Below are positions 1 through 56,799 of a stretch of 56,799 bases of DNA, piece by piece; positions within the stretch are counted from its first letter, which is position 1, and the number at the start of each line of letters is the position of its first letter. The notes beneath the pieces were generated by a model. It ran no database searches and was not told the origin of the DNA. It saw nothing but the letters and a program-made list of their open reading frames with translations. The position numbers and the translations under genes were made by a program. The DNA is from Candidatus Enterousia sp. (lineage in GTDB: Bacteria; Pseudomonadota; Alphaproteobacteria; Rs-D84): assembly GCA_045601765.1 (NCBI GenBank), contig JAZSAG010000006.1, positions 1 to 56,799 of the forward strand, given 5' to 3'.

Positions 1-144
1 ATAATAAGTCTTTGCCCCACCATAGGTCACAATAACACACAATCCATCATGACTGCCTGTGTCATAATACACCGCCTGACCCGATGTGGGAATACTCAGG
101 TTTTCCAACGCCCGTTCTGTAAAATTGATACGATTAGTTGCCAT
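1..144 (-). CDS. Tyrosine integrase, N-terminal fragment only (Arm/DUF4102-type DNA-binding domain); the gene continues beyond the left edge
   Basis: My translation of 144..1 is MATNRINFTERALENLSIPTSGQAVYYDTGSHDGLCVIVTYGGAKTYY, typical of the N-terminus of P4-type integrases. The ATG at 144-142 overlaps the upstream rhuM stop by 11 nt. The ORF is open at the window edge. Confidence 0.7.
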   Translation of the reverse strand, partial: MATNRINFTERALENLSIPTSGQAVYYDTGSHDGLCVIVTYGGAKTYY

Positions 145-1159
145 TTTTTAACAGTTTTTCCAATTCCTTAATGTCAGATTTGTATTCTTCAACAGCAATG
201 TTTTTTTCTTCCTGTTTTATACGTAATTTATACTTTACATATTCCGCACTGGTATGTCGCAAAGCTTCTACACGAGATACCTTACCAGCATTTGTTAAAA
301 TCCGTTTTTTATTGAATGTCAAAAATGAATTTAATTCTTCTTCCCATTCTTTCATAAATATAGGTTCTTCTGCATTCGCCTTATGTTCTGCAAAATCCAA
401 GAACATATTTATAATATATTTTAACTCTTCTAATTCTGGTGCAGTCAAATAATTCTTCGCAATGGCAATATCTGATTTTGTAATATCACCCTTTGCCATA
501 TTATCCCATGTTTGTAAATTCATGTGTTCTTTAGTGGAATCTGCACGACTTTTTATTAATTCTGCCGACGTTTGCCCCGTAATAGCATAATGCACCTTGT
601 TTTGAACAGTAGCAAAAAACATTATTGTCATTAACTTATCATAATTATAATCAGCAGATAAAGCATAAATATCCTTTAATTGTTGATACAACATTTTTTC
701 AGATGTACGAATATCTTTTATACGTTCACGCAGTTCTTTAAAATATTGTTTATCAAATTTATTTCCCTGCTTAAAACGTTCGTCATCCAGCGCAAACCCT
801 TTTTGAACATATTCATGCAGAACCTTGGTCGCCCATATACGAAATTGTGTTGCTTTTTTAGAATTAACACGATAACCAACCGCAATTATCATATCTAGGT
901 TATAAAATTTTGTAGCATATGATTTACCATCATTCGCAGTTATTTCCATTTTGGAAATAACTGAATCTTCATCTAATTCACCTGATTCAAATATATTTCT
1001 TATATGTTTGTTAACAGCAGGAACTTCTACCTCAAACAACTCTGCCATTTGTTTTTGACTAAGCCATAAAGTATTTTCGCCCGCTTGAACATTAATAGCT
1101 GGTTTTCCGTCTTGATTATACAAAAACAATACCTTTGGCAAATTTATATTTTCCATCAT
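134..1159 (-). CDS. rhuM: RhuM-family protein (virulence/Fic-associated family)
   Basis: Long ORF with RhuM-like core (AVGYRVNSKKATQFRIWATKVLHEYVQKGFALDDERFK). The ATG at 1159 follows AAAGG; the track start at 1168 is a GTG three codons upstream. Confidence 0.75.
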   Translation of the reverse strand: MMENINLPKVLFLYNQDGKPAINVQAGENTLWLSQKQMAELFEVEVPAVNKHIRNIFESGELDEDSVISKMEITANDGKSYATKFYNLDMIIAVGYRVNSKKATQFRIWATKVLHEYVQKGFALDDERFKQGNKFDKQYFKELRERIKDIRTSEKMLYQQLKDIYALSADYNYDKLMTIMFFATVQNKVHYAITGQTSAELIKSRADSTKEHMNLQTWDNMAKGDITKSDIAIAKNYLTAPELEELKYIINMFLDFAEHKANAEEPIFMKEWEEELNSFLTFNKKRILTNAGKVSRVEALRHTSAEYVKYKLRIKQEEKNIAVEEYKSDIKELEKLLKNGN

Positions 1160-1259
1160 CAAATACACCTTTTTCTTTATTCAGTCATACGAATAAATCG
1201 TACAACTTAAATTTACACAAATCACAATAAAATTATTATGACCTGTTATCTTTTTTGTT

Positions 1260-1306
1260 TTGCTACCTATTTGCTACTAATATCACAAATTTTCACATTT
1301 TGCTAC
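1260..1306 (+). repeat. Three direct copies of TTGCTAC (1260-1266, 1271-1277, 1300-1306), two of them phased 11 bp apart; candidate integrase arm-type sites
   Basis: Read directly from the sequence. The layout matches the TTGGAGCA pairs in the tRNA-Val island and lies about 96 bp from a tRNA-like core remnant. Confidence 0.4.
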
Positions 1307-1400
1307 CAATTTTTATTAAATCTTGTTAAAGTTATTATACGACACAATACGCAGAAAATCAAGAAAAATTAAACAATATTAAACATTATTAAATATCTGA

Positions 1401-1425
1401 CCCGTTAACTGAAGGTCGTTGGTTC
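1401..1425 (+). pseudogene. Decayed tRNA-Val-like fragment (anticodon arm to T-loop); candidate att core of the left-edge element
   Basis: 1412-1425 aaggtcgttggttc is identical to positions 44-57 of the intact tRNA-Val at 54162-54238. The preceding cgttaac resembles its anticodon loop cgttgac. Similarity stops right after GGTTC. Confidence 0.45.
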
Positions 1426-1535
1426 AAAATTTGTATATAAGAACGAACGAAAGTGAAGTTCGAATAACTACAAATTTGCCCGCAGGCATTCATGCCGAGG
1501 GAAACCCAACCCCCGCAACCAAATTTAGTAAAAAA

Positions 1536-1559
1536 TGCACCTAATACGGTGCATTTTTT
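1536..1559 (+). terminator. Intrinsic terminator-like hairpin with no annotated plus-strand gene upstream
   Basis: TGCACC-taatac-GGTGCA stem followed by TTTTTT. Confidence 0.5.
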
Positions 1560-1623
1560 ATTAGACAATAAAATATTTTTATGTAAGTATCAAAAAACAC
1601 AATATGTTACAGGGGTATTTAAT

Positions 1624-2469
1624 ATGTCAAAAAACATAGAAACATTGACTAATATGACAAAAAACGGATGTATCACACATTCAAGTCGTTTTCATGCAGA
1701 CGATATTTTTTCCGCCGCATTATTAAAAATTGTTGGGGTTATTCCTTGTATCTCTGTTATAAATCGTGTAGGACACGTCCCTAATGATTTTAATGGGTTG
1801 GCTTTTGACATAGGTTGTGGTCAATTTGATCATCATCAACAGGACGCCCGTGTCAGACCAAACGGAAAAAAATACGCTTCTTTTGGATTATTATGGGACA
1901 CTGTTGGTTCAGAATATATTGTAAACAAATACAAAACAGATACACAAACCGCCAACGATGCCGCATTAAAATTTGATACAGATTTTATAACACCAATGGA
2001 TTTAACTGATAATTTTGGACCTAAAAGATACCCAAATACATTATCATACATCATAGAATCTTTAAATAATGTTAAATTCACACCCCAAGAAAATGACCAA
2101 GTATTTAAAGAAACGGCTAATTATTATTGTAAACCTTTGGAACAATCTATTTACAAATCATATAAATTTATACAAAACAAAATAAAAGCAAATAATCTAG
2201 CAATATCAGACGTTATAACATTACCACTGGATACAGACATAGACAGGTCTGCATTTGAAGGGACCATTGTTAAATATATTGTAAAACAATCTCATCGTGG
2301 AACATATAACATTACAACCGTAGAACCCTATAAAATTCCACATGAATACATAAAGATGCCTGGCTGCGTCCAGGTATATAGCATTGGCGCCGCATTTGAT
2401 ACATACAACAATGCGTTAAACGCAGCGAAACAATTGGCTAAAAGTGTTCAAATAATATTTACAAGATAA
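1624..2469 (+). CDS. MYG1/UPF0160-family metal-dependent hydrolase
   Basis: THSSRFHADDIFSAALL and FDIGCGQFDHHQ motifs are typical of the MYG1 family. Start set at the internal ATG (MSKNIE...); the longer track ORF runs through a terminator. Confidence 0.65.
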   Translation: MSKNIETLTNMTKNGCITHSSRFHADDIFSAALLKIVGVIPCISVINRVGHVPNDFNGLAFDIGCGQFDHHQQDARVRPNGKKYASFGLLWDTVGSEYIVNKYKTDTQTANDAALKFDTDFITPMDLTDNFGPKRYPNTLSYIIESLNNVKFTPQENDQVFKETANYYCKPLEQSIYKSYKFIQNKIKANNLAISDVITLPLDTDIDRSAFEGTIVKYIVKQSHRGTYNITTVEPYKIPHEYIKMPGCVQVYSIGAAFDTYNNALNAAKQLAKSVQIIFTR

Positions 2470-2485
2470 TATAAAATTTCAAAAA

Positions 2486-2510
2486 AGTGGCGAAATCGCC
2501 ACTTTTTATT
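2486..2510 (+). terminator. Intrinsic terminator
   Basis: AGTGGCG-aaat-CGCCACT hairpin followed by TTTTTATTTT. Confidence 0.7.
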
Positions 2511-2590
2511 TTGTGTTTAATACACATACTATATTTTATCACTTGTTTTTGTACTTTTTCATACTTTATAATACCCCAAAAGGATATCTT

Positions 2591-3178
2591 ATGAAAAAAT
2601 TTTTGATATTATTTGCGATATTTATTTCAAATTCCGCATTTGCAGGAATTTATACAAATACATCTAATTTCCGTCCATACGTTGGTATTAACGCCGGATT
2701 TAACATTGGAAATTATACAATTCAATCTGATTTAGATAATGAATTTATATCCGCAACAATAAATGCCGGTGCACGCATAGGTAATAATTTTGGTATTGAA
2801 TTATTTTTCTCTCACTCATCAACTAATAAATTAGATTATATATACGAATATTATTCAATAAATCATGAATTATATTTTCAATCATTTGGTTTTAATATTT
2901 ACGGATATTATGGAATAACAAAAGAATTTGATTTCTTTACAACATTTGGTGTTGCAAATTATCATATTGAAAATCAGTTTGATTATTTTGACGGATTTAC
3001 CCAACAACAAGAAAATATAACATTTAATAATGTATCAACACGACTGGGGATTGGTCTGATGTATACATTCCCGGGTGACAGTGTTTCAGTATTGGCCCAA
3101 TATCAATACATGCCAATAAACACAACATTTATAAATAATATGTCTGAATTTTCCGTTGGTGCGCGATACACATTTTAA
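2591..3178 (+). CDS. Outer-membrane beta-barrel protein (OmpA-like / porin family)
   Basis: Signal peptide MKKFLILFAIFISNSAFA, alternating aromatic/glycine-rich strands, and a C-terminal ...GARYTF ending in Phe. Start moved to the ATG at 2591. Confidence 0.7.
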   Translation: MKKFLILFAIFISNSAFAGIYTNTSNFRPYVGINAGFNIGNYTIQSDLDNEFISATINAGARIGNNFGIELFFSHSSTNKLDYIYEYYSINHELYFQSFGFNIYGYYGITKEFDFFTTFGVANYHIENQFDYFDGFTQQQENITFNNVSTRLGIGLMYTFPGDSVSVLAQYQYMPINTTFINNMSEFSVGARYTF

Positions 3179-3181
3179 AAG

Positions 3182-3204
3182 AACCGGCAAATGCCGGTTT
3201 TTTA
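3182..3204. terminator. Bidirectional terminator between convergent genes
   Basis: AACCGGCA-aa-TGCCGGTT hairpin with an A-run upstream and a T-run downstream. Confidence 0.7.
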
Positions 3205-3825
3205 TTCGAAACATTTTTTAAATTCATCATAGTTATAATTTTGATCGATTTTTTTATTTCTAATTTCTTCTGCGGCTTTGATTTTTTGTTTTATTAAAAT
3301 CAAATCTGGATGTGATTGTAATTCGTCATTCATCATATTAATAGCCATATTAATATCTTCGCGACTTTTTACGAACACAGGCATAATTGAATCAGCCGCG
3401 GAAAACACAGCCTTTTGAAAATCGGCCTTGAAATCATCAATCACAGATAAATATGTCTGAATATGTTGTTCTTCGTGTGCCAACACAACATCATAAGAAC
3501 ATGTATTTGGAATATGTCTGATATCAATATTCACACGAAAATTATTATATCCGATTAGTGTATTTACTGATTTAAGACTGACACAAAATCCATTATCTAT
3601 ATCATGAACATCTGTTAAAATATCATAATTATCAACCATTGTTGCGACAACATTACCATGCCACAAATCCATAGGCTTATTTGGTTGAACGACTTGTTTT
3701 TCCCAATCAGGTGTATTTATAAAAACACGTGGAATTTTTTTATAATTTAAACAGTCATCTGCAAATGCATATCCTGAAAAAAGAACAGAAAACAGAACAG
3801 TATACCACTTCAACCTACATACCAC
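3202..3825 (-). CDS. Secreted hypothetical protein with an HExxH motif (possibly a DUF922-like Zn-metallopeptidase)
   Basis: Signal-like N-terminus MVCRLKWYTVLFSVLFSGYAFA and the motif VLAHEEQHI. Its start overlaps the virB4 stop by 11 nt. Confidence 0.55.
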   Translation of the reverse strand: MVCRLKWYTVLFSVLFSGYAFADDCLNYKKIPRVFINTPDWEKQVVQPNKPMDLWHGNVVATMVDNYDILTDVHDIDNGFCVSLKSVNTLIGYNNFRVNIDIRHIPNTCSYDVVLAHEEQHIQTYLSVIDDFKADFQKAVFSAADSIMPVFVKSREDINMAINMMNDELQSHPDLILIKQKIKAAEEIRNKKIDQNYNYDEFKKCFE

Positions 3826-6244
3826 TTTGTTTTTTCAAATATTCATTTACAAAATTACTGCCATACATTTTGTACAATTCCTCGGCCAGCAACACCGATG
3901 AACGTCCAGATTCAAACAATCTTAACAAACTGCCCAATCCGCCCAGTTCTGTATTTAAAATCACAGATTCCCCGGTCACAGGTCTTGATAACAATACCGC
4001 ACGTTTTAAACCAGGATATGCCTTGCCTTGAATAAATGCCATTTCCAACGGATTTAAATTCCAGTGTGCATAATCCCCCACATCAGCGGCCGGATTACGA
4101 AAGAATAACACCGTTTGTGCCTGGCCACGAACAACATCACCAATCCCAAGTTTATCTAATACATTTGCACGTTGGAACGCAACCATATACGCCTGGCGAT
4201 TTTTACGTCCCTCTTGCAATCCCATAATAAAGTTATCACGGAACATCTTGTTTTCCAACATAGGCGCCGTTTCGTCTATCATAATCAGGGATGGATTTCC
4301 CCCAGACACAGTCACATTATTTATTCTGTGTAAAATATAAGAAATCACAGCCGGTGCCAACACTTCATCTTGTAAAATATCTGTAAAATCAAATGTTGTC
4401 AGTCTTGAATACAAATCCAAAGTATCTGTTGATTCATTAAATATATCGCCATATTGCAATGGATCGACCCATTTTTTCAATGCGCTTCTCATATTACCAG
4501 ACGAAGAAAAACAACTTTCCCACAGATTTTTTAACAATCTGTCTTTATCTGATAAATAATCAAAATTCACAGATACCGCCCGCGCAATTTCATCAGCAGA
4601 AATCGCATCATTTTGCCCAGAAATAATTGCCAACCACCTGCGCAAGAAAGCACGATTTGCGGCACTGTCTGGCATTTTTAGCGGATTTAAATGTGTCAAG
4701 AAAGACTGTTCCACCACATTTTTAGCATTATTTTTTTCTTTACCTTGCATTGTGATATATTTTCCCCCCACAGACAAAGTAAATATCTCGGCCCCTTTAT
4801 TTCTGTCAAAAAAGAACGCTTTTAATTTCGGATGTCTAAGTGACTGTGCAATTAAAAACGAGAATAACGTTGTTTTACCACCGCCCGTTGGTCCGATTGT
4901 CAACGTATGTCCAACCGCCGCAGGTTTATCAGACACATGGAATTGGAATTGATATGGTGTTCCCTGGGCTGTTGGGAAAATAACCAACGGCCCCGGTCCC
5001 CAATCAGAATCTTTGACCCCACGTGGTTGGGTTGACATTGGGATGGTAATTGCAGCCGCACGTGATAACAATTTAAAACTGCGCGGAAAAACATCAAAAC
5101 CCGGAATTTGTGCAAACCAAGAAACCTTGGATGCAAACGTTTCAACAACAGGCGAAATACCAAAAGACGCAGAAATCTTTTTAAATTCACCAACATATTT
5201 CTGTAATTCTTGTGGTGTTGACCCGAACAAAATAAACAAAGGATAATAATTGACTAAACTTTGATTCCCGGAAACATTTTCATCCATTGCAGATTCTGCC
5301 ACGGAAATCTGTTCTTCAGTTGACTTTTGTTTTTCTGTTGCGGTTGATTTTCTTTGTCTGATAGTAGATTCAACATCTGCGCCGCCCATAATATGAAAAC
5401 CATTCATACAAATCATTTCTGTTTGTATTGTTGACACGCTATTAAAAAATTCTTCATCTAAATAATCAGGCGATATTTTAAAAGACACCATTGCTGCAAA
5501 AGATTGATTACCGCCACTTATATACCTGACCAAACCATTTTTCAAGAATTCAACATCATCAACAGTTGTCACACTTGCGATATTTTTATCTGCATATTTT
5601 GGTTCTGGTTTTGATATAGGTGATAAAATTCTGCCGAAAAATCTGGCCATATTATCGGCTGTATTATTGCGTAAAACCTGTGGTTTATATGGGGCCAGTA
5701 TTGATTCAACATAATTACCATATTGGTTTAATTTTTCACGTGCGCCTGCCCCACTAACAGACAAAACTATATAATAATTATTTAAAAATATTTTCAACCC
5801 CTGCCCCTGCCATTTATTATAAATAGCCTGTAACACCGGTTGTTCAAATTCATAATTAGTCTTTTCATCTGCGGCATCGCGCACCATATAAAACCGCATA
5901 ACCACATTTGGGTCACGAATTTGATTAAACAATTGTGCACGCAGGTCCAAGAATTTTTCTTTGGTTTTATCATCTTGCATACTGGTCTGGACACCTGCGA
6001 CCCGATACACACGAATTAAACTGCCATCTGTCAAAGACATAGAATTATCATTATAAACTGTCTTAAAAGGCAGATAATTGGCATATTTTGCATAACCAAA
6101 TTTTGGGAAAATTTTGCGTGTTAATGTTGGTATATAAATCATAAGTATAATAAATACAAACACTGCCAACATTACCAGCACAGTCATAGTTATTGGGAAA
6201 TCGCTTCCGGCAAAATATTCAAAAAAACTATTAAAATCAATCAT
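3815..6244 (-). CDS. virB4: Type IV secretion ATPase VirB4/TrbE family
   Basis: 809 aa with Walker A GPTGGGKTT. Typical VirB4 length, and overlaps the virB3 stop by 4 nt. Confidence 0.9.
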   Translation of the reverse strand: MIDFNSFFEYFAGSDFPITMTVLVMLAVFVFIILMIYIPTLTRKIFPKFGYAKYANYLPFKTVYNDNSMSLTDGSLIRVYRVAGVQTSMQDDKTKEKFLDLRAQLFNQIRDPNVVMRFYMVRDAADEKTNYEFEQPVLQAIYNKWQGQGLKIFLNNYYIVLSVSGAGAREKLNQYGNYVESILAPYKPQVLRNNTADNMARFFGRILSPISKPEPKYADKNIASVTTVDDVEFLKNGLVRYISGGNQSFAAMVSFKISPDYLDEEFFNSVSTIQTEMICMNGFHIMGGADVESTIRQRKSTATEKQKSTEEQISVAESAMDENVSGNQSLVNYYPLFILFGSTPQELQKYVGEFKKISASFGISPVVETFASKVSWFAQIPGFDVFPRSFKLLSRAAAITIPMSTQPRGVKDSDWGPGPLVIFPTAQGTPYQFQFHVSDKPAAVGHTLTIGPTGGGKTTLFSFLIAQSLRHPKLKAFFFDRNKGAEIFTLSVGGKYITMQGKEKNNAKNVVEQSFLTHLNPLKMPDSAANRAFLRRWLAIISGQNDAISADEIARAVSVNFDYLSDKDRLLKNLWESCFSSSGNMRSALKKWVDPLQYGDIFNESTDTLDLYSRLTTFDFTDILQDEVLAPAVISYILHRINNVTVSGGNPSLIMIDETAPMLENKMFRDNFIMGLQEGRKNRQAYMVAFQRANVLDKLGIGDVVRGQAQTVLFFRNPAADVGDYAHWNLNPLEMAFIQGKAYPGLKRAVLLSRPVTGESVILNTELGGLGSLLRLFESGRSSVLLAEELYKMYGSNFVNEYLKKQSGM

Positions 6245-6531
6245 GCTGCTAACTTTCCTGGTATTTTTTTAGTAAACAATTGAAATTTCGCAGAAATAAT
6301 CTGCCCTAATTGTGGGTCACGTTTTGAAAATATTGCGATAAAACTGTGCACCAATATAACAGAAACCAAGAAAAACAATGGATTTGTATCCTGGTTAAAC
6401 ATTATTAAACGTGCGACAAAAATCACAACAAAGACAATAAATTGCACAACAAAATTAATTACGGCCAACGAATACGGCACATAAAAGATATGTGCAGGAT
6501 TTGCCAACGCTTTTAAAACCTGTTGTTTCAT
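6241..6531 (-). CDS. virB3: Type IV secretion protein VirB3
   Basis: 96-aa two-TM protein immediately upstream of virB4 and overlapping it, which is the classic virB3-virB4 arrangement. Confidence 0.75.
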   Translation of the reverse strand: MKQQVLKALANPAHIFYVPYSLAVINFVVQFIVFVVIFVARLIMFNQDTNPLFFLVSVILVHSFIAIFSKRDPQLGQIISAKFQLFTKKIPGKLAA

Positions 6532-6564
6532 GACTCTCCCCCTTGGGTAATTGAATTATAACAA

Positions 6565-6749
6565 TTTCAACAATTTTCAACAAGTATAAAAAGCATTTAC
6601 ATTAAAATTGTTAAAAGTGTTGAAAAGTGGATATTTTTCAACTGTTAATTATTTTTGATATTTTTCAACAATTTTACCAACATCCGCAGAAACACGGGCT
6701 TTTTTTGTTAAAAAACTGTTTATAAAAAACTAAAAACTGTTTTCAACAA
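6565..6749. promoter_or_regulatory. Cluster of TTTCAAC(AA) motifs (five direct, one inverted) in the virB3 / rpmJ divergent intergenic region
   Basis: Direct copies at 6565-6573, 6575-6583, 6636-6642, 6663-6671 and 6741-6749. Inverted GTTGAAA at 6619-6625. Confidence 0.4.
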
Positions 6750-6792
6750 TATAAACAGGCCCTACTAAAACAACAATAAATAATAATATTAT

Positions 6793-6820
6793 TTGATTTT
6801 TTTAAAAATGTGTTTATAAT
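6793..6820 (+). promoter_or_regulatory. Sigma70-like promoter for rpmJ
   Basis: TTGATT, 16 bp spacer, TATAAT, ending about 24 bp upstream of the rpmJ ATG. Confidence 0.5.
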
Positions 6821-6843
6821 CGCCATGTAAAAAGGATTTAGAT

Positions 6844-6978
6844 ATGAAATTTTTAAGTTCATTAAAGGCTTGGAAAAAACGCGGCAATGTAAAACAAATT
6901 CGTCGTGGTAAGCAAGTTATCTTAATCGACCCTGCAAATCCAAAGTTTAAAGCAAAACAGGGCTTTAAGAAGAAATAA
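6844..6978 (+). CDS. rpmJ: 50S ribosomal protein L36 (bL36, long non-zinc type)
   Basis: Not in the ORF track (44 aa). My translation is MKFLSSLKAWKKRGNVKQIRRGKQVILIDPANPKFKAKQGFKKK, which matches the ...NP+FKA+QG L36 type. It is followed by a terminator. Confidence 0.85.
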   Translation: MKFLSSLKAWKKRGNVKQIRRGKQVILIDPANPKFKAKQGFKKK

Positions 6979-6983
6979 AAATT

Positions 6984-7004
6984 CCGCCGATTGGCGGTTT
7001 TTTT
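6984..7004. terminator. Terminator between rpmJ and the convergent SufD-like gene
   Basis: CCGCC-gatt-GGCGG hairpin followed by TTTTTTT. Confidence 0.7.
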
Positions 7005-7015
7005 AACGGTTTTAT

Positions 7016-7696
7016 TTAAAACAAGTCTAAATCATTAACAAATGATTCTTTGATAATATCCTGTATTTCAATTATCCCCAGTCCATTTTCACGTAAATAC
7101 AGTATTTGTGAATCTGTTGGTTCATAAATACTGGCACTGTGGTCTGCGGCATTTGGCACAGAAGATATTCTTTGTGCGGGCATAAATTCTATTATTGCGT
7201 CTTGTTCAGAAATTGCGGTCAAAGATATATCTGAAACACAATCAGGTATATTTTTTGCGATATTTGCCACACCATACAGCCTTGATTTTGAATTTTTGCG
7301 TGCAATTAATTTAGTTTTTATTAACACAGATGTGTTTTTAAACAAATGTTGTGCATCACAGTTATATTTTAAATCAGAATAATTATCTAAAATGACATGT
7401 CCACGAATATCAGACCCCTGGCCCGCATTTTTTATCAAGATATTAAAATCAGTATTTTTCTTTATTTTTACATTTACAGATATAAAGACACGCTGATTTT
7501 TCGCCCCAATTTCTATCCCCAGTTGATTTTTTTCAGAAATTTCACCTGTATATATAACATGAACAGGCAATTTATATGTTGTATTAATTGGTTCGTTATC
7601 TATGGTTGATAAATCTGGGCAATATACCCCATCGCGGTAAACAATAGTTTCCGCCGGGAAAGTTTTTATATTGAATTCGTTCCACATGTATGACAT
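7016..7696 (-). CDS. SufB/SufD-family (UPF0051) domain protein, short and standalone
   Basis: C-terminal ...DHSASIYEPTDSQILYLRENGL...IIKESF resembles the SufD core HGATVGxLDxxxLFYLxSRG. No other suf genes lie nearby. Confidence 0.6.
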   Translation of the reverse strand: MSYMWNEFNIKTFPAETIVYRDGVYCPDLSTIDNEPINTTYKLPVHVIYTGEISEKNQLGIEIGAKNQRVFISVNVKIKKNTDFNILIKNAGQGSDIRGHVILDNYSDLKYNCDAQHLFKNTSVLIKTKLIARKNSKSRLYGVANIAKNIPDCVSDISLTAISEQDAIIEFMPAQRISSVPNAADHSASIYEPTDSQILYLRENGLGIIEIQDIIKESFVNDLDLF

Positions 7697-7723
7697 ATTA
7701 CTTATATTATAAAGGATTTTATT

Positions 7724-8803
7724 ATGGGATTCAATTGTGGAATTGTAGGTTTACCAAATGTTGGTAAATCGACGTTATTTAATGCACTGACACAAAGTGC
7801 GGCGGCTGATGCGCAAAATTATCCATTTTGCACTATTGAGCCAAATACAGGCCGTGTTGTTGTGCCGGATAGTGTTTTACATAAACTTGCGGATGTTGCG
7901 GGTTCTCAGAAAATAATACCGACACAACTGGAAATTGTTGATATTGCAGGTTTGGTCAAGGGCGCATCAAGTGGCGAGGGTCTTGGGAATAAATTTTTGG
8001 GTAATATTTTATCAACAGACGCCATAATTCATGTTGTCAGATGTTTTGAAAATGACGATATTGTTCATGTAAACGGTCGTATTGATCCAATATCTGATAT
8101 TGAAACAATTGAAACAGAATTGATTTTGGCAGACCTTGAAAGTATAGAAAAACAAATAAAAAATCTTGAAAAAAAGGCGCGTGGTCTGGATAAAGAAGCA
8201 ATAAAATTATTATCAGATGCGAATGAAATAAAAAAGAATCTGGAAAATTCCATTCCTGCACGCGATGTGGAAATTGATTCTAAACCATTTAATTTATTAA
8301 CGTCAAAACCTGTTATATATGTATGTAATGTAGAAGAAGCATCCGCATCAACAGGCAATAAATATTCTGATATGGTACGTGAAAAATTTTCATCTGTTGC
8401 GGATGTGTTGGTTATATCATCAAAAATCGAAATGGAAATTTCCCAGATTGTTGATATCGAAGAACGTAAAATGTTTTTAGAAGACCTGGGGTTATCTGAA
8501 TCTGGCCTAGATAAAGTTATAAAAACAGGATATAAAACATTGGGCCTGCAAACATATTATACAATCGGCCCCAAAGAAGCACATGCATGGACGATTACAA
8601 CAGGCATGACTGCGCCCCAGGCTGCCGGGAAAATTCACACTGATTTCGAGCGTGGTTTTATTCGTGCAGAAATAATTTCACCCGACGATTTTATATCATT
8701 GGGCGGCGAAGTCGCCGTCAAAGAAGCCGGTAAAATGCGACTGGTCGGTCGTGATTATATAATGCAGCCCGGCGATATTTGCCACTTTTTATTCAATACA
8801 TAA
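7724..8803 (+). CDS. ychF: Ribosome-binding ATPase YchF
   Basis: GIVGLPNVGKSTLFNALT G1 motif, 359 aa, and a C-terminal TGS-like ...HTDFERGFIRAE. Confidence 0.95.
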   Translation: MGFNCGIVGLPNVGKSTLFNALTQSAAADAQNYPFCTIEPNTGRVVVPDSVLHKLADVAGSQKIIPTQLEIVDIAGLVKGASSGEGLGNKFLGNILSTDAIIHVVRCFENDDIVHVNGRIDPISDIETIETELILADLESIEKQIKNLEKKARGLDKEAIKLLSDANEIKKNLENSIPARDVEIDSKPFNLLTSKPVIYVCNVEEASASTGNKYSDMVREKFSSVADVLVISSKIEMEISQIVDIEERKMFLEDLGLSESGLDKVIKTGYKTLGLQTYYTIGPKEAHAWTITTGMTAPQAAGKIHTDFERGFIRAEIISPDDFISLGGEVAVKEAGKMRLVGRDYIMQPGDICHFLFNT

Positions 8804-8815
8804 AATCAAAAAAAT

Positions 8816-8839
8816 ACCGGTATTTGCCGGTGTTTTTTT
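8816..8839 (+). terminator. ychF terminator
   Basis: ACCGG-tatttg-CCGGT hairpin followed by a T-run. Confidence 0.65.
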
Positions 8840-8915
8840 ACATAAATAAAAATGTTAAAAAAAATAAATTTTTCCCGGCCTTTTTAATAAAAATGTTAAA
8901 AAAAGCCGGGAATTT

Positions 8916-10538
8916 TTATTCCATAATAAGTAAATTTTGTTTTTGGGTAATTTTTTCTATTTCCCGATTGATTTCGGATATTTTTTCACGTGCACTTTCA
9001 TCACCGGCCAATAATTTATCGGTTAAATCTTTTTTTTCTAAATTCAGTTTTTTCAAATATCTTTGTATTTTTAAAGACACAATATATTTTTCAGATGATT
9101 TTTTATCAAGTTTTAAATCAGAAAAAACTGCATCAAAATTTATATTTAAACTTGCCAGAAAATCTATGTATTGTTCGGCCAATTCCGGATAAGTATTTAC
9201 AATATAAATTAATGTATTTTTTTCTACGTTATTTATATCTGGTAATTTTATTTGAACGCTTGGTTCATTGCGTTTAAATTTATGCCAAGAGTTAAAAATA
9301 CGATTACTAAATTCTTTGGTAAATTCTTTTTTCAAATCATCATCAACAATTTTTTCAATTGTTTTATTTATATATTTTTCTGCCTGAACACGTCCACCCG
9401 GTGTGGAAACGATAAATTCAGTATTTGCGGTTTGCCATAAAAAATCAACCAACGGCATCGCATCATCTATAATTTTTTTCATAGCATCCGTTCCGCCGGT
9501 TTTCAGTATTTCATCAGGATCCTTGCCACCACTAACGAATGCGAATTTAACATCAGACGTATCACGTAAGAATTGCATAACAATATCACATGCACGTACA
9601 GCGGCTTTTTTCCCGGCATTATCGCCATCAAAACAAAATATAATATTGCGATTTGATTTACATATCAAGGCGATATGATCTTCGGTCAGTGCCGTCCCCA
9701 GTGGCGCAACAGTTTCTGGGAATCCATTTGTTTGCATTTTTATTGCATCAATTTGACCCTCTACGATAATGGTTCTGTTTGCACGATGTATTGCATCCCG
9801 TGCAAAGTTAAAACCAAATATGGTCTGTCTTTTATGAAAAACATCTGTATCAGGTGTATTTATATATTTTGGTTCACTGCCGTCTAAACTGCGTCCAGAA
9901 AATGCGACAATTTTACCCTTGGGATTAAATATAGGGAACATTAATTTATCACGAAAGAAATCATATAAATTATATTCCCCACGTCTGCATAACCCTGAAT
10001 CAATTAAATGTTTAGAAGATGAAAATTTATTTGCGATAATATTATTTTTTGGTGCATAACCGATACGATATTTTTTTATCATATCATCTGAAAATCCGCG
10101 TTTACGCACGTATTCCAATGCATGCGCACCATCTGGGGTAAATAATTTTTCACTGTAAATTTGTGCGGCCTTTTCACATATATCAAACAAAGATTCTTCA
10201 CGTTCAACAATTTTTGGATCACGTGGTTTATAATCTGGCATTTTTAAACCGGCCTGATTTGCCAATTCAGCAATAGCAGATTTAAAATCCATATTATTTA
10301 TTTTCATTGTAAAAGAAACAATATCACCATGTTCACCACATCCAAAGCAATGATAAAAACCTTTTTCTTCGTTTACGGAAAAACTGGGTGTTTTTTCATT
10401 ATGAAATGGACAACAACCCCAATAATTTTGTCCTTTTTTATTCAGTGGTATATGACGCCCAATAACATCAATCAGCGATAATCTTGCACGCAGTTCATCT
10501 GTAAAATTAGAAAAATTATATTTACCCGATGGTGCCAT
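8916..10538 (-). CDS. dnaG: DNA primase
   Basis: Zinc-ribbon CPFHNEKTPSFSVNEEKGFYHCFGCGEHGD and a TOPRIM region (VEGQIDA). The start overlaps the topA stop by 1 nt. Confidence 0.95.
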   Translation of the reverse strand: MAPSGKYNFSNFTDELRARLSLIDVIGRHIPLNKKGQNYWGCCPFHNEKTPSFSVNEEKGFYHCFGCGEHGDIVSFTMKINNMDFKSAIAELANQAGLKMPDYKPRDPKIVEREESLFDICEKAAQIYSEKLFTPDGAHALEYVRKRGFSDDMIKKYRIGYAPKNNIIANKFSSSKHLIDSGLCRRGEYNLYDFFRDKLMFPIFNPKGKIVAFSGRSLDGSEPKYINTPDTDVFHKRQTIFGFNFARDAIHRANRTIIVEGQIDAIKMQTNGFPETVAPLGTALTEDHIALICKSNRNIIFCFDGDNAGKKAAVRACDIVMQFLRDTSDVKFAFVSGGKDPDEILKTGGTDAMKKIIDDAMPLVDFLWQTANTEFIVSTPGGRVQAEKYINKTIEKIVDDDLKKEFTKEFSNRIFNSWHKFKRNEPSVQIKLPDINNVEKNTLIYIVNTYPELAEQYIDFLASLNINFDAVFSDLKLDKKSSEKYIVSLKIQRYLKKLNLEKKDLTDKLLAGDESAREKISEINREIEKITQKQNLLIME

Positions 10539-12775
10539 TATTTTTTCTTTGCTTTATTGTTAATCAGTTTTATTGCTGTTTCTAAATCAGGTTGTTGGGC
10601 CACAGAAACATTTACCCGATTAGATGAAATATACGCCCCATAACGACCAGTTGGATAAAAGAAAATCATTTTCTTTGTTTCTGGGTTTTCACCGATTTTA
10701 ATTGGTTCTGCTTTTTTATTTGCGCTATGTAATAAATCGTGTGCGATTTCCAATGTAATTGTATCTGCATTATATTGTTTCGCAGAAACATTTTTAACAC
10801 CATCTGTGATATATGGTCCAAATTTTCCAACACGAAATTCAATTCCATCACCTAAATCGACACTGCCTGATTTCTTCTCTACGCTGGATTCCGTGGGCTG
10901 TACGACCTTATCATTTTTATTAAGTTGTTTTGTATAATTGCATTTTGGATAATTTGCGCAACCAATAAATGGTCCGAACTTAGATAATTTTACACCTAAT
11001 TTTCCACCACAATCTGGGCAGATATTATCTTGGTCATCAAACAAATGTACATGCATAAAAGAATTTATTTCATCAATAATATCACTTGTTTTAACACTGC
11101 GTGCCCCATCAATCATATTAGATGTAGGATTCCAGAATTCATGCAGCGCATCAATTTTATCTGTTTTACCATTTGAAACATCGTCCAGTGTATCTTCTGT
11201 TTTTGCGGTAAAATTCACATCAACTAAATCTGTAAAATATTTAGATAAATAAGACGCGATAACCCACCCCCCAGATGTTGGATGAAAACGATGTTGTTTA
11301 TCTTGTTCGACATAATTTCTATCGACAATAGTTGACATAATTGTTGCATATGTTGATGGTCGTCCAATTCCCAGTTCTTCTAACTTTTTCACCAATGATG
11401 CCTCTGTATATCTTGGTGGTGCCTGGGTAAAGTGTTGTTCGGGGATGATTTCAGAAATATTTATAACATCCCCCATATTTAATATTGGTAATTTAGATTC
11501 TTTCTTTTCGTCTTCGTCATCTTTATCTTCGGTATAAACCTTCATAAAACCATCAAATATTCTGGTTGACCCAGTTGCATGAAATACAGAAACCTTATTT
11601 TCTGTTTCTATATCTGCACTAACCGAATCAAATTCGGCATTTGTCATTTGGCATGCAATTGTACGTTTCCAAATTAAATCGTATAATTTAGCCTCGTCTC
11701 CGGTCAGATTTTTTGCCGGCGAATCGAAATGAGTTGGTCTGATTGCTTCGTGTGCTTCCTGGGCATTCTTGGATTTGGTTGCATATATATTTGGTTTATT
11801 TGGGACAAAATTTTGACCATATTCTTTTGTGATAAACGCACGAATTTCATTAACTGCATCCGCATTCAGGTTTGTTGCGTCTGTACGCATATATGTAATA
11901 TGCCCTGATTCATATAATTTTTGCGCGGCCGACATAGTTCGTTTAGATGCAAAGAATAATTTACGTGCCGCCTCTTGCTGTAACGTAGATGTTGTAAATG
12001 GCGCCGCAGGTTTACGCATAGTTTTTTTCTTATCTATACCTATAACCGTTGCGCGAATATCAGGTTGTCCTATGGAATTCAAAATATCATCAACCTGTGT
12101 CTGGTTTTCGATTGTCATTTTTTCAATTTTTTTACCATTGAATTTAGACAACATTGCATTAAATTTGCTGTTATTTATACCACATACCGCCGTCACAGAC
12201 CAATATTCTGTTGGTTTAAAACCTTCAATTTCTTTTTCACGGTCCACCACCAATTTAACCGCCACAGATTGTACGCGCCCCGCAGACTTTCCCAGATTTC
12301 TGCGCCACAACAATGGTGAAATACTAAACCCGATTAAATAATCCAGTGCACGTCTGACCAGATACGCATCAACCAAATTTGTATCAATTTCACGTGGGTT
12401 TTCAATTGCCGCCTGGACAGATTTTTTTGTTATTTCATGAAAGGCAACACGATAAACTTTTTTATCTTTTAACAGTTTTTTACTTTTTAAAATATCCAAT
12501 AAATGCCATGCGATTGCCTCGCCCTCGCGGTCAGGGTCCGATGCCAAATACACGGCGTCTGCCTTTTTAAGTTCATCTGTAATCAGTTTAATTTGTTTTT
12601 CTTTGCCTGGCATAATTTGCCAACGCATTTTAAAATTATTTTGTGTATCAACACTGCCATTTTCCGGGACCAAATCGCGAACATGACCAACAGATGCGAT
12701 AACGCGCCATCCCGCACCCAGGTATTTTTCAATAGTTTTTGCTTTTGATGGTGATTCCACGATAAGTAAATTCAT
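10538..12775 (-). CDS. topA: DNA topoisomerase I
   Basis: MNLLIVESPSKAKTIEKYLG TOPRIM N-terminus and C-terminal Cys4 zinc ribbons (CPDCGG...CANYPKC). Start placed at the internal ATG 12775; the longer track ORF overlaps rodA. Confidence 0.95.
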   Translation of the reverse strand: MNLLIVESPSKAKTIEKYLGAGWRVIASVGHVRDLVPENGSVDTQNNFKMRWQIMPGKEKQIKLITDELKKADAVYLASDPDREGEAIAWHLLDILKSKKLLKDKKVYRVAFHEITKKSVQAAIENPREIDTNLVDAYLVRRALDYLIGFSISPLLWRRNLGKSAGRVQSVAVKLVVDREKEIEGFKPTEYWSVTAVCGINNSKFNAMLSKFNGKKIEKMTIENQTQVDDILNSIGQPDIRATVIGIDKKKTMRKPAAPFTTSTLQQEAARKLFFASKRTMSAAQKLYESGHITYMRTDATNLNADAVNEIRAFITKEYGQNFVPNKPNIYATKSKNAQEAHEAIRPTHFDSPAKNLTGDEAKLYDLIWKRTIACQMTNAEFDSVSADIETENKVSVFHATGSTRIFDGFMKVYTEDKDDEDEKKESKLPILNMGDVINISEIIPEQHFTQAPPRYTEASLVKKLEELGIGRPSTYATIMSTIVDRNYVEQDKQHRFHPTSGGWVIASYLSKYFTDLVDVNFTAKTEDTLDDVSNGKTDKIDALHEFWNPTSNMIDGARSVKTSDIIDEINSFMHVHLFDDQDNICPDCGGKLGVKLSKFGPFIGCANYPKCNYTKQLNKNDKVVQPTESSVEKKSGSVDLGDGIEFRVGKFGPYITDGVKNVSAKQYNADTITLEIAHDLLHSANKKAEPIKIGENPETKKMIFFYPTGRYGAYISSNRVNVSVAQQPDLETAIKLINNKAKKK

Positions 12776-12779
12776 AATT

Positions 12780-13925
12780 TTAACTTCCCTTGGCAGATAA
12801 TTGATGGTCTTTGTGTATATATGCATTTTGGCACAGCCCGAATCCAAACATCAGGGATAATAAACTGCTGCCACCAAAAGACATCAGTGGTAATGGAACC
12901 CCCACCGTCGGCAGTAATCCCAACACCATTGAAATATTTATAAAATAATAAATGAAAAAGTTCAACATAAAACCGAAACATACCAATTGTCCAAATCTGT
13001 TTCGGCATGTTTTTGCACACCAAAACAATACCATAATAATCCAAGTATAAATACATAATAATCCAAATGCACCCAAGAAACCAAATTCTTCACCCAGCAT
13101 TGTAAATATAAAATCAGTCTGTTTTTCCGGCAGAAAAGATTGTTGTGATTGTGACCCTTGCATATATCCTTTGCCGATAATACCACCACTGCCGAACGCG
13201 ATTTTTGCCTGATTTATTTGATATCCTGCACCCTGGATATCACTGTCTGGATTAAGGAAAGTTATAATTCTGCCACGTTGATAATCATGCAGTCCCCCAA
13301 ACCAAACAACAGGTGCGGCCATCAGTCCTAATATAGCGGCAATAATAAACCATTTTTTATTTGCGCCAACAATATAAAACATACCAACTGTAATCATCCC
13401 CAGTGATAATGCCGTCCCCAGGTCAGGTTGTGCCACAATCAGTGTAAATGGCACCAATAACATTAAACCAGGTACCAGATAGTTTTTAAATTGTCCCAGT
13501 TCCACAGAATTATACCATGCAAAATAACGTGCCAACGCCAATACCAACGCGATTTTAATTAATTCAGACGGTTGAATATGAATAAACCCCAGGTTTAACC
13601 AGCGTTGTGCCCCCATACCCGTATGCCCGACAAATGTGACTAATATAATCATAATTAATGCGATTGCATAAATCAGATAAGCAGACTTTACCCATGTTTT
13701 TATATTTGTAAATGCTGCAAAAAAGAAAACGCCAAAACTGATAATAATCTTCATCAGTTGTGACAATGCATATGGGCGCCAATGTCCACCACCTGCGGAA
13801 TATAAAACAACAATAGATATTGCCAAAACCATACACATTGGCACAAACATACCCCATGAAAAACGGTCCAGTTTTTCAGAAAAACGCATCATATTTGCAT
13901 TAGAAACACGTGTTTGTTTAATCAT
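12780..13925 (-). CDS. rodA: Peptidoglycan glycosyltransferase RodA (SEDS family)
   Basis: Polytopic FtsW/RodA/SpoVE-like protein directly downstream of PBP2 with a 4-nt overlap. Confidence 0.9.
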   Translation of the reverse strand: MIKQTRVSNANMMRFSEKLDRFSWGMFVPMCMVLAISIVVLYSAGGGHWRPYALSQLMKIIISFGVFFFAAFTNIKTWVKSAYLIYAIALIMIILVTFVGHTGMGAQRWLNLGFIHIQPSELIKIALVLALARYFAWYNSVELGQFKNYLVPGLMLLVPFTLIVAQPDLGTALSLGMITVGMFYIVGANKKWFIIAAILGLMAAPVVWFGGLHDYQRGRIITFLNPDSDIQGAGYQINQAKIAFGSGGIIGKGYMQGSQSQQSFLPEKQTDFIFTMLGEEFGFLGAFGLLCIYTWIIMVLFWCAKTCRNRFGQLVCFGFMLNFFIYYFINISMVLGLLPTVGVPLPLMSFGGSSLLSLMFGFGLCQNAYIHKDHQLSAKGS

Positions 13926-15691
13926 TGTTTTAATAATTCCCTCATAACTTTTGATGCAGTCCTTGCGGCAGGTGTACTGGACCCGACGTGTTCAGTAATA
14001 ACACATACGGCATATTTTGGATTATTTAATGGCGCATATCCAACAAACAGCCCGTGATTTCGCATGTGCCAATTTAATTCTTCGTTTGTTAAAACACCTT
14101 TTTCACGTTCTTCTTTGGAAATATTACGTACCTGTGACGTACCTGTTTTACCACCCATACGTGCACCTTTGACGTTTATTGCACTGCCTGCGGCGGTCCC
14201 CCCCGGCTTTAACACTTGTTCCAGTCCATTTAAAACAAATTTAATATTTTTCTGTTGCAGATTTAAATTATCAAATTTTACTTTTTCACCATTATCAATC
14301 AGCCTTGGGACAACAACTTTATTAGAAGACGCGCGTGCAATCATCACCGCCAATTGCAGGCAATTTGTCAGTATAAAACCCTGACCAATACCAGAAATAA
14401 CGGTATCACCATGTACCCATTTTGATCCGATATTTGCCTCTTTCCAATATCTGTCAGGAATAACGCCGCGCATTTCACGTGATAAAACATCATCCATATA
14501 TTTTTCATTCAGTCCCAATCGCAACGCCATTTGTTTTATTGCATCAATACCTATACGCAGTGCAACCTGATAAAAATAAATATCACAAGAATGTTTTAAT
14601 GCCTTTTCCAGATTGACATAACCATGCCCTTTGTGTTCCCAACAGTGATATCTGCGGTCGCCATAATCCCAATGTCCGGGGCAATAAATTTTTTCTTTTT
14701 CTGTTATTGCGCCGGCCTCTAACGCAGCCAATGCAACAACAATTTTAAATGTGGAACCCGGTGGATATAAACCTTCTATTGCCTTGTTCATAAAAGGTTT
14801 TGCAATATCATTTCTTAACAGGTTTATATATTCATCTGCATCATCTTGTCTAAAAATATTGGGGTCATAACTGGGGACAGAAACCATTGCCAGAATATCG
14901 CCAGATTCAATATCTAAGACCACCCCACAACCCGAACGATGAACAATTAACGCATCGTGTAAAATTCGTTGTATACGGTCATCTATGGTTGTTTTAATGT
15001 TTTGTCCAACGATTGATGGAACGAATTGATTTTTATCTTCACCGGTAATTCTGCCGACTGCATTTGCCAATAAAACTGTCTGTCCTGGGACACCCTTCAT
15101 TACATCATTGTATCTTTTTTCCAGTCCCGTAATACCCGTTGTCATAAAAGGTGTATTTGGTTCTGGTTTATCTGGGTCGCCGACATATCCGAAAATCTGT
15201 GCCCCCGCCGGTCCCAGTTCATAAGAACGCCCATATCCATTTTCGATATGTAGTCCTGGTATATTTTTTGCCTGTAACACGGCCAGTGTTTTCCAATCTG
15301 TATTTTCACTTACCAATACAGGTTGAAATTTTAATTGTTTTTTTATTTTGTCACGAATTTTTTTTACGCGTTTTGGTTGCAGGTTTAAATCATGTTCAAC
15401 CGTTTTAATAAGATTTTCTAAATCTTGTGCTTCTTCTGGGATAATATAAACCCTGTATATTGGTGCATCGCGTGATATAGGTTTTCCAAAACGTGATAAA
15501 ATTTGTCCACGTTCAGGCATGTTTATTTGGATACGAAATAAATTATTTTCACTTTTCTTTTTAAAATCTTTGTATTTAAAAACCTGCATATACAGCATAC
15601 GTAACACCAGTACAGATGTTAACACCGCCCCAGTTGTCAAAAACAAAGCACTGCGTCTATCAAAAGTACGAGAAACTTCGGCATCAATCAT
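13922..15691 (-). CDS. mrdA: Penicillin-binding protein 2 (elongasome transpeptidase)
   Basis: STFK (SxxK) and KTGT motifs, an N-terminal membrane anchor, and position between mreD and rodA. Confidence 0.9.
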   Translation of the reverse strand: MIDAEVSRTFDRRSALFLTTGAVLTSVLVLRMLYMQVFKYKDFKKKSENNLFRIQINMPERGQILSRFGKPISRDAPIYRVYIIPEEAQDLENLIKTVEHDLNLQPKRVKKIRDKIKKQLKFQPVLVSENTDWKTLAVLQAKNIPGLHIENGYGRSYELGPAGAQIFGYVGDPDKPEPNTPFMTTGITGLEKRYNDVMKGVPGQTVLLANAVGRITGEDKNQFVPSIVGQNIKTTIDDRIQRILHDALIVHRSGCGVVLDIESGDILAMVSVPSYDPNIFRQDDADEYINLLRNDIAKPFMNKAIEGLYPPGSTFKIVVALAALEAGAITEKEKIYCPGHWDYGDRRYHCWEHKGHGYVNLEKALKHSCDIYFYQVALRIGIDAIKQMALRLGLNEKYMDDVLSREMRGVIPDRYWKEANIGSKWVHGDTVISGIGQGFILTNCLQLAVMIARASSNKVVVPRLIDNGEKVKFDNLNLQQKNIKFVLNGLEQVLKPGGTAAGSAINVKGARMGGKTGTSQVRNISKEEREKGVLTNEELNWHMRNHGLFVGYAPLNNPKYAVCVITEHVGSSTPAARTASKVMRELLKQ

Positions 15692-16142
15692 ATTTACATA
15701 CCTTTTTGATAGAAATTACAGTTGGAATATAAATTAATGAACACCAAACAATAATCCACATACAGTATAATAAATTCATCCATGAAAAATGAATAACGGT
15801 GTGCAATAACATACAAAAACTAAAAAAAGACATAAATACTAACAAACCATCTTTCTGAGAATGTGTTACATCTATCATTTTTTGAAAACCGTTTACCGCA
15901 TAAAACAAACAGTACATCGCCAACCAAAAACAAACAGTTTGAAATTTATAATCAATAATTAAACATATTAACGCAGAAAAAATACCAAAAAACTTTACCG
16001 GTTTTATAAAAGAACAAAAAAATACAGGTATAATTGCAAGTATACCGGCCGGATTCCAAAACGGATCAGACAACCGCCACAACCCCACAGTCAATAAAAA
16101 TGGGAAAGATTTTCGCAGAAAATTTATAATACTTCTTTTCAT
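15684..16142 (-). CDS. mreD: Rod shape-determining protein MreD
   Basis: Small polytopic membrane protein located between mreC and mrdA, overlapping both neighbours. Confidence 0.75.
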   Translation of the reverse strand: MKRSIINFLRKSFPFLLTVGLWRLSDPFWNPAGILAIIPVFFCSFIKPVKFFGIFSALICLIIDYKFQTVCFWLAMYCLFYAVNGFQKMIDVTHSQKDGLLVFMSFFSFCMLLHTVIHFSWMNLLYCMWIIVWCSLIYIPTVISIKKVCKYD

Positions 16143-16963
16143 TTATATTCATTTTGTGGTGTATTAAATTTTAATACCATAACACGCGACAGTTTTGATT
16201 TTGGTACAATATCTATATCTGTTTTATCAACCAGTGTTCCAACCATTATACCCGCCGGCAAAATCCCAGATATATTACTTGTGACCAATTTTATACCATC
16301 TGTTGGTTGAAATTCTGGATCGCTTAAAAATCCTATGGTTGGTCGCGCAGACCCATTTCCTGTTATAAAACCATAAACCTCGGATCCAACAATACGCACG
16401 GCAATATTTGTATCAATATCTGTTAACGCGCGCACGCGTGAAAAATTATTTGCACTGTCTATAACCGTTCCAACCAGATGCATATCAGTACTGACCACCG
16501 CCATACCTGGTTTAATATTATCTTTTTGTCCGCGGTTTATAATAAAAGTATGATGTCCAACCGCACTGTTATCATGTAAAACATCAGCCACCACCATATC
16601 GTATGGTTGCGATTTAATTATATTCAGTTCCTGTTCTAATTTTTTATTTTCGGCGATTGCTACTTCAAAAATATCTTTATCTATGATTACTTTGTCCAAT
16701 TTTGCGCGTAATTCTTCGTTTTCCGCCCTCAGATTAGCCAGTTCAGAAATATCTTCTATAAATGCGCCGACCGCACGAAAAGGCCATGTTACAACGTCGC
16801 CCACAAACTGTGCCACAGGCAAAACGACATAAGACAAAGCATTCATTATATGATAGTCAGGTTTTGCAACCATTATATATATAAACAATACCGGCAAAAC
16901 CGCGGCCGCCGCGGCAGACCGAACAATAGATTGTATTCTGGAAGATATTTTTGCCTGATTCAT
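16139..16963 (-). CDS. mreC: Rod shape-determining protein MreC
   Basis: N-terminal anchor, coiled coil (ENEELRAKLDK), then beta-rich domains. Lies upstream of mreD. Confidence 0.85.
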   Translation of the reverse strand: MNQAKISSRIQSIVRSAAAAAVLPVLFIYIMVAKPDYHIMNALSYVVLPVAQFVGDVVTWPFRAVGAFIEDISELANLRAENEELRAKLDKVIIDKDIFEVAIAENKKLEQELNIIKSQPYDMVVADVLHDNSAVGHHTFIINRGQKDNIKPGMAVVSTDMHLVGTVIDSANNFSRVRALTDIDTNIAVRIVGSEVYGFITGNGSARPTIGFLSDPEFQPTDGIKLVTSNISGILPAGIMVGTLVDKTDIDIVPKSKLSRVMVLKFNTPQNEYK

Positions 16964-17103
16964 TCCCGACCAGTTTAACGATAAAAAGCAAGATATTCAA
17001 TAAAAACTTGATTTTTTGTTTATTTATGCCAGAATGTAGCACAGTCAAAGTGGCAAGGCATTGCCATCAGACACATAAAACTATCTAAAAAAAGGATAAT
17101 AAA

Positions 17104-17307
17104 ATGCCAAAATTAAAAACAAAGTCGTACTTGAAAAAACGTGCGTCCATGACTGCAACTGGTAAAATCCGTGTTGCACGTAACTCTCACAAGAAACTGT
17201 TGCGTAAAAAATCTGCCCGTGCAAACAAGGCAGGTGCAAAACCACAGTATTTGAACGAAAACATGGTGGGCCAGGCTAAAATCTTGGCACCATACGGTCT
17301 GAAATAA
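17104..17307 (+). CDS. rpmI: 50S ribosomal protein L35
   Basis: MPKLKTKSYLKKR... 67 aa, immediately upstream of rplT. Confidence 0.95.
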   Translation: MPKLKTKSYLKKRASMTATGKIRVARNSHKKLLRKKSARANKAGAKPQYLNENMVGQAKILAPYGLK

Positions 17308-17322
17308 TAAGGGGGTCACGTC

Positions 17323-17691
17323 ATGGCAAGAGTAAAACGCGGAACAACCGTAAAACAAAAACATAACAAGATATTGGCGCGCGCCAAAGGTTATTTGGGC
17401 CGTCATCATTCAACATATCGTGCTGCACGTGAAAAAACAGAAAAGGCAGGACAATACGCATATCGCGACAGACGCGTTAGAAAGCGTGAATTTCGTTCTT
17501 TGTGGATTGTTCGTATTAATGCCGCTGTGCGCGCAAATGGTATGACATACAGCCAATTCATGAATGGTTTAAAGAAGGCTGGTATTGCACTGGACCGCAA
17601 GGTTCTGGCCGAAATGGCATATGCAGGCGATGCAAACTTTGCCACATTGGTTGATACAGCGAAACGATTTATTTCTGCCGAATCTAAATAA
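17323..17691 (+). CDS. rplT: 50S ribosomal protein L20
   Basis: [18 protein letters not shown]... canonical L20 N-terminus. Confidence 0.97.
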
Positions 17692-17726
17692 TACCTTGTC
17701 GGCAGGTATATCTTTTTGTAATAATA

Positions 17727-17757
17727 AAAGCCGTCACAAGACGGCTTTTATTTTTTT
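17727..17757 (+). terminator. Terminator between rplT and pheS (probably partial or attenuating)
   Basis: AAAGCCGTC-acaa-GACGGCTTT hairpin followed by a T-run, 26 bp before the pheS ATG. Confidence 0.65.
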
Positions 17758-17782
17758 AAATAATCGTATAAGGTAAAAAATT

Positions 17783-18730
17783 ATGCAGGAACAAATAAAA
17801 AATATAAATACTTTGGAAGAATTACAGGCGTTGTACACGGCAACGTTTGGTAAAAACGGAACAATGACCGCACGTTTAAAAGAAATGAAAAATCTGGATA
17901 ATGATGCGCGCGCGGCATTAAATCTGGAAAATACCCAACTGCGTGAATTGTTCAAAACGCGTCAGACGGAAATTGAAAATGCGGTTTTAATGGCGGGACT
18001 GAAAAAACAAAAGTTAGATGTATCATTAAATCCGATGCCTGAAAATCGTGGAACATTGCATCCATTGACCCAGTCTTTATCGGAAATAGCATTTATATTG
18101 GAATCTTTTGGGTATAAAATGTACACCGGCCCAGAAATAGAAGATGACTGGCATAATTTTACCGCATTAAATACACCAATGCATCATCCCGCCCGTGATA
18201 TGCAGGACAGTTTCTTTTTAGAAAATGGAAATGTTTTACGTACCCAGACATCTGCGATACAGATTCGCGCAATGGAACGCGATGGTGTTCCAATTAAAAT
18301 GTTTGGTGTTGGTTCAACATATCGCAAAGAATGGGATGCAACACATGGCCCTATGTTTGGTCAAATAGAAGGTTTATATATCGATAAAAATGTGACAATG
18401 TCTGATTTATTGGCAGATGTTCGTGCGTTTTTATCTAAATTCTTTGGTATTGAAAATGTTGAATTACGTATCAGACCATCATTCTTTCCATTTACAGACC
18501 CCAGTATTGAAATTGATATGAAGTGGCGTAATGATAAATGGCTGGAATTGATGGGTGCGGGTATGGTTCATCCAAATGTTTTGCGTAATTGCGGAATAAA
18601 CCCAGATGAATACCAGGGCTTTGCATTTGGCTTTGGTTGGGACCGTCTGGCAATGTTAAAGTATAATTTGCCAGATTTACGTGATCTTTATAATAACGAT
18701 GTTCGTTGGTTAAAATCAGCAGGATTCTAA
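17783..18730 (+). CDS. pheS: Phenylalanine--tRNA ligase alpha subunit
   Basis: Class II core motifs (...HPARDMQDSFF..., ...FRKEWDATHGPMFGQIEGL...), followed by pheT. Confidence 0.95.
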   Translation: MQEQIKNINTLEELQALYTATFGKNGTMTARLKEMKNLDNDARAALNLENTQLRELFKTRQTEIENAVLMAGLKKQKLDVSLNPMPENRGTLHPLTQSLSEIAFILESFGYKMYTGPEIEDDWHNFTALNTPMHHPARDMQDSFFLENGNVLRTQTSAIQIRAMERDGVPIKMFGVGSTYRKEWDATHGPMFGQIEGLYIDKNVTMSDLLADVRAFLSKFFGIENVELRIRPSFFPFTDPSIEIDMKWRNDKWLELMGAGMVHPNVLRNCGINPDEYQGFAFGFGWDRLAMLKYNLPDLRDLYNNDVRWLKSAGF

Positions 18731-18745
18731 GACAGGGGAATAATT

Positions 18746-21049
18746 ATGAAATGGACATATGATTGGTTACAAGAATACTTAAACACAGATGCAGATGCGC
18801 AAACTATATCTGAAACACTGACCCGTATTGGATTAGAGGTAGAAGACCTGCAATCACCTATATCGCCAATTGCGGCGCGTATTGTTGAATGTGTGCCACA
18901 TGAAAACAGCGACCATTTACATGTATTGCGTGTTGATGATGGGTCCCCCACCCTGCGCCAGGTTGTATGCGGTGCACCAAATGCACGTGTGGGTTTAATA
19001 TCTGCGCTGGCGGTGCCGGGGTGCGTAATTGACGGTCATGAAATAACATCTGGTAAATTACGTGGTGTTGTATCAGACGGCATGATGTGTTCTGGCAAAG
19101 AATTGGGGATAAATGACGACCACAGTGGTATTATTGAATTGCCAGACGATACCGTTATCGGTTCACCTGTTATTGAAACGAAAACCGTGTTTGATGCGGG
19201 AATAACCCCGAACAGACCGGACTATTTATCTGTGCGCGGTATTGCACGCGACCTGTCTGCGGCGGGTCTTGGCGAATATATTGAACCAAAAGATTCAGAA
19301 TTAAAAACTGTATCTGGGTCGCGCAGTGTGCACCTGGAAACAGATAAATGCCCAACATATAAAATGGTTGAAATTCATGGTATAACCATTCGCCCCAGTT
19401 GTGAAAAGATTGCGTCACGTCTGCGTGCGATTGGTATAAATCCAAAAAAAGCACCTGTGGACGCAACAAATTATATTTGCTATGACATGGGCCAACCTAT
19501 GCATTGCTTTGACGCAGATGAAATAAATGGCGATATTATTGTGCGTATGGCACAAAAAGGTGAACAATTTACAGACTTGTTTGGTAATACACATGAACTG
19601 GTTGACACAGACATGGTTATCACAGACGCGTCTGGTATTTTGGCATTGGCCGGTGTAATTGGTGGCGCACGTGGTGCAACCACAGAAAATACCAAGAATA
19701 TAATTCTGGAAAGTGCATATTTTGACCCGGTATCTGTTCGTAAAACGTCCAAACGTCTGGGTATATCAACAGATGCATCTTACAGATACGAACGCGGGAT
19801 AAATCCGACTGTATCCGGTGATGCCGTAAAAATGGCCACAGATATTATTGTATCTGCATGTGGTGGCACGGTTGTTGGAACATATTGCGCCGGTGCTGAT
19901 TTGATTCCAGATATAAAAATAGAATATACACCTGAATACTTTACCAAGAAAACAGGTGCACAAATGGATGCAAAAACCCAACATGAAATTTTAACCAGAT
20001 TAGGATATACCATAACAGATATGGGTAATAAATGGATGGTTGTTCCACCTGTTTCACGTGTTGATGTTGAAATCCCTGAAACAATTGTCGCAGATTTACT
20101 GCGTATACACGGGTATGATAAAATATCTGTGAATCATAAACACACATATGGTGACGTTCGTCCACATGACTGTTCAGAAATGGATATAAAACATTTGTTG
20201 GCATCGCGTGGTTTAAATGAATGTCGTTCATTTGGTTTTGGTAATTTATCTGTTGAAAAAATGTTATCAGACAAACCGAACATAATGATTTCAAATCCGA
20301 TAACATCTGATTTTGACACAATGCGTAATGGTTTATTATATGGCCTGTTGTCTGTGGTGTCTGGTAATGAAAAACGTGGATACCCTGATGTCAGTGTTTT
20401 TGAATTAGGCACCGTGTTTGATGGTGATATGCCGGGCCAGCAACATACCCAGTTGTGTATCGTTCGCGCCGGTTGCAATTCACCAAAACATTGGACGCGT
20501 CGTAATCGTGAATTTGACATTTACGATATCAAGGCAGATATCATCGCATTGATGCAGGGCCAAAATTTCTTGGTTGATTGCGAAAATGCGCCAATGTGGG
20601 CACACCCATATCGTTATGGACGTATTATGCAGGGTAAAAAAACAATTGCAGAATTTGGTGAATTACATCCATCTGTTGCAAAAAAATTACGCATAAAAAC
20701 AAATGTTGTGATTGCGATTGTTGATGATATTAAAAATTTGCCATCAAAACGCGGCGGAAAACAGCCTGTATTATCTGAATTCCAGCCCATAACACGTGAT
20801 TTTGCGTTCATAGTAGATGTTGATATGCCGGCTGAAAAATTAACATCTGTTGCACGCAGTGTGGACAGTCGTATTTCAGGCGTGATTGTATTTGACGCGT
20901 TTGAATTACCAGATGGTAATAAATCAGTTGCATTTACAATTACAATTGATCCACGTGAAAACATGTCTGATAATGACTTGCAAACATTGCAAAAATCAGT
21001 CATAGAATCTGTTGAAAAGAAATGTAACGCAAAAATACGTGATAAATAA
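18746..21049 (+). CDS. pheT: Phenylalanine--tRNA ligase beta subunit
   Basis: 767 aa with an N-terminal tRNA-binding domain (VVCGAPNARVG), B3/4 and B5 regions and a C-terminal FDX-ACB-like domain. Confidence 0.95.
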   Translation: MKWTYDWLQEYLNTDADAQTISETLTRIGLEVEDLQSPISPIAARIVECVPHENSDHLHVLRVDDGSPTLRQVVCGAPNARVGLISALAVPGCVIDGHEITSGKLRGVVSDGMMCSGKELGINDDHSGIIELPDDTVIGSPVIETKTVFDAGITPNRPDYLSVRGIARDLSAAGLGEYIEPKDSELKTVSGSRSVHLETDKCPTYKMVEIHGITIRPSCEKIASRLRAIGINPKKAPVDATNYICYDMGQPMHCFDADEINGDIIVRMAQKGEQFTDLFGNTHELVDTDMVITDASGILALAGVIGGARGATTENTKNIILESAYFDPVSVRKTSKRLGISTDASYRYERGINPTVSGDAVKMATDIIVSACGGTVVGTYCAGADLIPDIKIEYTPEYFTKKTGAQMDAKTQHEILTRLGYTITDMGNKWMVVPPVSRVDVEIPETIVADLLRIHGYDKISVNHKHTYGDVRPHDCSEMDIKHLLASRGLNECRSFGFGNLSVEKMLSDKPNIMISNPITSDFDTMRNGLLYGLLSVVSGNEKRGYPDVSVFELGTVFDGDMPGQQHTQLCIVRAGCNSPKHWTRRNREFDIYDIKADIIALMQGQNFLVDCENAPMWAHPYRYGRIMQGKKTIAEFGELHPSVAKKLRIKTNVVIAIVDDIKNLPSKRGGKQPVLSEFQPITRDFAFIVDVDMPAEKLTSVARSVDSRISGVIVFDAFELPDGNKSVAFTITIDPRENMSDNDLQTLQKSVIESVEKKCNAKIRDK

Positions 21050-21054
21050 TCAAA

Positions 21055-21079
21055 GGCCGGCATTTGCCGGTCTTTTTTT
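21055..21079 (+). terminator. pheT terminator
   Basis: CCGGCA-tt-TGCCGG hairpin followed by a T-run. Confidence 0.7.
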
Positions 21080-21170
21080 ACTTTTTTTGCCCCCAGGATT
21101 TTTTGTATGGTTGACTTTTTTTTCAAGATTCTTAATAATATACCCATTGAAGTATACTAAGGGGAAAAAT

Positions 21171-21668
21171 ATGCGAAAAATACTTGGTTTGTTAATGGGA
21201 TTGTTACCTGTATCTGCGTTTGCTAATCCTGCGTGTCCGGTGTGCACAATTGCGATTGGTGCGGGTTTGGATATTGCGCGCCGCCTGGGCGTTCCAGACA
21301 GTGTTGTTGGTCTGTGGGCCGGGGCATTGCTGACATTGATTGGATATTGGACATTAAAGTTTATGGACAAAAAGGGCTGGCACTTTTTCGGCCGTGATGT
21401 GGTTGTTATATTATTATCCATTGCGATGATTGGTTTTGCTTATATGGGTGTTGTTGAATATAACCCTGTATTAATATGTGGTTCATTTGTAATGGATCCT
21501 GTGTTATTTGGCACAATCTGTGGCGCGATAATATTTATACTGACATCAAAATTATATCAATGGATGAAAAAGAAAAACGGCGGACATGCACATTTTCCGT
21601 TCGAAAAGGTTGTTTTGCCTGTTGTCGCATTGTTTATCGCCAGTTATATAATGATGATTTGTTTTTAA
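21171..21668 (+). CDS. Hypothetical polytopic membrane protein with an N-proximal CPVC motif
   Basis: ATG at 21171 follows GGGGAAAAA. Signal-like MRKILGLLMGLLPVSAFA, then NPACPVCTIAIG and several hydrophobic helices. Confidence 0.6.
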   Translation: MRKILGLLMGLLPVSAFANPACPVCTIAIGAGLDIARRLGVPDSVVGLWAGALLTLIGYWTLKFMDKKGWHFFGRDVVVILLSIAMIGFAYMGVVEYNPVLICGSFVMDPVLFGTICGAIIFILTSKLYQWMKKKNGGHAHFPFEKVVLPVVALFIASYIMMICF

Positions 21669-21685
21669 CCCAAGGAAAATAGTAA

Positions 21686-22264
21686 ATGAAAAAAATAGAA
21701 AGTGTACAAGAATTTGTTGAAAAATTAGACGCCGCTAAAAAGGTAAATCCCAAAGATTTATCCAGTGACCAAGATTTAACAATTGCAATTATGAATTTAA
21801 TTTCAATCGAAGAACATTTAATGTTCTCGGGCGCCAAAACTGGCAAGCATGAATATTACGACCTGATAAACCAGGTCCGTGATATGCGCAAAAACGCAAT
21901 GTTAAAAATAATACCTGCGTACGAGGGCGAAGTTTGGTGTATATCAAAACATTTGCTGGCCGCGTCAATGCGTGTATTTGAAGTTGGGACCAAGGCCCTG
22001 GCGTCTGGTGACACACAAACAGCGTACGATTTATTTGATCAATCCTATGAATTATATTGCATGTTCTGGGGATTGAACATGGGTATTTTAAATGGTGAAA
22101 AAACAACAAAAACTGCGCCAAAAAAACAAGCAGATGTTGCAAAACCCGCCCAGACAAAAAATAAAGCGGTTGAAAATGTGTCTGCCCCTGTTATCAAAGA
22201 ACAAGGCGGCATGTCAAAACTGAAAAGTTGGGTAAAAAATGCGGTAAACTGCTGTATAGAATAG
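21686..22264 (+). CDS. Hypothetical protein (Lys/Ala-rich linker, C-terminal ...NCCIE)
   Basis: 192-aa ORF with an AAGGAAAA RBS, 17 bp after the preceding membrane-protein gene. No family recognised. Confidence 0.55.
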   Translation: MKKIESVQEFVEKLDAAKKVNPKDLSSDQDLTIAIMNLISIEEHLMFSGAKTGKHEYYDLINQVRDMRKNAMLKIIPAYEGEVWCISKHLLAASMRVFEVGTKALASGDTQTAYDLFDQSYELYCMFWGLNMGILNGEKTTKTAPKKQADVAKPAQTKNKAVENVSAPVIKEQGGMSKLKSWVKNAVNCCIE

Positions 22265-22274
22265 TTAAAAAAAA

Positions 22275-22296
22275 CTCCCAGTGTTGGGAGTTTTTT
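22275..22296 (+). terminator. Terminator
   Basis: CTCCCA-gtgt-TGGGAG hairpin followed by TTTTTT. Confidence 0.7.
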
Positions 22297-22330
22297 ATTG
22301 CCAAGTGAAATTAAAATTTTGTAAAAAAAA

Positions 22331-22354
22331 TCCCCCAAACGGGGGGATTTTTTA
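22331..22354. terminator. Bidirectional terminator
   Basis: TCCCCC-aaac-GGGGGA hairpin flanked by an A-run and a T-run. Abuts the stop of the minus-strand ligase gene. Confidence 0.7.
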
Positions 22355-23932
22355 TTCGTGTCTATCTGGGTATTTACCATCAATTAAATTCTGACGAATT
22401 ATGTGATGTTTAACCTTTTGTGTACTGGTCAATGGCAAATCTTCGGTTGTCATTGCATAGTGTGTAACCCATTTATAACTGGCTACTTTTTTGTTTGCTG
22501 CCGCAATTGCTTTGCCCAGTTTTTCCATTGTCATACCGTCTTCAACACTGAATACACCGTATGTCACAGTTTTATCTTTGACGACATGTTCAAACACAGC
22601 AACGTTTTTAACCCCAGGGATTGTTATATACATTGCCTCCAGTTCGTCTGGATAAACGTTTTTACCGCTGTCCAAAACAATAACTTGTTTTTTACGGCCT
22701 GCGAAATGTAATTCGCCGTTTTTATCCATAGACACCATATCGCCCGTATTAAAGAACCCGCGTTCATCAAACACTTCGGCATTAACCGCGTCATTATTCA
22801 GATATCCACCAAACACCTGATGACCACGCAACCACAGCACACCGACGCCGTCTTCGTTTTTATCACGAATTTCGCATTCGTTGTTCAGTGTTGGTCCACC
22901 GAACGCAAATGGTAAACGTTTTTTAGTAGGCTTTGAAATACAGATTGGTCCGACTGTTTCTGTCAGTCCATAACCCTGAATAAATGTCAACCCCAGACGT
23001 TCATAGAATGTTTCAACCTCTGGTTTTGTTGCGGCACCACCTGCAATCAGCAGACGTGCACGACCACCGAATACATCCAAGATTGGTTTTTGAACCTTGC
23101 GTACCAAGAATCCCAATCCTAATTTTTCCAACAGTTTTCCATATTTTAAAACAAAAGATACCAACCACCATTTCTTTTGTGCTTTGATATTATCAATAAT
23201 TTTATTACGGAAAACCTCCCACAGACGTGGTACTGCCGGAATAATTTGCGGACGGAATTTCTTAAAGTCCGCCATAATTTCTTTTGGATTAACGGTTGGT
23301 TGTAACAACACCCCGGCCCCATAATGTAATGTCGCCAGAATTTCCACTGCGAACCCAAACACATGATACATTGGCAAGAATCCATATAGGTAATCACCTG
23401 GTCTAATCCATTCGGCCATTGATTCCAAAGAATTCGTGCATTCCACGATATTAAAGTGTGTCAGTGGCACAACCTTGGGTACACCCGTAGACCCAGATGT
23501 AAATGACATTGTTGCGATATCCAAAGATTCCACATCTGCTGGTTTTAAATCTGGATTAATTTTACCGTCTTTTTTTGTTATTTCATAAAATTTAAATTTG
23601 CTTGTTTTATAAACAAAAGACTTTTCTGCGCATACCATTTTACATTTTGTAATAGATGCCATATTGTCGTATTCAAATGGGGTCAGATTTGTATCCAGTA
23701 ATAACACAGTCCCCCCCAGATACCAAATTGCAAACATTGTTATTGGAAATTCTGGGATATTGTGTGACAAGATACCAACAACATCACCTTTTTTTACGCC
23801 CTGTGCATCCAGTGATGCCGCACGTGCTTTTACCAAACCGATAAAGTCTTTGTATGTAACGTTCTCGCGCACCAGATATAAATTATCTGGATATGTTTGT
23901 GCGGTACGTTCCAGTAACTGATACATATTCAT
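22352..23932 (-). CDS. AMP-dependent synthetase/ligase (long-chain acyl-CoA ligase-like)
   Basis: AMP-binding signature MSFTSGSTGVPKVV, plus YGLTET and GDMVSMDKNGELHFAGRKK motifs. Confidence 0.85.
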   Translation of the reverse strand: MNMYQLLERTAQTYPDNLYLVRENVTYKDFIGLVKARAASLDAQGVKKGDVVGILSHNIPEFPITMFAIWYLGGTVLLLDTNLTPFEYDNMASITKCKMVCAEKSFVYKTSKFKFYEITKKDGKINPDLKPADVESLDIATMSFTSGSTGVPKVVPLTHFNIVECTNSLESMAEWIRPGDYLYGFLPMYHVFGFAVEILATLHYGAGVLLQPTVNPKEIMADFKKFRPQIIPAVPRLWEVFRNKIIDNIKAQKKWWLVSFVLKYGKLLEKLGLGFLVRKVQKPILDVFGGRARLLIAGGAATKPEVETFYERLGLTFIQGYGLTETVGPICISKPTKKRLPFAFGGPTLNNECEIRDKNEDGVGVLWLRGHQVFGGYLNNDAVNAEVFDERGFFNTGDMVSMDKNGELHFAGRKKQVIVLDSGKNVYPDELEAMYITIPGVKNVAVFEHVVKDKTVTYGVFSVEDGMTMEKLGKAIAAANKKVASYKWVTHYAMTTEDLPLTSTQKVKHHIIRQNLIDGKYPDRHE

Positions 23933-24002
23933 TATAAAAATTCCTTGTTGTTTTTATATTGGACTGTGGGTATTATACATAACAAACAACAGGAAATCAA
24001 AT

Positions 24003-24776
24003 ATGAAAATACTTACATTAAATATCAACTCTATACGTGCGCATGCGCAAAGTTTTATTGATTTATTACGTGGCGGCGAATACGACACAATTATGGTCCA
24101 AGAACTGAAAGTAGAAACCGCGAACTTTCCACACATGCTGTTTGATGAATTTGGTTATAATATAAAGGTGTTCGGTCAAAAAAGTTGGAATGGTGTTGCA
24201 ACATTTTCCAAACATTCTATCGAAGATGTAACATGTGGTCTGCCGACATATCCTGATGTAAACGCACGTTTTCTTGAATGTGTTGTTGCGGGACGCGTTC
24301 GTCTTATAAATGTATATATGCCAAATGGCGACCTGGTAACATCGCCAAAATTTCCATATAAATTGGAATGGATGAATGCATTTACACAATACATAGAACA
24401 ATATCTTGATTCCCCAGAACCTGTAATTATCGCCGGTGATTTTAATGTTGCCATACAAGACAGAGATATATGGAATCCAAAAAATTACGAAGGTGTCGCA
24501 ATATCTGCACCTGCGGCGCGTGATATAATGAATAAATGGTTGTCGGCTGGTTGGGTTGACGCATGGCGCACATTGCACCCAGATGACGTTGGTTATACAT
24601 GGTATGGTTATCGTGGGCGCGATACCGTTGGGAACAAGCAAGGCCTGCGTTTAGATTATTTCTTGTGCAATAAAACAGCGACGCGTATGATAAAAAATTG
24701 TGAAATAGATATGGAACCGCGACTGGCAGAAAAACCGACAGACCATTGTGGTTTGATGTTGTCGTTAAAAGATTAA
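24003..24776 (+). CDS. xthA: Exodeoxyribonuclease III
   Basis: MKILTLNINSIRAH... and an EEP-fold C-terminus ...PTDHCGLMLSL. 257 aa. Confidence 0.9.
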   Translation: MKILTLNINSIRAHAQSFIDLLRGGEYDTIMVQELKVETANFPHMLFDEFGYNIKVFGQKSWNGVATFSKHSIEDVTCGLPTYPDVNARFLECVVAGRVRLINVYMPNGDLVTSPKFPYKLEWMNAFTQYIEQYLDSPEPVIIAGDFNVAIQDRDIWNPKNYEGVAISAPAARDIMNKWLSAGWVDAWRTLHPDDVGYTWYGYRGRDTVGNKQGLRLDYFLCNKTATRMIKNCEIDMEPRLAEKPTDHCGLMLSLKD

Positions 24777-24779
24777 AAA

Positions 24780-24800
24780 ATCCCCAAACGGGGATTTTTA
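24780..24800. terminator. Bidirectional terminator
   Basis: ATCCCC-aaac-GGGGAT hairpin between convergent xthA and the adaptor gene. Confidence 0.7.
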
Positions 24801-24802
24801 CT

Positions 24803-26047
24803 TTATGGTCTGGGGCCACGCATTGGGTTCATATTGTTGCCTTTGTTTTCTGTCTTCATAGACCCCATACGTCCCGTCACAATTTTGTCCCCCAGTTTCA
24901 ATTCATCAGAAATAATTTCTGTTTCTGTGGCCGTCGCCAATCCCTTGGCGTATGGTACGAATACGACCTGGCCGTCACGTAACAACGCCAAATGTGTTGA
25001 TGGTGTTGCACCATTTGGATCATCAACAATGTTGCTGAAATTACGCACTAAAAATGCCGAGTTTGTAGTTTTCCAAACATTATTCTTTTCCGATATTATA
25101 ATCGTCACAAACGCGGTCATCCCCGGCATCAGTCGCAGTTCAGAATTATCAACATCAATCACCACAGTATACACAACAACATTTGACGTTGTTGTTGGTG
25201 ATAATCTTATTTGACGCACAATGCCTTCAAAGGTCTCGGACGGGTACGCATCAACAGTAAAAGAAACTTTTTGACCTTCTTTGATAACACCGATGTCCGC
25301 CTCTGACACAGATGTTTCAATTTGCATTTTTGTTAAATCTTCGGCAATTTCGAACAGGTCCGGCGTTTGGAAAGACGCGGCCACAGTTTGCCCGACATCA
25401 ACCTTGCGTGAGATAACCGTCCCATCCACAGGCGAAATAATTGTCGCATACCCCAGGTTTGTTAACGCGCGTTCATATTGTGATTGCATACGTTTAACAG
25501 ATTGTTCTGCCTGTTCATACGCGGTCTGTGATTGTTCCATTTCTGCGCGTGAAATAAATCCATCTGCATACAAAGATTTGTTTCTTTCATATTCAGATTT
25601 TGCATAATTGCGTTGTGATTCTGCACTGACCAGTGAAGCCTTGGACTCGTCAACAGATGCCTGTAATACGGATGGTTCTATTGTCAGCAAAACATCACCT
25701 TTTTTTACCTTGGAATTAAAGTCGACATATAAATTATCAATTGTCCCGGACACCTGAGACCCAACGTTTACAGTGTTCACAGGTTGTATTTCACCGGTTG
25801 CGCTGACAACATGTCTTAAATCACCGCGTGTAATATTTACGGTCGCATATTCTTGTTTTTTATCAACTGCGCCACCGAATATCAGTTTTATTGCCACCAA
25901 CGCCGCCGCAATTAATAATATCCACCATTTTTTGCGCCATATAAACTTCAAGAACCGCCATATCACAGATGGACGTTTAACCTTTGGCTCTACAGGTGCC
26001 TGTGGGGCAACAGGTTGTTTTTTTACGTTTTTATTCTTCTTTGCCAT
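24803..26047 (-). CDS. HlyD/MacA-family periplasmic adaptor subunit
   Basis: N-terminal anchor, coiled-coil hairpin region and beta-barrel/lipoyl-like segments. Overlaps the upstream TolC-family gene by 17 nt. Confidence 0.85.
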   Translation of the reverse strand: MAKKNKNVKKQPVAPQAPVEPKVKRPSVIWRFLKFIWRKKWWILLIAAALVAIKLIFGGAVDKKQEYATVNITRGDLRHVVSATGEIQPVNTVNVGSQVSGTIDNLYVDFNSKVKKGDVLLTIEPSVLQASVDESKASLVSAESQRNYAKSEYERNKSLYADGFISRAEMEQSQTAYEQAEQSVKRMQSQYERALTNLGYATIISPVDGTVISRKVDVGQTVAASFQTPDLFEIAEDLTKMQIETSVSEADIGVIKEGQKVSFTVDAYPSETFEGIVRQIRLSPTTTSNVVVYTVVIDVDNSELRLMPGMTAFVTIIISEKNNVWKTTNSAFLVRNFSNIVDDPNGATPSTHLALLRDGQVVFVPYAKGLATATETEIISDELKLGDKIVTGRMGSMKTENKGNNMNPMRGPRP

Positions 26048-27374
26048 TTTGTTCTTCCTGTTCTAGTTCTGCCTTGATTTCACCAACAGCCAGCGCCACA
26101 GCGGCCCGTTTAGTAAATAAATCATATTTTGCGGCATTGTTTTGTTTTTCTGCACTGACCAGTTCAGATTGCGCTGTTTGCCAATCCAGCATTGTTGCGC
26201 GTCCAACCTTGTACATACCGGCGGTTACTTTTTCGCTTTCAGTTGCAGATTTCAGTAATGTTTCGGTCTGTTTTAATACGGTCTGCGCAGTTTTATAGTT
26301 TTGATATGCTGTAAATATATCCAGTGACGCGTTATCTTGGGTTGCGCGTTCTTGTTCAACCGCGCGGTCGTAATTTGCCTGGGCGGCGCGCAGGTTATAC
26401 ATATTTGCAAATCCTGCAAACAATGGCATAGACGCACGTATTCCAATACTGCCACTGACATTATCGTAACCTGCATTAAATGCCTCGGACGGTGTGTCGT
26501 TCCACTGTAAAGACCCCGACGCAGAAATAGACGGCAGGTTACTTAAAAAAGTGCTGTTTCTGCGGTGCCATGCGGCATCTTTGTTTGCGGTTGCGCGTAA
26601 CAGGTCTGGTCTGGTTTTTTGTGCCTGTTCAAACAATTCATCCAAAGATTTTGTTTCTTGGGGTGTTCCAAATTCAGACGGCATATCTGCGATTTTAATA
26701 TCTTGGTCTGCCGGGAAAGACAGTTTATTTAATAATGCGCCCTTGGCAATTTCGCGATTGTTTTTTGCACGTTCCAGGTCTAAATCACGACTGGCCAATG
26801 TGGTATCTGCCTTTAACACGTCTGCGCGTGCCACAGATCCGGCCTTGAATTTTTTTTGTGCGGTATCACGTGCGGTTTGTGCAACTGTGCGCAACATTTC
26901 CGCAGATTCAACGTCTGCATCTGCGTTTAATAACGCATAATACGCACCGATTAAACCATAAATATAGTTTTGAACGGTTTCATCATAATCAAACCCGGCC
27001 GCCCGCCATGACGCCGCCGATTGATTTAAATCGGACAGTCTTTTGCCAAAATCAAATATTAAATAAGATGCGGACAAAGACGCCCCATACGACCAATCGC
27101 CCCAGTTTTCATTACGATACGGCAGTGACGCCGACCCAGATGCGCTTAGGCTGGGTAAATAATCGGCGTAACCGGCATTTTTAGAAAATCGTGCAGATTC
27201 ATATGCTAAAAAAGACGCAGTTGTTTGTGGGTTACGACACAGCCCCAGTTCGATTACCTGGGGTAAATTAAGTACTTCATCTGGTACACTTGTACGTGTT
27301 ACGCATTCTTCATACGCGCCAAACGCCATACATGGCACCAATACCCCCAGTAAAAAAGACAGTTTTTTCATCAA
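26031..27374 (-). CDS. tolC: TolC-family outer membrane efflux protein
   Basis: Signal peptide and a two-fold repeated alpha/beta TolC architecture. 447 aa. Confidence 0.85.
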   Translation of the reverse strand: MMKKLSFLLGVLVPCMAFGAYEECVTRTSVPDEVLNLPQVIELGLCRNPQTTASFLAYESARFSKNAGYADYLPSLSASGSASLPYRNENWGDWSYGASLSASYLIFDFGKRLSDLNQSAASWRAAGFDYDETVQNYIYGLIGAYYALLNADADVESAEMLRTVAQTARDTAQKKFKAGSVARADVLKADTTLASRDLDLERAKNNREIAKGALLNKLSFPADQDIKIADMPSEFGTPQETKSLDELFEQAQKTRPDLLRATANKDAAWHRRNSTFLSNLPSISASGSLQWNDTPSEAFNAGYDNVSGSIGIRASMPLFAGFANMYNLRAAQANYDRAVEQERATQDNASLDIFTAYQNYKTAQTVLKQTETLLKSATESEKVTAGMYKVGRATMLDWQTAQSELVSAEKQNNAAKYDLFTKRAAVALAVGEIKAELEQEEQNGKEE

Positions 27375-27462
27375 AAGTTCTCTCTCGTAATATTTCTTTT
27401 ATTATATACTATTTTTATCTTGAAATACAATTTTTTTTTGCGTAATATAGTCCTGCTGTTTG

Positions 27463-27536
27463 GGCCTGGTGGCAGAGTGGTTATGCAGAGGACTGCAAAT
27501 CCTTCTATGCCGGTTCGATTCCGACTCAGGCCTCCA
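27463..27536 (+). tRNA. tRNA-Cys (GCA)
   Basis: Hand-folded cloverleaf: acceptor GGCCTGG/TCAGGCC (one G-U pair), anticodon loop CTGCAAA, T-arm GCCGG-TTCGATT-CCGAC, encoded CCA. Confidence 0.9.
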
Positions 27537-27579
27537 AAATAAAAAACCGTCCCTTGTGGACGTTTTTTATTTTGAAATC
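27518..27579 (+). repeat. Direct repeat copy 1 (tRNA-Cys 3' end plus terminator)
   Basis: 62 bp, repeated at 27718-27779 with a single mismatch (T at 27526 versus C at 27726). Confidence 0.9.
27548..27568 (+). terminator. tRNA-Cys terminator (copy 1)
   Basis: CGTCC-cttgt-GGACG hairpin followed by TTTTTT. Confidence 0.7.
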
Positions 27580-27717
27580 ATGATGTGGAGAACCGGCGCC
27601 GGTTCGCATGCGCGCAAAGGTTTGCAAGTGGCGTGTGATATTTTGCCACGCAGCAAACCACTGCAAGCAGTGAATCAAGTTGCGTTTAGCAACGGTCGCC
27701 CAACGGGCGATGTGAAC
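27580..27717. other. 138-bp GC-rich, hairpin-rich insert between the two repeat copies (integration scar, miniature element or sRNA)
   Basis: Composition contrasts with the flanks. Contains the 16-bp palindrome GAACCGGCGCCGGTTC and hairpins GCAAA/TTTGC, GTGGC/GCCAC and TCGCCC/GGGCGA. Confidence 0.4.
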
Positions 27718-27779
27718 ATTCCGACCCAGGCCTCCAAAATAAAAAACCGTCCCTTGTGGACGTTTTTTATTTTGAAATC
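27718..27779 (+). repeat. Direct repeat copy 2 (displaced tRNA-Cys 3' end plus second terminator copy)
   Basis: Identical to copy 1 except that C at 27726 would make a Watson-Crick pair with the tRNA acceptor 5' strand. Confidence 0.9.
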
Positions 27780-27800
27780 TATGTGTTCTGTGTGTATGAT
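27772..27800 (+). promoter_or_regulatory. Candidate sigma70 promoter for recF, with its -35 inside repeat copy 2
   Basis: TTGAAA, 17 bp spacer, TATGAT. The -10 ends 7 nt before the ATG at 27808, implying a near-leaderless mRNA. Confidence 0.35.
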
Positions 27801-27807
27801 AGCAATC

Positions 27808-28887
27808 ATGATAAGTGCTATATCTTTAACAGATTTCAGAAACCACAGTATGTGTCGCATAACAACACAGGGTCGCAATAATATTATAATTACTGGACCA
27901 AATGGCGCCGGCAAGACCGCAATCCTAGAGGCAATATCAATGCTGTCTGGCGATCGTGGCATGCGTGGTGCACAAATGTCAGATATTGCACGTTTTGATG
28001 GTGACGGTGGTTTTGGTGTTTTTGCCGCATTATCTGACGCATCAGAATTATCTGTTGTGTTTCAATCTGGCGACACAAACAGACGTGCGAAAATCGATGG
28101 TGACACGGCCCCCCTGGCAGATTTGTCAAAACATTTGCACATTGTATGGCTGACCCCAAAAGAAGACAGACTGTTCATAGACAGTGCATCTGACAGGCGT
28201 TCTTTTTTTGACCGCCTGGCAACATGTTTTGATACATCGCATATTGGGCGCGGTGCCAAGTTGTCAAAATTACTTAGTGAACGCGCCTATGCGTTAAAAT
28301 CAGGTGCCGACCCACATTGGCTAAATGCGCTGGATGCACAGATTGCGGGTGTTGCCGTGACGGTTGCGGCATCACGAATCCAGTATTGTGGTGAATTGAA
28401 TTATTTCTTGTCTGATTGCGCGGTATCTGTTTCTGGAAAAATAGAACAAATGTTAATAGACGGAATGACGGCGGGTGACGCCGAAAGGTCTTATTTAGAT
28501 TATTTGCAAGAAAACAGAATCTTGGTTGGCGATAAAATGGTACTTGATGGGCCACATAAATCTGATTTTGGTGTGTTTAATAAAAAACTGGGGCTGCCCG
28601 CACATTTGACCAGTACCGGCCAACAAAAGTCAGTTTTAATTGATTTAATATTGGCACATACAAAATTGGTCTTTACAAAAACAGGTCGTACATCTATCGT
28701 TTTATTAGACGAGGCTGCCGCCCACCTGGACGACAAAGCGTGCACCCAATTATTCAGGCAATTACACAATTTAAATGCCCAGGTCTGGGCCACAGGTTTG
28801 GATACAGAAAAATTCCAAGATGTACCAAACGCATTATTTGTTGCTTGCCATAATGGGCAAATAAGTAATATAGTATACGGGGAGTAA
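27808..28887 (+). CDS. recF: DNA replication and repair protein RecF
   Basis: MISAISLTDFRNH...ITGPNGAGKTAILEAI (Walker A) and a C-terminal ...VLLDEAAAHLD (Walker B). The track ORF from 27460 runs through tRNA-Cys and two terminators. ATGs at 27781 and 27796 are alternatives. Confidence 0.85.
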   Translation: MISAISLTDFRNHSMCRITTQGRNNIIITGPNGAGKTAILEAISMLSGDRGMRGAQMSDIARFDGDGGFGVFAALSDASELSVVFQSGDTNRRAKIDGDTAPLADLSKHLHIVWLTPKEDRLFIDSASDRRSFFDRLATCFDTSHIGRGAKLSKLLSERAYALKSGADPHWLNALDAQIAGVAVTVAASRIQYCGELNYFLSDCAVSVSGKIEQMLIDGMTAGDAERSYLDYLQENRILVGDKMVLDGPHKSDFGVFNKKLGLPAHLTSTGQQKSVLIDLILAHTKLVFTKTGRTSIVLLDEAAAHLDDKACTQLFRQLHNLNAQVWATGLDTEKFQDVPNALFVACHNGQISNIVYGE

Positions 28888-28893
28888 AAAAAC

Positions 28894-29358
28894 ATGGCAC
28901 GTATAGATTATCAAACTTTACTAGACAATGCGTTAAAGTCCGTTGTCAAAGATGCATTAATTCATGCCCAGTTTAATGGTCTGGGTGATGGTACACACTT
29001 TTTTATCACGTTTCGCACACGTGACAGCGGTGTTGTTTTGCCGGATTTCCTGCGCATACGCTATCCAGATATTATGACAATAGTATTGCAATATTCATAT
29101 AATAATTTACATGTATCTGACAAAGAATTCGGTGTTCAATTGACATTTGATGGTCGTCCATATTTTATACGTGTGCCGTTTTCTGCGCTGGTTGAATTCA
29201 AAGACCCATCTGTTGATTTTATGTTGTCTTTTCAGCCCAAGCCCCAACAGCAATCTGCGGACAACGACATGGAATTACCATTGGATGAAAAGCCAGGCAC
29301 CGTCCCAGACCCCGACCGTGTTGTGTCATTGGATGAATTCAGAAAAAGAAAACAATAA
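28894..29358 (+). CDS. sspB: ClpXP adaptor SspB (alpha-proteobacterial type)
   Basis: SspB-like N-terminal fold region (THFFITFRT...), a disordered acidic linker, and a C-terminal ...VVSLDEFRKRKQ resembling a ClpX-binding tail. Confidence 0.7.
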   Translation: MARIDYQTLLDNALKSVVKDALIHAQFNGLGDGTHFFITFRTRDSGVVLPDFLRIRYPDIMTIVLQYSYNNLHVSDKEFGVQLTFDGRPYFIRVPFSALVEFKDPSVDFMLSFQPKPQQQSADNDMELPLDEKPGTVPDPDRVVSLDEFRKRKQ

Positions 29359-29360
29359 AA

Positions 29361-29387
29361 AATTCCCATTTCGGGAATTTTTTTATT
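29361..29387 (+). terminator. sspB terminator
   Basis: AATTCCC-atttc-GGGAATT hairpin followed by a T-run. Confidence 0.7.
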
Positions 29388-29390
29388 TTC

Positions 29391-29427
29391 TGGTGCCCCA
29401 AAGCCAAAACTTAACGGACTACAAAGC
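29391..29427 (-). pseudogene. Degenerate copy of the tRNA-Thr(GGT) 3' end
   Basis: Plus strand tggtgcccc..cggact versus the tRNA plus strand tggtgccct..cggact. About 22 of 30 positions align, with small indels. Confidence 0.4.
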
Positions 29428-29504
29428 AACTGTTGAAGATTATATAGCCCTTTTATCCGAATGGCAAAAATTTTGTGAAGAAATTATCAGAACAGGAACA
29501 ATCA

Positions 29505-29744
29505 TCAAAAATATTTTTTCTGAAAAATTCTGCCATTACCAGTCTTAAGAAACTTTTCAAAAATTTGTGCTTTTTCCTCACTGTCAAAAGCAATATATCC
29601 ACGCAAATCCCAAGGTTTAAATTTATTTGTATGAACAGAATTACCGTTATTATGTTCTTTTAAGCGTCTTTTTAAATCATTAGTGCAACCAACATAAAAA
29701 TGTTCTGGAAAATTTATACTTTGTAGAATATACACATAAAACAT
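29505..29744 (-). CDS. Small GIY-YIG nuclease-family protein (YhbQ/UPF0213-like)
   Basis: MFYVYILQS...FYVGCTNDLKRRLKEHN carries the GIY..YVG and R/E motifs. Start set at 29744; the longer ORF start (29774) lies inside a structured RNA. Confidence 0.8.
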   Translation of the reverse strand: MFYVYILQSINFPEHFYVGCTNDLKRRLKEHNNGNSVHTNKFKPWDLRGYIAFDSEEKAQIFEKFLKTGNGRIFQKKYF

Positions 29745-29750
29745 CAGAAG

Positions 29751-29859
29751 TCCGCTTTCATTCACTACGTTCATTACAGCGTGACATCCGTTTCTCTAAC
29801 TCTACACCTTCGTTTGCTTTCTGCGAAACCAATCTCGCTGTAGCGTAAGCGAAAGCGGA
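29751..29859 (-). ncRNA. 109-nt strongly structured element directly between the tRNA-Thr 3' CCA and the GIY-YIG start
   Basis: Nested helices on the minus-strand RNA: P1 UCCGCUUUC/GAAAGCGGA (9 bp), P2 UUACG/CGUAG (5 bp), P3 UACAGCG/CGCUGUA (7 bp), and hairpin GUUU(C)GC-agaaa-GCAAAC. GC-richer than the flanks. Confidence 0.5.
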
Positions 29860-29933
29860 TGGTGCCCTAAGCAAGAATCGGACTTGCGACTCGTCCTTAC
29901 CAAGGACGTGTTTTACCACTAGACTATTAGGGC
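29860..29933 (-). tRNA. tRNA-Thr (GGT) with non-canonical features
   Basis: Acceptor GCCCTAA/TTAGGGC, anticodon arm CGTCC-TTGGTAA-GGACG, encoded CCA. Unusual points: T-loop TCCGATT (C at position 55) and a C-A mismatch in the D-stem. Confidence 0.7.
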
Positions 29934-29990
29934 AATTTAGATAACGCAGTTGATTATACGGATGGCTAAACAAAAATCAAGAATATTTTA

Positions 29991-30017
29991 TTGAAAATAG
30001 ATTTTATCTGGTATAAA
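29991..30017 (+). promoter_or_regulatory. Candidate promoter of the aspS leader
   Basis: TTGAAA, 15 bp spacer, TATAAA with an extended -10 TGG. Confidence 0.45.
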
Positions 30018-30023
30018 ATCAGT

Positions 30024-30203
30024 CTCAGTTGCAAATATGATACGCGTTGATGTGACTGACAACCACGGAGTGTTCATATCGCATAAAAAGTTATAAATCA
30101 GGGTGGCACCGCGCAAATAACATATCTGCGCCCCTGAAATTTAACAAACAATGGGTGCCGAAAATCCAAATTTTTCTGCGCCTGAAAACAAAAAGGGACC
30201 AAA
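30024..30203 (+). promoter_or_regulatory. T-box riboswitch-like leader of aspS (antiterminator core 30099-30136)
   Basis: CAGGG-[UGGCACC]-GCGCA-loop-UGCGC-CCCUG, i.e. the conserved GGGUGGNACCGCG T-box with its 7-nt UGGNACC bulge. N=C matches discriminator G73 of tRNA-Asp. GAC codons at 30054 and 30058. Confidence 0.65.
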
Positions 30204-31958
30204 ATGTTATCTTTGAAATCAAAGTACAGAACACACACATGTGGTGAATTAAATCCCACAAATGTTGGCGAAACAGTAATCTTGTCTGGTTGGGTTCATC
30301 GTAAACGTGACCATGGGGCATTATTGTTCGTAGACCTGCGTGACAATTATGGTATCACCCAGGTTGTTTTTGATGGTGGTGATGAAAACTTGGAAAAAGT
30401 TCGCCCAGAATCAGTTATAAAAATCACAGGCACCGTTGTTGCGCGTGATGCATCTGCGGTTAATGAAAAAATACCAACTGGCGGAATTGAAATTCAGGCG
30501 ACTTCTTTTGAAGTTTTAACTAATTCAGACGTTTTGCCATTTCAGGTTTTTGGCGATGATGAATCTGTTGCCGAAGATTTAAGATTAAAACACAGATATA
30601 TTGACCTGCGTCGTGAATCATTGCATAAAAATATTTTAATGCGCAATCGCATTGTAAAGTTTATGCGTGATAAAATGTGGGATATGGGATTTTCAGAATT
30701 CCAAACACCTATCTTAACCGCGTCCAGTCCCGAAGGTGCACGTGACTTTATCGTCCCGTCTCGTAATCATCATGGTATGTTTTATGCCCTGCCCCAGGCA
30801 CCACAACAGTTTAAACAATTGTTACAGGTATCGGGCTTTGACAGATATTTCCAAATTGCACCATGTTTTCGTGACGAAGACCTGCGTGCCGACAGATTGT
30901 TAGAATTTTATCAACTGGACCTAGAAATGTCATTTGTTGATTTATTGGATATCCAGGCCGTTGGTGATGAATTGATGCCGGCTTTGATACGTGAATTTGT
31001 CCCAGATGCAATATTATCTGATGAAATACCGCATATTTCATTTGACGATGCGATGTTGAAATATGGGTCTGATAAACCAGATTTGCGTAATCCAATAATT
31101 ATCCACGATGTCACAGAAGTTTTCCGCGGGTCTGATTTTGGTATATTTGCCAACGCCATTGAAAATGGCAGTGTTGTTCGTGCCATACCTGCACCAAACA
31201 GTGCGGATAAACCACGTTCATGGTTTGATAAACTGGGCGACTTTGCCGTCAAAGAACTGGGGCTGGGTGGATTGGGATACATTGTATTCGCAGACGAACC
31301 CAAGGGCCCTGTTGCGAAAAAGTTAGATGCCGCGCGCATTGAAAAATTGCATGCGATTGCGGGTGATAACGCATCTTTGTTCTTTGTTTGTGACGCGCCG
31401 GAATCTGCGGCCAAGGCCGCGGGTAAAATCCGCAATAAATTGGGCGAAGATTTAGGTTTAATCAATCCACGCGAATTCCGTCTGTGTTGGATAGAAGACT
31501 TTCCAATGTATGAATTGAACGAAGAAACAGGTGCGATTGATTTTGGTCATAATCCATTCAGTTTACCCAAGGGCGAATTAGATGGTGATCCATTGAAAAT
31601 CAAAGCAAACCAGTTTGACATGGTGTTAAATGGCGCAGAAATTTGCAGTGGTGGCCTGCGTAATTATAACCCTGAAATCATGGTCAAGGCATTTGCAATC
31701 GCTGGATACGGCGAAGATGTTGTCAAGGCCAAGTTTGGTGGTATGTATACCGCGTTCCAATATGGCGCCCCACCACACGGTGGTTGTGCATTTGGTATTG
31801 ATAGATTGGTTCAAATTATCCTGGGCGAACAAAATCTGCGTGGTGTTGTTGCGTTCCCGACCAATCAACGTGGCCAAGACCTGATGTTGGGTGCACCGAC
31901 AAATGTCACAGAACAGCAATTACGTGATGTGCATATCCAGGTCAGAAAAAAGAACTAA
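30204..31958 (+). CDS. aspS: Aspartate--tRNA ligase
   Basis: 584 aa, bacterial type: OB-fold N-terminus, ...FYALPQAPQQFKQLL..., FRDEDLRADR, and a GAD insertion. Confidence 0.97.
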   Translation: MLSLKSKYRTHTCGELNPTNVGETVILSGWVHRKRDHGALLFVDLRDNYGITQVVFDGGDENLEKVRPESVIKITGTVVARDASAVNEKIPTGGIEIQATSFEVLTNSDVLPFQVFGDDESVAEDLRLKHRYIDLRRESLHKNILMRNRIVKFMRDKMWDMGFSEFQTPILTASSPEGARDFIVPSRNHHGMFYALPQAPQQFKQLLQVSGFDRYFQIAPCFRDEDLRADRLLEFYQLDLEMSFVDLLDIQAVGDELMPALIREFVPDAILSDEIPHISFDDAMLKYGSDKPDLRNPIIIHDVTEVFRGSDFGIFANAIENGSVVRAIPAPNSADKPRSWFDKLGDFAVKELGLGGLGYIVFADEPKGPVAKKLDAARIEKLHAIAGDNASLFFVCDAPESAAKAAGKIRNKLGEDLGLINPREFRLCWIEDFPMYELNEETGAIDFGHNPFSLPKGELDGDPLKIKANQFDMVLNGAEICSGGLRNYNPEIMVKAFAIAGYGEDVVKAKFGGMYTAFQYGAPPHGGCAFGIDRLVQIILGEQNLRGVVAFPTNQRGQDLMLGAPTNVTEQQLRDVHIQVRKKN

Positions 31959-31962
31959 AAAA

Positions 31963-31986
31963 AACCGGCATTTGCCGGTTTTTTTA
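31963..31986. terminator. Bidirectional terminator
   Basis: AACCGGCA-tt-TGCCGGTT hairpin followed by a T-run. Abuts the stop of the convergent small ORF. Confidence 0.7.
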
Positions 31987-32253
31987 TTTTTTATTTTGTA
32001 TCTGTGCGGACATAAGGTTTGTTAAATTTAAATCTTTGATACGCATATCGATTGCGTGTTGAACTTTTATTTGTTCTTCGAACAGCAACTGATATTGTGC
32101 GCCGTTTTCATTTGCAACATATGATACAGATTTTCCTTTTTGGTCGCGATTAACAATCGCCACACCTTGATTAGAATAGATATAATAATCGCCGAACGAT
32201 GGTTTTATATAGTGTGCATTTTGGATAATATTTAAAAGTTGTTGAATTGTCAT
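31984..32253 (-). CDS. Hypothetical small protein
   Basis: 89-aa ORF, 13 bp downstream of the preceding small ORF. No family recognised. Confidence 0.45.
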   Translation of the reverse strand: MTIQQLLNIIQNAHYIKPSFGDYYIYSNQGVAIVNRDQKGKSVSYVANENGAQYQLLFEEQIKVQHAIDMRIKDLNLTNLMSAQIQNKK

Positions 32254-32266
32254 TTTTTATCCTTTA

Positions 32267-32617
32267 TTACTTAATATTTTCTTTAAATTTATTCAAAAAA
32301 GACTGCATCTGTTGATCTTTTGAATCTTTAAGTACCTGTGAATCTCTGTTTTTGAACAGTTTATACATGTCTTCTGCAAATACTTTATCTGAAAAATCGT
32401 ATTTTACCTGTCCTTTGTTCATAGATATTTTCAGTGAATCCACCGCTTGTCCAAAACCAAGTGTCTTGAACGTAAAAGTTATTTTACCATCAATAACCCA
32501 TATTTGTTCATCTGTACCCTGTCCCAATGGGTTGACTTTATTAGACACTAAAACCTTTTTATCTTTAAGTTTTTGTTCTGTCAGGGTTAAAATGTCGTTT
32601 TGCATTATTATATTCAT
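32267..32617 (-). CDS. Hypothetical small protein
   Basis: 116-aa ORF with several possible ATG starts (M1/M5). No family recognised. Confidence 0.45.
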   Translation of the reverse strand: MNIIMQNDILTLTEQKLKDKKVLVSNKVNPLGQGTDEQIWVIDGKITFTFKTLGFGQAVDSLKISMNKGQVKYDFSDKVFAEDMYKLFKNRDSQVLKDSKDQQMQSFLNKFKENIK

Positions 32618-32723
32618 ACTTTGTATCCTTTATTCCTGGTAAGAAAGTACCATATAAAACACATTTGTCAAATTATTAATACTGTGCTTGATTTTTATGA
32701 TTTTACATTGTAAACTAACTGGC

Positions 32724-32756
32724 ATGAAACAGAAAGCAATAATTATCATTAAATAA
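32724..32756 (+). CDS. Candidate ileS leader peptide MKQKAIIIIK (four consecutive Ile codons)
   Basis: ATG AAA CAG AAA GCA ATA ATT ATC ATT AAA TAA read directly from the sequence. The stop lies 26 nt before the attenuator hairpin. No obvious SD, which lowers confidence. Confidence 0.5.
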   Translation: MKQKAIIIIK

Positions 32757-32782
32757 AAGGCGACTGCGCTTTGGCGGTGGCT

Positions 32783-32805
32783 GGGGCGCGTGGGCGCCTT
32801 TTTTT
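32783..32805 (+). terminator. Attenuator terminator 21 bp upstream of the ileS ATG
   Basis: GGCGC-gugg-GCGCC hairpin followed by seven U. Its 5' arm (32783-32790) can alternatively pair with UGCGCUUU (32765-32772). Confidence 0.65.
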
Positions 32806-32826
32806 AATGCAATATGGAGTTTTATT

Positions 32827-35800
32827 ATGACATACCCAAAGACAGATGCACGCCCAGATTTTCCTGCCCTGGAACAGGTTGTTTTGGCATCGTGGAATAA
32901 AAACGATACTTTTCACAAATCGTTACAGCAAACAAAACATGGCGAACCATTTTTATTTTACGATGGTCCTCCTTTTGCCAATGGTCTGCCCCATTGGGGA
33001 CATTTGGGTGTGACTGTTGTCAAAGATATGATTTCACGCTTTCAGACAATGAATGGTCGTTATGTAAGGCGCGAATTGGGCTGGGATTGTCATGGGTTGC
33101 CTGCGGAAAATTCTGTTGAAAAAAAACAGGGTAAACGTGCCAAAGATATTGTCGCAGATGATGGTATTGCCGCGTTTTGTGATATGTGCAGAACGGACGT
33201 TATGACATATACAAACGAATGGAACAGTTTTATATCACGTATGGGTCGTTGGGTTGATATTGGTGATAATTATGGTTACAGAACCATGGATAAAAATTAT
33301 ATGGAATCTATGCTGTGGACATTGAAATCATTGTATGAACGTGGCTTGTTGTACAAAGATTACAGTGTAAATCCATACGATTGGGTAAATGGCACCGTTG
33401 TTTCAAATTCCGAAGCGTCCCAAGACTATCGTGAAATTGTTGATGATGCGGTAACGGTTTGGTTTGAATTGGAAAATGGCGACCGGGCAATTGCATGGAC
33501 AACAACGCCATGGACATTACCTGCGAATTCTGCATTGGCGGTGAATCCAAATATGACGTATCTGCGCATGCAAGACACGGATGGCAGTGTTTATGTCATC
33601 GCATCCAGCAGACTGGCGGCATACGAAAAACAATTTGCCAATGCAACAGAAATAGGTCGTGTTAATGGTGCAGATTTGGTTGGTATGCATTATGTGCCAC
33701 TGTTCCCATATTATGCAGGTACATCTGAATTATTATTCCAGGTTATACCTGCGGATTATGTGTCTGACACTGACGGTACGGGTATTGTCCATATTGCGCC
33801 GGCATACGGTGCCGAAGATTTCTGGGCGGCGAAAAATATTGATGCGAAATTCCCAGTGTTATTGAATGTTGATACATACGGTAATTTTGATAACAGTGTG
33901 ACAGATTTTGCGGGCGAAAATATATTTGACGCCACACCAAAAATATTGGATTGGTTAAAGGCAAATGGACGCTTGGTTAAAAAAGAACAATATAAACACA
34001 GTTATCCATTTGGTGACCGCAGTAAACAAAAACTGATACAGCGTGCAACAGATTCTTGGTATATCGATGTTCCAAAAATCAAAGACAAATTACTGGCGAA
34101 TAATGCCTTGGTAAATTGGACATCTGCGGGCGAGCGTTTTCGCAGTTGGATTGAAAATGCGCGTCCTTGGTCAATATCACGTAATCGTTTCTGGGGTATG
34201 CCACTGCCAATTTGGGAACGTGACGGCGAATACAAGGTATTTGGTTCAATCGCAGAATTAGAAGAATTCTTTGGCGTGCCTGTTAATGACTTGCACCGTC
34301 CAACATTGGATAAATTATCGCGCGATGGTTGGACCCGTATCCCAGATGTATTAGATTGCTGGGTGGAAAGTGGTTCTATGCCATGGGCGTCATTACATTA
34401 TCCGTTTGAAAATGTAGACACATTTGAAAAATCTTTTCCTGCCGATTATATTATCGAAGGTCAAGATCAAACACGTGGTTGGTTTTATGCACTGATGGTA
34501 TTGGCAACAGCGTTATTTGATAAACCTGCGTTTAAAACGGTGTCTGCAAATGGTATGGTGGTTGATGAAAATAAAAAGAAGTTTTCAAAATCGCTAAGAA
34601 ACTTTGTCGACCCATCTGACCAAATAGAACAATATGGCGCAGATTCAATTCGCCTGTTTATATTGGGGTCTAATTTTATGAAGGCAGAACCGGTTCCTGT
34701 TGATAAAGAAGGTAAAGTATTCCTTGATTCTGCCAAGGTGATTTTAACCCCATTGTGGATGGCGTATCACTTCTTTACACTGTACGCGAATCCTGCAAAT
34801 ATCACCGCCCAGCATGTTGAAACATCTGACAATGCGCTGGATAAATATATATTGTCCGAATTAAATGTGTTAACAGATGTTGTCTGCACGTCTTTGAACG
34901 AATATAAACCAGACGTTGCCATCAAAGAATTTGTTCGATTCTTGGATATTTTGAACAACTGGTACATACGTCGCAGTCGTACACGTTTCTGGGACGAAGA
35001 ACAATGCGCGTTTGATGTGCTGTACACAGTGTTAACAACATTGTGTCGTGTGTTGGCACCATTTGCACCATTTGTATCAGATTATATTTACACAAATCTG
35101 ACGGGGGCAGAATCTGTGCATTTAACAACATTTCCTGTGGCGTCAGACATTGATACGAAAATCGTAGAAGATATGCGCCGCGTACAGTCAATTGTATCTG
35201 TTGGTAATCAATTGCGTGAGCAATATAAATTACGTAATCGTCTGCCGTTAAATTCGGTAACAATTGCCGGCGCCGACATGCCAGAATACGCCAATATCAT
35301 CAAAGAAGAATTAAATGTAAAACACGTAAAGTTTGATAACAATATATCAAATGTTGCGGACAGTTTTGTATATCTGATTACACCAAAAATAGGTGGCCGT
35401 TTGGGCGGTGCATTAAAAGACATAATACCATCTGTTAAACGTGGTGATTATGAAATTGTTGGTGATAAATTACATACTGCGGGATATATATTAAATTCTG
35501 ATGAATTTGAACAAAGATTAACTGTGCGTCGTGATGTCTCTGGTGCGGCGTTGCCTGATAATACTGCGGTTGTGGTACTAGATACAGACGTTAACGCAGA
35601 ATTGATTGCCGAAGGTCTGGCAAACGATGCGTTGCGCTTTATCCAAGATACCCGCAAGACAGCAGGCCTGGACGTTTCGGACAGAATAATTTTGACATAT
35701 TCTGCGGACCCTGCATTGGCGATTGCAATTGAACAGCATAAAAAGCGTATTATGCGTGATGCATTGATTGTTGAAATGCGCGCTGGGGACGGCCAATATA

Positions 35801-35850
35801 AAAAAGATATTCTGGGATATGACTTATCAATTGATGTGACCAAGGCATAA
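32827..35850 (+). CDS. ileS: Isoleucine--tRNA ligase, type 2 (eukaryote-like)
   Basis: 1007 aa with PPFANGLPHWGHL (HIGH region, type-2 style) and KKFSKS (KMSKS). Confidence 0.95.
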   Translation: MTYPKTDARPDFPALEQVVLASWNKNDTFHKSLQQTKHGEPFLFYDGPPFANGLPHWGHLGVTVVKDMISRFQTMNGRYVRRELGWDCHGLPAENSVEKKQGKRAKDIVADDGIAAFCDMCRTDVMTYTNEWNSFISRMGRWVDIGDNYGYRTMDKNYMESMLWTLKSLYERGLLYKDYSVNPYDWVNGTVVSNSEASQDYREIVDDAVTVWFELENGDRAIAWTTTPWTLPANSALAVNPNMTYLRMQDTDGSVYVIASSRLAAYEKQFANATEIGRVNGADLVGMHYVPLFPYYAGTSELLFQVIPADYVSDTDGTGIVHIAPAYGAEDFWAAKNIDAKFPVLLNVDTYGNFDNSVTDFAGENIFDATPKILDWLKANGRLVKKEQYKHSYPFGDRSKQKLIQRATDSWYIDVPKIKDKLLANNALVNWTSAGERFRSWIENARPWSISRNRFWGMPLPIWERDGEYKVFGSIAELEEFFGVPVNDLHRPTLDKLSRDGWTRIPDVLDCWVESGSMPWASLHYPFENVDTFEKSFPADYIIEGQDQTRGWFYALMVLATALFDKPAFKTVSANGMVVDENKKKFSKSLRNFVDPSDQIEQYGADSIRLFILGSNFMKAEPVPVDKEGKVFLDSAKVILTPLWMAYHFFTLYANPANITAQHVETSDNALDKYILSELNVLTDVVCTSLNEYKPDVAIKEFVRFLDILNNWYIRRSRTRFWDEEQCAFDVLYTVLTTLCRVLAPFAPFVSDYIYTNLTGAESVHLTTFPVASDIDTKIVEDMRRVQSIVSVGNQLREQYKLRNRLPLNSVTIAGADMPEYANIIKEELNVKHVKFDNNISNVADSFVYLITPKIGGRLGGALKDIIPSVKRGDYEIVGDKLHTAGYILNSDEFEQRLTVRRDVSGAALPDNTAVVVLDTDVNAELIAEGLANDALRFIQDTRKTAGLDVSDRIILTYSADPALAIAIEQHKKRIMRDALIVEMRAGDGQYKKDILGYDLSIDVTKA

Positions 35851-35860
35851 GGGGTAAAAG

Positions 35861-36076
35861 TTGGCAAAGTATTGTGAACAGTTTTCGTTGGATTGTACGT
35901 TTTGTTCGGATTCTTATCAGTGTTTGTCTGATAAAGAATGCGAACATCAAATAATGCTTAAACCGACAGAAACAGAAATATTTTTCTTAAAGCAATTAAA
36001 ACAACAAAGAATACAAAATAACGAAACGCTTAAAAGGTTAACAGATTTTATTGAAAAACAAAATAACCAAAGGTGA
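35861..36076 (+). CDS. Hypothetical Cys-rich small protein with a Q-rich C-terminal helix
   Basis: TTG start 10 nt after the ileS stop, preceded by AAGGGGTAAAAG. Cys pattern C-x6-C-x2-C-x5-C-x5-C. Confidence 0.4.
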   Translation: MAKYCEQFSLDCTFCSDSYQCLSDKECEHQIMLKPTETEIFFLKQLKQQRIQNNETLKRLTDFIEKQNNQR

Positions 36077-36080
36077 AAAC

Positions 36081-36527
36081 ATGGGGAAAACTTGCGTATA
36101 TTGTGGTAATATCAGTACAACATGTCCAAATAAATTACCAAATGGACAATGTAAAACCGATGGCTTAAACGAAGGTTCTGAATGTAATTTTGCCGCAGAA
36201 CTTATATATCCTGAAATGGGTTTCTTGATAGAATATCTGTACAATATCCACAATGGAACACCCCGTGTCATAGATTTGGCAAATGGTATTCATAAATCAC
36301 CTTGGATGTATGATTTTTATTGCACACAAATTGATAAACAGTGTCCTTATCAAACACGTGGTGGCAAATGCAACAGGCCGGAATGTTTGGTTGATGATAA
36401 ATATTGTCCAAAACAAGCAACCTTTACAAAAGACATAGAATTGGCTACTCGGTTATTACAGCGAATTCATTACAGACTGGAAAAACAACAAAAACAAATT
36501 GCCGAACTGCAACAAAATCAGAAATAA
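36081..36527 (+). CDS. Hypothetical Cys-rich protein (10 Cys) with a Q-rich coiled-coil tail
   Basis: ATG at 36081 after AAAGGTGA. MGKTCVYCGNISTTCPNKLPNGQC... and ...CTQIDKQCPYQTRGGKCNRPEC.... Confidence 0.55.
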   Translation: MGKTCVYCGNISTTCPNKLPNGQCKTDGLNEGSECNFAAELIYPEMGFLIEYLYNIHNGTPRVIDLANGIHKSPWMYDFYCTQIDKQCPYQTRGGKCNRPECLVDDKYCPKQATFTKDIELATRLLQRIHYRLEKQQKQIAELQQNQK

Positions 36528-36537
36528 AGGATTTATC

Positions 36538-36939
36538 ATGAATAAAAAACGTATATTTTTATATTGTTGTGTTTTTATTGCTGTAATTTTTGGGTGTTTT
36601 TATATCGGCAAATCCACAATATCACAAACATCAGAAACCCCGGAAATACAAAAATTTTCTGTTTTTGGTAAATGTGCAGATGGACAAGTAATAACAACAA
36701 AAACGAACAATAAAGAAAATGTCGAATATTTTTCACAATGTTTTTGTATGATTTCAAATCAAGAAAATCCAGAACCTGTATGGCTTGATATGGCAAGTAT
36801 AAAACATACTGAATTTATAGACAGTGATTCTAAAATGGCGGTTATGAAATGTAACAGTGGTTGTGATGATTTGTGTAAATCGCACTTTAATGAATTTTTA
36901 TCAAAAAATCCTGATTTTAAAATAGCAAAACGATGGTAA
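36538..36939 (+). CDS. Hypothetical exported/lipoprotein-like Cys-rich protein
   Basis: MNKKRIFLYCCVFIAVIFGC... signal/lipobox-like N-terminus. Packed tightly between the previous ORF and nth. Confidence 0.55.
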   Translation: MNKKRIFLYCCVFIAVIFGCFYIGKSTISQTSETPEIQKFSVFGKCADGQVITTKTNNKENVEYFSQCFCMISNQENPEPVWLDMASIKHTEFIDSDSKMAVMKCNSGCDDLCKSHFNEFLSKNPDFKIAKRW

Positions 36940-36946
36940 TAACACT

Positions 36947-37582
36947 ATGACGCCACAGCAATATTTTGAAAATGTACCGAATACAGTTGATATGACTATA
37001 CGCTCGGAACTGTATCACACAAATGAATTTAATTTTGCTGTGGCGGTGATATTATCTGCCCAGGCAACGGACAAGAAAGTAAACGAGGTAACCCCCGCCC
37101 TGTTCGCGGTTGCGCCAACACCACAAAAAATGTTGGAATTGGGATTGGATGGTTTAAAAGAATATATCAAGGTTATTTCTTTCTTTAATAACAAGGCGAA
37201 AAATATTATCGCATTGTCACAACGGTTATCCGATGAAAATATAACAGACACATTTTCAGAAAAATATCACACGCGTGATGCATTGATGTCTTTGCCGGGA
37301 ATCGGACAAAAGACGGCCAACGTTGTTATGAATGTTTTATGGAACGCGCCACAAATTGGTGTTGATACGCATGTGTTTCGTAATTCGCACAGATATGGTT
37401 GGGTTGACCGTACCGATAACACGCCTGAAAAAGTAGAAATAAAACTGTTGAAAAAAATCCCCAAAAAATATCATCCAATTGTAAATCATGTTATGGTGTT
37501 GCATGGCCGATATACGTGTCGTGCGATAAAACCAAAATGTGACGAATGTCCTGTGGCAAAATATTGCAACGCAAAACAATAA
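36947..37582 (+). CDS. nth: Endonuclease III
   Basis: HhH motif LPGIGQKTANVV and a C-terminal 4Fe-4S cluster loop CRAIKPKCDECPVAKYC. Confidence 0.95.
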   Translation: MTPQQYFENVPNTVDMTIRSELYHTNEFNFAVAVILSAQATDKKVNEVTPALFAVAPTPQKMLELGLDGLKEYIKVISFFNNKAKNIIALSQRLSDENITDTFSEKYHTRDALMSLPGIGQKTANVVMNVLWNAPQIGVDTHVFRNSHRYGWVDRTDNTPEKVEIKLLKKIPKKYHPIVNHVMVLHGRYTCRAIKPKCDECPVAKYCNAKQ

Positions 37583-37587
37583 AAAAA

Positions 37588-37610
37588 GCCGGCAAATGCC
37601 GGCAATTTTT
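37588..37610. terminator. Bidirectional terminator
   Basis: GCCGGCA-aa-TGCCGGC hairpin followed by a T-run. Confidence 0.7.
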
Positions 37611-38826
37611 ATTCGTGCCGCAGACTGTCTATTGGGTTTAACTTTGCGGCCTTCATTGCCGGCATAACGCCCGAAGACAACCCCACAACTATCGCCACAG
37701 ATACAGACAATAATACCGGCCAAATACTGAACGGCACATTATACCCCAATATAAATCGACCGACACCCTGTGATAAACCCACCCCCAGTATCAGTCCAAT
37801 CATAGACCCAATAAAAGATATCAAAACAGATTCGGACAAGAATTGAATTATTATCATACGCTCGCGTGCGCCAATGGCCTTGCGGATACCAATTTCACGT
37901 GTGCGTTCTGCAACAGAAACCAACATCATATTCATAATACCAATTGCACCCACCAATAATGACACCGCCGCAATAGCAATCAATAACAGTTTTAAATACC
38001 CGGTCACAGTATTCATTGTTTCCATAATCTGTTTCATATCCATAATTTGAAAGTCATCAGCCACATCGTCTTTCAGTCTGTGCCTTTGTCGCAATAACAT
38101 AGATATTTGTTCAATGGCCAGATTATTATCAGATTCTGCAAATAACTTCATTGCAACCATATTCACAGAATTTGGAAAGCGTGATCCCTGTAATCGTTTT
38201 TTCAGTGTTGTAATTGGGATTATTATCATATCGTCTTGACTGCCCATTGCGGAATCACCTTTGGCCTTGGTGACACCGATAACAACAAACGGTGTGTTTT
38301 GAACACGAATAACTTCGCCCACAGGATTCTTGGGCAGTCCCAGTTCTTCGGCTGTTTCCGGTCCAATGACGGCATATGTCGATGCATTGCGAACTGCGGA
38401 CATATCAAAAAAAGTCCCGTATTCAATTTCTACATTTTGCACAGTTGTATAATCAGGATACACCCCAATCATAGAAGTCCCCCAGTTTTTATTCCCGTAA
38501 ATCACCTGGGCGGCACTGTTTTGTATTGGTGTTATTGCCATAACATCGGGCAGTTTACCGATAAATTCAGCGTCTTGAATGGTCAGTGTTTGTCGGTTTC
38601 CTGTTCTGACACCGGCCTGTTGTGCGGCGCCGGCACGTATCATAATTGTATTTGTCCCCAGTGATGAAAATTGGTCTGTAATAGATTTTTGCACTGTTTC
38701 CCCCACGGCCACCATAATCACCACCGCCATAACACCGATGATAATACCTAATACCGTCAAAAAAGAACGAATTTTGTTACCGCTGATTGATAGCCAAGAT
38801 TCTTTTAAAATATCATTAAATGTCAT
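37609..38826 (-). CDS. MacB-like ABC transporter permease (FtsX fold with periplasmic domain)
   Basis: 405 aa: N-terminal TM helix, a large periplasmic domain, and three C-terminal TM helices (FtsX-like ...ERTREIGIRKAIGA...). Confidence 0.85.
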   Translation of the reverse strand: MTFNDILKESWLSISGNKIRSFLTVLGIIIGVMAVVIMVAVGETVQKSITDQFSSLGTNTIMIRAGAAQQAGVRTGNRQTLTIQDAEFIGKLPDVMAITPIQNSAAQVIYGNKNWGTSMIGVYPDYTTVQNVEIEYGTFFDMSAVRNASTYAVIGPETAEELGLPKNPVGEVIRVQNTPFVVIGVTKAKGDSAMGSQDDMIIIPITTLKKRLQGSRFPNSVNMVAMKLFAESDNNLAIEQISMLLRQRHRLKDDVADDFQIMDMKQIMETMNTVTGYLKLLLIAIAAVSLLVGAIGIMNMMLVSVAERTREIGIRKAIGARERMIIIQFLSESVLISFIGSMIGLILGVGLSQGVGRFILGYNVPFSIWPVLLSVSVAIVVGLSSGVMPAMKAAKLNPIDSLRHE

Positions 38827-38844
38827 TATGTTATCCCCTGCTGT

Positions 38845-39573
38845 TTACAGTTTTGCATCATTTTTTGGAATTGGACCGTCATAGTTTATACGTCCGTCAC
38901 GAATGTGTATCAGTCTGTCGGCATACTTTGCAATATCAAATTCGTGTGTAATCATTACAATAGTGATACCCATTTCTTTGTTCAGTTTTTTAAAGAATTG
39001 TAAAATTTCATTTCCCATTTTACTGTCCAATGCGCCCGTTGGTTCGTCTGCTAAAATCAGTTTTGGGTCACCGGCCAGTGCACGCGCAATTGCGACGCGT
39101 TGCTTCATCCCGCCTGATAACTGTGTTGGCAAATAAGATTCAAAGTTTTCCAGTCCCACGCGTTTCAGCATTTCGCGCGCACGTCTAATTCTTTCATCCA
39201 TTGGCATCCCACGATACATCAGTGGCAACATAACATTATCCAACACGCTGCGCTTTGACAGCAGGTTAAATTGTTGAAAAACAAATCCTATATGTTCATT
39301 TCTGACAATTGCCAGTTCATCTGGTGTTAACCCCGTCACATCACGACCATACAGTTCATACACCCCAGATGTCGGTGTGTCTAATGCCCCAATAATATTC
39401 ATGCATGTCGATTTCCCAGATCCCGACGGCCCCATAATCGCAACAAATTCGCCGGCATGAACAGTAAAATTTATATTAAATAAAACCTGTTGTTGACCGC
39501 CAAGTTCCAATGGAAAACTTTTATTTATATCCTTCAGCGATATAATAATATCTGATTTTTTCTTCATATGCAT
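38845..39573 (-). CDS. ABC transporter ATP-binding protein (MacB/LolD-type)
   Basis: Walker A GPSGSGKST, signature LSGGMKQRVAIARAL, Walker B ILADEPTGALD. An alternative start lies at 39567. Confidence 0.9.
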   Translation of the reverse strand: MHMKKKSDIIISLKDINKSFPLELGGQQQVLFNINFTVHAGEFVAIMGPSGSGKSTCMNIIGALDTPTSGVYELYGRDVTGLTPDELAIVRNEHIGFVFQQFNLLSKRSVLDNVMLPLMYRGMPMDERIRRAREMLKRVGLENFESYLPTQLSGGMKQRVAIARALAGDPKLILADEPTGALDSKMGNEILQFFKKLNKEMGITIVMITHEFDIAKYADRLIHIRDGRINYDGPIPKNDAKL

Positions 39574-39627
39574 TCTCTCTGTTTCAGTATTATTATATCA
39601 TTACAAACAAATGTTTTTTACAAAAAA

Positions 39628-39650
39628 AACCGGCAAAAACCGGTTTTTTA
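39628..39650 (-). terminator. der terminator
   Basis: AACCGG-caaaaa-CCGGTT hairpin flanked by A and T runs. Confidence 0.6.
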
Positions 39651-40988
39651 ATCATATGGATTTTCTGATTTTTCATATTCAATAATTATCGGCAAATGTT
39701 CCCATTTAAGTGCCGTCGCCAGTCCGCGTCGCAAATATCTGGTGTATGATTCGGGGATATCAGACGCCCCACCAACATTGATAGTAATTTTCATTGGATG
39801 TCGTCCTGTTTGTCTGGCGAATTTAATTTTCATTGCGCGTTTCAATCGTGACATTGGTGGCTGACGTTGTTCCACCAACTTTTCAACAATTCTGTTAATT
39901 AAACTGGTTGGTGCCTGGGCCATAGAAATATCCCATTGTTCATAGATGCGTCGGAACATATTTTGCACGCCCATACCTGTTTCTGCGGAAACGGCCAATA
40001 TCATTGGTTTTATTATCTGATGAAAAGAATTTGCGAATTGGTGTTTTAACTTTAATAATTTTTCATCACGTAATTCTGGTTCAACCAGGTCCCATTTATT
40101 CAGTGCAACACATAAAATTTTTCCTGCGTTATAAACGCGTGCGGCAATCCCCAGTGCCTGGTTTTCAATATTGCGCGTTGCGTCAACCATCAGTATAACA
40201 ACATCTGATTTTTCAATCGCATCCAGTGATTTCAGCGCAGATAACGTTTCCACGTCATCTGTGACACCGGCCTTTCTACGCAGCCCCGCTGTATCCATCA
40301 GAACAATGTCGCGCCCATAGAATTTTGTCGGTATTTTAACGGTGTCACGTGTAATTCCTGGGGCGTCCATAACAATCTGGCGTTTTTCACCCAACACGCG
40401 ATTTACAAATGTTGATTTGCCAACATTTGGCTGGCCCAGAACTGCGATTTTAATTCTGGTATCTGGGTCAGGTTCTTGATTTTGTGTTTCGTTTTCAGGC
40501 CCATAATTTGCAATTTTATCCAAGAATTCATAGATTTTATCAAACCCACGTTTGTGTTCTGCGGAAACCAAAACCGGTTCGCCAAACCCCAGTTTGTAAA
40601 AATCATGAACATTGGCCAGTCTTTTTTCCGATTCGCTTTTATTAATCAACAGCAATATCGGCGCCCGTGTTTTACGGTGCACCATCCGTGCCCAGTCCAT
40701 ATCTTCGTTGGTCAGTCCGACCCGACCATCGACAACGAATAAAACGGCATCTGCATCGGCAATTGCATCTATTGCCATATTGGTTGAATCCAATGCAATT
40801 CCACTGCGTGCATTTTCCAGTCCCGCCGTATCAAACAGGGAATACGGGCGGTTTTTAAATTTTCCCGATATAGTATCACGCGTAACCCCCGGTCTGTCAT
40901 GTACCAGTGCGTCACGTGTTCCCGTCAGGGCATTAAACAATGTAGACTTACCTGTATTTGGTCGTCCTGCAATAGTTATTTTAATCAT
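39648..40988 (-). CDS. der: Ribosome-associated GTPase Der/EngA
   Basis: Two tandem G domains (GRPNTGKSTLFN and GQPNVGKSTFVN) plus a KH-like C-terminus. Confidence 0.95.
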   Translation of the reverse strand: MIKITIAGRPNTGKSTLFNALTGTRDALVHDRPGVTRDTISGKFKNRPYSLFDTAGLENARSGIALDSTNMAIDAIADADAVLFVVDGRVGLTNEDMDWARMVHRKTRAPILLLINKSESEKRLANVHDFYKLGFGEPVLVSAEHKRGFDKIYEFLDKIANYGPENETQNQEPDPDTRIKIAVLGQPNVGKSTFVNRVLGEKRQIVMDAPGITRDTVKIPTKFYGRDIVLMDTAGLRRKAGVTDDVETLSALKSLDAIEKSDVVILMVDATRNIENQALGIAARVYNAGKILCVALNKWDLVEPELRDEKLLKLKHQFANSFHQIIKPMILAVSAETGMGVQNMFRRIYEQWDISMAQAPTSLINRIVEKLVEQRQPPMSRLKRAMKIKFARQTGRHPMKITINVGGASDIPESYTRYLRRGLATALKWEHLPIIIEYEKSENPYD

Positions 40989-41055
40989 AATTTTTCCATT
41001 GATTTTTTGTAATTATAAAGCAAAAATATAAATAATCAAATACAGGGAGCCAACT

Positions 41056-41652
41056 ATGACTAAAAAACTGGACAAAGCCATAAAACATATCCGTAATGTA
41101 ATTGTTAACCCACGGCGCTTTTTTACCAAGATTGTTGCCGATGGTAACATGGAAGAATCAATGTTAAAGGCATTTTTGTATGGTTTATTGGGTGGCTGTT
41201 TGGTTTTACTTATCAGATTACTGGGTGGTGCAACAATTACACTGGGTGCCATATTTACGGCGGTTATAATTGTTCCTGTGTTGGCTGTTTCGCTGTTGTT
41301 CGTACTGGGCGGACTTATGATGCTGGTATCTGAAATCACGGGTGGTGAACGTGATTGGGAAATCGCGATCAAGGGATTGGCGTCAATATTCTTTATATAT
41401 CCTGTGATATTGGTTTTGAATGCCTTGGCGTTTAATTGTGTATCTATTTGGGTGATAAGTTTACTGGTAGATATATATGTTTTGTTCTTGTTTTATAACA
41501 TATCATTGTATTGCATGCGCGGTAAAAAGGCCAATGTTATATTGGTAATTGGTATACTGGCATTGTTTATGATAACAGTATACGCAACAGATTACCGTAT
41601 TGGTTGGTTTATGTTAAAGAACACGGGCGCAACCCTGGCATGCTTGGTATAA
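41056..41652 (+). CDS. Yip1-family membrane protein
   Basis: N-terminal ...NPRRFFTKI... followed by five hydrophobic helices. 198 aa. Confidence 0.6.
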   Translation: MTKKLDKAIKHIRNVIVNPRRFFTKIVADGNMEESMLKAFLYGLLGGCLVLLIRLLGGATITLGAIFTAVIIVPVLAVSLLFVLGGLMMLVSEITGGERDWEIAIKGLASIFFIYPVILVLNALAFNCVSIWVISLLVDIYVLFLFYNISLYCMRGKKANVILVIGILALFMITVYATDYRIGWFMLKNTGATLACLV

Positions 41653-41660
41653 AAAAGAAA

Positions 41661-41682
41661 TCGGCAATCGCCGATTTTTTTT
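41661..41682 (+). terminator. Terminator
   Basis: TCGGC-aatc-GCCGA hairpin followed by eight T. Confidence 0.7.
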
Positions 41683-41687
41683 AACTA

Positions 41688-41763
41688 TGGTGCCGGTAAT
41701 AGGACTTGAACCTACGACCCCCTCATTACGAATGAGATGCTCTACCAACTGAGCTATACCGGC
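41688..41763 (-). tRNA. tRNA-Thr (CGT)
   Basis: Canonical cloverleaf on the minus strand: GCCGGTA...anticodon loop TTCGTAA...GTAGG-TTCAAGT-CCTAT...TACCGGCACCA. Confidence 0.92.
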
Positions 41764-41823
41764 AATGTGTACAAACTATAATACATCTTTTTAATTATTT
41801 CCAGCCTAAATTAATATAAATAT

Positions 41824-41851
41824 TTGCTTTTCAAAAAAACTTTGTTATAAT
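41824..41851 (+). promoter_or_regulatory. Strong sigma70-like promoter, presumably the native tRNA-Val promoter
   Basis: TTGCTT, 16 bp spacer, TATAAT, about 45 bp upstream of the first tRNA-Val fragment. Confidence 0.55.
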
Positions 41852-41896
41852 CAACCTGCTTTGGTTTCTGGACATAGCGCCCCAGGCAAACTTTTT

Positions 41897-41955
41897 GGGT
41901 GGTTAGCTCAGTTGGGAAGCCGCGTACGTTGACATCGTAAATGTCGTCGGTTTCT
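41897..41955 (+). pseudogene. tRNA-Val pseudogene fragment 1 (degenerate D-arm, ends in the T-loop)
   Basis: gggtggttagctcagttgg then diverged, then tacgttgacatcgtaaatgtcgtcggtttc. No T-stem 3' strand or acceptor 3' strand. Confidence 0.8.
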
Positions 41956-41983
41956 GGACATAGCGCCCCAGGCAAACCTTTTA

Positions 41984-42025
41984 GGGTGGTTAGCTCAGTT
42001 GGTTAGAGCGTTACGTTGACATCGT
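41984..42025 (+). repeat. attL: 42-bp exact copy of tRNA-Val positions 1-42
   Basis: Identical to 54162-54203. Identity ends 3 nt after the anticodon loop. Confidence 0.9.
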
Positions 42026-42122
42026 TATTCTCCCTTGATTATTTGTTTTTTGAATTTTTCCTAGATTTCTGCTGTATACACTCATTTTTTATTCCTTTTG
42101 TTTTGTCGCATTTTCTTGTGTT

Positions 42123-42141
42123 TTGGAGCAATTTTGGAGCA
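42123..42141 (+). repeat. TTGGAGCA x2 phased 11 bp apart (candidate integrase arm-type sites, P' arm)
   Basis: The 20-mer tttggagcaattttggagca is repeated at 54030-54049. It lies 97 bp from the attL core. Confidence 0.5.
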
Positions 42142-42159
42142 CTTTGTAGATTTTGATGC

Positions 42160-42393
42160 TTATTTTGCATAGTTTGACATGGTGTATTTGTACAGGTGTG
42201 CCATCTTATTGCTAACCCATTCATCAACATCGTTGCGCGCGTAGACTGTTGTTCGTCCCCATTTTCGGAACGCAGGTGATTTACCTTGAGCTCTCAGTTT
42301 TTCCAACAGCTTTTTTGAGGTCGGCAATCCACATTCATTTGTAAGATACACCGACAAGTCTTTTTCAGTAATATAATCTGTTTTGATTCCCAT
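42160..42393 (-). CDS. AlpA/excisionase-like helix-turn-helix protein
   Basis: 77 aa. ...ITEKDLSVYL...SKKLLEKLRAQGKSPAFRKWGRTTVYARNDVDEWV resembles MerR/AlpA-type Xis. Lies 2 bp downstream of int. Confidence 0.6.
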   Translation of the reverse strand: MGIKTDYITEKDLSVYLTNECGLPTSKKLLEKLRAQGKSPAFRKWGRTTVYARNDVDEWVSNKMAHLYKYTMSNYAK

Positions 42394-42395
42394 AA

Positions 42396-43706
42396 TTATG
42401 CCCCTTGGTTTTGAATTTCTTGTTCTGCTTTCTGATATCCGCTGTTCAGTAGTTTTTGTATGCTTTCTGACACCATATCGGCCTTTGCTATCAATTTTTT
42501 CATTCTGTTGTGCGTATACTTCGCTGTTACACCACCGTTGCTATGACCCAATAAGCCACCAATCTGCAATTCAGGGATATCCAATTCATTACATTGGGTC
42601 GCAAACGAATGCCGTAAACTGTGTGGATGTATTTTTTCCTGCAGACCAGCAACAGATGCACAAATTGTTTTTAGTGCTTTGCCACAGTCCTGCCGGTGTA
42701 TTTCTTGTCCGTCTTTATCCATGCTTGGAAACAGATATTTGGAACTTTTGCTTTTATACATTTCTTCTAACAATCGTTTCGCAGCAGAACCAAAAACCCT
42801 GATTTGTTCGCCGTCAGTGGTCTTGGTTTGTGCAAAATTGAAATACTGTTGTTTCAAATTCACCCTATCCCACGTAAGCCCCAATAGCTCGCTTTTACGA
42901 CAACCAGTCAACAGCAATAGCTTTATGATGTCTGTTGCCTGTGCATCTTTTCTAGCTTTGGTTTTTGACAACTCAGATTTTCTTATTGCGTAGCCAAATT
43001 GTGTAAAAGATTCTTCATCAAGGTATGCAGCCGCCTTTTTGTTATGAATGATTTTTTCAAACTTTTTTGAACTCATCGGATTTTTCTCAATAAGGTCATG
43101 TGCTTCGCCAAAATTCAATATGGCATTCAACATTTCCATAACACGCTTGGCACATCCCGTGCCACCTGTAACCTTTGTATACGAATGTGGATTATTTGGA
43201 TTTTTCTGCCCCTCTATGACAATGCGCTTATCACCATTTGCAATCGCAGACTGCAACCCCATGACATCCTCTACGCTCAAATCTGATAATCGTATATCAC
43301 CTATGATTGGCAGGACATGTCTTGTGATGCGGCTTTTGTCTACCTTTTTAGTACTGGCGCGAACATAGTGTTCTGCCTGATATTTTTCACATAAATCTTT
43401 TACCGTAAAATTTTTGTTCTTTTTGGATTTTATCAGACTATCTGACTTGATTGTTGGCTTGAATTCGTCTAGCAAGTCGCGTGCCTCATTTACAGACATA
43501 TCACTTGTTTTGCCCAATGTTTTGGTCTGGTTCTTGTTACATTTATTTCTATATTTGTATATAAAGGTTGCACCGGTTTTACCAATACGGATACCGAATC
43601 CACTTGTTTTTGTATCCCAAATAATTTTTGCTTGAACTATGCCTTTTTCAATTTGGATATTGATTTTGTTTACTAAAGTTTGTGAAATGTTTTCCTTGGT
43701 TGCCAT
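42396..43706 (-). CDS. Tyrosine integrase with an N-terminal Arm (DUF4102-like) domain
   Basis: 436 aa. Catalytic region ...HPHSLRHSFATQ... and ...LLGHSNGGVTAKYTH (R..HxxR..Y). Confidence 0.9.
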   Translation of the reverse strand: MATKENISQTLVNKINIQIEKGIVQAKIIWDTKTSGFGIRIGKTGATFIYKYRNKCNKNQTKTLGKTSDMSVNEARDLLDEFKPTIKSDSLIKSKKNKNFTVKDLCEKYQAEHYVRASTKKVDKSRITRHVLPIIGDIRLSDLSVEDVMGLQSAIANGDKRIVIEGQKNPNNPHSYTKVTGGTGCAKRVMEMLNAILNFGEAHDLIEKNPMSSKKFEKIIHNKKAAAYLDEESFTQFGYAIRKSELSKTKARKDAQATDIIKLLLLTGCRKSELLGLTWDRVNLKQQYFNFAQTKTTDGEQIRVFGSAAKRLLEEMYKSKSSKYLFPSMDKDGQEIHRQDCGKALKTICASVAGLQEKIHPHSLRHSFATQCNELDIPELQIGGLLGHSNGGVTAKYTHNRMKKLIAKADMVSESIQKLLNSGYQKAEQEIQNQGA

Positions 43707-43835
43707 TTTAGCTGCCTTTTTGTTTCTCTTGATTTTTTATCCAAACAAGCTAAAATGACTTTTGTCGCAGCACTCTAACTTGTTTAGGGTTCTGTTGGGA
43801 TGAGCGAGCGCCAACTTGTTCATCCCATTTTATTT

Positions 43836-44363
43836 TTATTCCATATTTGCTTTTATATAATTCATGATTCTGTCTGCAATATCTGGTCTTTTTGCATAGC
43901 GTTTGTAGACTTGTGATTCTATCATATACGGGGATATATTCATAACCCCAGACATGTGTTTGTCTTCTGGTATCGCTAACAACTTATTTCTAAATTCATT
44001 TGCTTCATCTGCTGTCATGCTGTTGACTTTTTTGGCCATCAGCTCCATCAGCTCTTTTGTCCAATCTTTATTATTTGGGGTCTGAACCATGATGTATTGC
44101 TCAAATTCTCGGTCGATTACAACTGCTTCTGTTTGTGTTTCACGAATGCTTTTATCCAGTTCTTCAATTTCACTTTTGGGTAAGGCAAACGCTGAAATGA
44201 TGTTTTCGCGCAGGAAAGCCGGTATCGTTTGTTGTCCAGATATAACCAATGACATTGTTGTAGGGGATACGCCCAAGATTTCAGACAAATGGGCAACGCT
44301 TATTCTATGCTTTGCACAAAATATCGACAACCACATTCCAAACTTTGTTCTATAATTAGCCAT
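43836..44363 (-). CDS. XRE-type HTH protein with an uncharacterised C-terminal domain
   Basis: HTH ...ISVAHLSEILGVSPTTMSLVISGQQ. CTTTATAA-type palindromic motifs lie in its upstream region (44409-44449). Confidence 0.65.
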   Translation of the reverse strand: MANYRTKFGMWLSIFCAKHRISVAHLSEILGVSPTTMSLVISGQQTIPAFLRENIISAFALPKSEIEELDKSIRETQTEAVVIDREFEQYIMVQTPNNKDWTKELMELMAKKVNSMTADEANEFRNKLLAIPEDKHMSGVMNISPYMIESQVYKRYAKRPDIADRIMNYIKANME

Positions 44364-44461
44364 GTTTTTAGCTCCTGTAAGACTATTGTTATACGCATTA
44401 TAAACAAACTTTATAAATAGTCAAGAAAAACTTTATTATCTTTATAAAGACTACAAACACA

Positions 44462-44486
44462 TAAAAATCCGCAGGGGTTCTGCGGA
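44462..44486 (-). terminator. Terminator of the ATPase gene
   Basis: TCCGCAG-loop-CTGCGGA hairpin followed by a T-run on the minus strand. Confidence 0.65.
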
Positions 44487-44497
44487 ATATAGTTTGT

Positions 44498-45811
44498 TTA
44501 CAGTCCCAAATCTTCAAAAACACCATACATGGATTCCAACATATACAATGGAATAGATAACAAAGGCTCATCGTATCTAAACATACACAGGGATGTTTTG
44601 ACTGCTATCTTGGGCTGATACTCCTGCATATAAACCCGAAGTGATTTGGCCTTGGTGTTGATGTCGGACTTTGCTTCAATGGGTACAATGTGGCTTTTAT
44701 ATTGAATCAGGAAGTCCAACTCGGCATTACCCTTGTCGCGTCCCCAATAGAATAAAGGCGTATCGGTTGTGGATTTTAGCTCTTGGCATACATATTGTTC
44801 GGTTACTGCCCCTGCATAATCGTCAAATATTCGTGGTTCGGGCAGATAGAACGAAGATATATCCACATTGGAATGGGCGCATAATAGACCAACGTCATGC
44901 ATAAAAAGTTTGAAGCTTTCGCGCTCTTGGTCGCGCTGTAATGGCAGGCGCGGTGTCAGTGTGCGTGAAACCTTGTATACCAACCCCGTATTTATCAACC
45001 AATTCAAAGCATTTTCAAATTCTGCGGCACGACCACCTGATTTGACTTCTTTGTATATAAACTTCTTTTTTTCACGCGCCAAGTGATATGGTATAGAATC
45101 CCACAGCATACGAACCTTTGGGATATCGCTTTTGTTTATATGTTTTGAAAAGTCGTTGCGATAGGCCGCCAGTATTTCCTTTTGTTCCTCTCTTACCGCT
45201 TTCAAGTCGCCATTGGATTCAACAAAGGTTCGCACAACCGCCGGCATCCCACCAACATAGAAATATGTTTTCAGAACATCAGACAACAGGGCTTTCATTG
45301 CGTCCAGTTGTTCAACATCACGTTCCAGAATAACATCTAACAAACGCTCTTTACCTGTTGCTTCTAAGAATTCATAGAATGTCATTGGATATACGGTCAG
45401 GCTATCAACCTTGCCCACTGGGAATTTGCCCTCTGACACGCCGAGAAAGCTACCTGCCGCGATTACATGATATTCTGGTGCTTGCTCAGTAAAATATTTC
45501 AATGCATCTTTGGCGCGTTGGCACTCTTGCAACTCATCCAATATAATCAAGGTATTTTCTGGGGTTATATCTTTGCCAAAATGCCCCTCTAAGGCTTTGA
45601 TAATACGGTGTGGGTCAAGGCTGCCTTGGAAATAATCGCACAGCGCCGGTTCAGTGTCAAAGTTGGCGTATATGGTCTGGGCAAATTCTGTTTCACCAAA
45701 CTCCTGCATCAACCAAGTTTTACCCACCTGACGCGCACCCCATAATACCATCGGCTTGCGGTTTGGTTTATTCTTCCAATTTTTCAAAGCTTCTAAAGCG
45801 TATCTTTTCAT
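44498..45811 (-). CDS. COG1373-type AAA ATPase (AAA_14 + DUF4143) with a PD-(D/E)xK-like C-terminus
   Basis: Walker A GARQVGKTW, Walker B LIILDELQ, and C-terminal ...AELDFLIQ...IVPIEAKS (D...ExK). Confidence 0.8.
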   Translation of the reverse strand: MKRYALEALKNWKNKPNRKPMVLWGARQVGKTWLMQEFGETEFAQTIYANFDTEPALCDYFQGSLDPHRIIKALEGHFGKDITPENTLIILDELQECQRAKDALKYFTEQAPEYHVIAAGSFLGVSEGKFPVGKVDSLTVYPMTFYEFLEATGKERLLDVILERDVEQLDAMKALLSDVLKTYFYVGGMPAVVRTFVESNGDLKAVREEQKEILAAYRNDFSKHINKSDIPKVRMLWDSIPYHLAREKKKFIYKEVKSGGRAAEFENALNWLINTGLVYKVSRTLTPRLPLQRDQERESFKLFMHDVGLLCAHSNVDISSFYLPEPRIFDDYAGAVTEQYVCQELKSTTDTPLFYWGRDKGNAELDFLIQYKSHIVPIEAKSDINTKAKSLRVYMQEYQPKIAVKTSLCMFRYDEPLLSIPLYMLESMYGVFEDLGL

Positions 45812-45850
45812 GATATAATCCTGTTGTATGACGGCATAATAACATAATTT

Positions 45851-45942
45851 TTACACTTTTTCAAGGGAATAAATGTATAAACATTACACTTTTTCAATGG
45901 AATAAATGTAATTTGTATACGGTTTTTCGATGGAACAAGTGT
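45851..45942 (+). repeat. Three tandem repeats with a 33-bp period in the divergent ATPase/hsdM promoter region
   Basis: ttacactttttcaagggaataaatgta (45851-45877), ttacactttttcaatggaataaatgta (45884-45910), and a degenerate third unit (45916-45942). Confidence 0.8.
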
Positions 45943-46040
45943 TGAAATATCGAATTTTTTGCATAAAAAGCGCATTTATTTTTTGTTATTGTGCAATTTT
46001 TTTCTTTTTACTAATATCAGGAATAAATGGAGATGATGTT

Positions 46041-47762
46041 ATGAGTTTGAGTGCCAACGTACAGGAAAAAGCAAATCTGATTTGGGCGATTGCAGACAAA
46101 CTGGTCGGCCCGTTTGAACCACATGAATACGGCGAAGTTATATTACCATTTGTGGTAATAAAGCGTTTTGATTGCATCCTTGCCGACACCAAGGACAAGG
46201 TTTTAGAAGAACACAAGGCCATTCAAGGATTGGACAACAAAGAACTGATAGACGTTAGGCTGAAAAAGGCCAGCGGGGTTCAATTTTATAACATCAGCCC
46301 ATTTACATTTGAAAAGCTGTTGGATGCGCCAAACAATATCGCCAGCAATTTCAAGGCATATCTGGCTGGCTTTTCAGAAAACGTTCAAAACATCATTGAA
46401 AAATTTGACTTTGATAAGCAACTTGCACGACTGGTTGATAAAGACTTGTTGTACATCATTGTCCAAGAATTTTGCTCGACAAAGGCAGACCTGCACCCAG
46501 ATAAGATAAGCAATCTGGAAATGGGGTATATCTTTGAAGAAATTATCAGACGTTTTTCAGAAGCCCATAATGGCGCGGCCGGTCAACACTATACCCCGCG
46601 CGAGGTTATTCGCTTGATGGTAAATATCTTGTTTGACAGCGATGATGAAATCTTGACTGATACAACCGTAAAAACCATGTATGACCCGACTGTGGGAACG
46701 GGTGGGATGTTGTCTGTGGCATCTGAATATCTGAAAGAAATGAATCCTGATGCCAAGTTGTTATGTTATGGCCAAGAAATCAATGATAAGACGTTTGCAA
46801 TTTGCAAGGCAGACATGCTTATCAAGGGGGAAAACGCAGACAATATCAAGAACGGCAACACACTGGCGGATGATAAATTTGAAGACAGCAAGTTTTCGTA
46901 CATTCTGTCCAATCCACCATTTGGTATTGAATGGAAGAAAGAAAAATCCGCCGTTGAGAACGAGGCAAAATTAGGGTTTGCGGGTCGTTTCGGTGCAGGT
47001 CTGCCACCGGTCAGCGACAGTCAGATGTTGTTCCTGCAAATCTGTATCAACAAATTGAATCCGGATAAAGGTAAGGCATGTGTTATTCAAAATGGGTCGC
47101 CGTTATTCAGTGGCGATGCCGGCAGTGGCCCATCAGAAATACGCAGATATCTGTTGGAACACGATTATTTGGATGCGATTATCGGACTGCCCAACAACAT
47201 ATTTTACAACACCGGAATCGCAACATATATCTGGGTACTGTCAACCAGAAAGCCCGCGCAGCGCAAAGGAAAGGTAATTCTTATCAACGCAAGCGAGATG
47301 TATGAAAAACGTAGAAAGGCATTGGGTGATAAAAGACACGACATTCCAGAAAGTGCGATTGCAGAAATAACACGTGTATACAGCGAATTCAAAGAAACAG
47401 AAATCAGCAAGATATTCAATACAGATGAATTCGGATATCGCAAGGTTGTTGTTGAACGTCCATTGCGTGATGAAAACGGTGATGTTGTTTTGAAGAAAGG
47501 AAAACCAGTTGCCGACCCAAAGTTACGCGACACAGAAAACATCCCATTGACCGAAGATATTCAGACGTATTTTGAGCGCGAGGTTTTGCCATTCGCACCC
47601 GATGCATGGATTGATGAATCCAAGACAAAAATCGGATACGAAATACCATTTACAAGATATTTCTATAAATACACCCCGCCACGCAAATCAGAAGACATCA
47701 TGGCGGAAATAATGACATTGGAATCTGAATTGGATGCACTGTTGAAAGGGGTATCCAAATGA
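46041..47762 (+). CDS. hsdM: Type I restriction-modification system, DNA methyltransferase subunit
   Basis: N-terminal HsdM_N (ANLIWAIADKL), AdoMet motif DPTVGTGGML, catalytic NPPF. Start at 46041 after GGAG; the track ORF N-extension is rejected. Confidence 0.92.
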   Translation: MSLSANVQEKANLIWAIADKLVGPFEPHEYGEVILPFVVIKRFDCILADTKDKVLEEHKAIQGLDNKELIDVRLKKASGVQFYNISPFTFEKLLDAPNNIASNFKAYLAGFSENVQNIIEKFDFDKQLARLVDKDLLYIIVQEFCSTKADLHPDKISNLEMGYIFEEIIRRFSEAHNGAAGQHYTPREVIRLMVNILFDSDDEILTDTTVKTMYDPTVGTGGMLSVASEYLKEMNPDAKLLCYGQEINDKTFAICKADMLIKGENADNIKNGNTLADDKFEDSKFSYILSNPPFGIEWKKEKSAVENEAKLGFAGRFGAGLPPVSDSQMLFLQICINKLNPDKGKACVIQNGSPLFSGDAGSGPSEIRRYLLEHDYLDAIIGLPNNIFYNTGIATYIWVLSTRKPAQRKGKVILINASEMYEKRRKALGDKRHDIPESAIAEITRVYSEFKETEISKIFNTDEFGYRKVVVERPLRDENGDVVLKKGKPVADPKLRDTENIPLTEDIQTYFEREVLPFAPDAWIDESKTKIGYEIPFTRYFYKYTPPRKSEDIMAEIMTLESELDALLKGVSK

Positions 47763-49240
47763 AAGGAATAAATCCGATAGCTGCACAAATAACAAATTCC
47801 CCAGCGGCTAAACTTGCCGCAAAATTAGCAAGCAGTCCAATGGCAAAAATGGCTACCAATCCGATGGTAAAGGCTGCAACACAAATGGCGAACAACCCAA
47901 TGGCACAAGCAGCCACACGATTATCACGCATTGCCCAACCGTATGCCGAAGCGCTTCAAAAGCTTAGCCATATTGAGTGGATTGGCAAAATCCCTAAGTG
48001 TTGGGATATAGTAAAAACCAAACGTATTTTTCAAAACAATAAACAAGTTGCAGGCAAACATGCCGGTGATTATGAGCGCCTTGCTCTTACTATGAATGGG
48101 GTAATAAAACGAGATAAAGATGATGCTGAGGGGCTACAACCCGAAAGCTTTGATGGCTATCAAGTGCTAGGACAAAATCAACTGGTGTTCAAACTGATTG
48201 ATTTGGAAAATGTAAAAACAAGCCGAGTAGGATTATCTCCATTTACCGGCATAGTATCCCCCGCATATATCGTTTTGAAAAACACCCAAGTAGACAATCG
48301 TTTTTTCTATTACTATTACATGAATATGTATTACCAAGAAATATTCAATTACATGGGCGGAGAGGGAGTTAGAAGTGCATTGAATGCGAAAGATTTGCTT
48401 GAAGTACCTTTGCCCAACATATCCACGTCCGAACAACAAGCGATTGCGGATTATTTGGATGGGGAATGTGCGCGAATTGATGGCATTGTTACAACCCAGC
48501 GACAGATAATTGAACGCCTGAAAGAATACAAGAAATCATTTATTACCGAGGCGGTTACACGTGGCCTGAACCCCGATGCGCCAATGAAAGACAGCGGCAT
48601 CGAATGGATAGGCAAGATTCCAAAGAATTGGGAAATATCAAAAGTATCTTTCTTTTTTGATATACAGTTGGGCAAGATGGTACAACCAAATAAAGAAAAT
48701 GAATTTGATATAGAGCGCCCTTATTTATGTGCAGTCAACTTCGGTAACAATACATTCAAACTGGATACAATAAAGACAATGTGGTTTTCTCCAGCTGAGA
48801 TAGAATTATACCGAGTTTCTGTTGGGGATTTGTTTGTGGTAGAGGGCGGAGATATCGCTAGCTCCGACTTTGTTACACACCCTTTAGAAGACTTCGGTTT
48901 TCAAAACGCCTTACATAGAGTAAGAGCTCGTGCCAGTGCAGATACTAGATTTTTGAGATATCTTTTGATTGTTGCAAAAAATATGGGTTATATCGACTTG
49001 ATTTGCAATAAAGCAACTATTGCACATTTTTCTAAGGATAAATTTCAAAACATGCCTTTTTTAGTCGCACCACTATCAGAACAACAAGCCATTGCGGATT
49101 ATTTGGACAAGAAGAGTGCAGAGGTTGACACTATAATTGAAAAGCGTGAGCGGATGATAGAACTGATGACGGAATATAAAAAATCACTGATATACGAATG
49201 TGTTACCGGTAAAAAGGAAATAGTTGATGTTGTGGAATGA
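47759..49240 (+). CDS. hsdS: Type I R-M specificity subunit with an unusual ~70-aa Ala-rich repeat N-terminal extension
   Basis: Two TRDs, each preceded by IEWIGKIPK(C/N)W. Two conserved helices (EQQAIADYLD...). ATGA overlap with hsdM. Confidence 0.9.
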   Translation: MKGINPIAAQITNSPAAKLAAKLASSPMAKMATNPMVKAATQMANNPMAQAATRLSRIAQPYAEALQKLSHIEWIGKIPKCWDIVKTKRIFQNNKQVAGKHAGDYERLALTMNGVIKRDKDDAEGLQPESFDGYQVLGQNQLVFKLIDLENVKTSRVGLSPFTGIVSPAYIVLKNTQVDNRFFYYYYMNMYYQEIFNYMGGEGVRSALNAKDLLEVPLPNISTSEQQAIADYLDGECARIDGIVTTQRQIIERLKEYKKSFITEAVTRGLNPDAPMKDSGIEWIGKIPKNWEISKVSFFFDIQLGKMVQPNKENEFDIERPYLCAVNFGNNTFKLDTIKTMWFSPAEIELYRVSVGDLFVVEGGDIASSDFVTHPLEDFGFQNALHRVRARASADTRFLRYLLIVAKNMGYIDLICNKATIAHFSKDKFQNMPFLVAPLSEQQAIADYLDKKSAEVDTIIEKRERMIELMTEYKKSLIYECVTGKKEIVDVVE

Positions 49241-49658
49241 TTTCTTTTCTTCACAGTTGTTTGGGGTTATTATTGGGGCACTGATGACCGGTGGTTTTAC
49301 GTGGCTGTTGGATTGCCTGCGATACAAACGTGAACGCAAGGCACACATTCAACAAAAACGCGAAGAATTATATATTCAAGCGTGTCATGTGTTGATGGAA
49401 CATGATAAATACTGTCGCGACCACGAATGGCCCAAAAAGTGCAAAGAAATGTTCAATGAATTACAGGGCAAAATGCTGATATATGCATCAAAGAAGATTT
49501 ATAAACAATATTATGCATTAGATACTGAAATTTGTTCTGTTTATGCTAAAATGAAATCCAAGAAACAACGTGAAGAAATGTCAAACAAGATAGCCGACAA
49601 GGTAGAGGCGTTTGCATCAGAAATGCGTAAAGAACTGGGTATAAAAGGAGTGTTATAA
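49227..49658 (+). CDS. Hypothetical single-pass membrane protein embedded between hsdS and hsdR
   Basis: AGGAAA RBS and ATG 49227. TM helix LFGVIIGALMTGGFTWLL then a helical, Lys/Glu-rich domain. Overlaps hsdS by 14 nt, and its TAA overlaps the hsdR ATG (TAATG). Confidence 0.65.
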   Translation: MLWNDFFSSQLFGVIIGALMTGGFTWLLDCLRYKRERKAHIQQKREELYIQACHVLMEHDKYCRDHEWPKKCKEMFNELQGKMLIYASKKIYKQYYALDTEICSVYAKMKSKKQREEMSNKIADKVEAFASEMRKELGIKGVL

Positions 49659-52600
49659 TGGCCGGCGACAACCTGAAAGAAATCAATTTAGAAGCAGCAA
49701 TAGAAGCATATTTGACATCTGATATGGGTGGCTATGCCAAGGGTAATCCGGATAAATTTGACCGCAAATTGGCACTGGATAAAGATACGCTGATTGAATT
49801 TGTAAAAAACACTCAACCCAAGGCATGGGAACGCTATACCCAGACGTATCCAACAAATCCCGAAGAAGTATTTATCGACAGGGTGCACACAGTTATCAAG
49901 CAAGCGCCAAAGGGATTATTGCAGATTCTGCGTACCGGATTCAAAGACAGGGGAATTGAATTCAAGCTGTGTTATTTCAAGCCAGATAACAGCATGAATG
50001 AAGCGGATGTAGAACTGTATAACAAAAACATCCTGCATTGCACACGCCAGTTGCATTATTCGGTATCCAATGAAAACAGCATTGATATTGTTTTATTCTT
50101 GAACGGTATACCGGTTGTGTCAATGGAGCTAAAAAACCAATTCACAGGCCAAGATACATCAAACGCAATCGACCAATACAAATTTGACCGAAATTCCAAA
50201 GACACAATATTTGAATTCAAGAACAGGGTCTTTGTGCACTTTGCGGTTGACTTGTATGAAGCGTACATGACAACAAAACTGGATGGTGTAAAGACATTTT
50301 TCTTGCCATTCAATCAGGGTTCAAATGGTGCGGGCAATATCGGTGGCAAGGGTAATCCAGCAAACCCTGATGGCTTTACAACGTCTTATTTGTGGGAAAA
50401 AGTATTATGTAAAGATATGCTGATGGAAATAATTCAAAAGTATCTGCACATCCAAATCACCCGAAACAAAAAGACCAAGGCAATCGAAAAAGAAACGATG
50501 ATATTCCCGCGCTATCACCAGTTGGACGTTGTTACAAAATTGGTAGATGACGTAAAGCAAAATGGCGCAGGAAAAAGCTATTTGATTCAACACTCAGCAG
50601 GCTCAGGCAAAAGTAACTCTATCGCATGGTTAGCATATCACCTAGCAAGCCTACATAACGACCAGAACGAGAAGATATTCAATTCGGTTATCGTTTTGAC
50701 AGACAGACGTGTTTTGGATTCACAGCTGCAAGACACAATTACACAATTTGACCATACGAGCGGCCTTGTTGAACCTATCAAAGAGGGGTCAAAACAGCTG
50801 AAGAATGCAATCAACGAAAAGAAAGCGATTATTATTTCAACTATCCAAAAGTTCCCGATTATTTACAAGGAATTGGTATCTGAAAACAGGTCTTTTGCCA
50901 TTATCGCGGACGAGGGGCACAGCAGTCAATCCGGTAAGGCCGCAGCAAGTGTTATTCAGGGTTTAGGCGATACAGAAGAAGAAACACTGAACAAATTTGC
51001 CGAACAAGAAGCACAGACCGAAGAAAAACAAGATGAAGAAATGGACACCTTGGAAAACACACTAAAATCCCAAGGACAGCATGACAATTTATCTTTCTTT
51101 GCATTTACAGCCACACCCAAGGCAAAGACACTGAACCGATTTGGGACAAGGCAGCCGGATGGGTCATACAAGGCCTTTCACGTCTACTCTATGCAGCAGG
51201 CCATAGAAGAGGGATTTATCTTGGACGTGTTGCAGAACTATACGACATATAAAACCTACTATAAACTGATAAAAAAGACAGTAGATGACCCGCAACTGGA
51301 ATCTGCCAAGGGTGCAAAGGAAATAACCAAATTCCAAACCCTGCATCCAACAAATATTTCACAAAAGACAACCATTATGCTGAATCATTTTGTGAATGTT
51401 ACGGCAGCTAAAATCAACGGGCGCGCAAAGGCTATGGTTGTTACACCGTCCAGATTGCATGCAGTTCGTTATCTAAAAGAATTCAAAAAACAAATAGAAA
51501 AGAACCAAATCAAGGGTGTAGATGTTCTGGTGGCGTTTTCTGGGGAATTGAAAGATGCACACGAAACATATACAGAAACTATGTTGAATGTCGATAAGAC
51601 CGGTGCGCACATCAAGGAAACACAGTTGCCGGAATACTTCAAAAACGATTTCAACATACTGATTGTGGCGGACAAATATCAGACGGGATTTGATGAACCG
51701 TTGCTGCATACCATGTTTGTGGATAAGAAATTGAATGACGTAAAAGCAGTGCAGACATTATCCCGATTGAACCGCACGACCAAGGGCAAGACAGATACAT
51801 TCGTGTTAGACTTTGTAAATGAACGCGAAGATATCAAAAACTCGTTCCAAAAGTATTTCCAGCAGACAATTCTTGAAAAGGAAATTGACCCGAATGAATT
51901 GTATAAGCTGCAAAGCGTTATAATGGAGGCGCAAATCTGTTATCCGAATGAAATTGAGCAGTTTGCAGACATCTATTATTCAGGTAAAGAAACAGAAAAA
52001 GACCTTGGTAAATTATCATCTATTCTGAAACCGGCCTTGGATAGATATAATGTGAAAACACCAGAAGACCAAGATAAGTTTAGAAAAGCACTTGGCAACT
52101 TTATCAAAATGTATGACTTTATTATTCAGATTGTCCGACTGATGGATAAAGATTTACAGAAGTTCTTTGTTTACGGTAAGTTCCTGCACAAATGTCTGAG
52201 AAAAGGTAAATCAGAACGTGTGGATTTATCAAACAAACTGGTTCTGGAATACATCAAACAAGCCAAACAAGAAGAGGGTTCAATCGTACTGGAAGACAAA
52301 GTCGGGAAAGCTAAACCTGTAGTAGGCGGAACAGGCAGCAGCACCAAGAAAACCGAACCCCTATCAGCCATTATCGAAAAGTTCAACGAACGGTTCGGCA
52401 CAAGTTTTTCTGGTGAAGATAAAGTGCTGGAGCAGGTTATTGACGACATGAGCAAAGACCCGTATCTGGTAATATCTGCACAAAACAAAGACAAGACCGC
52501 TTTCAACACCCAATTTGACACCAAGTTTACAGACGTCATGATGGACAGACATACCAAGAATGATGAGTTTTTCAAAGAATTGCTGTCTGACAAGGATAAA

Positions 52601-52660
52601 CTGGACTTCCTGAAAGATATGTTGGTACAGGTTGCTTATAAAAGTTTGGGGAATAAATAA
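49658..52660 (+). CDS. hsdR: Type I restriction enzyme endonuclease/translocase subunit
   Basis: 1000 aa with an N-terminal nuclease region, helicase motif I HSAGSGKS and motif II IIADEGH, and a C-terminal helical domain. Confidence 0.92.
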   Translation: MAGDNLKEINLEAAIEAYLTSDMGGYAKGNPDKFDRKLALDKDTLIEFVKNTQPKAWERYTQTYPTNPEEVFIDRVHTVIKQAPKGLLQILRTGFKDRGIEFKLCYFKPDNSMNEADVELYNKNILHCTRQLHYSVSNENSIDIVLFLNGIPVVSMELKNQFTGQDTSNAIDQYKFDRNSKDTIFEFKNRVFVHFAVDLYEAYMTTKLDGVKTFFLPFNQGSNGAGNIGGKGNPANPDGFTTSYLWEKVLCKDMLMEIIQKYLHIQITRNKKTKAIEKETMIFPRYHQLDVVTKLVDDVKQNGAGKSYLIQHSAGSGKSNSIAWLAYHLASLHNDQNEKIFNSVIVLTDRRVLDSQLQDTITQFDHTSGLVEPIKEGSKQLKNAINEKKAIIISTIQKFPIIYKELVSENRSFAIIADEGHSSQSGKAAASVIQGLGDTEEETLNKFAEQEAQTEEKQDEEMDTLENTLKSQGQHDNLSFFAFTATPKAKTLNRFGTRQPDGSYKAFHVYSMQQAIEEGFILDVLQNYTTYKTYYKLIKKTVDDPQLESAKGAKEITKFQTLHPTNISQKTTIMLNHFVNVTAAKINGRAKAMVVTPSRLHAVRYLKEFKKQIEKNQIKGVDVLVAFSGELKDAHETYTETMLNVDKTGAHIKETQLPEYFKNDFNILIVADKYQTGFDEPLLHTMFVDKKLNDVKAVQTLSRLNRTTKGKTDTFVLDFVNEREDIKNSFQKYFQQTILEKEIDPNELYKLQSVIMEAQICYPNEIEQFADIYYSGKETEKDLGKLSSILKPALDRYNVKTPEDQDKFRKALGNFIKMYDFIIQIVRLMDKDLQKFFVYGKFLHKCLRKGKSERVDLSNKLVLEYIKQAKQEEGSIVLEDKVGKAKPVVGGTGSSTKKTEPLSAIIEKFNERFGTSFSGEDKVLEQVIDDMSKDPYLVISAQNKDKTAFNTQFDTKFTDVMMDRHTKNDEFFKELLSDKDKLDFLKDMLVQVAYKSLGNK

Positions 52661-52725
52661 ATTACTGTAGTGCAGAACTGTTGCACCACTGAAAGTTCTA
52701 ATAATCGTAACCAAAGGAACGTTCA

Positions 52726-52911
52726 ATGGCACAAAAAAGTAACCTGCATTATCGTTGGAAAGACGACAATCTAATTGTAAAACGCAATGGCGGAAAGAAT
52801 ATAACCTTTCCAAAAGCATTGGGTGCATTTCACAAGAATGGTGAAATAATCGTTATTTCATCACTTGGCAAGAAAATCCGGATAGACAAGTTCGGTCATC
52901 GGCACTGGTAA
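52726..52911 (+). CDS. Hypothetical small ORF (weak)
   Basis: 61-aa ORF whose 3' end overlaps the convergent Rep-like gene. No family or clear RBS. Confidence 0.25.
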   Translation: MAQKSNLHYRWKDDNLIVKRNGGKNITFPKALGAFHKNGEIIVISSLGKKIRIDKFGHRHW

Positions 52912-53687
52912 AAATTGCTGGTATATCTGAGCCGCATTTTTTCAAAAAATAAAGCACCCACACCGCACACACCCCCCAATATTTTTATCAGGGGTGTTTT
53001 TTTGACTGCGTGTATCTTTTTTGATATTTCTACAATGCATTTGACAAGGCTTACAATCGGTTGTTCTGACACACTTGTTTCTTGTTCAGGTTGTTTTGAC
53101 GCTTGTTTTATCGGTCTTTTGTGTCTGGTCACCCCAAGTAAAGTGCCGGCCATTTCAAGCCTGTCAATCGATGTGATTTTGTTGTTTCTGATAAATTCTT
53201 TGATGTCATAGTGATATATATTGTCATCGGGGTTTATTTGCCGACAATCATATTCCACAATTAGCCTTTGTGGTTTATAATTGTTTGTTTTGGCAAAATG
53301 TTTGGCGAATTGTTCGTTGGCATAGTCTAAAGCACATTGTATTTCTTCGTTTGTATACAAATCACCGTTGTGTTTCCTTGCATCCAATAGAATATGACAG
53401 TGATATGGGGTGTATGAGTTTTTGTGATTTTCAAAGAACACTACAAAATCAACCATTCTTCGTTGCCAGTCATTGGTATCTTTTGTTTTTCTTTTGGTTG
53501 TTTGTTTATACTTTTTGTAAATAATTCCTTTTTCGAAATCTAGCATAAACTGCCGCAGATATCTTTTTGTTGTATCTAAATTTGAACTCTTGATGCAGAA
53601 TGGTAATTGTAACGATAACGAATGTGTATATTCCTGCTGCGCCAACCATTCTGTTATTATTTGTTTGTGATTATTATTGTTGTTCAT
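52896..53687 (-). CDS. Putative HUH-superfamily rolling-circle Rep/relaxase-like protein
   Basis: Motif order resembles RCR initiators: HSLSLQL (motif 1-like), YHCHILLD (HUH), NIYHYDIKEF (Tyr motif). Assignment rests on motifs only. Confidence 0.4.
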   Translation of the reverse strand: MNNNNNHKQIITEWLAQQEYTHSLSLQLPFCIKSSNLDTTKRYLRQFMLDFEKGIIYKKYKQTTKRKTKDTNDWQRRMVDFVVFFENHKNSYTPYHCHILLDARKHNGDLYTNEEIQCALDYANEQFAKHFAKTNNYKPQRLIVEYDCRQINPDDNIYHYDIKEFIRNNKITSIDRLEMAGTLLGVTRHKRPIKQASKQPEQETSVSEQPIVSLVKCIVEISKKIHAVKKTPLIKILGGVCGVGALFFEKMRLRYTSNFYQCR

Positions 53688-53845
53688 TTATTCTTTCCTT
53701 GCTTTGCTTTTGGGTATAAAAATCTATTTGCCGGTTGGCATTAGTAATGGACGTATGAGACCGCGAGATGAACCACACAATACCCAAACACCGGTTTTCG
53801 CCATCGTGCGCGTGCCTGTACCATGGAACAAACGCACAATTCGAA

Positions 53846-53882
53846 GATATAGAAACAATCAAACATTGATTCTTTGTATATC
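53846..53882. repeat. 37-bp near-perfect palindrome (17-bp arms, 2 mismatches, 3-nt loop); candidate origin or nick hairpin
   Basis: gatatagaaacaatcaa-aca-ttgattctttgtatatc, about 160 bp upstream of the Rep-like gene start. Confidence 0.6.
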
Positions 53883-54030
53883 TCTGGCGCACTGAAAAGG
53901 CTATGCGTGCACTTGTCAGAACTCTCTAAAGGCCACTTTTGAGCATTTTCGGTATTTTTCTATTTACAAACTGCTTTTTTCTGCTATTATAGCCTACGCG
54001 AACAGCAAGTTCATATGCATTGAATTTGAT

Positions 54031-54049
54031 TTGGAGCAATTTTGGAGCA
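54031..54049 (+). repeat. TTGGAGCA x2 phased 11 bp apart (candidate integrase arm-type sites, P arm)
   Basis: Same 20-mer as at 42122-42141, followed by ctttgtag in both copies. Lies 112 bp from the attR core. Confidence 0.5.
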
Positions 54050-54161
54050 GGCTTTGTAGCATCTTTGGGTATTTCATAGCAGGAAATAGCAGCAAAGGTA
54101 CAGACACCCAAAAAGCCCAATACGTTACAAATCTGAACAAAAGCTGTTAGTGCAAAGTTTT

Positions 54162-54238
54162 GGGTGGTTAGCTCAGTTGGTTAGAGCGTTACGTTGACAT
54201 CGTAAAGGTCGTTGGTTCGAGTCCAATACCACCCACCA
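54162..54238 (+). tRNA. tRNA-Val (GAC), intact; its first 42 nt form attR
   Basis: Cloverleaf GGGTGGT..GCTC-AGTTGGTTA-GAGC..TTACG-TTGACAT-CGTAA..GTTGG-TTCGAGT-CCAAT..ACCACCCACCA. 77 nt. Confidence 0.93.
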
Positions 54239-54244
54239 GTTTTT

Positions 54245-54793
54245 TTAATGCAATCTTGGTGCCCAACAATCTTTTCTTAAATCGGTTATAAGTGTGTTGC
54301 GACTTTTTACAAAGGCTTGAACTTCTTTTATGCGATCTGCCTCGCTTAAATCCAATGGTCTTAGTTTTAAATTAGAAAACCACCCGGGTAATTCGCACGT
54401 GATAAACATACACAGATAACTTTGTCTGTATCCAGAATAACACTTGCGAACCGTATCCAGTGCGCGTTCAAGTCGAATTTTTTCAATTGGTTTGAATTCT
54501 GTTTGGGAAAATTTTGGGACGTTACCGGCCATAATTTCTTTTTTAATCATATCAGAATTTTGGAAATACAGCCCTTCGTACGGGCCGCGTTCACCATTCA
54601 TAAAACACATATTGTACATTGGTGAATCTTTGGGAAATTTGTATTCGGGGTACAAAGACGCATATTCCAGCCACAGCAAATATAACAGTCGCCCTGCTTT
54701 CAGTGTCGGAACATTTTTTACGCCATGATGCTTGGTCACCTCGTTTACAAGATATATAATAGTATTTTCATTCAGGTGTTTTCGTTTATCCAT
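54245..54793 (-). CDS. Panacea/DUF4065 (SocA-like antitoxin) domain protein, with no adjacent partner
   Basis: ...TLKAGRLLYLLWLEYASLY... and ...FMNGERGPYEGLYF... resemble the KLQKLLYF and W.yGPV...vY signatures of the domain. Confidence 0.55.
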   Translation of the reverse strand: MDKRKHLNENTIIYLVNEVTKHHGVKNVPTLKAGRLLYLLWLEYASLYPEYKFPKDSPMYNMCFMNGERGPYEGLYFQNSDMIKKEIMAGNVPKFSQTEFKPIEKIRLERALDTVRKCYSGYRQSYLCMFITCELPGWFSNLKLRPLDLSEADRIKEVQAFVKSRNTLITDLRKDCWAPRLH

Positions 54794-54914
54794 ATTTGTC
54801 CCTGTTTATACACCATAAATGTAGCGTTTTTATTTGTTTTTTCAAGGTTTTATAAATATTGATTTATTGAAAATATGTTTTATAATTCCTTGGTTAGTTT
54901 TCAAGAGGCAAAAA

Positions 54915-56799
54915 ATGGCAAAAAAATATTTAATTACATCTGCATTACCATACGTAAACAATAATCTGCATATTGGGCATTTAATTGGATGTCTGTTGCC
55001 GTCCGACGTTTATGCGCGTTATTGCCGGGCGCGTGGTCGTGATGTTTTATTTGTTTGCGGGTCTGATGAACACGGCACAGCCAGTGAAATTGGTGCATAC
55101 AAAGAAAATATGCCTGTTGAAGATTATGTTGAAAAATATCGTTCATACCAATTGCAATCTGTTAAAGATTTTAATTTGTCATTTGATGTGTTTGGTCGGA
55201 CGCATACAAAATTGCATGAAAAATTAATCCAGGATTTATTTTTACGCCTTGAATCTCGTGGATTACTAGAAGAAAAAGTATCTATGCAACCCTATTCTGT
55301 CAAAGAAGAAAAGTTTTTGGCAGACCGCTTTGTTGTTGGCACATGTCCAAAATGCGGTTATGAACATGCGTATGGTAATGAATGCGATAAATGTTTTGCA
55401 AATTTGGAGCCATCGCAATTAATAAATCCACACAGTGCAGTTGTGCCAGATTCCCCTGTTGAAATGCGTGAAACAAAACATTTGTATTTCAAATACAGCG
55501 CAATGCAAGATGCACTGCGTGCATGGATTGATTCACGTATTGGTTGGCCCAAGACCGCACTTTCTATTGCGAACAAATGGTTAAGTGAAGGTTTACAAGA
55601 CGGCCCAATTACCCGTGATTTAAAATGGGGAATTCCTGTAAATAAACCGGGTTATGAAAACAAAGTTTTTTATGTTTGGTTTGATGCACCATGGGGTTAT
55701 GTGTCTATTTCCCAGGCTGCGAATGAAAATTGGGCAGATTGGTGGCATGGCGGTGACGGTGTACACTATGCACAGTTTATGGGCAAAGATAATGTAAAAT
55801 TTCATGCCGTATTTTTCCCAGAACAGCAGTTGGCAATGAACGATAATTGGAAAACTGTTGATATGTTAAAGGCGATGAATTTCCTGAACTTTGAAGGTGG
55901 TAAATTTTCAAAATCACAAAAGCGTGGAATATTCTTGGACAGTGCAATTGACGACGCGCCTGCGGATGCGTGGCGCTATGCGTTGTTGGCGTCTGCCCCG
56001 GAAACAGATGATACAGACTTTACAATTGCGCGCTTTGCCGATATTGTGAACAAAGACCTGAATGGCATGTTGGGCAACTTTGTTAGTCGCGTATGCAAAC
56101 TGACCGCGAAAAACTTTGGCAATACTGTTCCGGTGGCTGGCGACTGGGATGCGGACCTGGAATCCCAGATTAATGAAAAGTTATCAGAACTGACGTCCGC
56201 GTTGGACGCGTGCGAATTTCGTGGTGCAATTGCGGCACTGCGCGGGCTGTATGCGATTGGCAATGAATATATGACAAAAATGGAACCATGGGCGCGTGTT
56301 AAGAATGGCGACATGGCGGGTGCGGGAAATGCGCTGAACAAATGTTTTCAGTTAATTGACCTGTACGCGCGTGTATCTGCGCCGTTTATTCCAACTGCGG
56401 CGGAAAAAATTCAGAATGTTTTCGCCGACAAACAAGATATGTCATGGCCGGAAAAATTTGTGTCACGCATTGCAGACGGTGCAGAATTTGTGGTGCCTGA
56501 AAACCTGTTCAGTCGAATTGATGAAGAAACGGTTGCGAAATTAACTGAAAAATACACACCCAAGGCAGAAGATAATTCTCCAAAACCGATTGTTGCAGAA
56601 ATTACGGACGTCCAAGACCATCCGGCGCGTAAAAATCTGCATATTTTGACTGTGAATACGGGCACGGGTACACTTCAGATTGTGTGTGGCGCCCCTAATG
56701 TGTATGTGGGACTGCGTGGTGTTTTAGCACCCGTTGGATGCAAGTTGCCGGGCATGAAAAAGCCAATGACACAAAGAACAGTTGCAGGCGTCGAATCTT
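54915..56799 (+). CDS. metG: Methionine--tRNA ligase (3' end beyond the window)
   Basis: Not in the ORF track because there is no stop in the window. My translation is MAKKYLITSALPYVNNNLHIGHL..., with Zn knuckle CPKCGYEHAYGNECDKC, KFSKS, and a C-terminal tRNA-binding domain starting ...IVAEITDVQDHP.... Confidence 0.93.
   Translation, partial: MAKKYLITSALPYVNNNLHIGHLIGCLLPSDVYARYCRARGRDVLFVCGSDEHGTASEIGAYKENMPVEDYVEKYRSYQLQSVKDFNLSFDVFGRTHTKLHEKLIQDLFLRLESRGLLEEKVSMQPYSVKEEKFLADRFVVGTCPKCGYEHAYGNECDKCFANLEPSQLINPHSAVVPDSPVEMRETKHLYFKYSAMQDALRAWIDSRIGWPKTALSIANKWLSEGLQDGPITRDLKWGIPVNKPGYENKVFYVWFDAPWGYVSISQAANENWADWWHGGDGVHYAQFMGKDNVKFHAVFFPEQQLAMNDNWKTVDMLKAMNFLNFEGGKFSKSQKRGIFLDSAIDDAPADAWRYALLASAPETDDTDFTIARFADIVNKDLNGMLGNFVSRVCKLTAKNFGNTVPVAGDWDADLESQINEKLSELTSALDACEFRGAIAALRGLYAIGNEYMTKMEPWARVKNGDMAGAGNALNKCFQLIDLYARVSAPFIPTAAEKIQNVFADKQDMSWPEKFVSRIADGAEFVVPENLFSRIDEETVAKLTEKYTPKAEDNSPKPIVAEITDVQDHPARKNLHILTVNTGTGTLQIVCGAPNVYVGLRGVLAPVGCKLPGMKKPMTQRTVAGVES

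Follow-up and report, generated by a model that had tools for sequence, protein, structure and literature searches.

The closest described relatives of the element reported here are the class II translational T-boxes of actinobacterial ileS genes, known as "ultrashort Stem I" forms (Mycobacterium tuberculosis, Nocardia farcinica). Like the aspS leader analyzed in this work, they have a very short Stem I with a basal K-turn and no elbow platform, a bulge between helices A1 and A2, no intrinsic terminator, with control presumed to act on translation initiation, and a specifier that matches the aminoacyl-tRNA synthetase gene they precede (PMC7583486, PMC10651847). The ileS elements need a Stem II S-turn, a IIA/B pseudoknot, and a Stem III hairpin, whereas the aspS leader, with ~19 nt between Stem I and A1, has room for none of these; their sequestrator is the antiterminator 3' strand directly, whereas in the aspS leader a separate hairpin lies in between, one arm of which complements the bulge; and the aspS leader belongs to an alphaproteobacterial host and displays an Asp or Asn specifier. 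The transcriptional glyQS T-boxes of Bacillus and Geobacillus likewise are without Stem II and IIA/B and connect Stem I to the discriminator by a linker, but they have a long Stem I with an elbow-stacking platform, Stem III, an A2 G.U pair, and a U-tract terminator, all four of which are missing from the aspS leader.

For control of the Asp-tRNA-Asn/Asn pathway by tRNA-Asn, the precedent is the Asn T-box of Clostridium acetobutylicum, which reportedly controls genes of tRNA-dependent amidation and has a two-codon variant (Saad et al. 2012, 2013). That element is a canonical long transcriptional Firmicute T-box, whereas Asp and Asn codons here alternate between species at one loop position. Proteobacterial T-boxes have appeared in surveys in 2 of 125 genomes, as deltaproteobacterial leuA leaders (Geobacter, Pelobacter) of typical form that precede a biosynthetic gene (PMC2494555); the aspS leader, in contrast, is reduced and precedes a synthetase gene. 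In a literature search of incomplete coverage, we found no report of an alphaproteobacterial T-box.

The element upstream of aspS

The window, by which we mean the whole 56,799-nt (56.8-kb) stretch of DNA analyzed, comes from Candidatus Enterousia (Alphaproteobacteria, order Rs-D84), whose genomes are smaller than 1 Mb. The original prediction placed a canonical T-box core with a short Stem I and no terminator upstream of aspS in an apparently proteobacterial genome, and the relatives uphold the short Stem I, the missing terminator, and the host: the genome is proteobacterial, its relatives being metagenome-assembled genomes of Candidatus Enterousia or uncultured Alphaproteobacteria, and the element lies ~100 nt upstream of the aspS ATG in 79 of the 80 loci (species-level genomes). 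The features of the leader and its gene are as follows.

30035..30079, + strand: Stem I in reduced form (C-stem 30035-30045:30070-30079, then K-turn, 3-bp stem, and terminal loop)
30046..30051, + strand: bulged strand of the K-turn (bulge GUU 30046-48, then G30049, A30050, and U30051)
30055..30063, + strand: 9-nt terminal loop ACUGACAAC with specifier GAC (30058-30060) and conserved purine A30061
30085..30098, + strand: purine-rich linker AAAAAG-UUAU-AAAU directly 5' of helix A1 (column frequencies)
30099..30136, + strand: T-box antiterminator/antisequestrator (Rfam alignment, RNAalifold, covariation)
30204..31958, + strand: aspS, bacterial-type aspartate--tRNA ligase of 584 aa (NCBIfam NF001750, 740 bits), the presumed regulated gene

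The T-box family model RF00230 matches 29967-30138 at 33.5 bits, with an E value of 5.8e-6 when 361 nt are searched and of 2.6e-4 when 16 kb are, so that the match is significant though under the gathering score of 93. The leader shares with this Firmicutes type the GGGUGGNACCGCG core, the 7-nt bulge, A1 and A2, the GA/K-turn motif, and the purine after the specifier; on the other hand, the alignment skips 61 positions of the model's Stem I, and Stems II and III have no convincing match. In one relative leader (L021), the model matches the core alone, at 24.1 bits.

A covariance model built from Stem I and the antiterminator, searched against the window and the 80 loci (570 kb), found 79 full aspS leaders and 1 truncated leader at 73 to 106 bits and nothing else. 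Standard pairs make up 97.2% of the cells in the helices, with 134 compensatory cells, values reached by none of 500 shuffles, and register-shifted controls gave 33 to 58% pairing; compensatory changes occur in all four helices of the element. (Some pairing counts given here are over the 75 distinct leaders, others over all 79.) No further T-box was found by this model and a core-pattern search over the window and the 80 loci, by a permissive Rfam scan of 16900-33000, or at pheS, pheT, and ileS of the same window, and GGGTGGCACCGCG occurs a single time in the 56.8-kb window. The significant Rfam match, a Stem I with specifier that can be modeled and covaries, and the presence of the element in the aspS leaders of 79 of 80 relatives together support the T-box reading. 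We conclude that the aspS leader element is very probably a T-box; as judged from sequence and covariation, it is a conserved and drastically shortened one, ~105 nt from Stem I to the antiterminator, and may be the smallest natural version seen. It belongs to a phylum from which hardly any T-boxes are known, and its output stage is unusual.

The antiterminator fold predicted at 30099-30136 was borne out as described. Helix A1 pairs CAGGG (30099-30103) with CCCUG (30132-30136), the 7-nt bulge UGGCACC occupies 30104-30110 and leaves UGGC available to the tRNA 3' GCCA, and helix A2 pairs GCGCA (30111-30115) with UGCGC (30127-30131) around an 11-nt loop. Both helices are 100% paired among the leaders, and the outer two pairs of A1 show compensatory changes. 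The variable base of UGGN is C in all 79 leaders. Bacterial tRNA-Asp and tRNA-Asn carry G73, and the bulge UGGC thus appears placed to pair with the 3' GCCA of either tRNA; no tRNA-Asp or tRNA-Asn gene of the lineage lies in the window or the related loci. The word "canonical" holds for the bulge, A1, and A2 but fails elsewhere: the terminal A2 pair G30111-C30131 is G-C in 75 of 75 distinct leaders, whereas the Rfam consensus has U there, and the Stem III hairpin is missing. In known T-boxes, the terminal A2 G.U wobble is a steric sensor of the aminoacyl group, and the conserved purine string reads RRRxG-[Stem III]-AA (PMC7583486). The linker, in which A30088 and A30095 are invariant and A30093 and A30096 are at least 96% conserved, resembles this string with the Stem III hairpin shrunk to ~4 nt, although the equivalence is inferred and 4 nt between the conserved purines are too few for a hairpin. 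Likewise, the ~19 nt between Stem I and A1 (30080-30098) hold no conserved helix that could stand for Stem II or IIA/B.

Two further pairings around the antiterminator were considered and rejected. An enclosing helix, GUUA (30090-93) with UAAC (30143-46), is part of the window's minimum-energy fold, but its pairing holds in no more than 70.6% of cells and is lost across whole clades. Strong pairing between the antiterminator loop and the linker that follows is confined to one clade (AAUCUUA:UAAGAUU, -5 to -8 kcal/mol) and is absent in the window (+0.5 kcal/mol).

Stem I, K-turn, and specifier

Both the C-stem and the NC stem were recovered by RNAalifold. The C-stem is 90% paired, with three pairs changed on both sides, and the NC stem is 100% paired, as GUG:CAC, GCG:CGC, AUG:CAU, or ACG:CGU. 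Between them, G30049 and A30050 would face G30068 and A30069 in sheared G.A/A.G pairs, and U30051 would take position 3b, opposite G30067. On the 5' strand the GA never varies, and 78 of 79 leaders have it on the 3' strand as well, while the 3b.3n combination varies (UG in 59 leaders, CC in 13, CU and AA in 2 each, and AU, CA, and AG) without Watson-Crick pairing, as is expected for a K-turn. These patterns, together with the covarying flanking stems, point to a K-turn at the base of Stem I.

The specifier sits in the 9-nt terminal loop on the 3-bp stem, with no long Stem I or distal elbow platform. Two GAC codons had been noted, at 30054 and 30058, the second followed by A. The first is not conserved among relatives; the second is the specifier, as had been preferred, for loop positions 4 to 6 read GAC (Asp) in 62 leaders and AAC (Asn) in 17, with no other codon, and a purine (A or G) follows at position 7 in all 79 leaders. 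On the AspRS tree, the specifier switched between G and A at least seven times independently.

These same features bear on the view that the element is not a T-box and represents instead a chance resemblance, an AspRS-binding operator, or a leader-peptide attenuator with GAC and AAC codons. The Rfam score far under the curated threshold would fit such a view, as would a 19-codon ORF (ATG 30038 to TAA 30095) that spans GAC-AAC in the window. We consider it very unlikely, since the core, K-turn, and specifier are kept in 79 species-level genomes with compensatory changes in every helix. Mimicry of tRNA-Asp is contradicted by a terminal loop that displays the codon rather than the anticodon. Attenuation through the small ORF was rejected, as its start is absent in relatives and the frame is not conserved; the would-be GTG codon at 30052 becomes GCG, ACG, or ATG as its pairing partner changes to match, a sign of RNA structure and not coding.

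Output stage between the antiterminator and the start codon

The window leader contains no terminator-like site and is not followed by a T-rich terminator, and none of the 79 leaders has a run of five or more U after the hairpin that follows the antiterminator. The features of this region are as follows.

30153..30183, + strand: hairpin H2 (GGGUGC:GCGCCU, C.U mismatch, GAAAA:UUUUC, loop UCCAAAU; A-rich tract 3')
30154..30160, + strand: "strand 3," GGUGCCG, 5' arm of H2, the exact reverse complement of the bulge UGGCACC
30176..30184, + strand: "strand 4," CUGCGCCUG, 3' arm of H2, candidate anti-Shine-Dalgarno (anti-SD) strand
30194..30198, + strand: Shine-Dalgarno (SD) sequence AGGGA, 5 nt upstream of the ATG at 30204 (AAGG core conserved in the alignment)

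The segment 30153-30185 had been described as a degenerate second unit. It is a conserved hairpin and not a second T-box: H2 is predicted in all leaders at -6.6 to -17.9 kcal/mol, three leaders scoring lower solely through a separate inserted hairpin in the folded segment, and RNAalifold recovers it on an independent alignment, in which its base and its distal helix covary.

Strand 3 complements the bulge at 7 of 7 positions in 77 of the 79 leaders and at 6 of 7 in the other 2. Pairing holds in 99.6% of cells, and wobble pairs can accommodate each of the 24 one-sided changes; as the bulge is invariant, there is no true two-sided covariation. As a duplex, bulge:strand 3 (-11.5 kcal/mol) is more stable than strand 3:strand 4 (-8.0 kcal/mol), the bulge being the better partner in 69 of 79 leaders, and one of the two conserved C's of GGUGCC is unpaired inside H2. 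The GCCR of strand 3 resembles a tRNA 3' end with G73.

At the other end of H2, the class of strand 4 matches the bases that follow the GG of the SD sequence: ACACC or GCACC occurs with GGUGU, UCGCC with GGCGA, GUCCC or GU(G)CCC with GGGAC, and CACCU with AGGUG. The strand 4:SD duplex of a leader with itself averages -6.3 kcal/mol, against -5.2 kcal/mol for cross-pairing between leaders, and 0 of 5,000 permutations was as good. The match is uneven. In four leaders the SD sequence has no complement in strand 4; in GGGAC, the largest class (43 leaders, including that of the window), strand 4 and SD share 3 to 5 bp, and the window's own duplex reaches only -3.3 kcal/mol.

We propose that these strands form a translational relay in which uncharged tRNA displaces the GGUGCCR arm from the T-box bulge, a reading to which we assign a probability of roughly 0.4. 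When uncharged tRNA is absent, the GGUGCCR arm would fill the bulge as a built-in pseudo-acceptor end; H2 could then not close, and its freed C-rich 3' arm would pair with the SD region and lower translation. Uncharged tRNA, anchored through codon-anticodon pairing, would take the bulge with its GCCA end and stabilize the antiterminator, and the displaced arm would close H2 and free the SD sequence. Synthesis of AspRS would thereby rise when tRNA-Asp is uncharged and, in AAC lineages, when tRNA-Asn is, the latter implying a nondiscriminating AspRS.

The relay is weakest for the window's own SD class, GGGAC. The overall drop in predicted SD accessibility, from 0.37 to 0.29, is larger in the GGUGU class (0.49 to 0.24) and in the GGCGA class (0.46 to 0.18), but the value is nearly flat in the GGGAC class (0.35 versus 0.31) and in the window (0.26 versus 0.21). 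Moreover, in the nearest-neighbor model, which does not include the pseudoknotted form, the antiterminator plus H2 is the minimum-energy fold even without tRNA, so that a stable OFF state remains hypothetical; a forced bulge:strand 3 fold averages only 2.6 kcal/mol above it. Simple nested "sequestrator" folds were rejected at ~6 to 10 kcal/mol worse than the antiterminator fold. The missing Stem II and Stem III hairpins also count against the relay, as known T-boxes cannot bind the tRNA 3' end without Stem III and those with a short Stem I depend on Stem II (PMC7583486, PMC10651847); so does the G-C pair that replaces the A2 G.U steric sensor.

A classical translational T-box would do without a relay: the antiterminator 3' strand GCGCCCCUG (30128-30136) would itself be the anti-SD strand when tRNA is absent or charged, with H2 a passive spacer hairpin that brings this strand and the SD region together and the complementarity of its arm to the bulge incidental. 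This is the mechanism of actinobacterial ileS T-boxes (PMC7583486), and in 11 leaders (GGGUGU, GGGGUC, and GGGGCA types) the antiterminator 3' strand is the best SD complement, at -9.7 to -11.9 kcal/mol, so that a sequestrator of this kind may form in some clades. The window, however, allows only the 4 bp of CCCU:AGGG, far weaker than the antiterminator, and folds that leave the T-box 5' strand free are ~10 kcal/mol worse. Because it would also leave the GGUGCCR invariance, the conserved H2 mismatch, and the match between strand 4 and the SD sequence unexplained, we judge this mechanism improbable.

A similarly low likelihood attaches, in our view, to the switch suggested in the original prediction, in which GCGCCC (30128-30133) pairs with GGGUGC (30153-30158). 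Such a helix, a remnant of a terminator helix, would form without tRNA and open H2, whose 3' arm would mask the SD sequence; it would follow the logic of canonical T-boxes, whose competing helix draws on the antiterminator 3' strand as well. Five of its six pairs never vary and pairing holds in 94.7% of cells, so the pairing is possible, but it is less well supported than that of the bulge with GGUGCC. The outer pair is lost in 23 of 75 leaders (G30153 is naturally U in 18) and there is no covariation, it makes no use of the conserved CC-R in GGUGCCR, and forced folds average 6.0 kcal/mol above the antiterminator plus H2 and 3.4 kcal/mol above the bulge:strand 3 fold.

It is also conceivable, though we hold it to be unlikely, that tRNA binding is real and the output is something other than SD masking, namely, mRNA processing or stability, Rho-dependent termination, or a largely constitutive leader. 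That the antiterminator plus H2 is the predicted ground state and that SD accessibility hardly changes in the window's class would agree with this. So would the position of the leader in at least 12 relatives, where it begins within ~15 nt of a same-strand tRNA-Thr gene, which suggests that RNA processing is already part of leader biogenesis there. There is precedent in the reported cleavage of a T-box leader by RNase III in Staphylococcus aureus (PMC7913692). In a processing variant, tRNA binding could alter how RNases reach the A/U-rich linkers or a long alternative helix, and in a constitutive variant H2 would be structural or protective. Against these outputs, the leaders offer no positive sign of cleavage or of a rut site, the linkers being C poor, and strand 4 and the SD sequence covary by class, as the relay would have it.

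The most far-reaching form of the relay proposal is one that we put forward only tentatively and regard as doubtful: the smallest natural T-box, made of a K-turn hairpin and a bare antiterminator that work with neither Stem II, a Stem III hairpin, nor the G.U steric sensor, auto-inhibited by the tRNA 3'-end mimic GGUGCCR, with a relay to the ribosome binding site and a specifier that flips between Asp and Asn. The specifier could flip freely in such an element because a nondiscriminating AspRS would make either tRNA a valid readout. A search of JGI metagenomes with a strict pattern for the same architecture with UGGA, UGGG, or UGGU gave 10 matches, of which 9 were chance matches in GC-rich coding DNA and the tenth (L084) was a canonical long valS T-box. 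The search yielded no variant from which to judge bulge:strand 3 pairing by independent covariation, and the absence of such variants under a strict pattern is weak evidence.

AspRS, host, and 5' end of the leader

An AAC specifier would fit aspS only if AspRS charges tRNA-Asn as well. The solved structure closest to the encoded AspRS is the Asp/Asn nondiscriminating enzyme of Pseudomonas aeruginosa (4wj3), in a PDB comparison in which all bacterial AspRS score alike; on the question of transfer from Firmicutes, a homologue search returned close relatives only. Neither asnS nor gatCAB was found within the window. The repeated Asp/Asn specifier switches predict a nondiscriminating AspRS accompanied by GatCAB in this lineage.

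The element extends the range of T-boxes to the Alphaproteobacteria and, within them, to an obligately dependent gut lineage with genomes under 1 Mb. Genomes of this size usually lose regulators, and retention of the element therefore suggests that tight control of AspRS matters there. It also shows that curated thresholds (93 bits in Rfam) and phylum-limited searches (class II in TBDB) overlook such forms. T-boxes serve as the model for RNAs that read other RNAs. In the current structural view, the tRNA 3' end cannot be captured without Stem III and a short Stem I relies on Stem II, so that a conserved natural element without both would test these rules; at ~105 nt it would also be small enough to serve as a convenient basis for structural studies and for the engineering of tRNA sensors. 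If occlusion of the bulge is real, it would link T-box sensing to gene expression in a new way.

Upstream of Stem I, the leader has one further candidate feature.

29991..30019, + strand: promoter-like site (-35 TTGAAA at 29991-29996, 17-nt spacer, -10 TAAAAT at 30014-30019)

In a consensus scan this site matched at 10 of 12 positions, a consensus match only, with a predicted transcript start near 30026; in many relatives, the same-strand tRNA-Thr gene occupies its position.

The T-box core and its conservation

Rereading the sequence of the window placed the antiterminator, the two GAC codons, the second G-rich/C-rich unit, and the Shine-Dalgarno sequence (SD) where the original prediction had put them:

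30054 and 30058, + strand: GAC codons
30099-30103, + strand: helix A1, 5' strand CAGGG
30104-30110, + strand: T-box bulge UGGCACC
30111-30115, + strand: helix A2, 5' strand GCGCA, then an 11-nt loop
30127-30131, + strand: helix A2, 3' strand UGCGC
30132-30136, + strand: helix A1, 3' strand CCCUG
30153-30185, + strand: second G-rich/C-rich unit
30194-30198, + strand: SD AGGGA
30204-31958, + strand: aspS, bacterial-type aspartate--tRNA ligase, ATG at 30204 (NF001750, 740 bits)

Database checks agree on a T-box core before aspS, as had been proposed: a permissive Rfam scan of 29900-30260 matched RF00230 at 29967-30138 with 33.5 bits (E=5.8e-6; 2.6e-4 when the scan covers 16 kb), short of the curated gathering score of 93. 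The antiterminator supplies nearly all of these bits, and 61 Stem I model positions are deleted in the alignment; at curated thresholds, four tRNAs were the sole output for the whole window, and the T-box was not listed. The 13-mer GGGTGGNACCGCG is present in a single copy in the window.

A homologue search in which each GTDB species was represented by one genome yielded 80 aspS loci (AspRS 76-97% identical), all of them in animal-gut MAGs of Candidatus Enterousia or uncultured Alphaproteobacteria. Enterousia belongs to the order Rs-D84, with genomes of <1 Mb that lack amino-acid biosynthesis (PMC12306168); the premise of a proteobacterial host was therefore right. Alignment of the relatives' leaders showed the element, with TGGCACC about 100 nt upstream from the aspS ATG, in 79/80 loci; in the exception, L074 (AspRS 76% identical), AT-rich sequence without a T-box core precedes aspS, and the presence of the element in the equally distant L078 suggests loss in one lineage. 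Covariance model R1, built from Stem I and the antiterminator (alignment A2), scored 104 bits in the window and 73 to 106 bits in 78 other full leaders and also matched one further leader, truncated by a contig end; over 570 kb it had no matches beyond the window and the aspS leaders. When structure was read with RNAalifold from 75 distinct leaders (alignment A1), standard pairs made up 97.2% of cells in the four helices pooled, with 134 cells altered on both sides; 500 column shuffles never matched the observed values, and register shifts of 1 to 3 columns left 33 to 58% pairing. We put the probability that the leader is a functional T-box-type tRNA sensor at about 90%; the initial observation is confirmed, and its interpretation, once refined, is supported. 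As a candidate minimal T-box whose output stage is noncanonical, the element merits experiments.

Stem I and the specifier

The expected very short Stem I was recovered in alignment A1 as a C-stem, a K-turn, a 3-bp stem, and a 9-nt loop:

30035-30045 with 30070-30079, + strand: C-stem (RNAalifold)
30046-48, + strand: 3-nt bulge GUU
G30049 and A30050 opposite G30068 and A30069, + strand: dinucleotides invariant or nearly so
U30051 opposite G30067, + strand: non-Watson-Crick position
30055-30063, + strand: 9-nt terminal loop ACUGACAAC, closing the Stem I hairpin

Judged from the sequence, the base of Stem I carries a putative K-turn signature, a feature of nearly all T-boxes at this place (PMC7583486). 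The U30051:G30067 position is UG in 59 leaders, CC in 13, CU in 2, AA in 2, and AU, CA, or AG in 1 each, and the 3-bp stem covaries (GUG:CAC, 45; GCG:CGC, 14; AUG:CAU, 11; ACG:CGU, 4). Loop positions 4 to 6 always hold one of two triplets, GAC (62 leaders) or AAC (17), and A (70) or G (9) comes next at position 7, in line with the T-box rule of a specifier followed by a purine; the window's specifier is therefore the second of the two GAC codons originally noted (30058-30060, followed by A30061). The first GAC (30054-56) spans the stem/loop border and is GCC, GAU, or GUC in relatives. On a neighbor-joining tree of AspRS proteins, the first codon position changed between G and A at least 7 times.

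G73 is present in tRNA-Asp as well as in tRNA-Asn. As the specifier alternatives are exactly Asp and Asn, the simplest reading would be that either tRNA can report on AspRS, which would imply a nondiscriminating AspRS working with GatCAB. This arrangement is usual in bacteria without AsnRS (PMC4206432). Neither asnS nor gatCAB lies within the window, and no tRNA-Asp or tRNA-Asn gene was found in the window or in any of the loci. Two weak leads point to a nondiscriminating enzyme: the His in RKRDHGA, a position at which nondiscriminating bacterial AspRS reportedly have His and discriminating ones Leu, and the top PDB match, the Pseudomonas aeruginosa Asp/Asn enzyme, but all bacterial AspRS score alike.

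Hairpin H2 and the output stage

The leader contains no terminator-like site, and no run of ≥5 U follows the second unit in any of 79 leaders (the next 10 nt average 7.0 A and 1.2 U), in keeping with the predicted lack of a U-tract terminator. The second unit itself is present, not as a degenerate T-box repeat but as a conserved hairpin, H2:

30153-30183, + strand: H2, GGGUGC:GCGCCU, C.U mismatch, GAAAA:UUUUC (predicted fold)

All leaders are predicted to form H2 (-6.6 to -17.9 kcal/mol; three score lower from a separate inserted hairpin in the folded segment), and RNAalifold recovered it again from another alignment, where the base and the distal helix show compensatory changes. H2's 5' arm is conserved far above its 3' partner: GGUG never varies, the two C's after it are kept at 99% and 93%, one of them usually being unpaired within H2, and a purine follows in 73/75 leaders. 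The resulting GGUGCCR is the reverse complement of the 7-nt bulge UGGCACC, exactly matching in length, with 7/7 complementarity in 77/79 leaders and 6/7 in the other 2; pairing holds in 99.6% of cells, and wobble pairs accommodate all 24 one-sided changes, two-sided covariation being absent because the bulge never varies. The duplex of arm and bulge is worth -11.5 kcal/mol versus -8.0 when the arm pairs within H2; in 69/79 leaders the bulge is the stronger partner, and the GCCR of the arm resembles a tRNA 3' end with G73. The H2 3' arm, in turn, matches the post-GG bases of the SD by class:

ACACC, GCACC, or GCGCC pairs with SD GGUGU
UCGCC pairs with SD GGCGA
GUCCC or GU(G)CCC pairs with SD GGGAC
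CACCU pairs with SD AGGUG
UGCUC pairs with SD GGGCA

Mean arm:SD duplex energy was -6.3 kcal/mol for a leader's own pair, -5.2 when arms were exchanged between leaders, and -4.4 for composition-shuffled arms, and the own pairing went unmatched (0/5000 permutations) in a test that ignores phylogeny.

These complementarities could form a relay. As long as uncharged tRNA is absent, the GGUGCCR arm would occupy the T-box bulge, leaving H2 open and its C-rich 3' arm able to pair with the SD region; uncharged tRNA, anchored by the specifier, would take the bulge with its GCCA end and stabilize the antiterminator, and the released arm would close H2 and free the ribosome-binding site. Forced folds averaged -30.9 kcal/mol for antiterminator plus H2 and -28.3 for the bulge:arm fold in its nested form, in support of a near-balanced pair of predicted states. 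The alternative helix originally suggested, GCGCCC:GGGUGC, can form, but its fold averaged -24.9 versus -30.9 kcal/mol, and its outer pair is broken in 23/75 leaders. Counting against the relay, antiterminator plus H2 is the predicted ground state even without tRNA. Predicted SD accessibility falls clearly, from 0.49 to 0.24, in the GGUGU class and from 0.46 to 0.18 in the GGCGA class; in GGGAC, the largest class, the change from 0.35 to 0.31 is negligible (0.26 to 0.21 in the window, whose 3' arm offers the SD only CCU:AGG). We therefore propose the relay as stated only tentatively, the remaining probability being split among a classical anti-SD model, the GCGCCC:GGGUGC helix, and an output other than SD masking.

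Palindromic inserts of ~35 to 60 nt, which the leader tolerates between H2 and the SD, resemble small hairpin elements of a mobile or repetitive kind (TCCCCCTTCGCC...GGCTTCGGGGGA in L019 and L047; a shorter, different TCCCAC...GTGGGA in L020 and L033). In the window's minimum-energy fold, and in every constrained state, the SD region AAAGGGAC (30191-30198) pairs with GUU-A-UCUUU (30206-30214); the start codon falls inside this small hairpin (30191-30214), which may be a by-product of the conserved Met-Leu-Ser-Leu coding start. A clade-specific 7- to 8-bp complementarity joins the antiterminator loop to the following linker (AAUCUUA:UAAGAUU in L010, L011, L014-L016, L022, L029-L031, L033, L036, L037, L048, L049, L052, L057, L060, L065, and L069; weaker, as AAAUAUC:GAUGUUU, in L070, L071, L073, and L079; absent in the window); the helix would confine the 3' strand of the antiterminator to a hairpin loop, and it is compatible with the bulge:arm fold.

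Known T-boxes and neighboring genes

Both sites for pairing with tRNA are retained in the leader, as are the K-turn and the purine string. Only ~19 nt (30080-30098) link Stem I to A1, the last 14 being conserved as AAARG-UNAN-AAR-N, so neither Stem II nor a IIA/B pseudoknot nor a Stem III hairpin could fit. The nearest design relatives, actinobacterial translational ileS T-boxes with an ultrashort Stem I, depend on Stem II, IIA/B, and Stem III (PMC7583486, PMC10651847). The A2 terminal G.U wobble, a steric sensor of the aminoacyl group (PMC7583486), is G.U in the Rfam consensus versus G-C in 75/75 distinct leaders here. By these missing parts, the element is noncanonical in both the transcriptional and the actinobacterial translational classes.

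In surveys, more than 95% of T-boxes are in Firmicutes, and the only proteobacterial cases listed are deltaproteobacterial leuA leaders (PMC2494555); within our incomplete literature coverage, we found no report of an alphaproteobacterial T-box. Such elements would have escaped TBDB, whose class I consists of hits at the Rfam threshold and whose class II model was run against Actinobacteria alone (PMC7778990). Three other synthetase genes in the window were searched:

17783-18730: pheS
18746-21049: pheT
32827-35850: ileS

None has a T-box by R1, core pattern, or permissive Rfam scan, so the T-box seems reserved for aspS in this genome region. A strict-pattern metagenome scan for the same K-turn-hairpin geometry plus a T-box with a non-C bulge base gave 10 matches, 9 chance hits in GC-rich coding DNA and 1 canonical long valS T-box; within the limits of that pattern, aspS with UGGC is the sole known setting of the mini-T-box architecture. 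The valS element, a chance find on metagenome contig L084 (3327-3670, - strand; 72.6 Rfam bits), has a GUC-type specifier region and a U-tract terminator in a GC-rich organism.

Next to the leader lies a tRNA gene:

29860-29933, - strand: tRNA-Thr(GGU)

In most relatives, this gene is beside the leader on the same strand, and in at least 12 loci (e.g., L006, L010, L016, L017, L030, L039, L041, L042, L051, L053, L055, and L078) it ends only ~8 to 15 nt short of Stem I, too close for a promoter to fit between them. In those loci, the leader is therefore probably cotranscribed with tRNA-Thr and freed when the tRNA 3' end is processed. The tRNA-Thr gene is inverted in the window and in L001, the window's closest relative, with promoter-like sites both ways (29991-30019, +; 29980-29953, -). 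At least 10 relatives (L005, L008, L009, L018, L021 at about 2183-2322, L023, L031, L035, L050, and L061) carry a conserved noncoding stretch of ~130 nt between tRNA-Thr and the leader (...CACAATACGCARYATCTAAYACATTTSTGKCGCCCNACGGGCAC...ATCATCTGTTTTGCG...), absent in the window and without an Rfam match in L021; this stretch is a candidate small RNA or repeat.

Elsewhere in the window, the mechanical recF ORF (27460-28887, +) opens with a TTG that lies within the tRNA-Cys gene (27463-27536, +); because the match to RecF runs only from residue 118 onward, the true start must be ~350 nt further downstream. A VirB4-family type IV secretion ATPase and the type I restriction-modification genes hsdM and hsdR (3815-6244, -; 45930-52660, +; 41056-45811) share their region with several long ORFs without an NCBIfam match at E≤1e-25, two of these ORFs also without a Pfam match; the region may be mobile or defense-related DNA in a reduced genome. 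Sub-threshold Rfam leader-family hits cluster on both strands at two gene ends, 22240-22414 and, just after aspS, 31875-32037; both clusters are most likely bidirectional terminator hairpins.

What the first reader, a model, noticed from the sequence alone, without database searches (positions are those of the whole stretch)
32724..32805. Ile-codon-run leader peptide and overlapping antiterminator/terminator upstream of ileS
Seen in sequence: a 10-codon ORF, MKQKAIIIIK, has four consecutive Ile codons (ATA ATT ATC ATT, 32739-32750). It ends 26 nt before a GC-rich hairpin (GGCGC-gugg-GCGCC) with a 7-U tail, which lies 21 bp before the ileS ATG. The terminator 5' arm GGGGCGCG (32783-32790) can instead pair with UGCGCUUU (32765-32772). 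A ribosome reaching the leader stop codon would cover this upstream arm, but a ribosome stalled on the Ile codons would not. This is the logic of classical ribosome-mediated attenuation (established for pheST, ilv and his operons). I am not aware of it being the standard description for ileS. Caveat: there is no clear Shine-Dalgarno in front of the leader ATG.
Basis: partly seen in the sequence, partly recalled or inferred. Interest (0 to 1): 0.65.

Follow-up and report, generated by a model that had tools for sequence, protein, structure and literature searches.

The report
Isoleucine-sensing leader attenuator before ileS
A 10-codon mini-gene with four isoleucine codons, followed by switchable RNA hairpins and a terminator, sits in front of the isoleucyl-tRNA synthetase gene in every examined member of a group of tiny-genome gut bacteria; it most likely raises synthetase production when charged isoleucine tRNA runs low, a classic mechanism not previously described for this gene in the papers I could search.

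Summary
It is strongly backed by comparison, but not by statistics on this sequence alone. The window comes from a Candidatus Enterousia-like alphaproteobacterium (order Rs-D84, genomes under 1 Mb, no amino-acid synthesis). All 84 related ileS loci, and all 44 of 45 further metagenome contigs whose upstream sequence is held, carry the mini-ORF M-x(3-4)-I-I-I-I-x-stop. The start codon, reading frame and length are kept. The last three Ile codons are invariant as Ile, and their third bases change only to other Ile codons.

Downstream lie four conserved helices, all with compensatory changes:
- Hairpin A (1:2) and the terminator T (3:4) are compatible with each other.
- The antiterminator AT (2:3) excludes both.

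The conserved promoter ends 7-9 nt before the ATG. This predicts a leaderless mRNA and explains the missing Shine-Dalgarno.

Best reading: classical ribosome-mediated attenuation that senses Ile-tRNA charging. No Rfam family matches. The only related report found is an uncharacterised "ileS leader CDS" in Caulobacter. No transcript data could be obtained.

The parts
32688..32716 (+). Promoter: -35 TTGATT (32688-93), 17-nt spacer, -10 TAAACT (32711-16). The -10 ends 7 nt before the leader ATG.
   Evidence: Read. About 60 related loci keep TTGcaT or TTGATT, a 17/18-nt spacer and TAnnnT. The -10 ends 7-9 nt before the start codon in most of them. It scores below the 9-of-12 threshold of the consensus scan. 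Its function is inferred.
32724..32756 (+). Leader ORF, 10 sense codons plus TAA: MKQKAIIIIK*. It has no Shine-Dalgarno and is predicted to be leaderless.
   Evidence: The ORF is present in 84 of 84 loci: 81 with 10 codons and 3 with 9, so all length changes keep the frame. It is also present in 44 of 45 metagenome contigs.
32739..32750 (+). Four consecutive Ile control codons: ATA ATT ATC ATT.
   Evidence: Positions -4, -3 and -2 before the stop are Ile in 84 of 84 loci. The first position is Ile in 81 of 84 (Val twice, Thr once). There are 17 third-base variants at the three invariant codons, all to T, C or A, and no first- or second-base changes.
32759..32782 (+). Hairpin A (1:2, anti-antiterminator and possible pause hairpin): 32759-61 and 32763-67 pair with 32774-78 and 32780-82.
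   Evidence: -13.0 kcal/mol in the window. It is predicted in all 60 distinct haplotypes, mean -11.3 kcal/mol. It is 80% paired on the MAFFT alignment, against 24-50% when the partner is slid. True partners score better than shuffled partners, p=5e-5.
32765..32790 (+). Antiterminator AT (2:3): 32765-75 pairs with 32780-90, loop GGUG.
   Evidence: -16.0 kcal/mol. 93% of cells are paired. It is the RNAalifold consensus. G-C changes to A-U in 3 loci, and G-C changes to G-U where the terminator arm changed.
32783..32805 (+). Intrinsic terminator T (3:4): 32783-89 pairs with 32794-32800, loop GUGG, U-run 32799-32805.
   Evidence: terminator scan. -11.9 kcal/mol. 92% of cells are paired, with C-G changed to U-A in 6 rows. 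Present in all loci.
32747..32809 (+). Long-range helix P1 (1:4): 32747-53 and 32755-62 pair with 32795-32809. It encloses AT. Its 5' strand holds the last Ile codon, the Lys codon, the stop codon and the spacer GGCG. Its 3' strand holds the terminator 3' arm, the U-run and AAUG.
   Evidence: It is the minimum-energy fold of the leader: P1+AT is -30.8 kcal/mol. True partners score -9.1 against -7.6 kcal/mol for shuffled partners, z=-8.2. Compensations seen: ATT-AAA with UUUAAU, ATA-AAA with UUUUAU, ATC-AAA with UUUGAU, ATT-GAA with UUCAAU, and TGG..CCA against CGG..CCG.
32816..35850 (+). ileS: Shine-Dalgarno GGAG at 32816-19, coding sequence 32827-35850 (1007 aa, type-2 'eukaryote-like' IleRS).
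   Evidence: TIGR00392, 755 bits; the MupA/MupB-type models match far below their cut-offs. ileS lies downstream of the element in 39 of 39 metagenome contigs that hold enough sequence.

Best explanation
This is a ribosome-mediated (leader-peptide) transcription attenuator. It makes ileS transcription depend on the supply of charged tRNA-Ile.

Proposed steps:
1. Transcription starts at or within about 3 nt of the leader AUG. A ribosome translates the 10-codon ORF while RNA polymerase is still on the leader.
2. If no ribosome covers region 1 (32755-67), hairpin A forms, the terminator T then forms, and transcription ends at the U-run. This happens when the leader is untranslated, or when the ribosome has finished and left. 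Alternatively, region 1 pairs with the terminator 3' arm (proximal P1) around the antiterminator. That fold also places a G-C stem directly against the U-run.
3. If Ile-tRNA is scarce, the ribosome lingers on the last Ile codons and covers region 1. Neither A nor P1 can form. The antiterminator sequesters GGGGCGC, the terminator arm GCGCC has no partner, and polymerase reads into ileS.
4. In read-through RNA, the complete P1+AT stem (63 nt) folds at the 5' end.

Shown here: all the sequence elements, their conservation, the mutual exclusivity of the helices, and the covariation.

Inferred: translation of the ORF, leaderless initiation, termination, the direction of the response, and which ribosome positions give read-through.
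For: - The ORF is conserved in 84 of 84 genomic loci, whose ileS DNA differs by 23% on average (up to 43%). It is also present in 44 of 45 metagenome contigs.
- The Ile block differs by 4%. Leader codons 2-5 differ by 23.5%, the T loop by 41% and the spacer by 57%.
- Third-base variants of the Ile codons are never G.
- Pair counts are AT 93%, T 92% and A 80%, against 24-78% for slid controls.
- Changes in the strand shared by AT and T are compensated in both partners.
- For all four helices, true partners pair better than shuffled partners, p<=2e-4.
- RNAalifold gives the AT core without guidance.
- Energies fit a kinetic switch: A+T -24.9, AT -16.0 and P1gc+AT -22.7 kcal/mol.
- The stop codon lies 8-11 nt before the antiterminator arm in every locus.
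- Promoter spacing predicts a leaderless mRNA.
- A covariance model finds one copy in the window (98.9 bits). It also finds three loci that were not used to build it (75-89 bits).
- The 24-nt core lies upstream of ileS in 39 of 39 contigs.
- The hosts lack amino-acid synthesis (PMC12306168), so Ile-tRNA charging is a meaningful signal for them.
Against: - There is no experimental or transcript evidence. The public RNA runs gave only sparse contigs inside ileS.
- In every masked state that I folded, the fold containing the terminator is the thermodynamic optimum. Read-through must therefore be kinetic.
- The geometry is not textbook. The Ile codons end 8 nt before hairpin A. With a ribosome edge about 12-13 nt 3' of the A-site, only stalls at the third or fourth Ile codon reach region 1. 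A ribosome at the stop codon covers only 2-3 nt of the antiterminator arm.
- Covariation is limited because the stems are nearly invariant, and related sequences inflate the shuffle tests.
- Synonymous sites are not neutral: ATC is 2% of leader Ile codons against 23% genome-wide. Part of the nucleotide conservation is therefore RNA-level.
- No Shine-Dalgarno is present, and four loci start with GTG.
Confidence: 0.8

Rival explanations
1. This is an RNA-only or protein-binding leader. The hairpins switch in response to a bound ligand, an uncharged tRNA (T-box-like) or IleRS itself (as in E. coli thrS). The AUAAUUAUUAUU stretch is conserved as RNA and is not translated.
For: Synonymous sites in the Ile block are strongly biased. 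The last Ile codon and the next codon covary with bases after the U-run, so RNA-level selection is real. No Shine-Dalgarno is present. A T-box-like element exists upstream of aspS in the same window.
Against: No T-box or other Rfam family matches the leader. The start codon, the frame, the 10-codon length and the stop codon are kept, while codons 2-5 vary freely and never acquire an in-frame stop. All length changes are multiples of 3. The first three Ile codons lie outside every conserved helix, yet they are the most conserved bases. The loops (GGUG, RUGG) vary or bear no likeness to an anticodon loop.
Confidence: 0.07
2. This is a translated leader with different logic. It reports general translation capacity, or ribosome release and termination efficiency, rather than Ile specifically. 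Alternatively the polarity is reversed, so that a ribosome at the stop codon, not one on the Ile codons, favours the antiterminator.
For: A ribosome at the stop codon masks all of region 1 but only 2-3 nt of the antiterminator arm (geometry; folds). Stalls at the first two Ile codons leave hairpin A free.
Against: An invariant run of four Ile codons in front of the Ile-tRNA synthetase gene is hard to explain unless the signal is Ile-specific. Reversed polarity would lower IleRS when charging falls. The residue after the run is free to vary (K, R, E, N), which argues against a peptide-specific arrest.
Confidence: 0.07
3. This is an ordinary terminator, for the upstream tRNA-Thr gene or for insulation, that happens to follow a chance mini-ORF in AT-rich DNA.
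For: Runs of ATH codons are common in this window (11 matches). In 22 of 84 loci, tRNA-Thr(CGU) lies 10-20 nt upstream on the same strand, so the hairpin would also end tRNA transcripts.
Against: The window and about 60 other loci have no adjacent tRNA, yet they keep the ORF and all the helices. The ORF is conserved in 128 sequences. A plain terminator needs no conserved overlapping alternative helices.
Confidence: 0.03
4. The main product is a trans-acting small RNA or a small peptide, as with rnTrpL and peTrpL of Sinorhizobium. Control of ileS is secondary.
For: The terminated RNA would be a stable structured molecule of about 80 nt. Attenuator-derived sRNAs and active leader peptides are known in Alphaproteobacteria (PMC6614838, PMC7298713; listed).
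Against: The peptide varies at every position except the Ile run (38 distinct peptides among the 84 loci; more). The element is always directly upstream of ileS. No target could be sought here.
Confidence: 0.03

Closest known systems
E. coli pheST attenuator (pheM leader peptide)
   Same: An aminoacyl-tRNA synthetase operon is controlled by a short leader ORF rich in the cognate codon, followed by alternative hairpins and an intrinsic terminator. (Established knowledge; also mentioned for gamma-proteobacteria in PMC1262725.)
   Different: It uses a different amino acid and is not homologous. pheM is 14 codons long and has a ribosome-binding site. Here the ORF has 10 codons, appears leaderless, and its last codons pair with the U-run region (P1).
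trp, his and ilv leader-peptide attenuators of proteobacteria
   Same: They share the four-segment logic (1:2 and 3:4 against 2:3), control codons cognate to the pathway, and a terminator-containing fold that is thermodynamically favoured, so that the outcome is decided kinetically.
   Different: Those elements control biosynthetic operons. Their control codons lie inside segment 1. Here the codons lie just upstream of hairpin A and overlap only P1. The host has no Ile biosynthesis. No Rfam leader family matches.
Caulobacter crescentus 'ileS leader CDS' CCNA_03934 (Schrader et al. 2014, PMC4117421)
   Same: It is a small translated ORF upstream of ileS in an alphaproteobacterium, found by ribosome profiling.
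   Different: The paper uses it only as a negative control and describes no sequence, Ile codons, terminator or mechanism. Its sequence was not retrievable here. By its length (2910 nt), Caulobacter ileS looks like type 1 (my inference). Homology was not tested.
T-box leaders of ileS in Firmicutes and Actinobacteria
   Same: They have the same regulatory goal: ileS expression responds to tRNA-Ile charging through alternative leader structures (PMC1262725).
   Different: T-boxes bind uncharged tRNA directly and need no translation. The T-box sequence and Stem I are absent here.

Membership tests
Classical ribosome-mediated (leader-peptide) transcription attenuator | A short ORF upstream of the regulated gene with a run of codons for the cognate amino acid | tested here: met
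   MKQKAIIIIK* at 32724-32756. Conserved in 84 of 84 loci and 44 of 45 contigs.
Classical ribosome-mediated (leader-peptide) transcription attenuator | An intrinsic terminator (G+C-rich hairpin plus U-run) between the leader ORF and the structural gene | tested here: met
   32783-32805. -11.9 kcal/mol. 92% paired across relatives. Actual termination was not tested.
Classical ribosome-mediated (leader-peptide) transcription attenuator | An antiterminator helix (2:3) mutually exclusive with the terminator | tested here: met
   32765-75 with 32780-90 shares 32783-89 with T. 93% paired. RNAalifold consensus. Changes in the shared strand are compensated in both partners.
Classical ribosome-mediated (leader-peptide) transcription attenuator | A 1:2 helix that blocks the antiterminator unless a stalled ribosome masks segment 1 | tested here: inconclusive
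   Hairpin A exists in all 60 haplotypes (80% paired). However, the Ile codons end 8 nt before its 5' arm, so only stalls at the last one or two Ile codons would reach it. P1, whose 5' arm overlaps the last Ile codon, may share this role.
Classical ribosome-mediated (leader-peptide) transcription attenuator | The leader ORF is translated, and read-through rises when the cognate charged tRNA is limiting | not testable with these tools
   No ribosome profiling or usable RNA-seq was available. Support is indirect only: the ORF is conserved and the promoter spacing predicts a leaderless mRNA.
T-box riboswitch (RF00230) | The T-box sequence AGGGUGGNACCGCG with an antiterminator bulge, and Stem I with a specifier loop | tested here: not met
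   No T-box match in 32600-32860 even at E<=10. In contrast, a sub-threshold match lies upstream of aspS.
Any curated Rfam leader or cis-regulatory family | A score at or above the family's gathering threshold | tested here: not met
   Only tRNAs pass in the window. The best leader-region hits are rnk_leader at 23.8 bits (threshold 50) and STnc40 at 21.7 bits (threshold 45), both carried by the terminator.
Caulobacter ileS leader CDS (CCNA_03934) | Sequence or positional homology to that ORF | not tested
   Its sequence is not in the held text or supplements.

The most novel reading that the evidence does not exclude
The element is a minimal, leaderless, roughly 82-nt attenuator with two different terminating folds.
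- A+T forms when the leader is not translated.
- A stem closed by proximal P1 around the antiterminator forms after the ribosome has finished and left.

Only a ribosome parked on the last Ile codons, which masks the strand shared by A and P1, then allows read-through. The full P1+AT stem includes bases after the U-run, so it can form only in read-through RNA. There it becomes a 63-nt 5' hairpin of the ileS mRNA, acting as a stabiliser or insulator.

This would be a variant of attenuation in which the control codons and the stop codon pair with the terminator's own 3' arm and U-run. It is kept throughout a genome-reduced, amino-acid-auxotrophic symbiont lineage as its sensor of isoleucine supplied from outside the cell.
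Probability: 0.25. Interest if true: 0.65.

Novelty: new member of a known kind. Interest (0 to 1): 0.5.

Why it matters
- It adds ileS to the short list of aminoacyl-tRNA synthetase genes controlled by leader-peptide attenuation. pheST is the textbook case. Control of ileS has otherwise been described through T-boxes in Gram-positive bacteria.
- Bacteria with genomes under 1 Mb and no amino-acid synthesis still keep a dedicated sensor of Ile-tRNA charging. That says something about what limits them in the gut.
- The element is very small, has no Shine-Dalgarno, and carries an unexpected covarying helix between the end of the leader ORF and the U-run region. This makes it a compact test case for how ribosome position, ribosome release and co-transcriptional folding decide termination.
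- It also gives annotators a covariance model (R1) for a leader that no Rfam family currently covers.

Tried and rejected
**Database matches**
- Rfam at gathering and at permissive thresholds found no family. The weak rnk_leader and STnc40 hits are carried by the terminator.
- A T-box reading was rejected.

**Alternative functions considered**
- An IleRS operator like that of thrS was considered. There is no anticodon-like loop and the loops vary.
- Translational reinitiation from the leader onto ileS was considered. It was rejected because 70-89 nt and a terminator separate the two.
- A bidirectional-terminator role for P1 was considered. No convergent gene is present.
- A terminator serving only tRNA-Thr was rejected, because about 60 loci, including the window, lack an adjacent tRNA.

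**Transcript evidence**
- Three run searches and two read layouts gave only DNA metagenomes or sparse metatranscriptome contigs within ileS. None informs on the leader's 3' ends.

**Wider distribution**
- IleS relatives at 50% identity or less lack the element. These are actinobacterial, Rickettsiales-like, and another low-GC gut alphaproteobacterium.

**Literature**
- Seven searches found no description of an Ile-codon attenuator for ileS.
- The sequence of Caulobacter CCNA_03934 could not be retrieved.
- Lopatovskaya et al. 2010, a survey of attenuation of aminoacyl-tRNA synthetase operons, is not held. Prior prediction there cannot be excluded.

**Technical dead ends**
- The first protein search timed out.
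- The first structure string was off by one column.
- A fixed-register test of distal P1 gave p=0.64 because the register shifts between clades. A register-free test replaced it.
- I looked for a pause-site consensus after hairpin A and found nothing convincing, so I make no claim.

Full report
**1. What is in the sequence**

- ATG 32724, then AAA CAG AAA GCA ATA ATT ATC ATT AAA TAA, which gives MKQKAIIIIK*, with the stop at 32754-56.
- A G+C-rich hairpin at 32783-32800, with a U-run reaching 32805. The terminator scan lists it with 7 pairs, 5 of them G-C, and a 4-nt loop.
- GGAG at 32816-19.
- The ileS ATG at 32827. The 1007-aa product matches TIGR00392 at 755 bits. It is the long type-2 form: the MupA/MupB-type models match far below their cut-offs.

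The gene upstream (32267-32617) lies on the other strand. The 210-nt gap is therefore a divergent promoter region, and the hairpin does not terminate an upstream gene on the + strand.

On this one sequence the case is weak. Four consecutive ATH codons occur 11 times in the window, against 3.6 expected. The fold of 32700-32830 has a z-score of only -2.5.

**2. Source organism and relatives**

A scan of one genome per species with the first 400 residues of IleS returned 435 relatives. The best 80 (77-92% identity) are all MAGs named Candidatus Enterousia, or unnamed Alphaproteobacteria, from ruminant, horse, mouse and other guts.

A protein search shows that identity then drops from about 69% to 50% or less. 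Three contigs at 70-72% identity were fetched as well.

According to PMC12306168, Enterousia (order Rs-D84) has genomes under 1 Mb. It lacks pathways for amino-acid synthesis and is thought to live as an obligate symbiont or parasite.

**3. The mini-ORF is conserved as an ORF**

All 84 loci have it: 81 with 10 sense codons and 3 with 9.

Counting back from the stop codon:
- The stop is TAA in 83 loci and TGA in 1.
- The preceding codon is AAA, AGA or CGA.
- The next three codons are Ile in 84 of 84 loci.
- The next codon is Ile in 81 loci, Val in 2 and Thr in 1.
- The start codon is ATG in the 10-codon ORFs of 77 loci and GTG in 4.

Codons 2-5 vary: there are 38 distinct peptides, and none has an in-frame stop. 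At the three invariant Ile codons there are 17 third-base variants, all to T, C or A, and no first- or second-base change.

Mean pairwise difference by segment:

| Segment | Difference |
|---|---|
| Ile run + next codon + stop | 4% |
| Region 2-3 core | 14% |
| Terminator 3' arm + U-run | 14% |
| Leader codons 2-5 | 23.5% |
| First 1200 nt of ileS | 23% (maximum 43%) |
| Terminator loop | 41% |
| Spacer | 57% |

An exact search for the 24-nt core in metagenome contigs gave 45 more contigs.
- All 39 with enough downstream sequence have ileS there.
- 44 carry the ORF, and the other is cut at its end.
- In nine contigs the residue after the Ile run is Glu or Asn instead of Lys or Arg. That residue is therefore not conserved as an amino acid.

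Four IleS relatives at 50% identity or less have no such ORF. These are two actinobacterial loci, one Rickettsiales-like locus and another low-GC gut alphaproteobacterium. They also give no match to the covariance model.

**4. Four helices, in window coordinates**

- **A (1:2):** 32759-61 and 32763-67 pair with 32774-78 and 32780-82. Energy -13.0 kcal/mol.
- **AT (2:3):** 32765-75 pairs with 32780-90. Energy -16.0 kcal/mol.
- **T (3:4):** 32783-89 pairs with 32794-32800, followed by the U-run. Energy -11.9 kcal/mol.
- **P1 (1:4):** 32747-53 and 32755-62 pair with 32795-32809.

A and T can coexist (-24.9 kcal/mol). AT excludes both. P1 encloses AT: the full P1+AT stem is -30.8 kcal/mol, and AT with only the four G-C pairs of P1 is -22.7 kcal/mol.

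On the MAFFT alignment A1, the share of cells forming standard pairs is:
- 93% for AT.
- 92% for T.
- 80% for A.
- 24-78% when the 3' partner is slid by 1-3 columns.

RNAalifold, given no structure, returns the AT core. Hairpin A is the predicted fold of the post-stop segment in all 60 distinct haplotypes, with a mean of -11.3 kcal/mol. It holds although its 5' arm is the most variable stretch of the leader.

Compensation is limited, because the stems are nearly invariant, but it is telling.
- In L049, L054 and L056, GGGGCGC became GGGGTGC. Both partners changed to match: GCGC to GCAC in the AT arm, and GCGCC to GCACC in the T arm.
- In seven loci, GGGCGC became GGGCGT and the T arm became ACGCC. 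The AT pair became G-U.

For all four helices, the true partner gives a better duplex energy than partners taken from other loci. The permutation p-value is 2e-4 or lower over distinct haplotypes. Relatedness inflates such tests, so I treat them as support and not as proof.

**5. P1 is the unexpected part**

The base before the spacer GG covaries with the base that interrupts the U-run. TGG goes with CCCA, CGG or CTGG goes with CCCG, and AAGG goes with CCTT. These combinations recur in several separate ileS clades, including close pairs such as L012 and L032.

Further out, the last Ile codon plus the next codon is matched by the end of the U-run and the bases after it:

| Leader hexamer | Partner after the U-run | Sequences |
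|---|---|---|
| AUUAAA | UUUAAU | 77 |
| AUAAAA | UUUUAU | 8 (at least 3 clades hold an AUA codon with this partner) |
| AUUGAA | UUCAAU | 8 |
| AUCAAA | UUUGAU | 1 |
| AUUAGA | UUUAAU, through G-U | 10 |

In 107 of 127 sequences all six positions pair, with p of about 5e-4 over 36 haplotypes.

The outermost partners lie after the U-run. The full P1 can therefore form only in read-through RNA. Its G-C part (GGCG with CGCC) is available at the moment termination is decided.

**6. Start of the transcript**

About 60 loci, the window included, keep a promoter of the form TTGcaT or TTGATT, a 17/18-nt spacer and TAnnnT. In the window this is 32688-93 and 32711-16. The -10 ends 7-9 nt before the start codon in most of them. 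This places the predicted start site at or within about 3 nt of the AUG. It explains why none of the sequences has a Shine-Dalgarno, although ileS itself has GGAG.

In 22 loci, mostly the more divergent ones, tRNA-Thr(CGU) ends 10-20 nt before the ORF on the same strand. The leader is then probably co-transcribed with the tRNA. Leaderless initiation is an inference.

**7. Mechanism**

The anatomy is that of a classical attenuator, with one extra helix.

Inferred sequence of events:
- **No ribosome on region 1 (32755-67).** Hairpin A forms first and blocks AT. T then forms and transcription stops.
- **Ribosome already past and released, with AT already formed.** Proximal P1 can close a stem against the U-run, giving a second terminating fold.
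- **Ribosome held on the last Ile codons.** It masks region 1, so neither A nor P1 forms. AT holds GGGGCGC, GCGCC stays unpaired, and polymerase continues into ileS.

The open points are real.
- Take a ribosome edge about 12-13 nt 3' of the first base of the A-site codon. Stalls at the first two Ile codons then do not reach region 1.
- A ribosome at the stop codon reaches only 32765-67.
- Folds containing the terminator are the thermodynamic optimum in every masked state I folded. Read-through has to be a kinetic outcome, as it is in known attenuators.
- Ile codon choice in the leader is ATA at the first position in 94% of loci and ATT at the others in 87-99%. ATC is 2% of leader Ile codons, against 23% genome-wide. 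P1 pairing explains this only in part.

**8. Comparison with what is known**

- No Rfam family matches.
- The element works like the pheST (pheM), trp, his and ilv attenuators, but it is not homologous to them.
- For ileS, the searchable literature describes T-boxes (PMC1262725).
- Caulobacter has an "ileS leader CDS", CCNA_03934, seen by ribosome profiling and used only as a negative control (PMC4117421).
- Methylorubrum has a 150-nt 5' UTR before ileS (PMC9320726).
- A 2010 survey of attenuation at aminoacyl-tRNA synthetase operons (Lopatovskaya et al.) is not held. Earlier prediction elsewhere cannot be excluded.

I therefore file it as a new member of a known kind.

**9. What is missing**

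No experiment and no usable transcript data were available. A covariance model built from the alignment (R1) finds a single copy in the window (98.9 bits). It also finds the three loci that were not used to build it (75-89 bits). It can be used for wider scans.

Noticed in passing
window 29967-30138 (+), upstream of aspS (30204-31958): A sub-threshold Rfam T-box match: 33.5 bits against a gathering score of 93, E=5.8e-6. It has a canonical AGGGUGGCACCGCG at 30101-30114, followed by a possible GCGCA...UGCGC hairpin. T-boxes are unusual in Alphaproteobacteria. If real, this lineage uses two different charging sensors for two synthetase genes.
   Followed up: partly
L004, L019, L026, L061-L063, L066, L068, L071-L079, L083 and others, about 10-20 nt upstream of the leader ORF; window 41688-41763 (-): In 22 of 84 related loci, tRNA-Thr(CGU) lies directly upstream of the leader on the same strand. 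L063 has the UGU anticodon instead. Other loci have the tRNA further upstream, with the promoter in between. In the window the tRNA-Thr(CGT) gene lies 9 kb away on the other strand, so a rearrangement separated them.
   Followed up: partly
window 32739-32750 and the same codons in L001-L083: Ile codon choice in the leader is far from genomic usage. The first codon is ATA in 94% of loci and codons 2-4 are ATT in 87-99%. ATC is 2% of leader Ile codons. In 14 genes of the window, usage is ATT 48%, ATC 23% and ATA 29%. P1 pairing explains this only in part. ATA and ATT are read by different tRNA-Ile species.
   Followed up: partly
window 31958-31985: A 12-pair A/T-flanked hairpin that scores as a terminator on both strands. 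It sits between the end of aspS and the convergent ORF 31984-32253.
   Followed up: no
window 17729-17760, upstream of pheS-pheT (17783-21049): A terminator-like hairpin (AAAAGCCGUC-ACAA-GACGGCUUUU plus Us) lies directly before pheS, with no Phe-rich mini-ORF. The pheST control known from E. coli is therefore not mirrored here.
   Followed up: no
window 3815-6244 (-) and 45930-52660 (+): A VirB4-family type IV secretion ATPase and a complete type I restriction-modification set (hsdM, hsdS, hsdR) are present in this reduced genome.
   Followed up: no
window 31984-32617 (-): The two small ORFs that diverge from the ileS leader promoter (89 and 116 aa) match no NCBIfam family.
   Followed up: no
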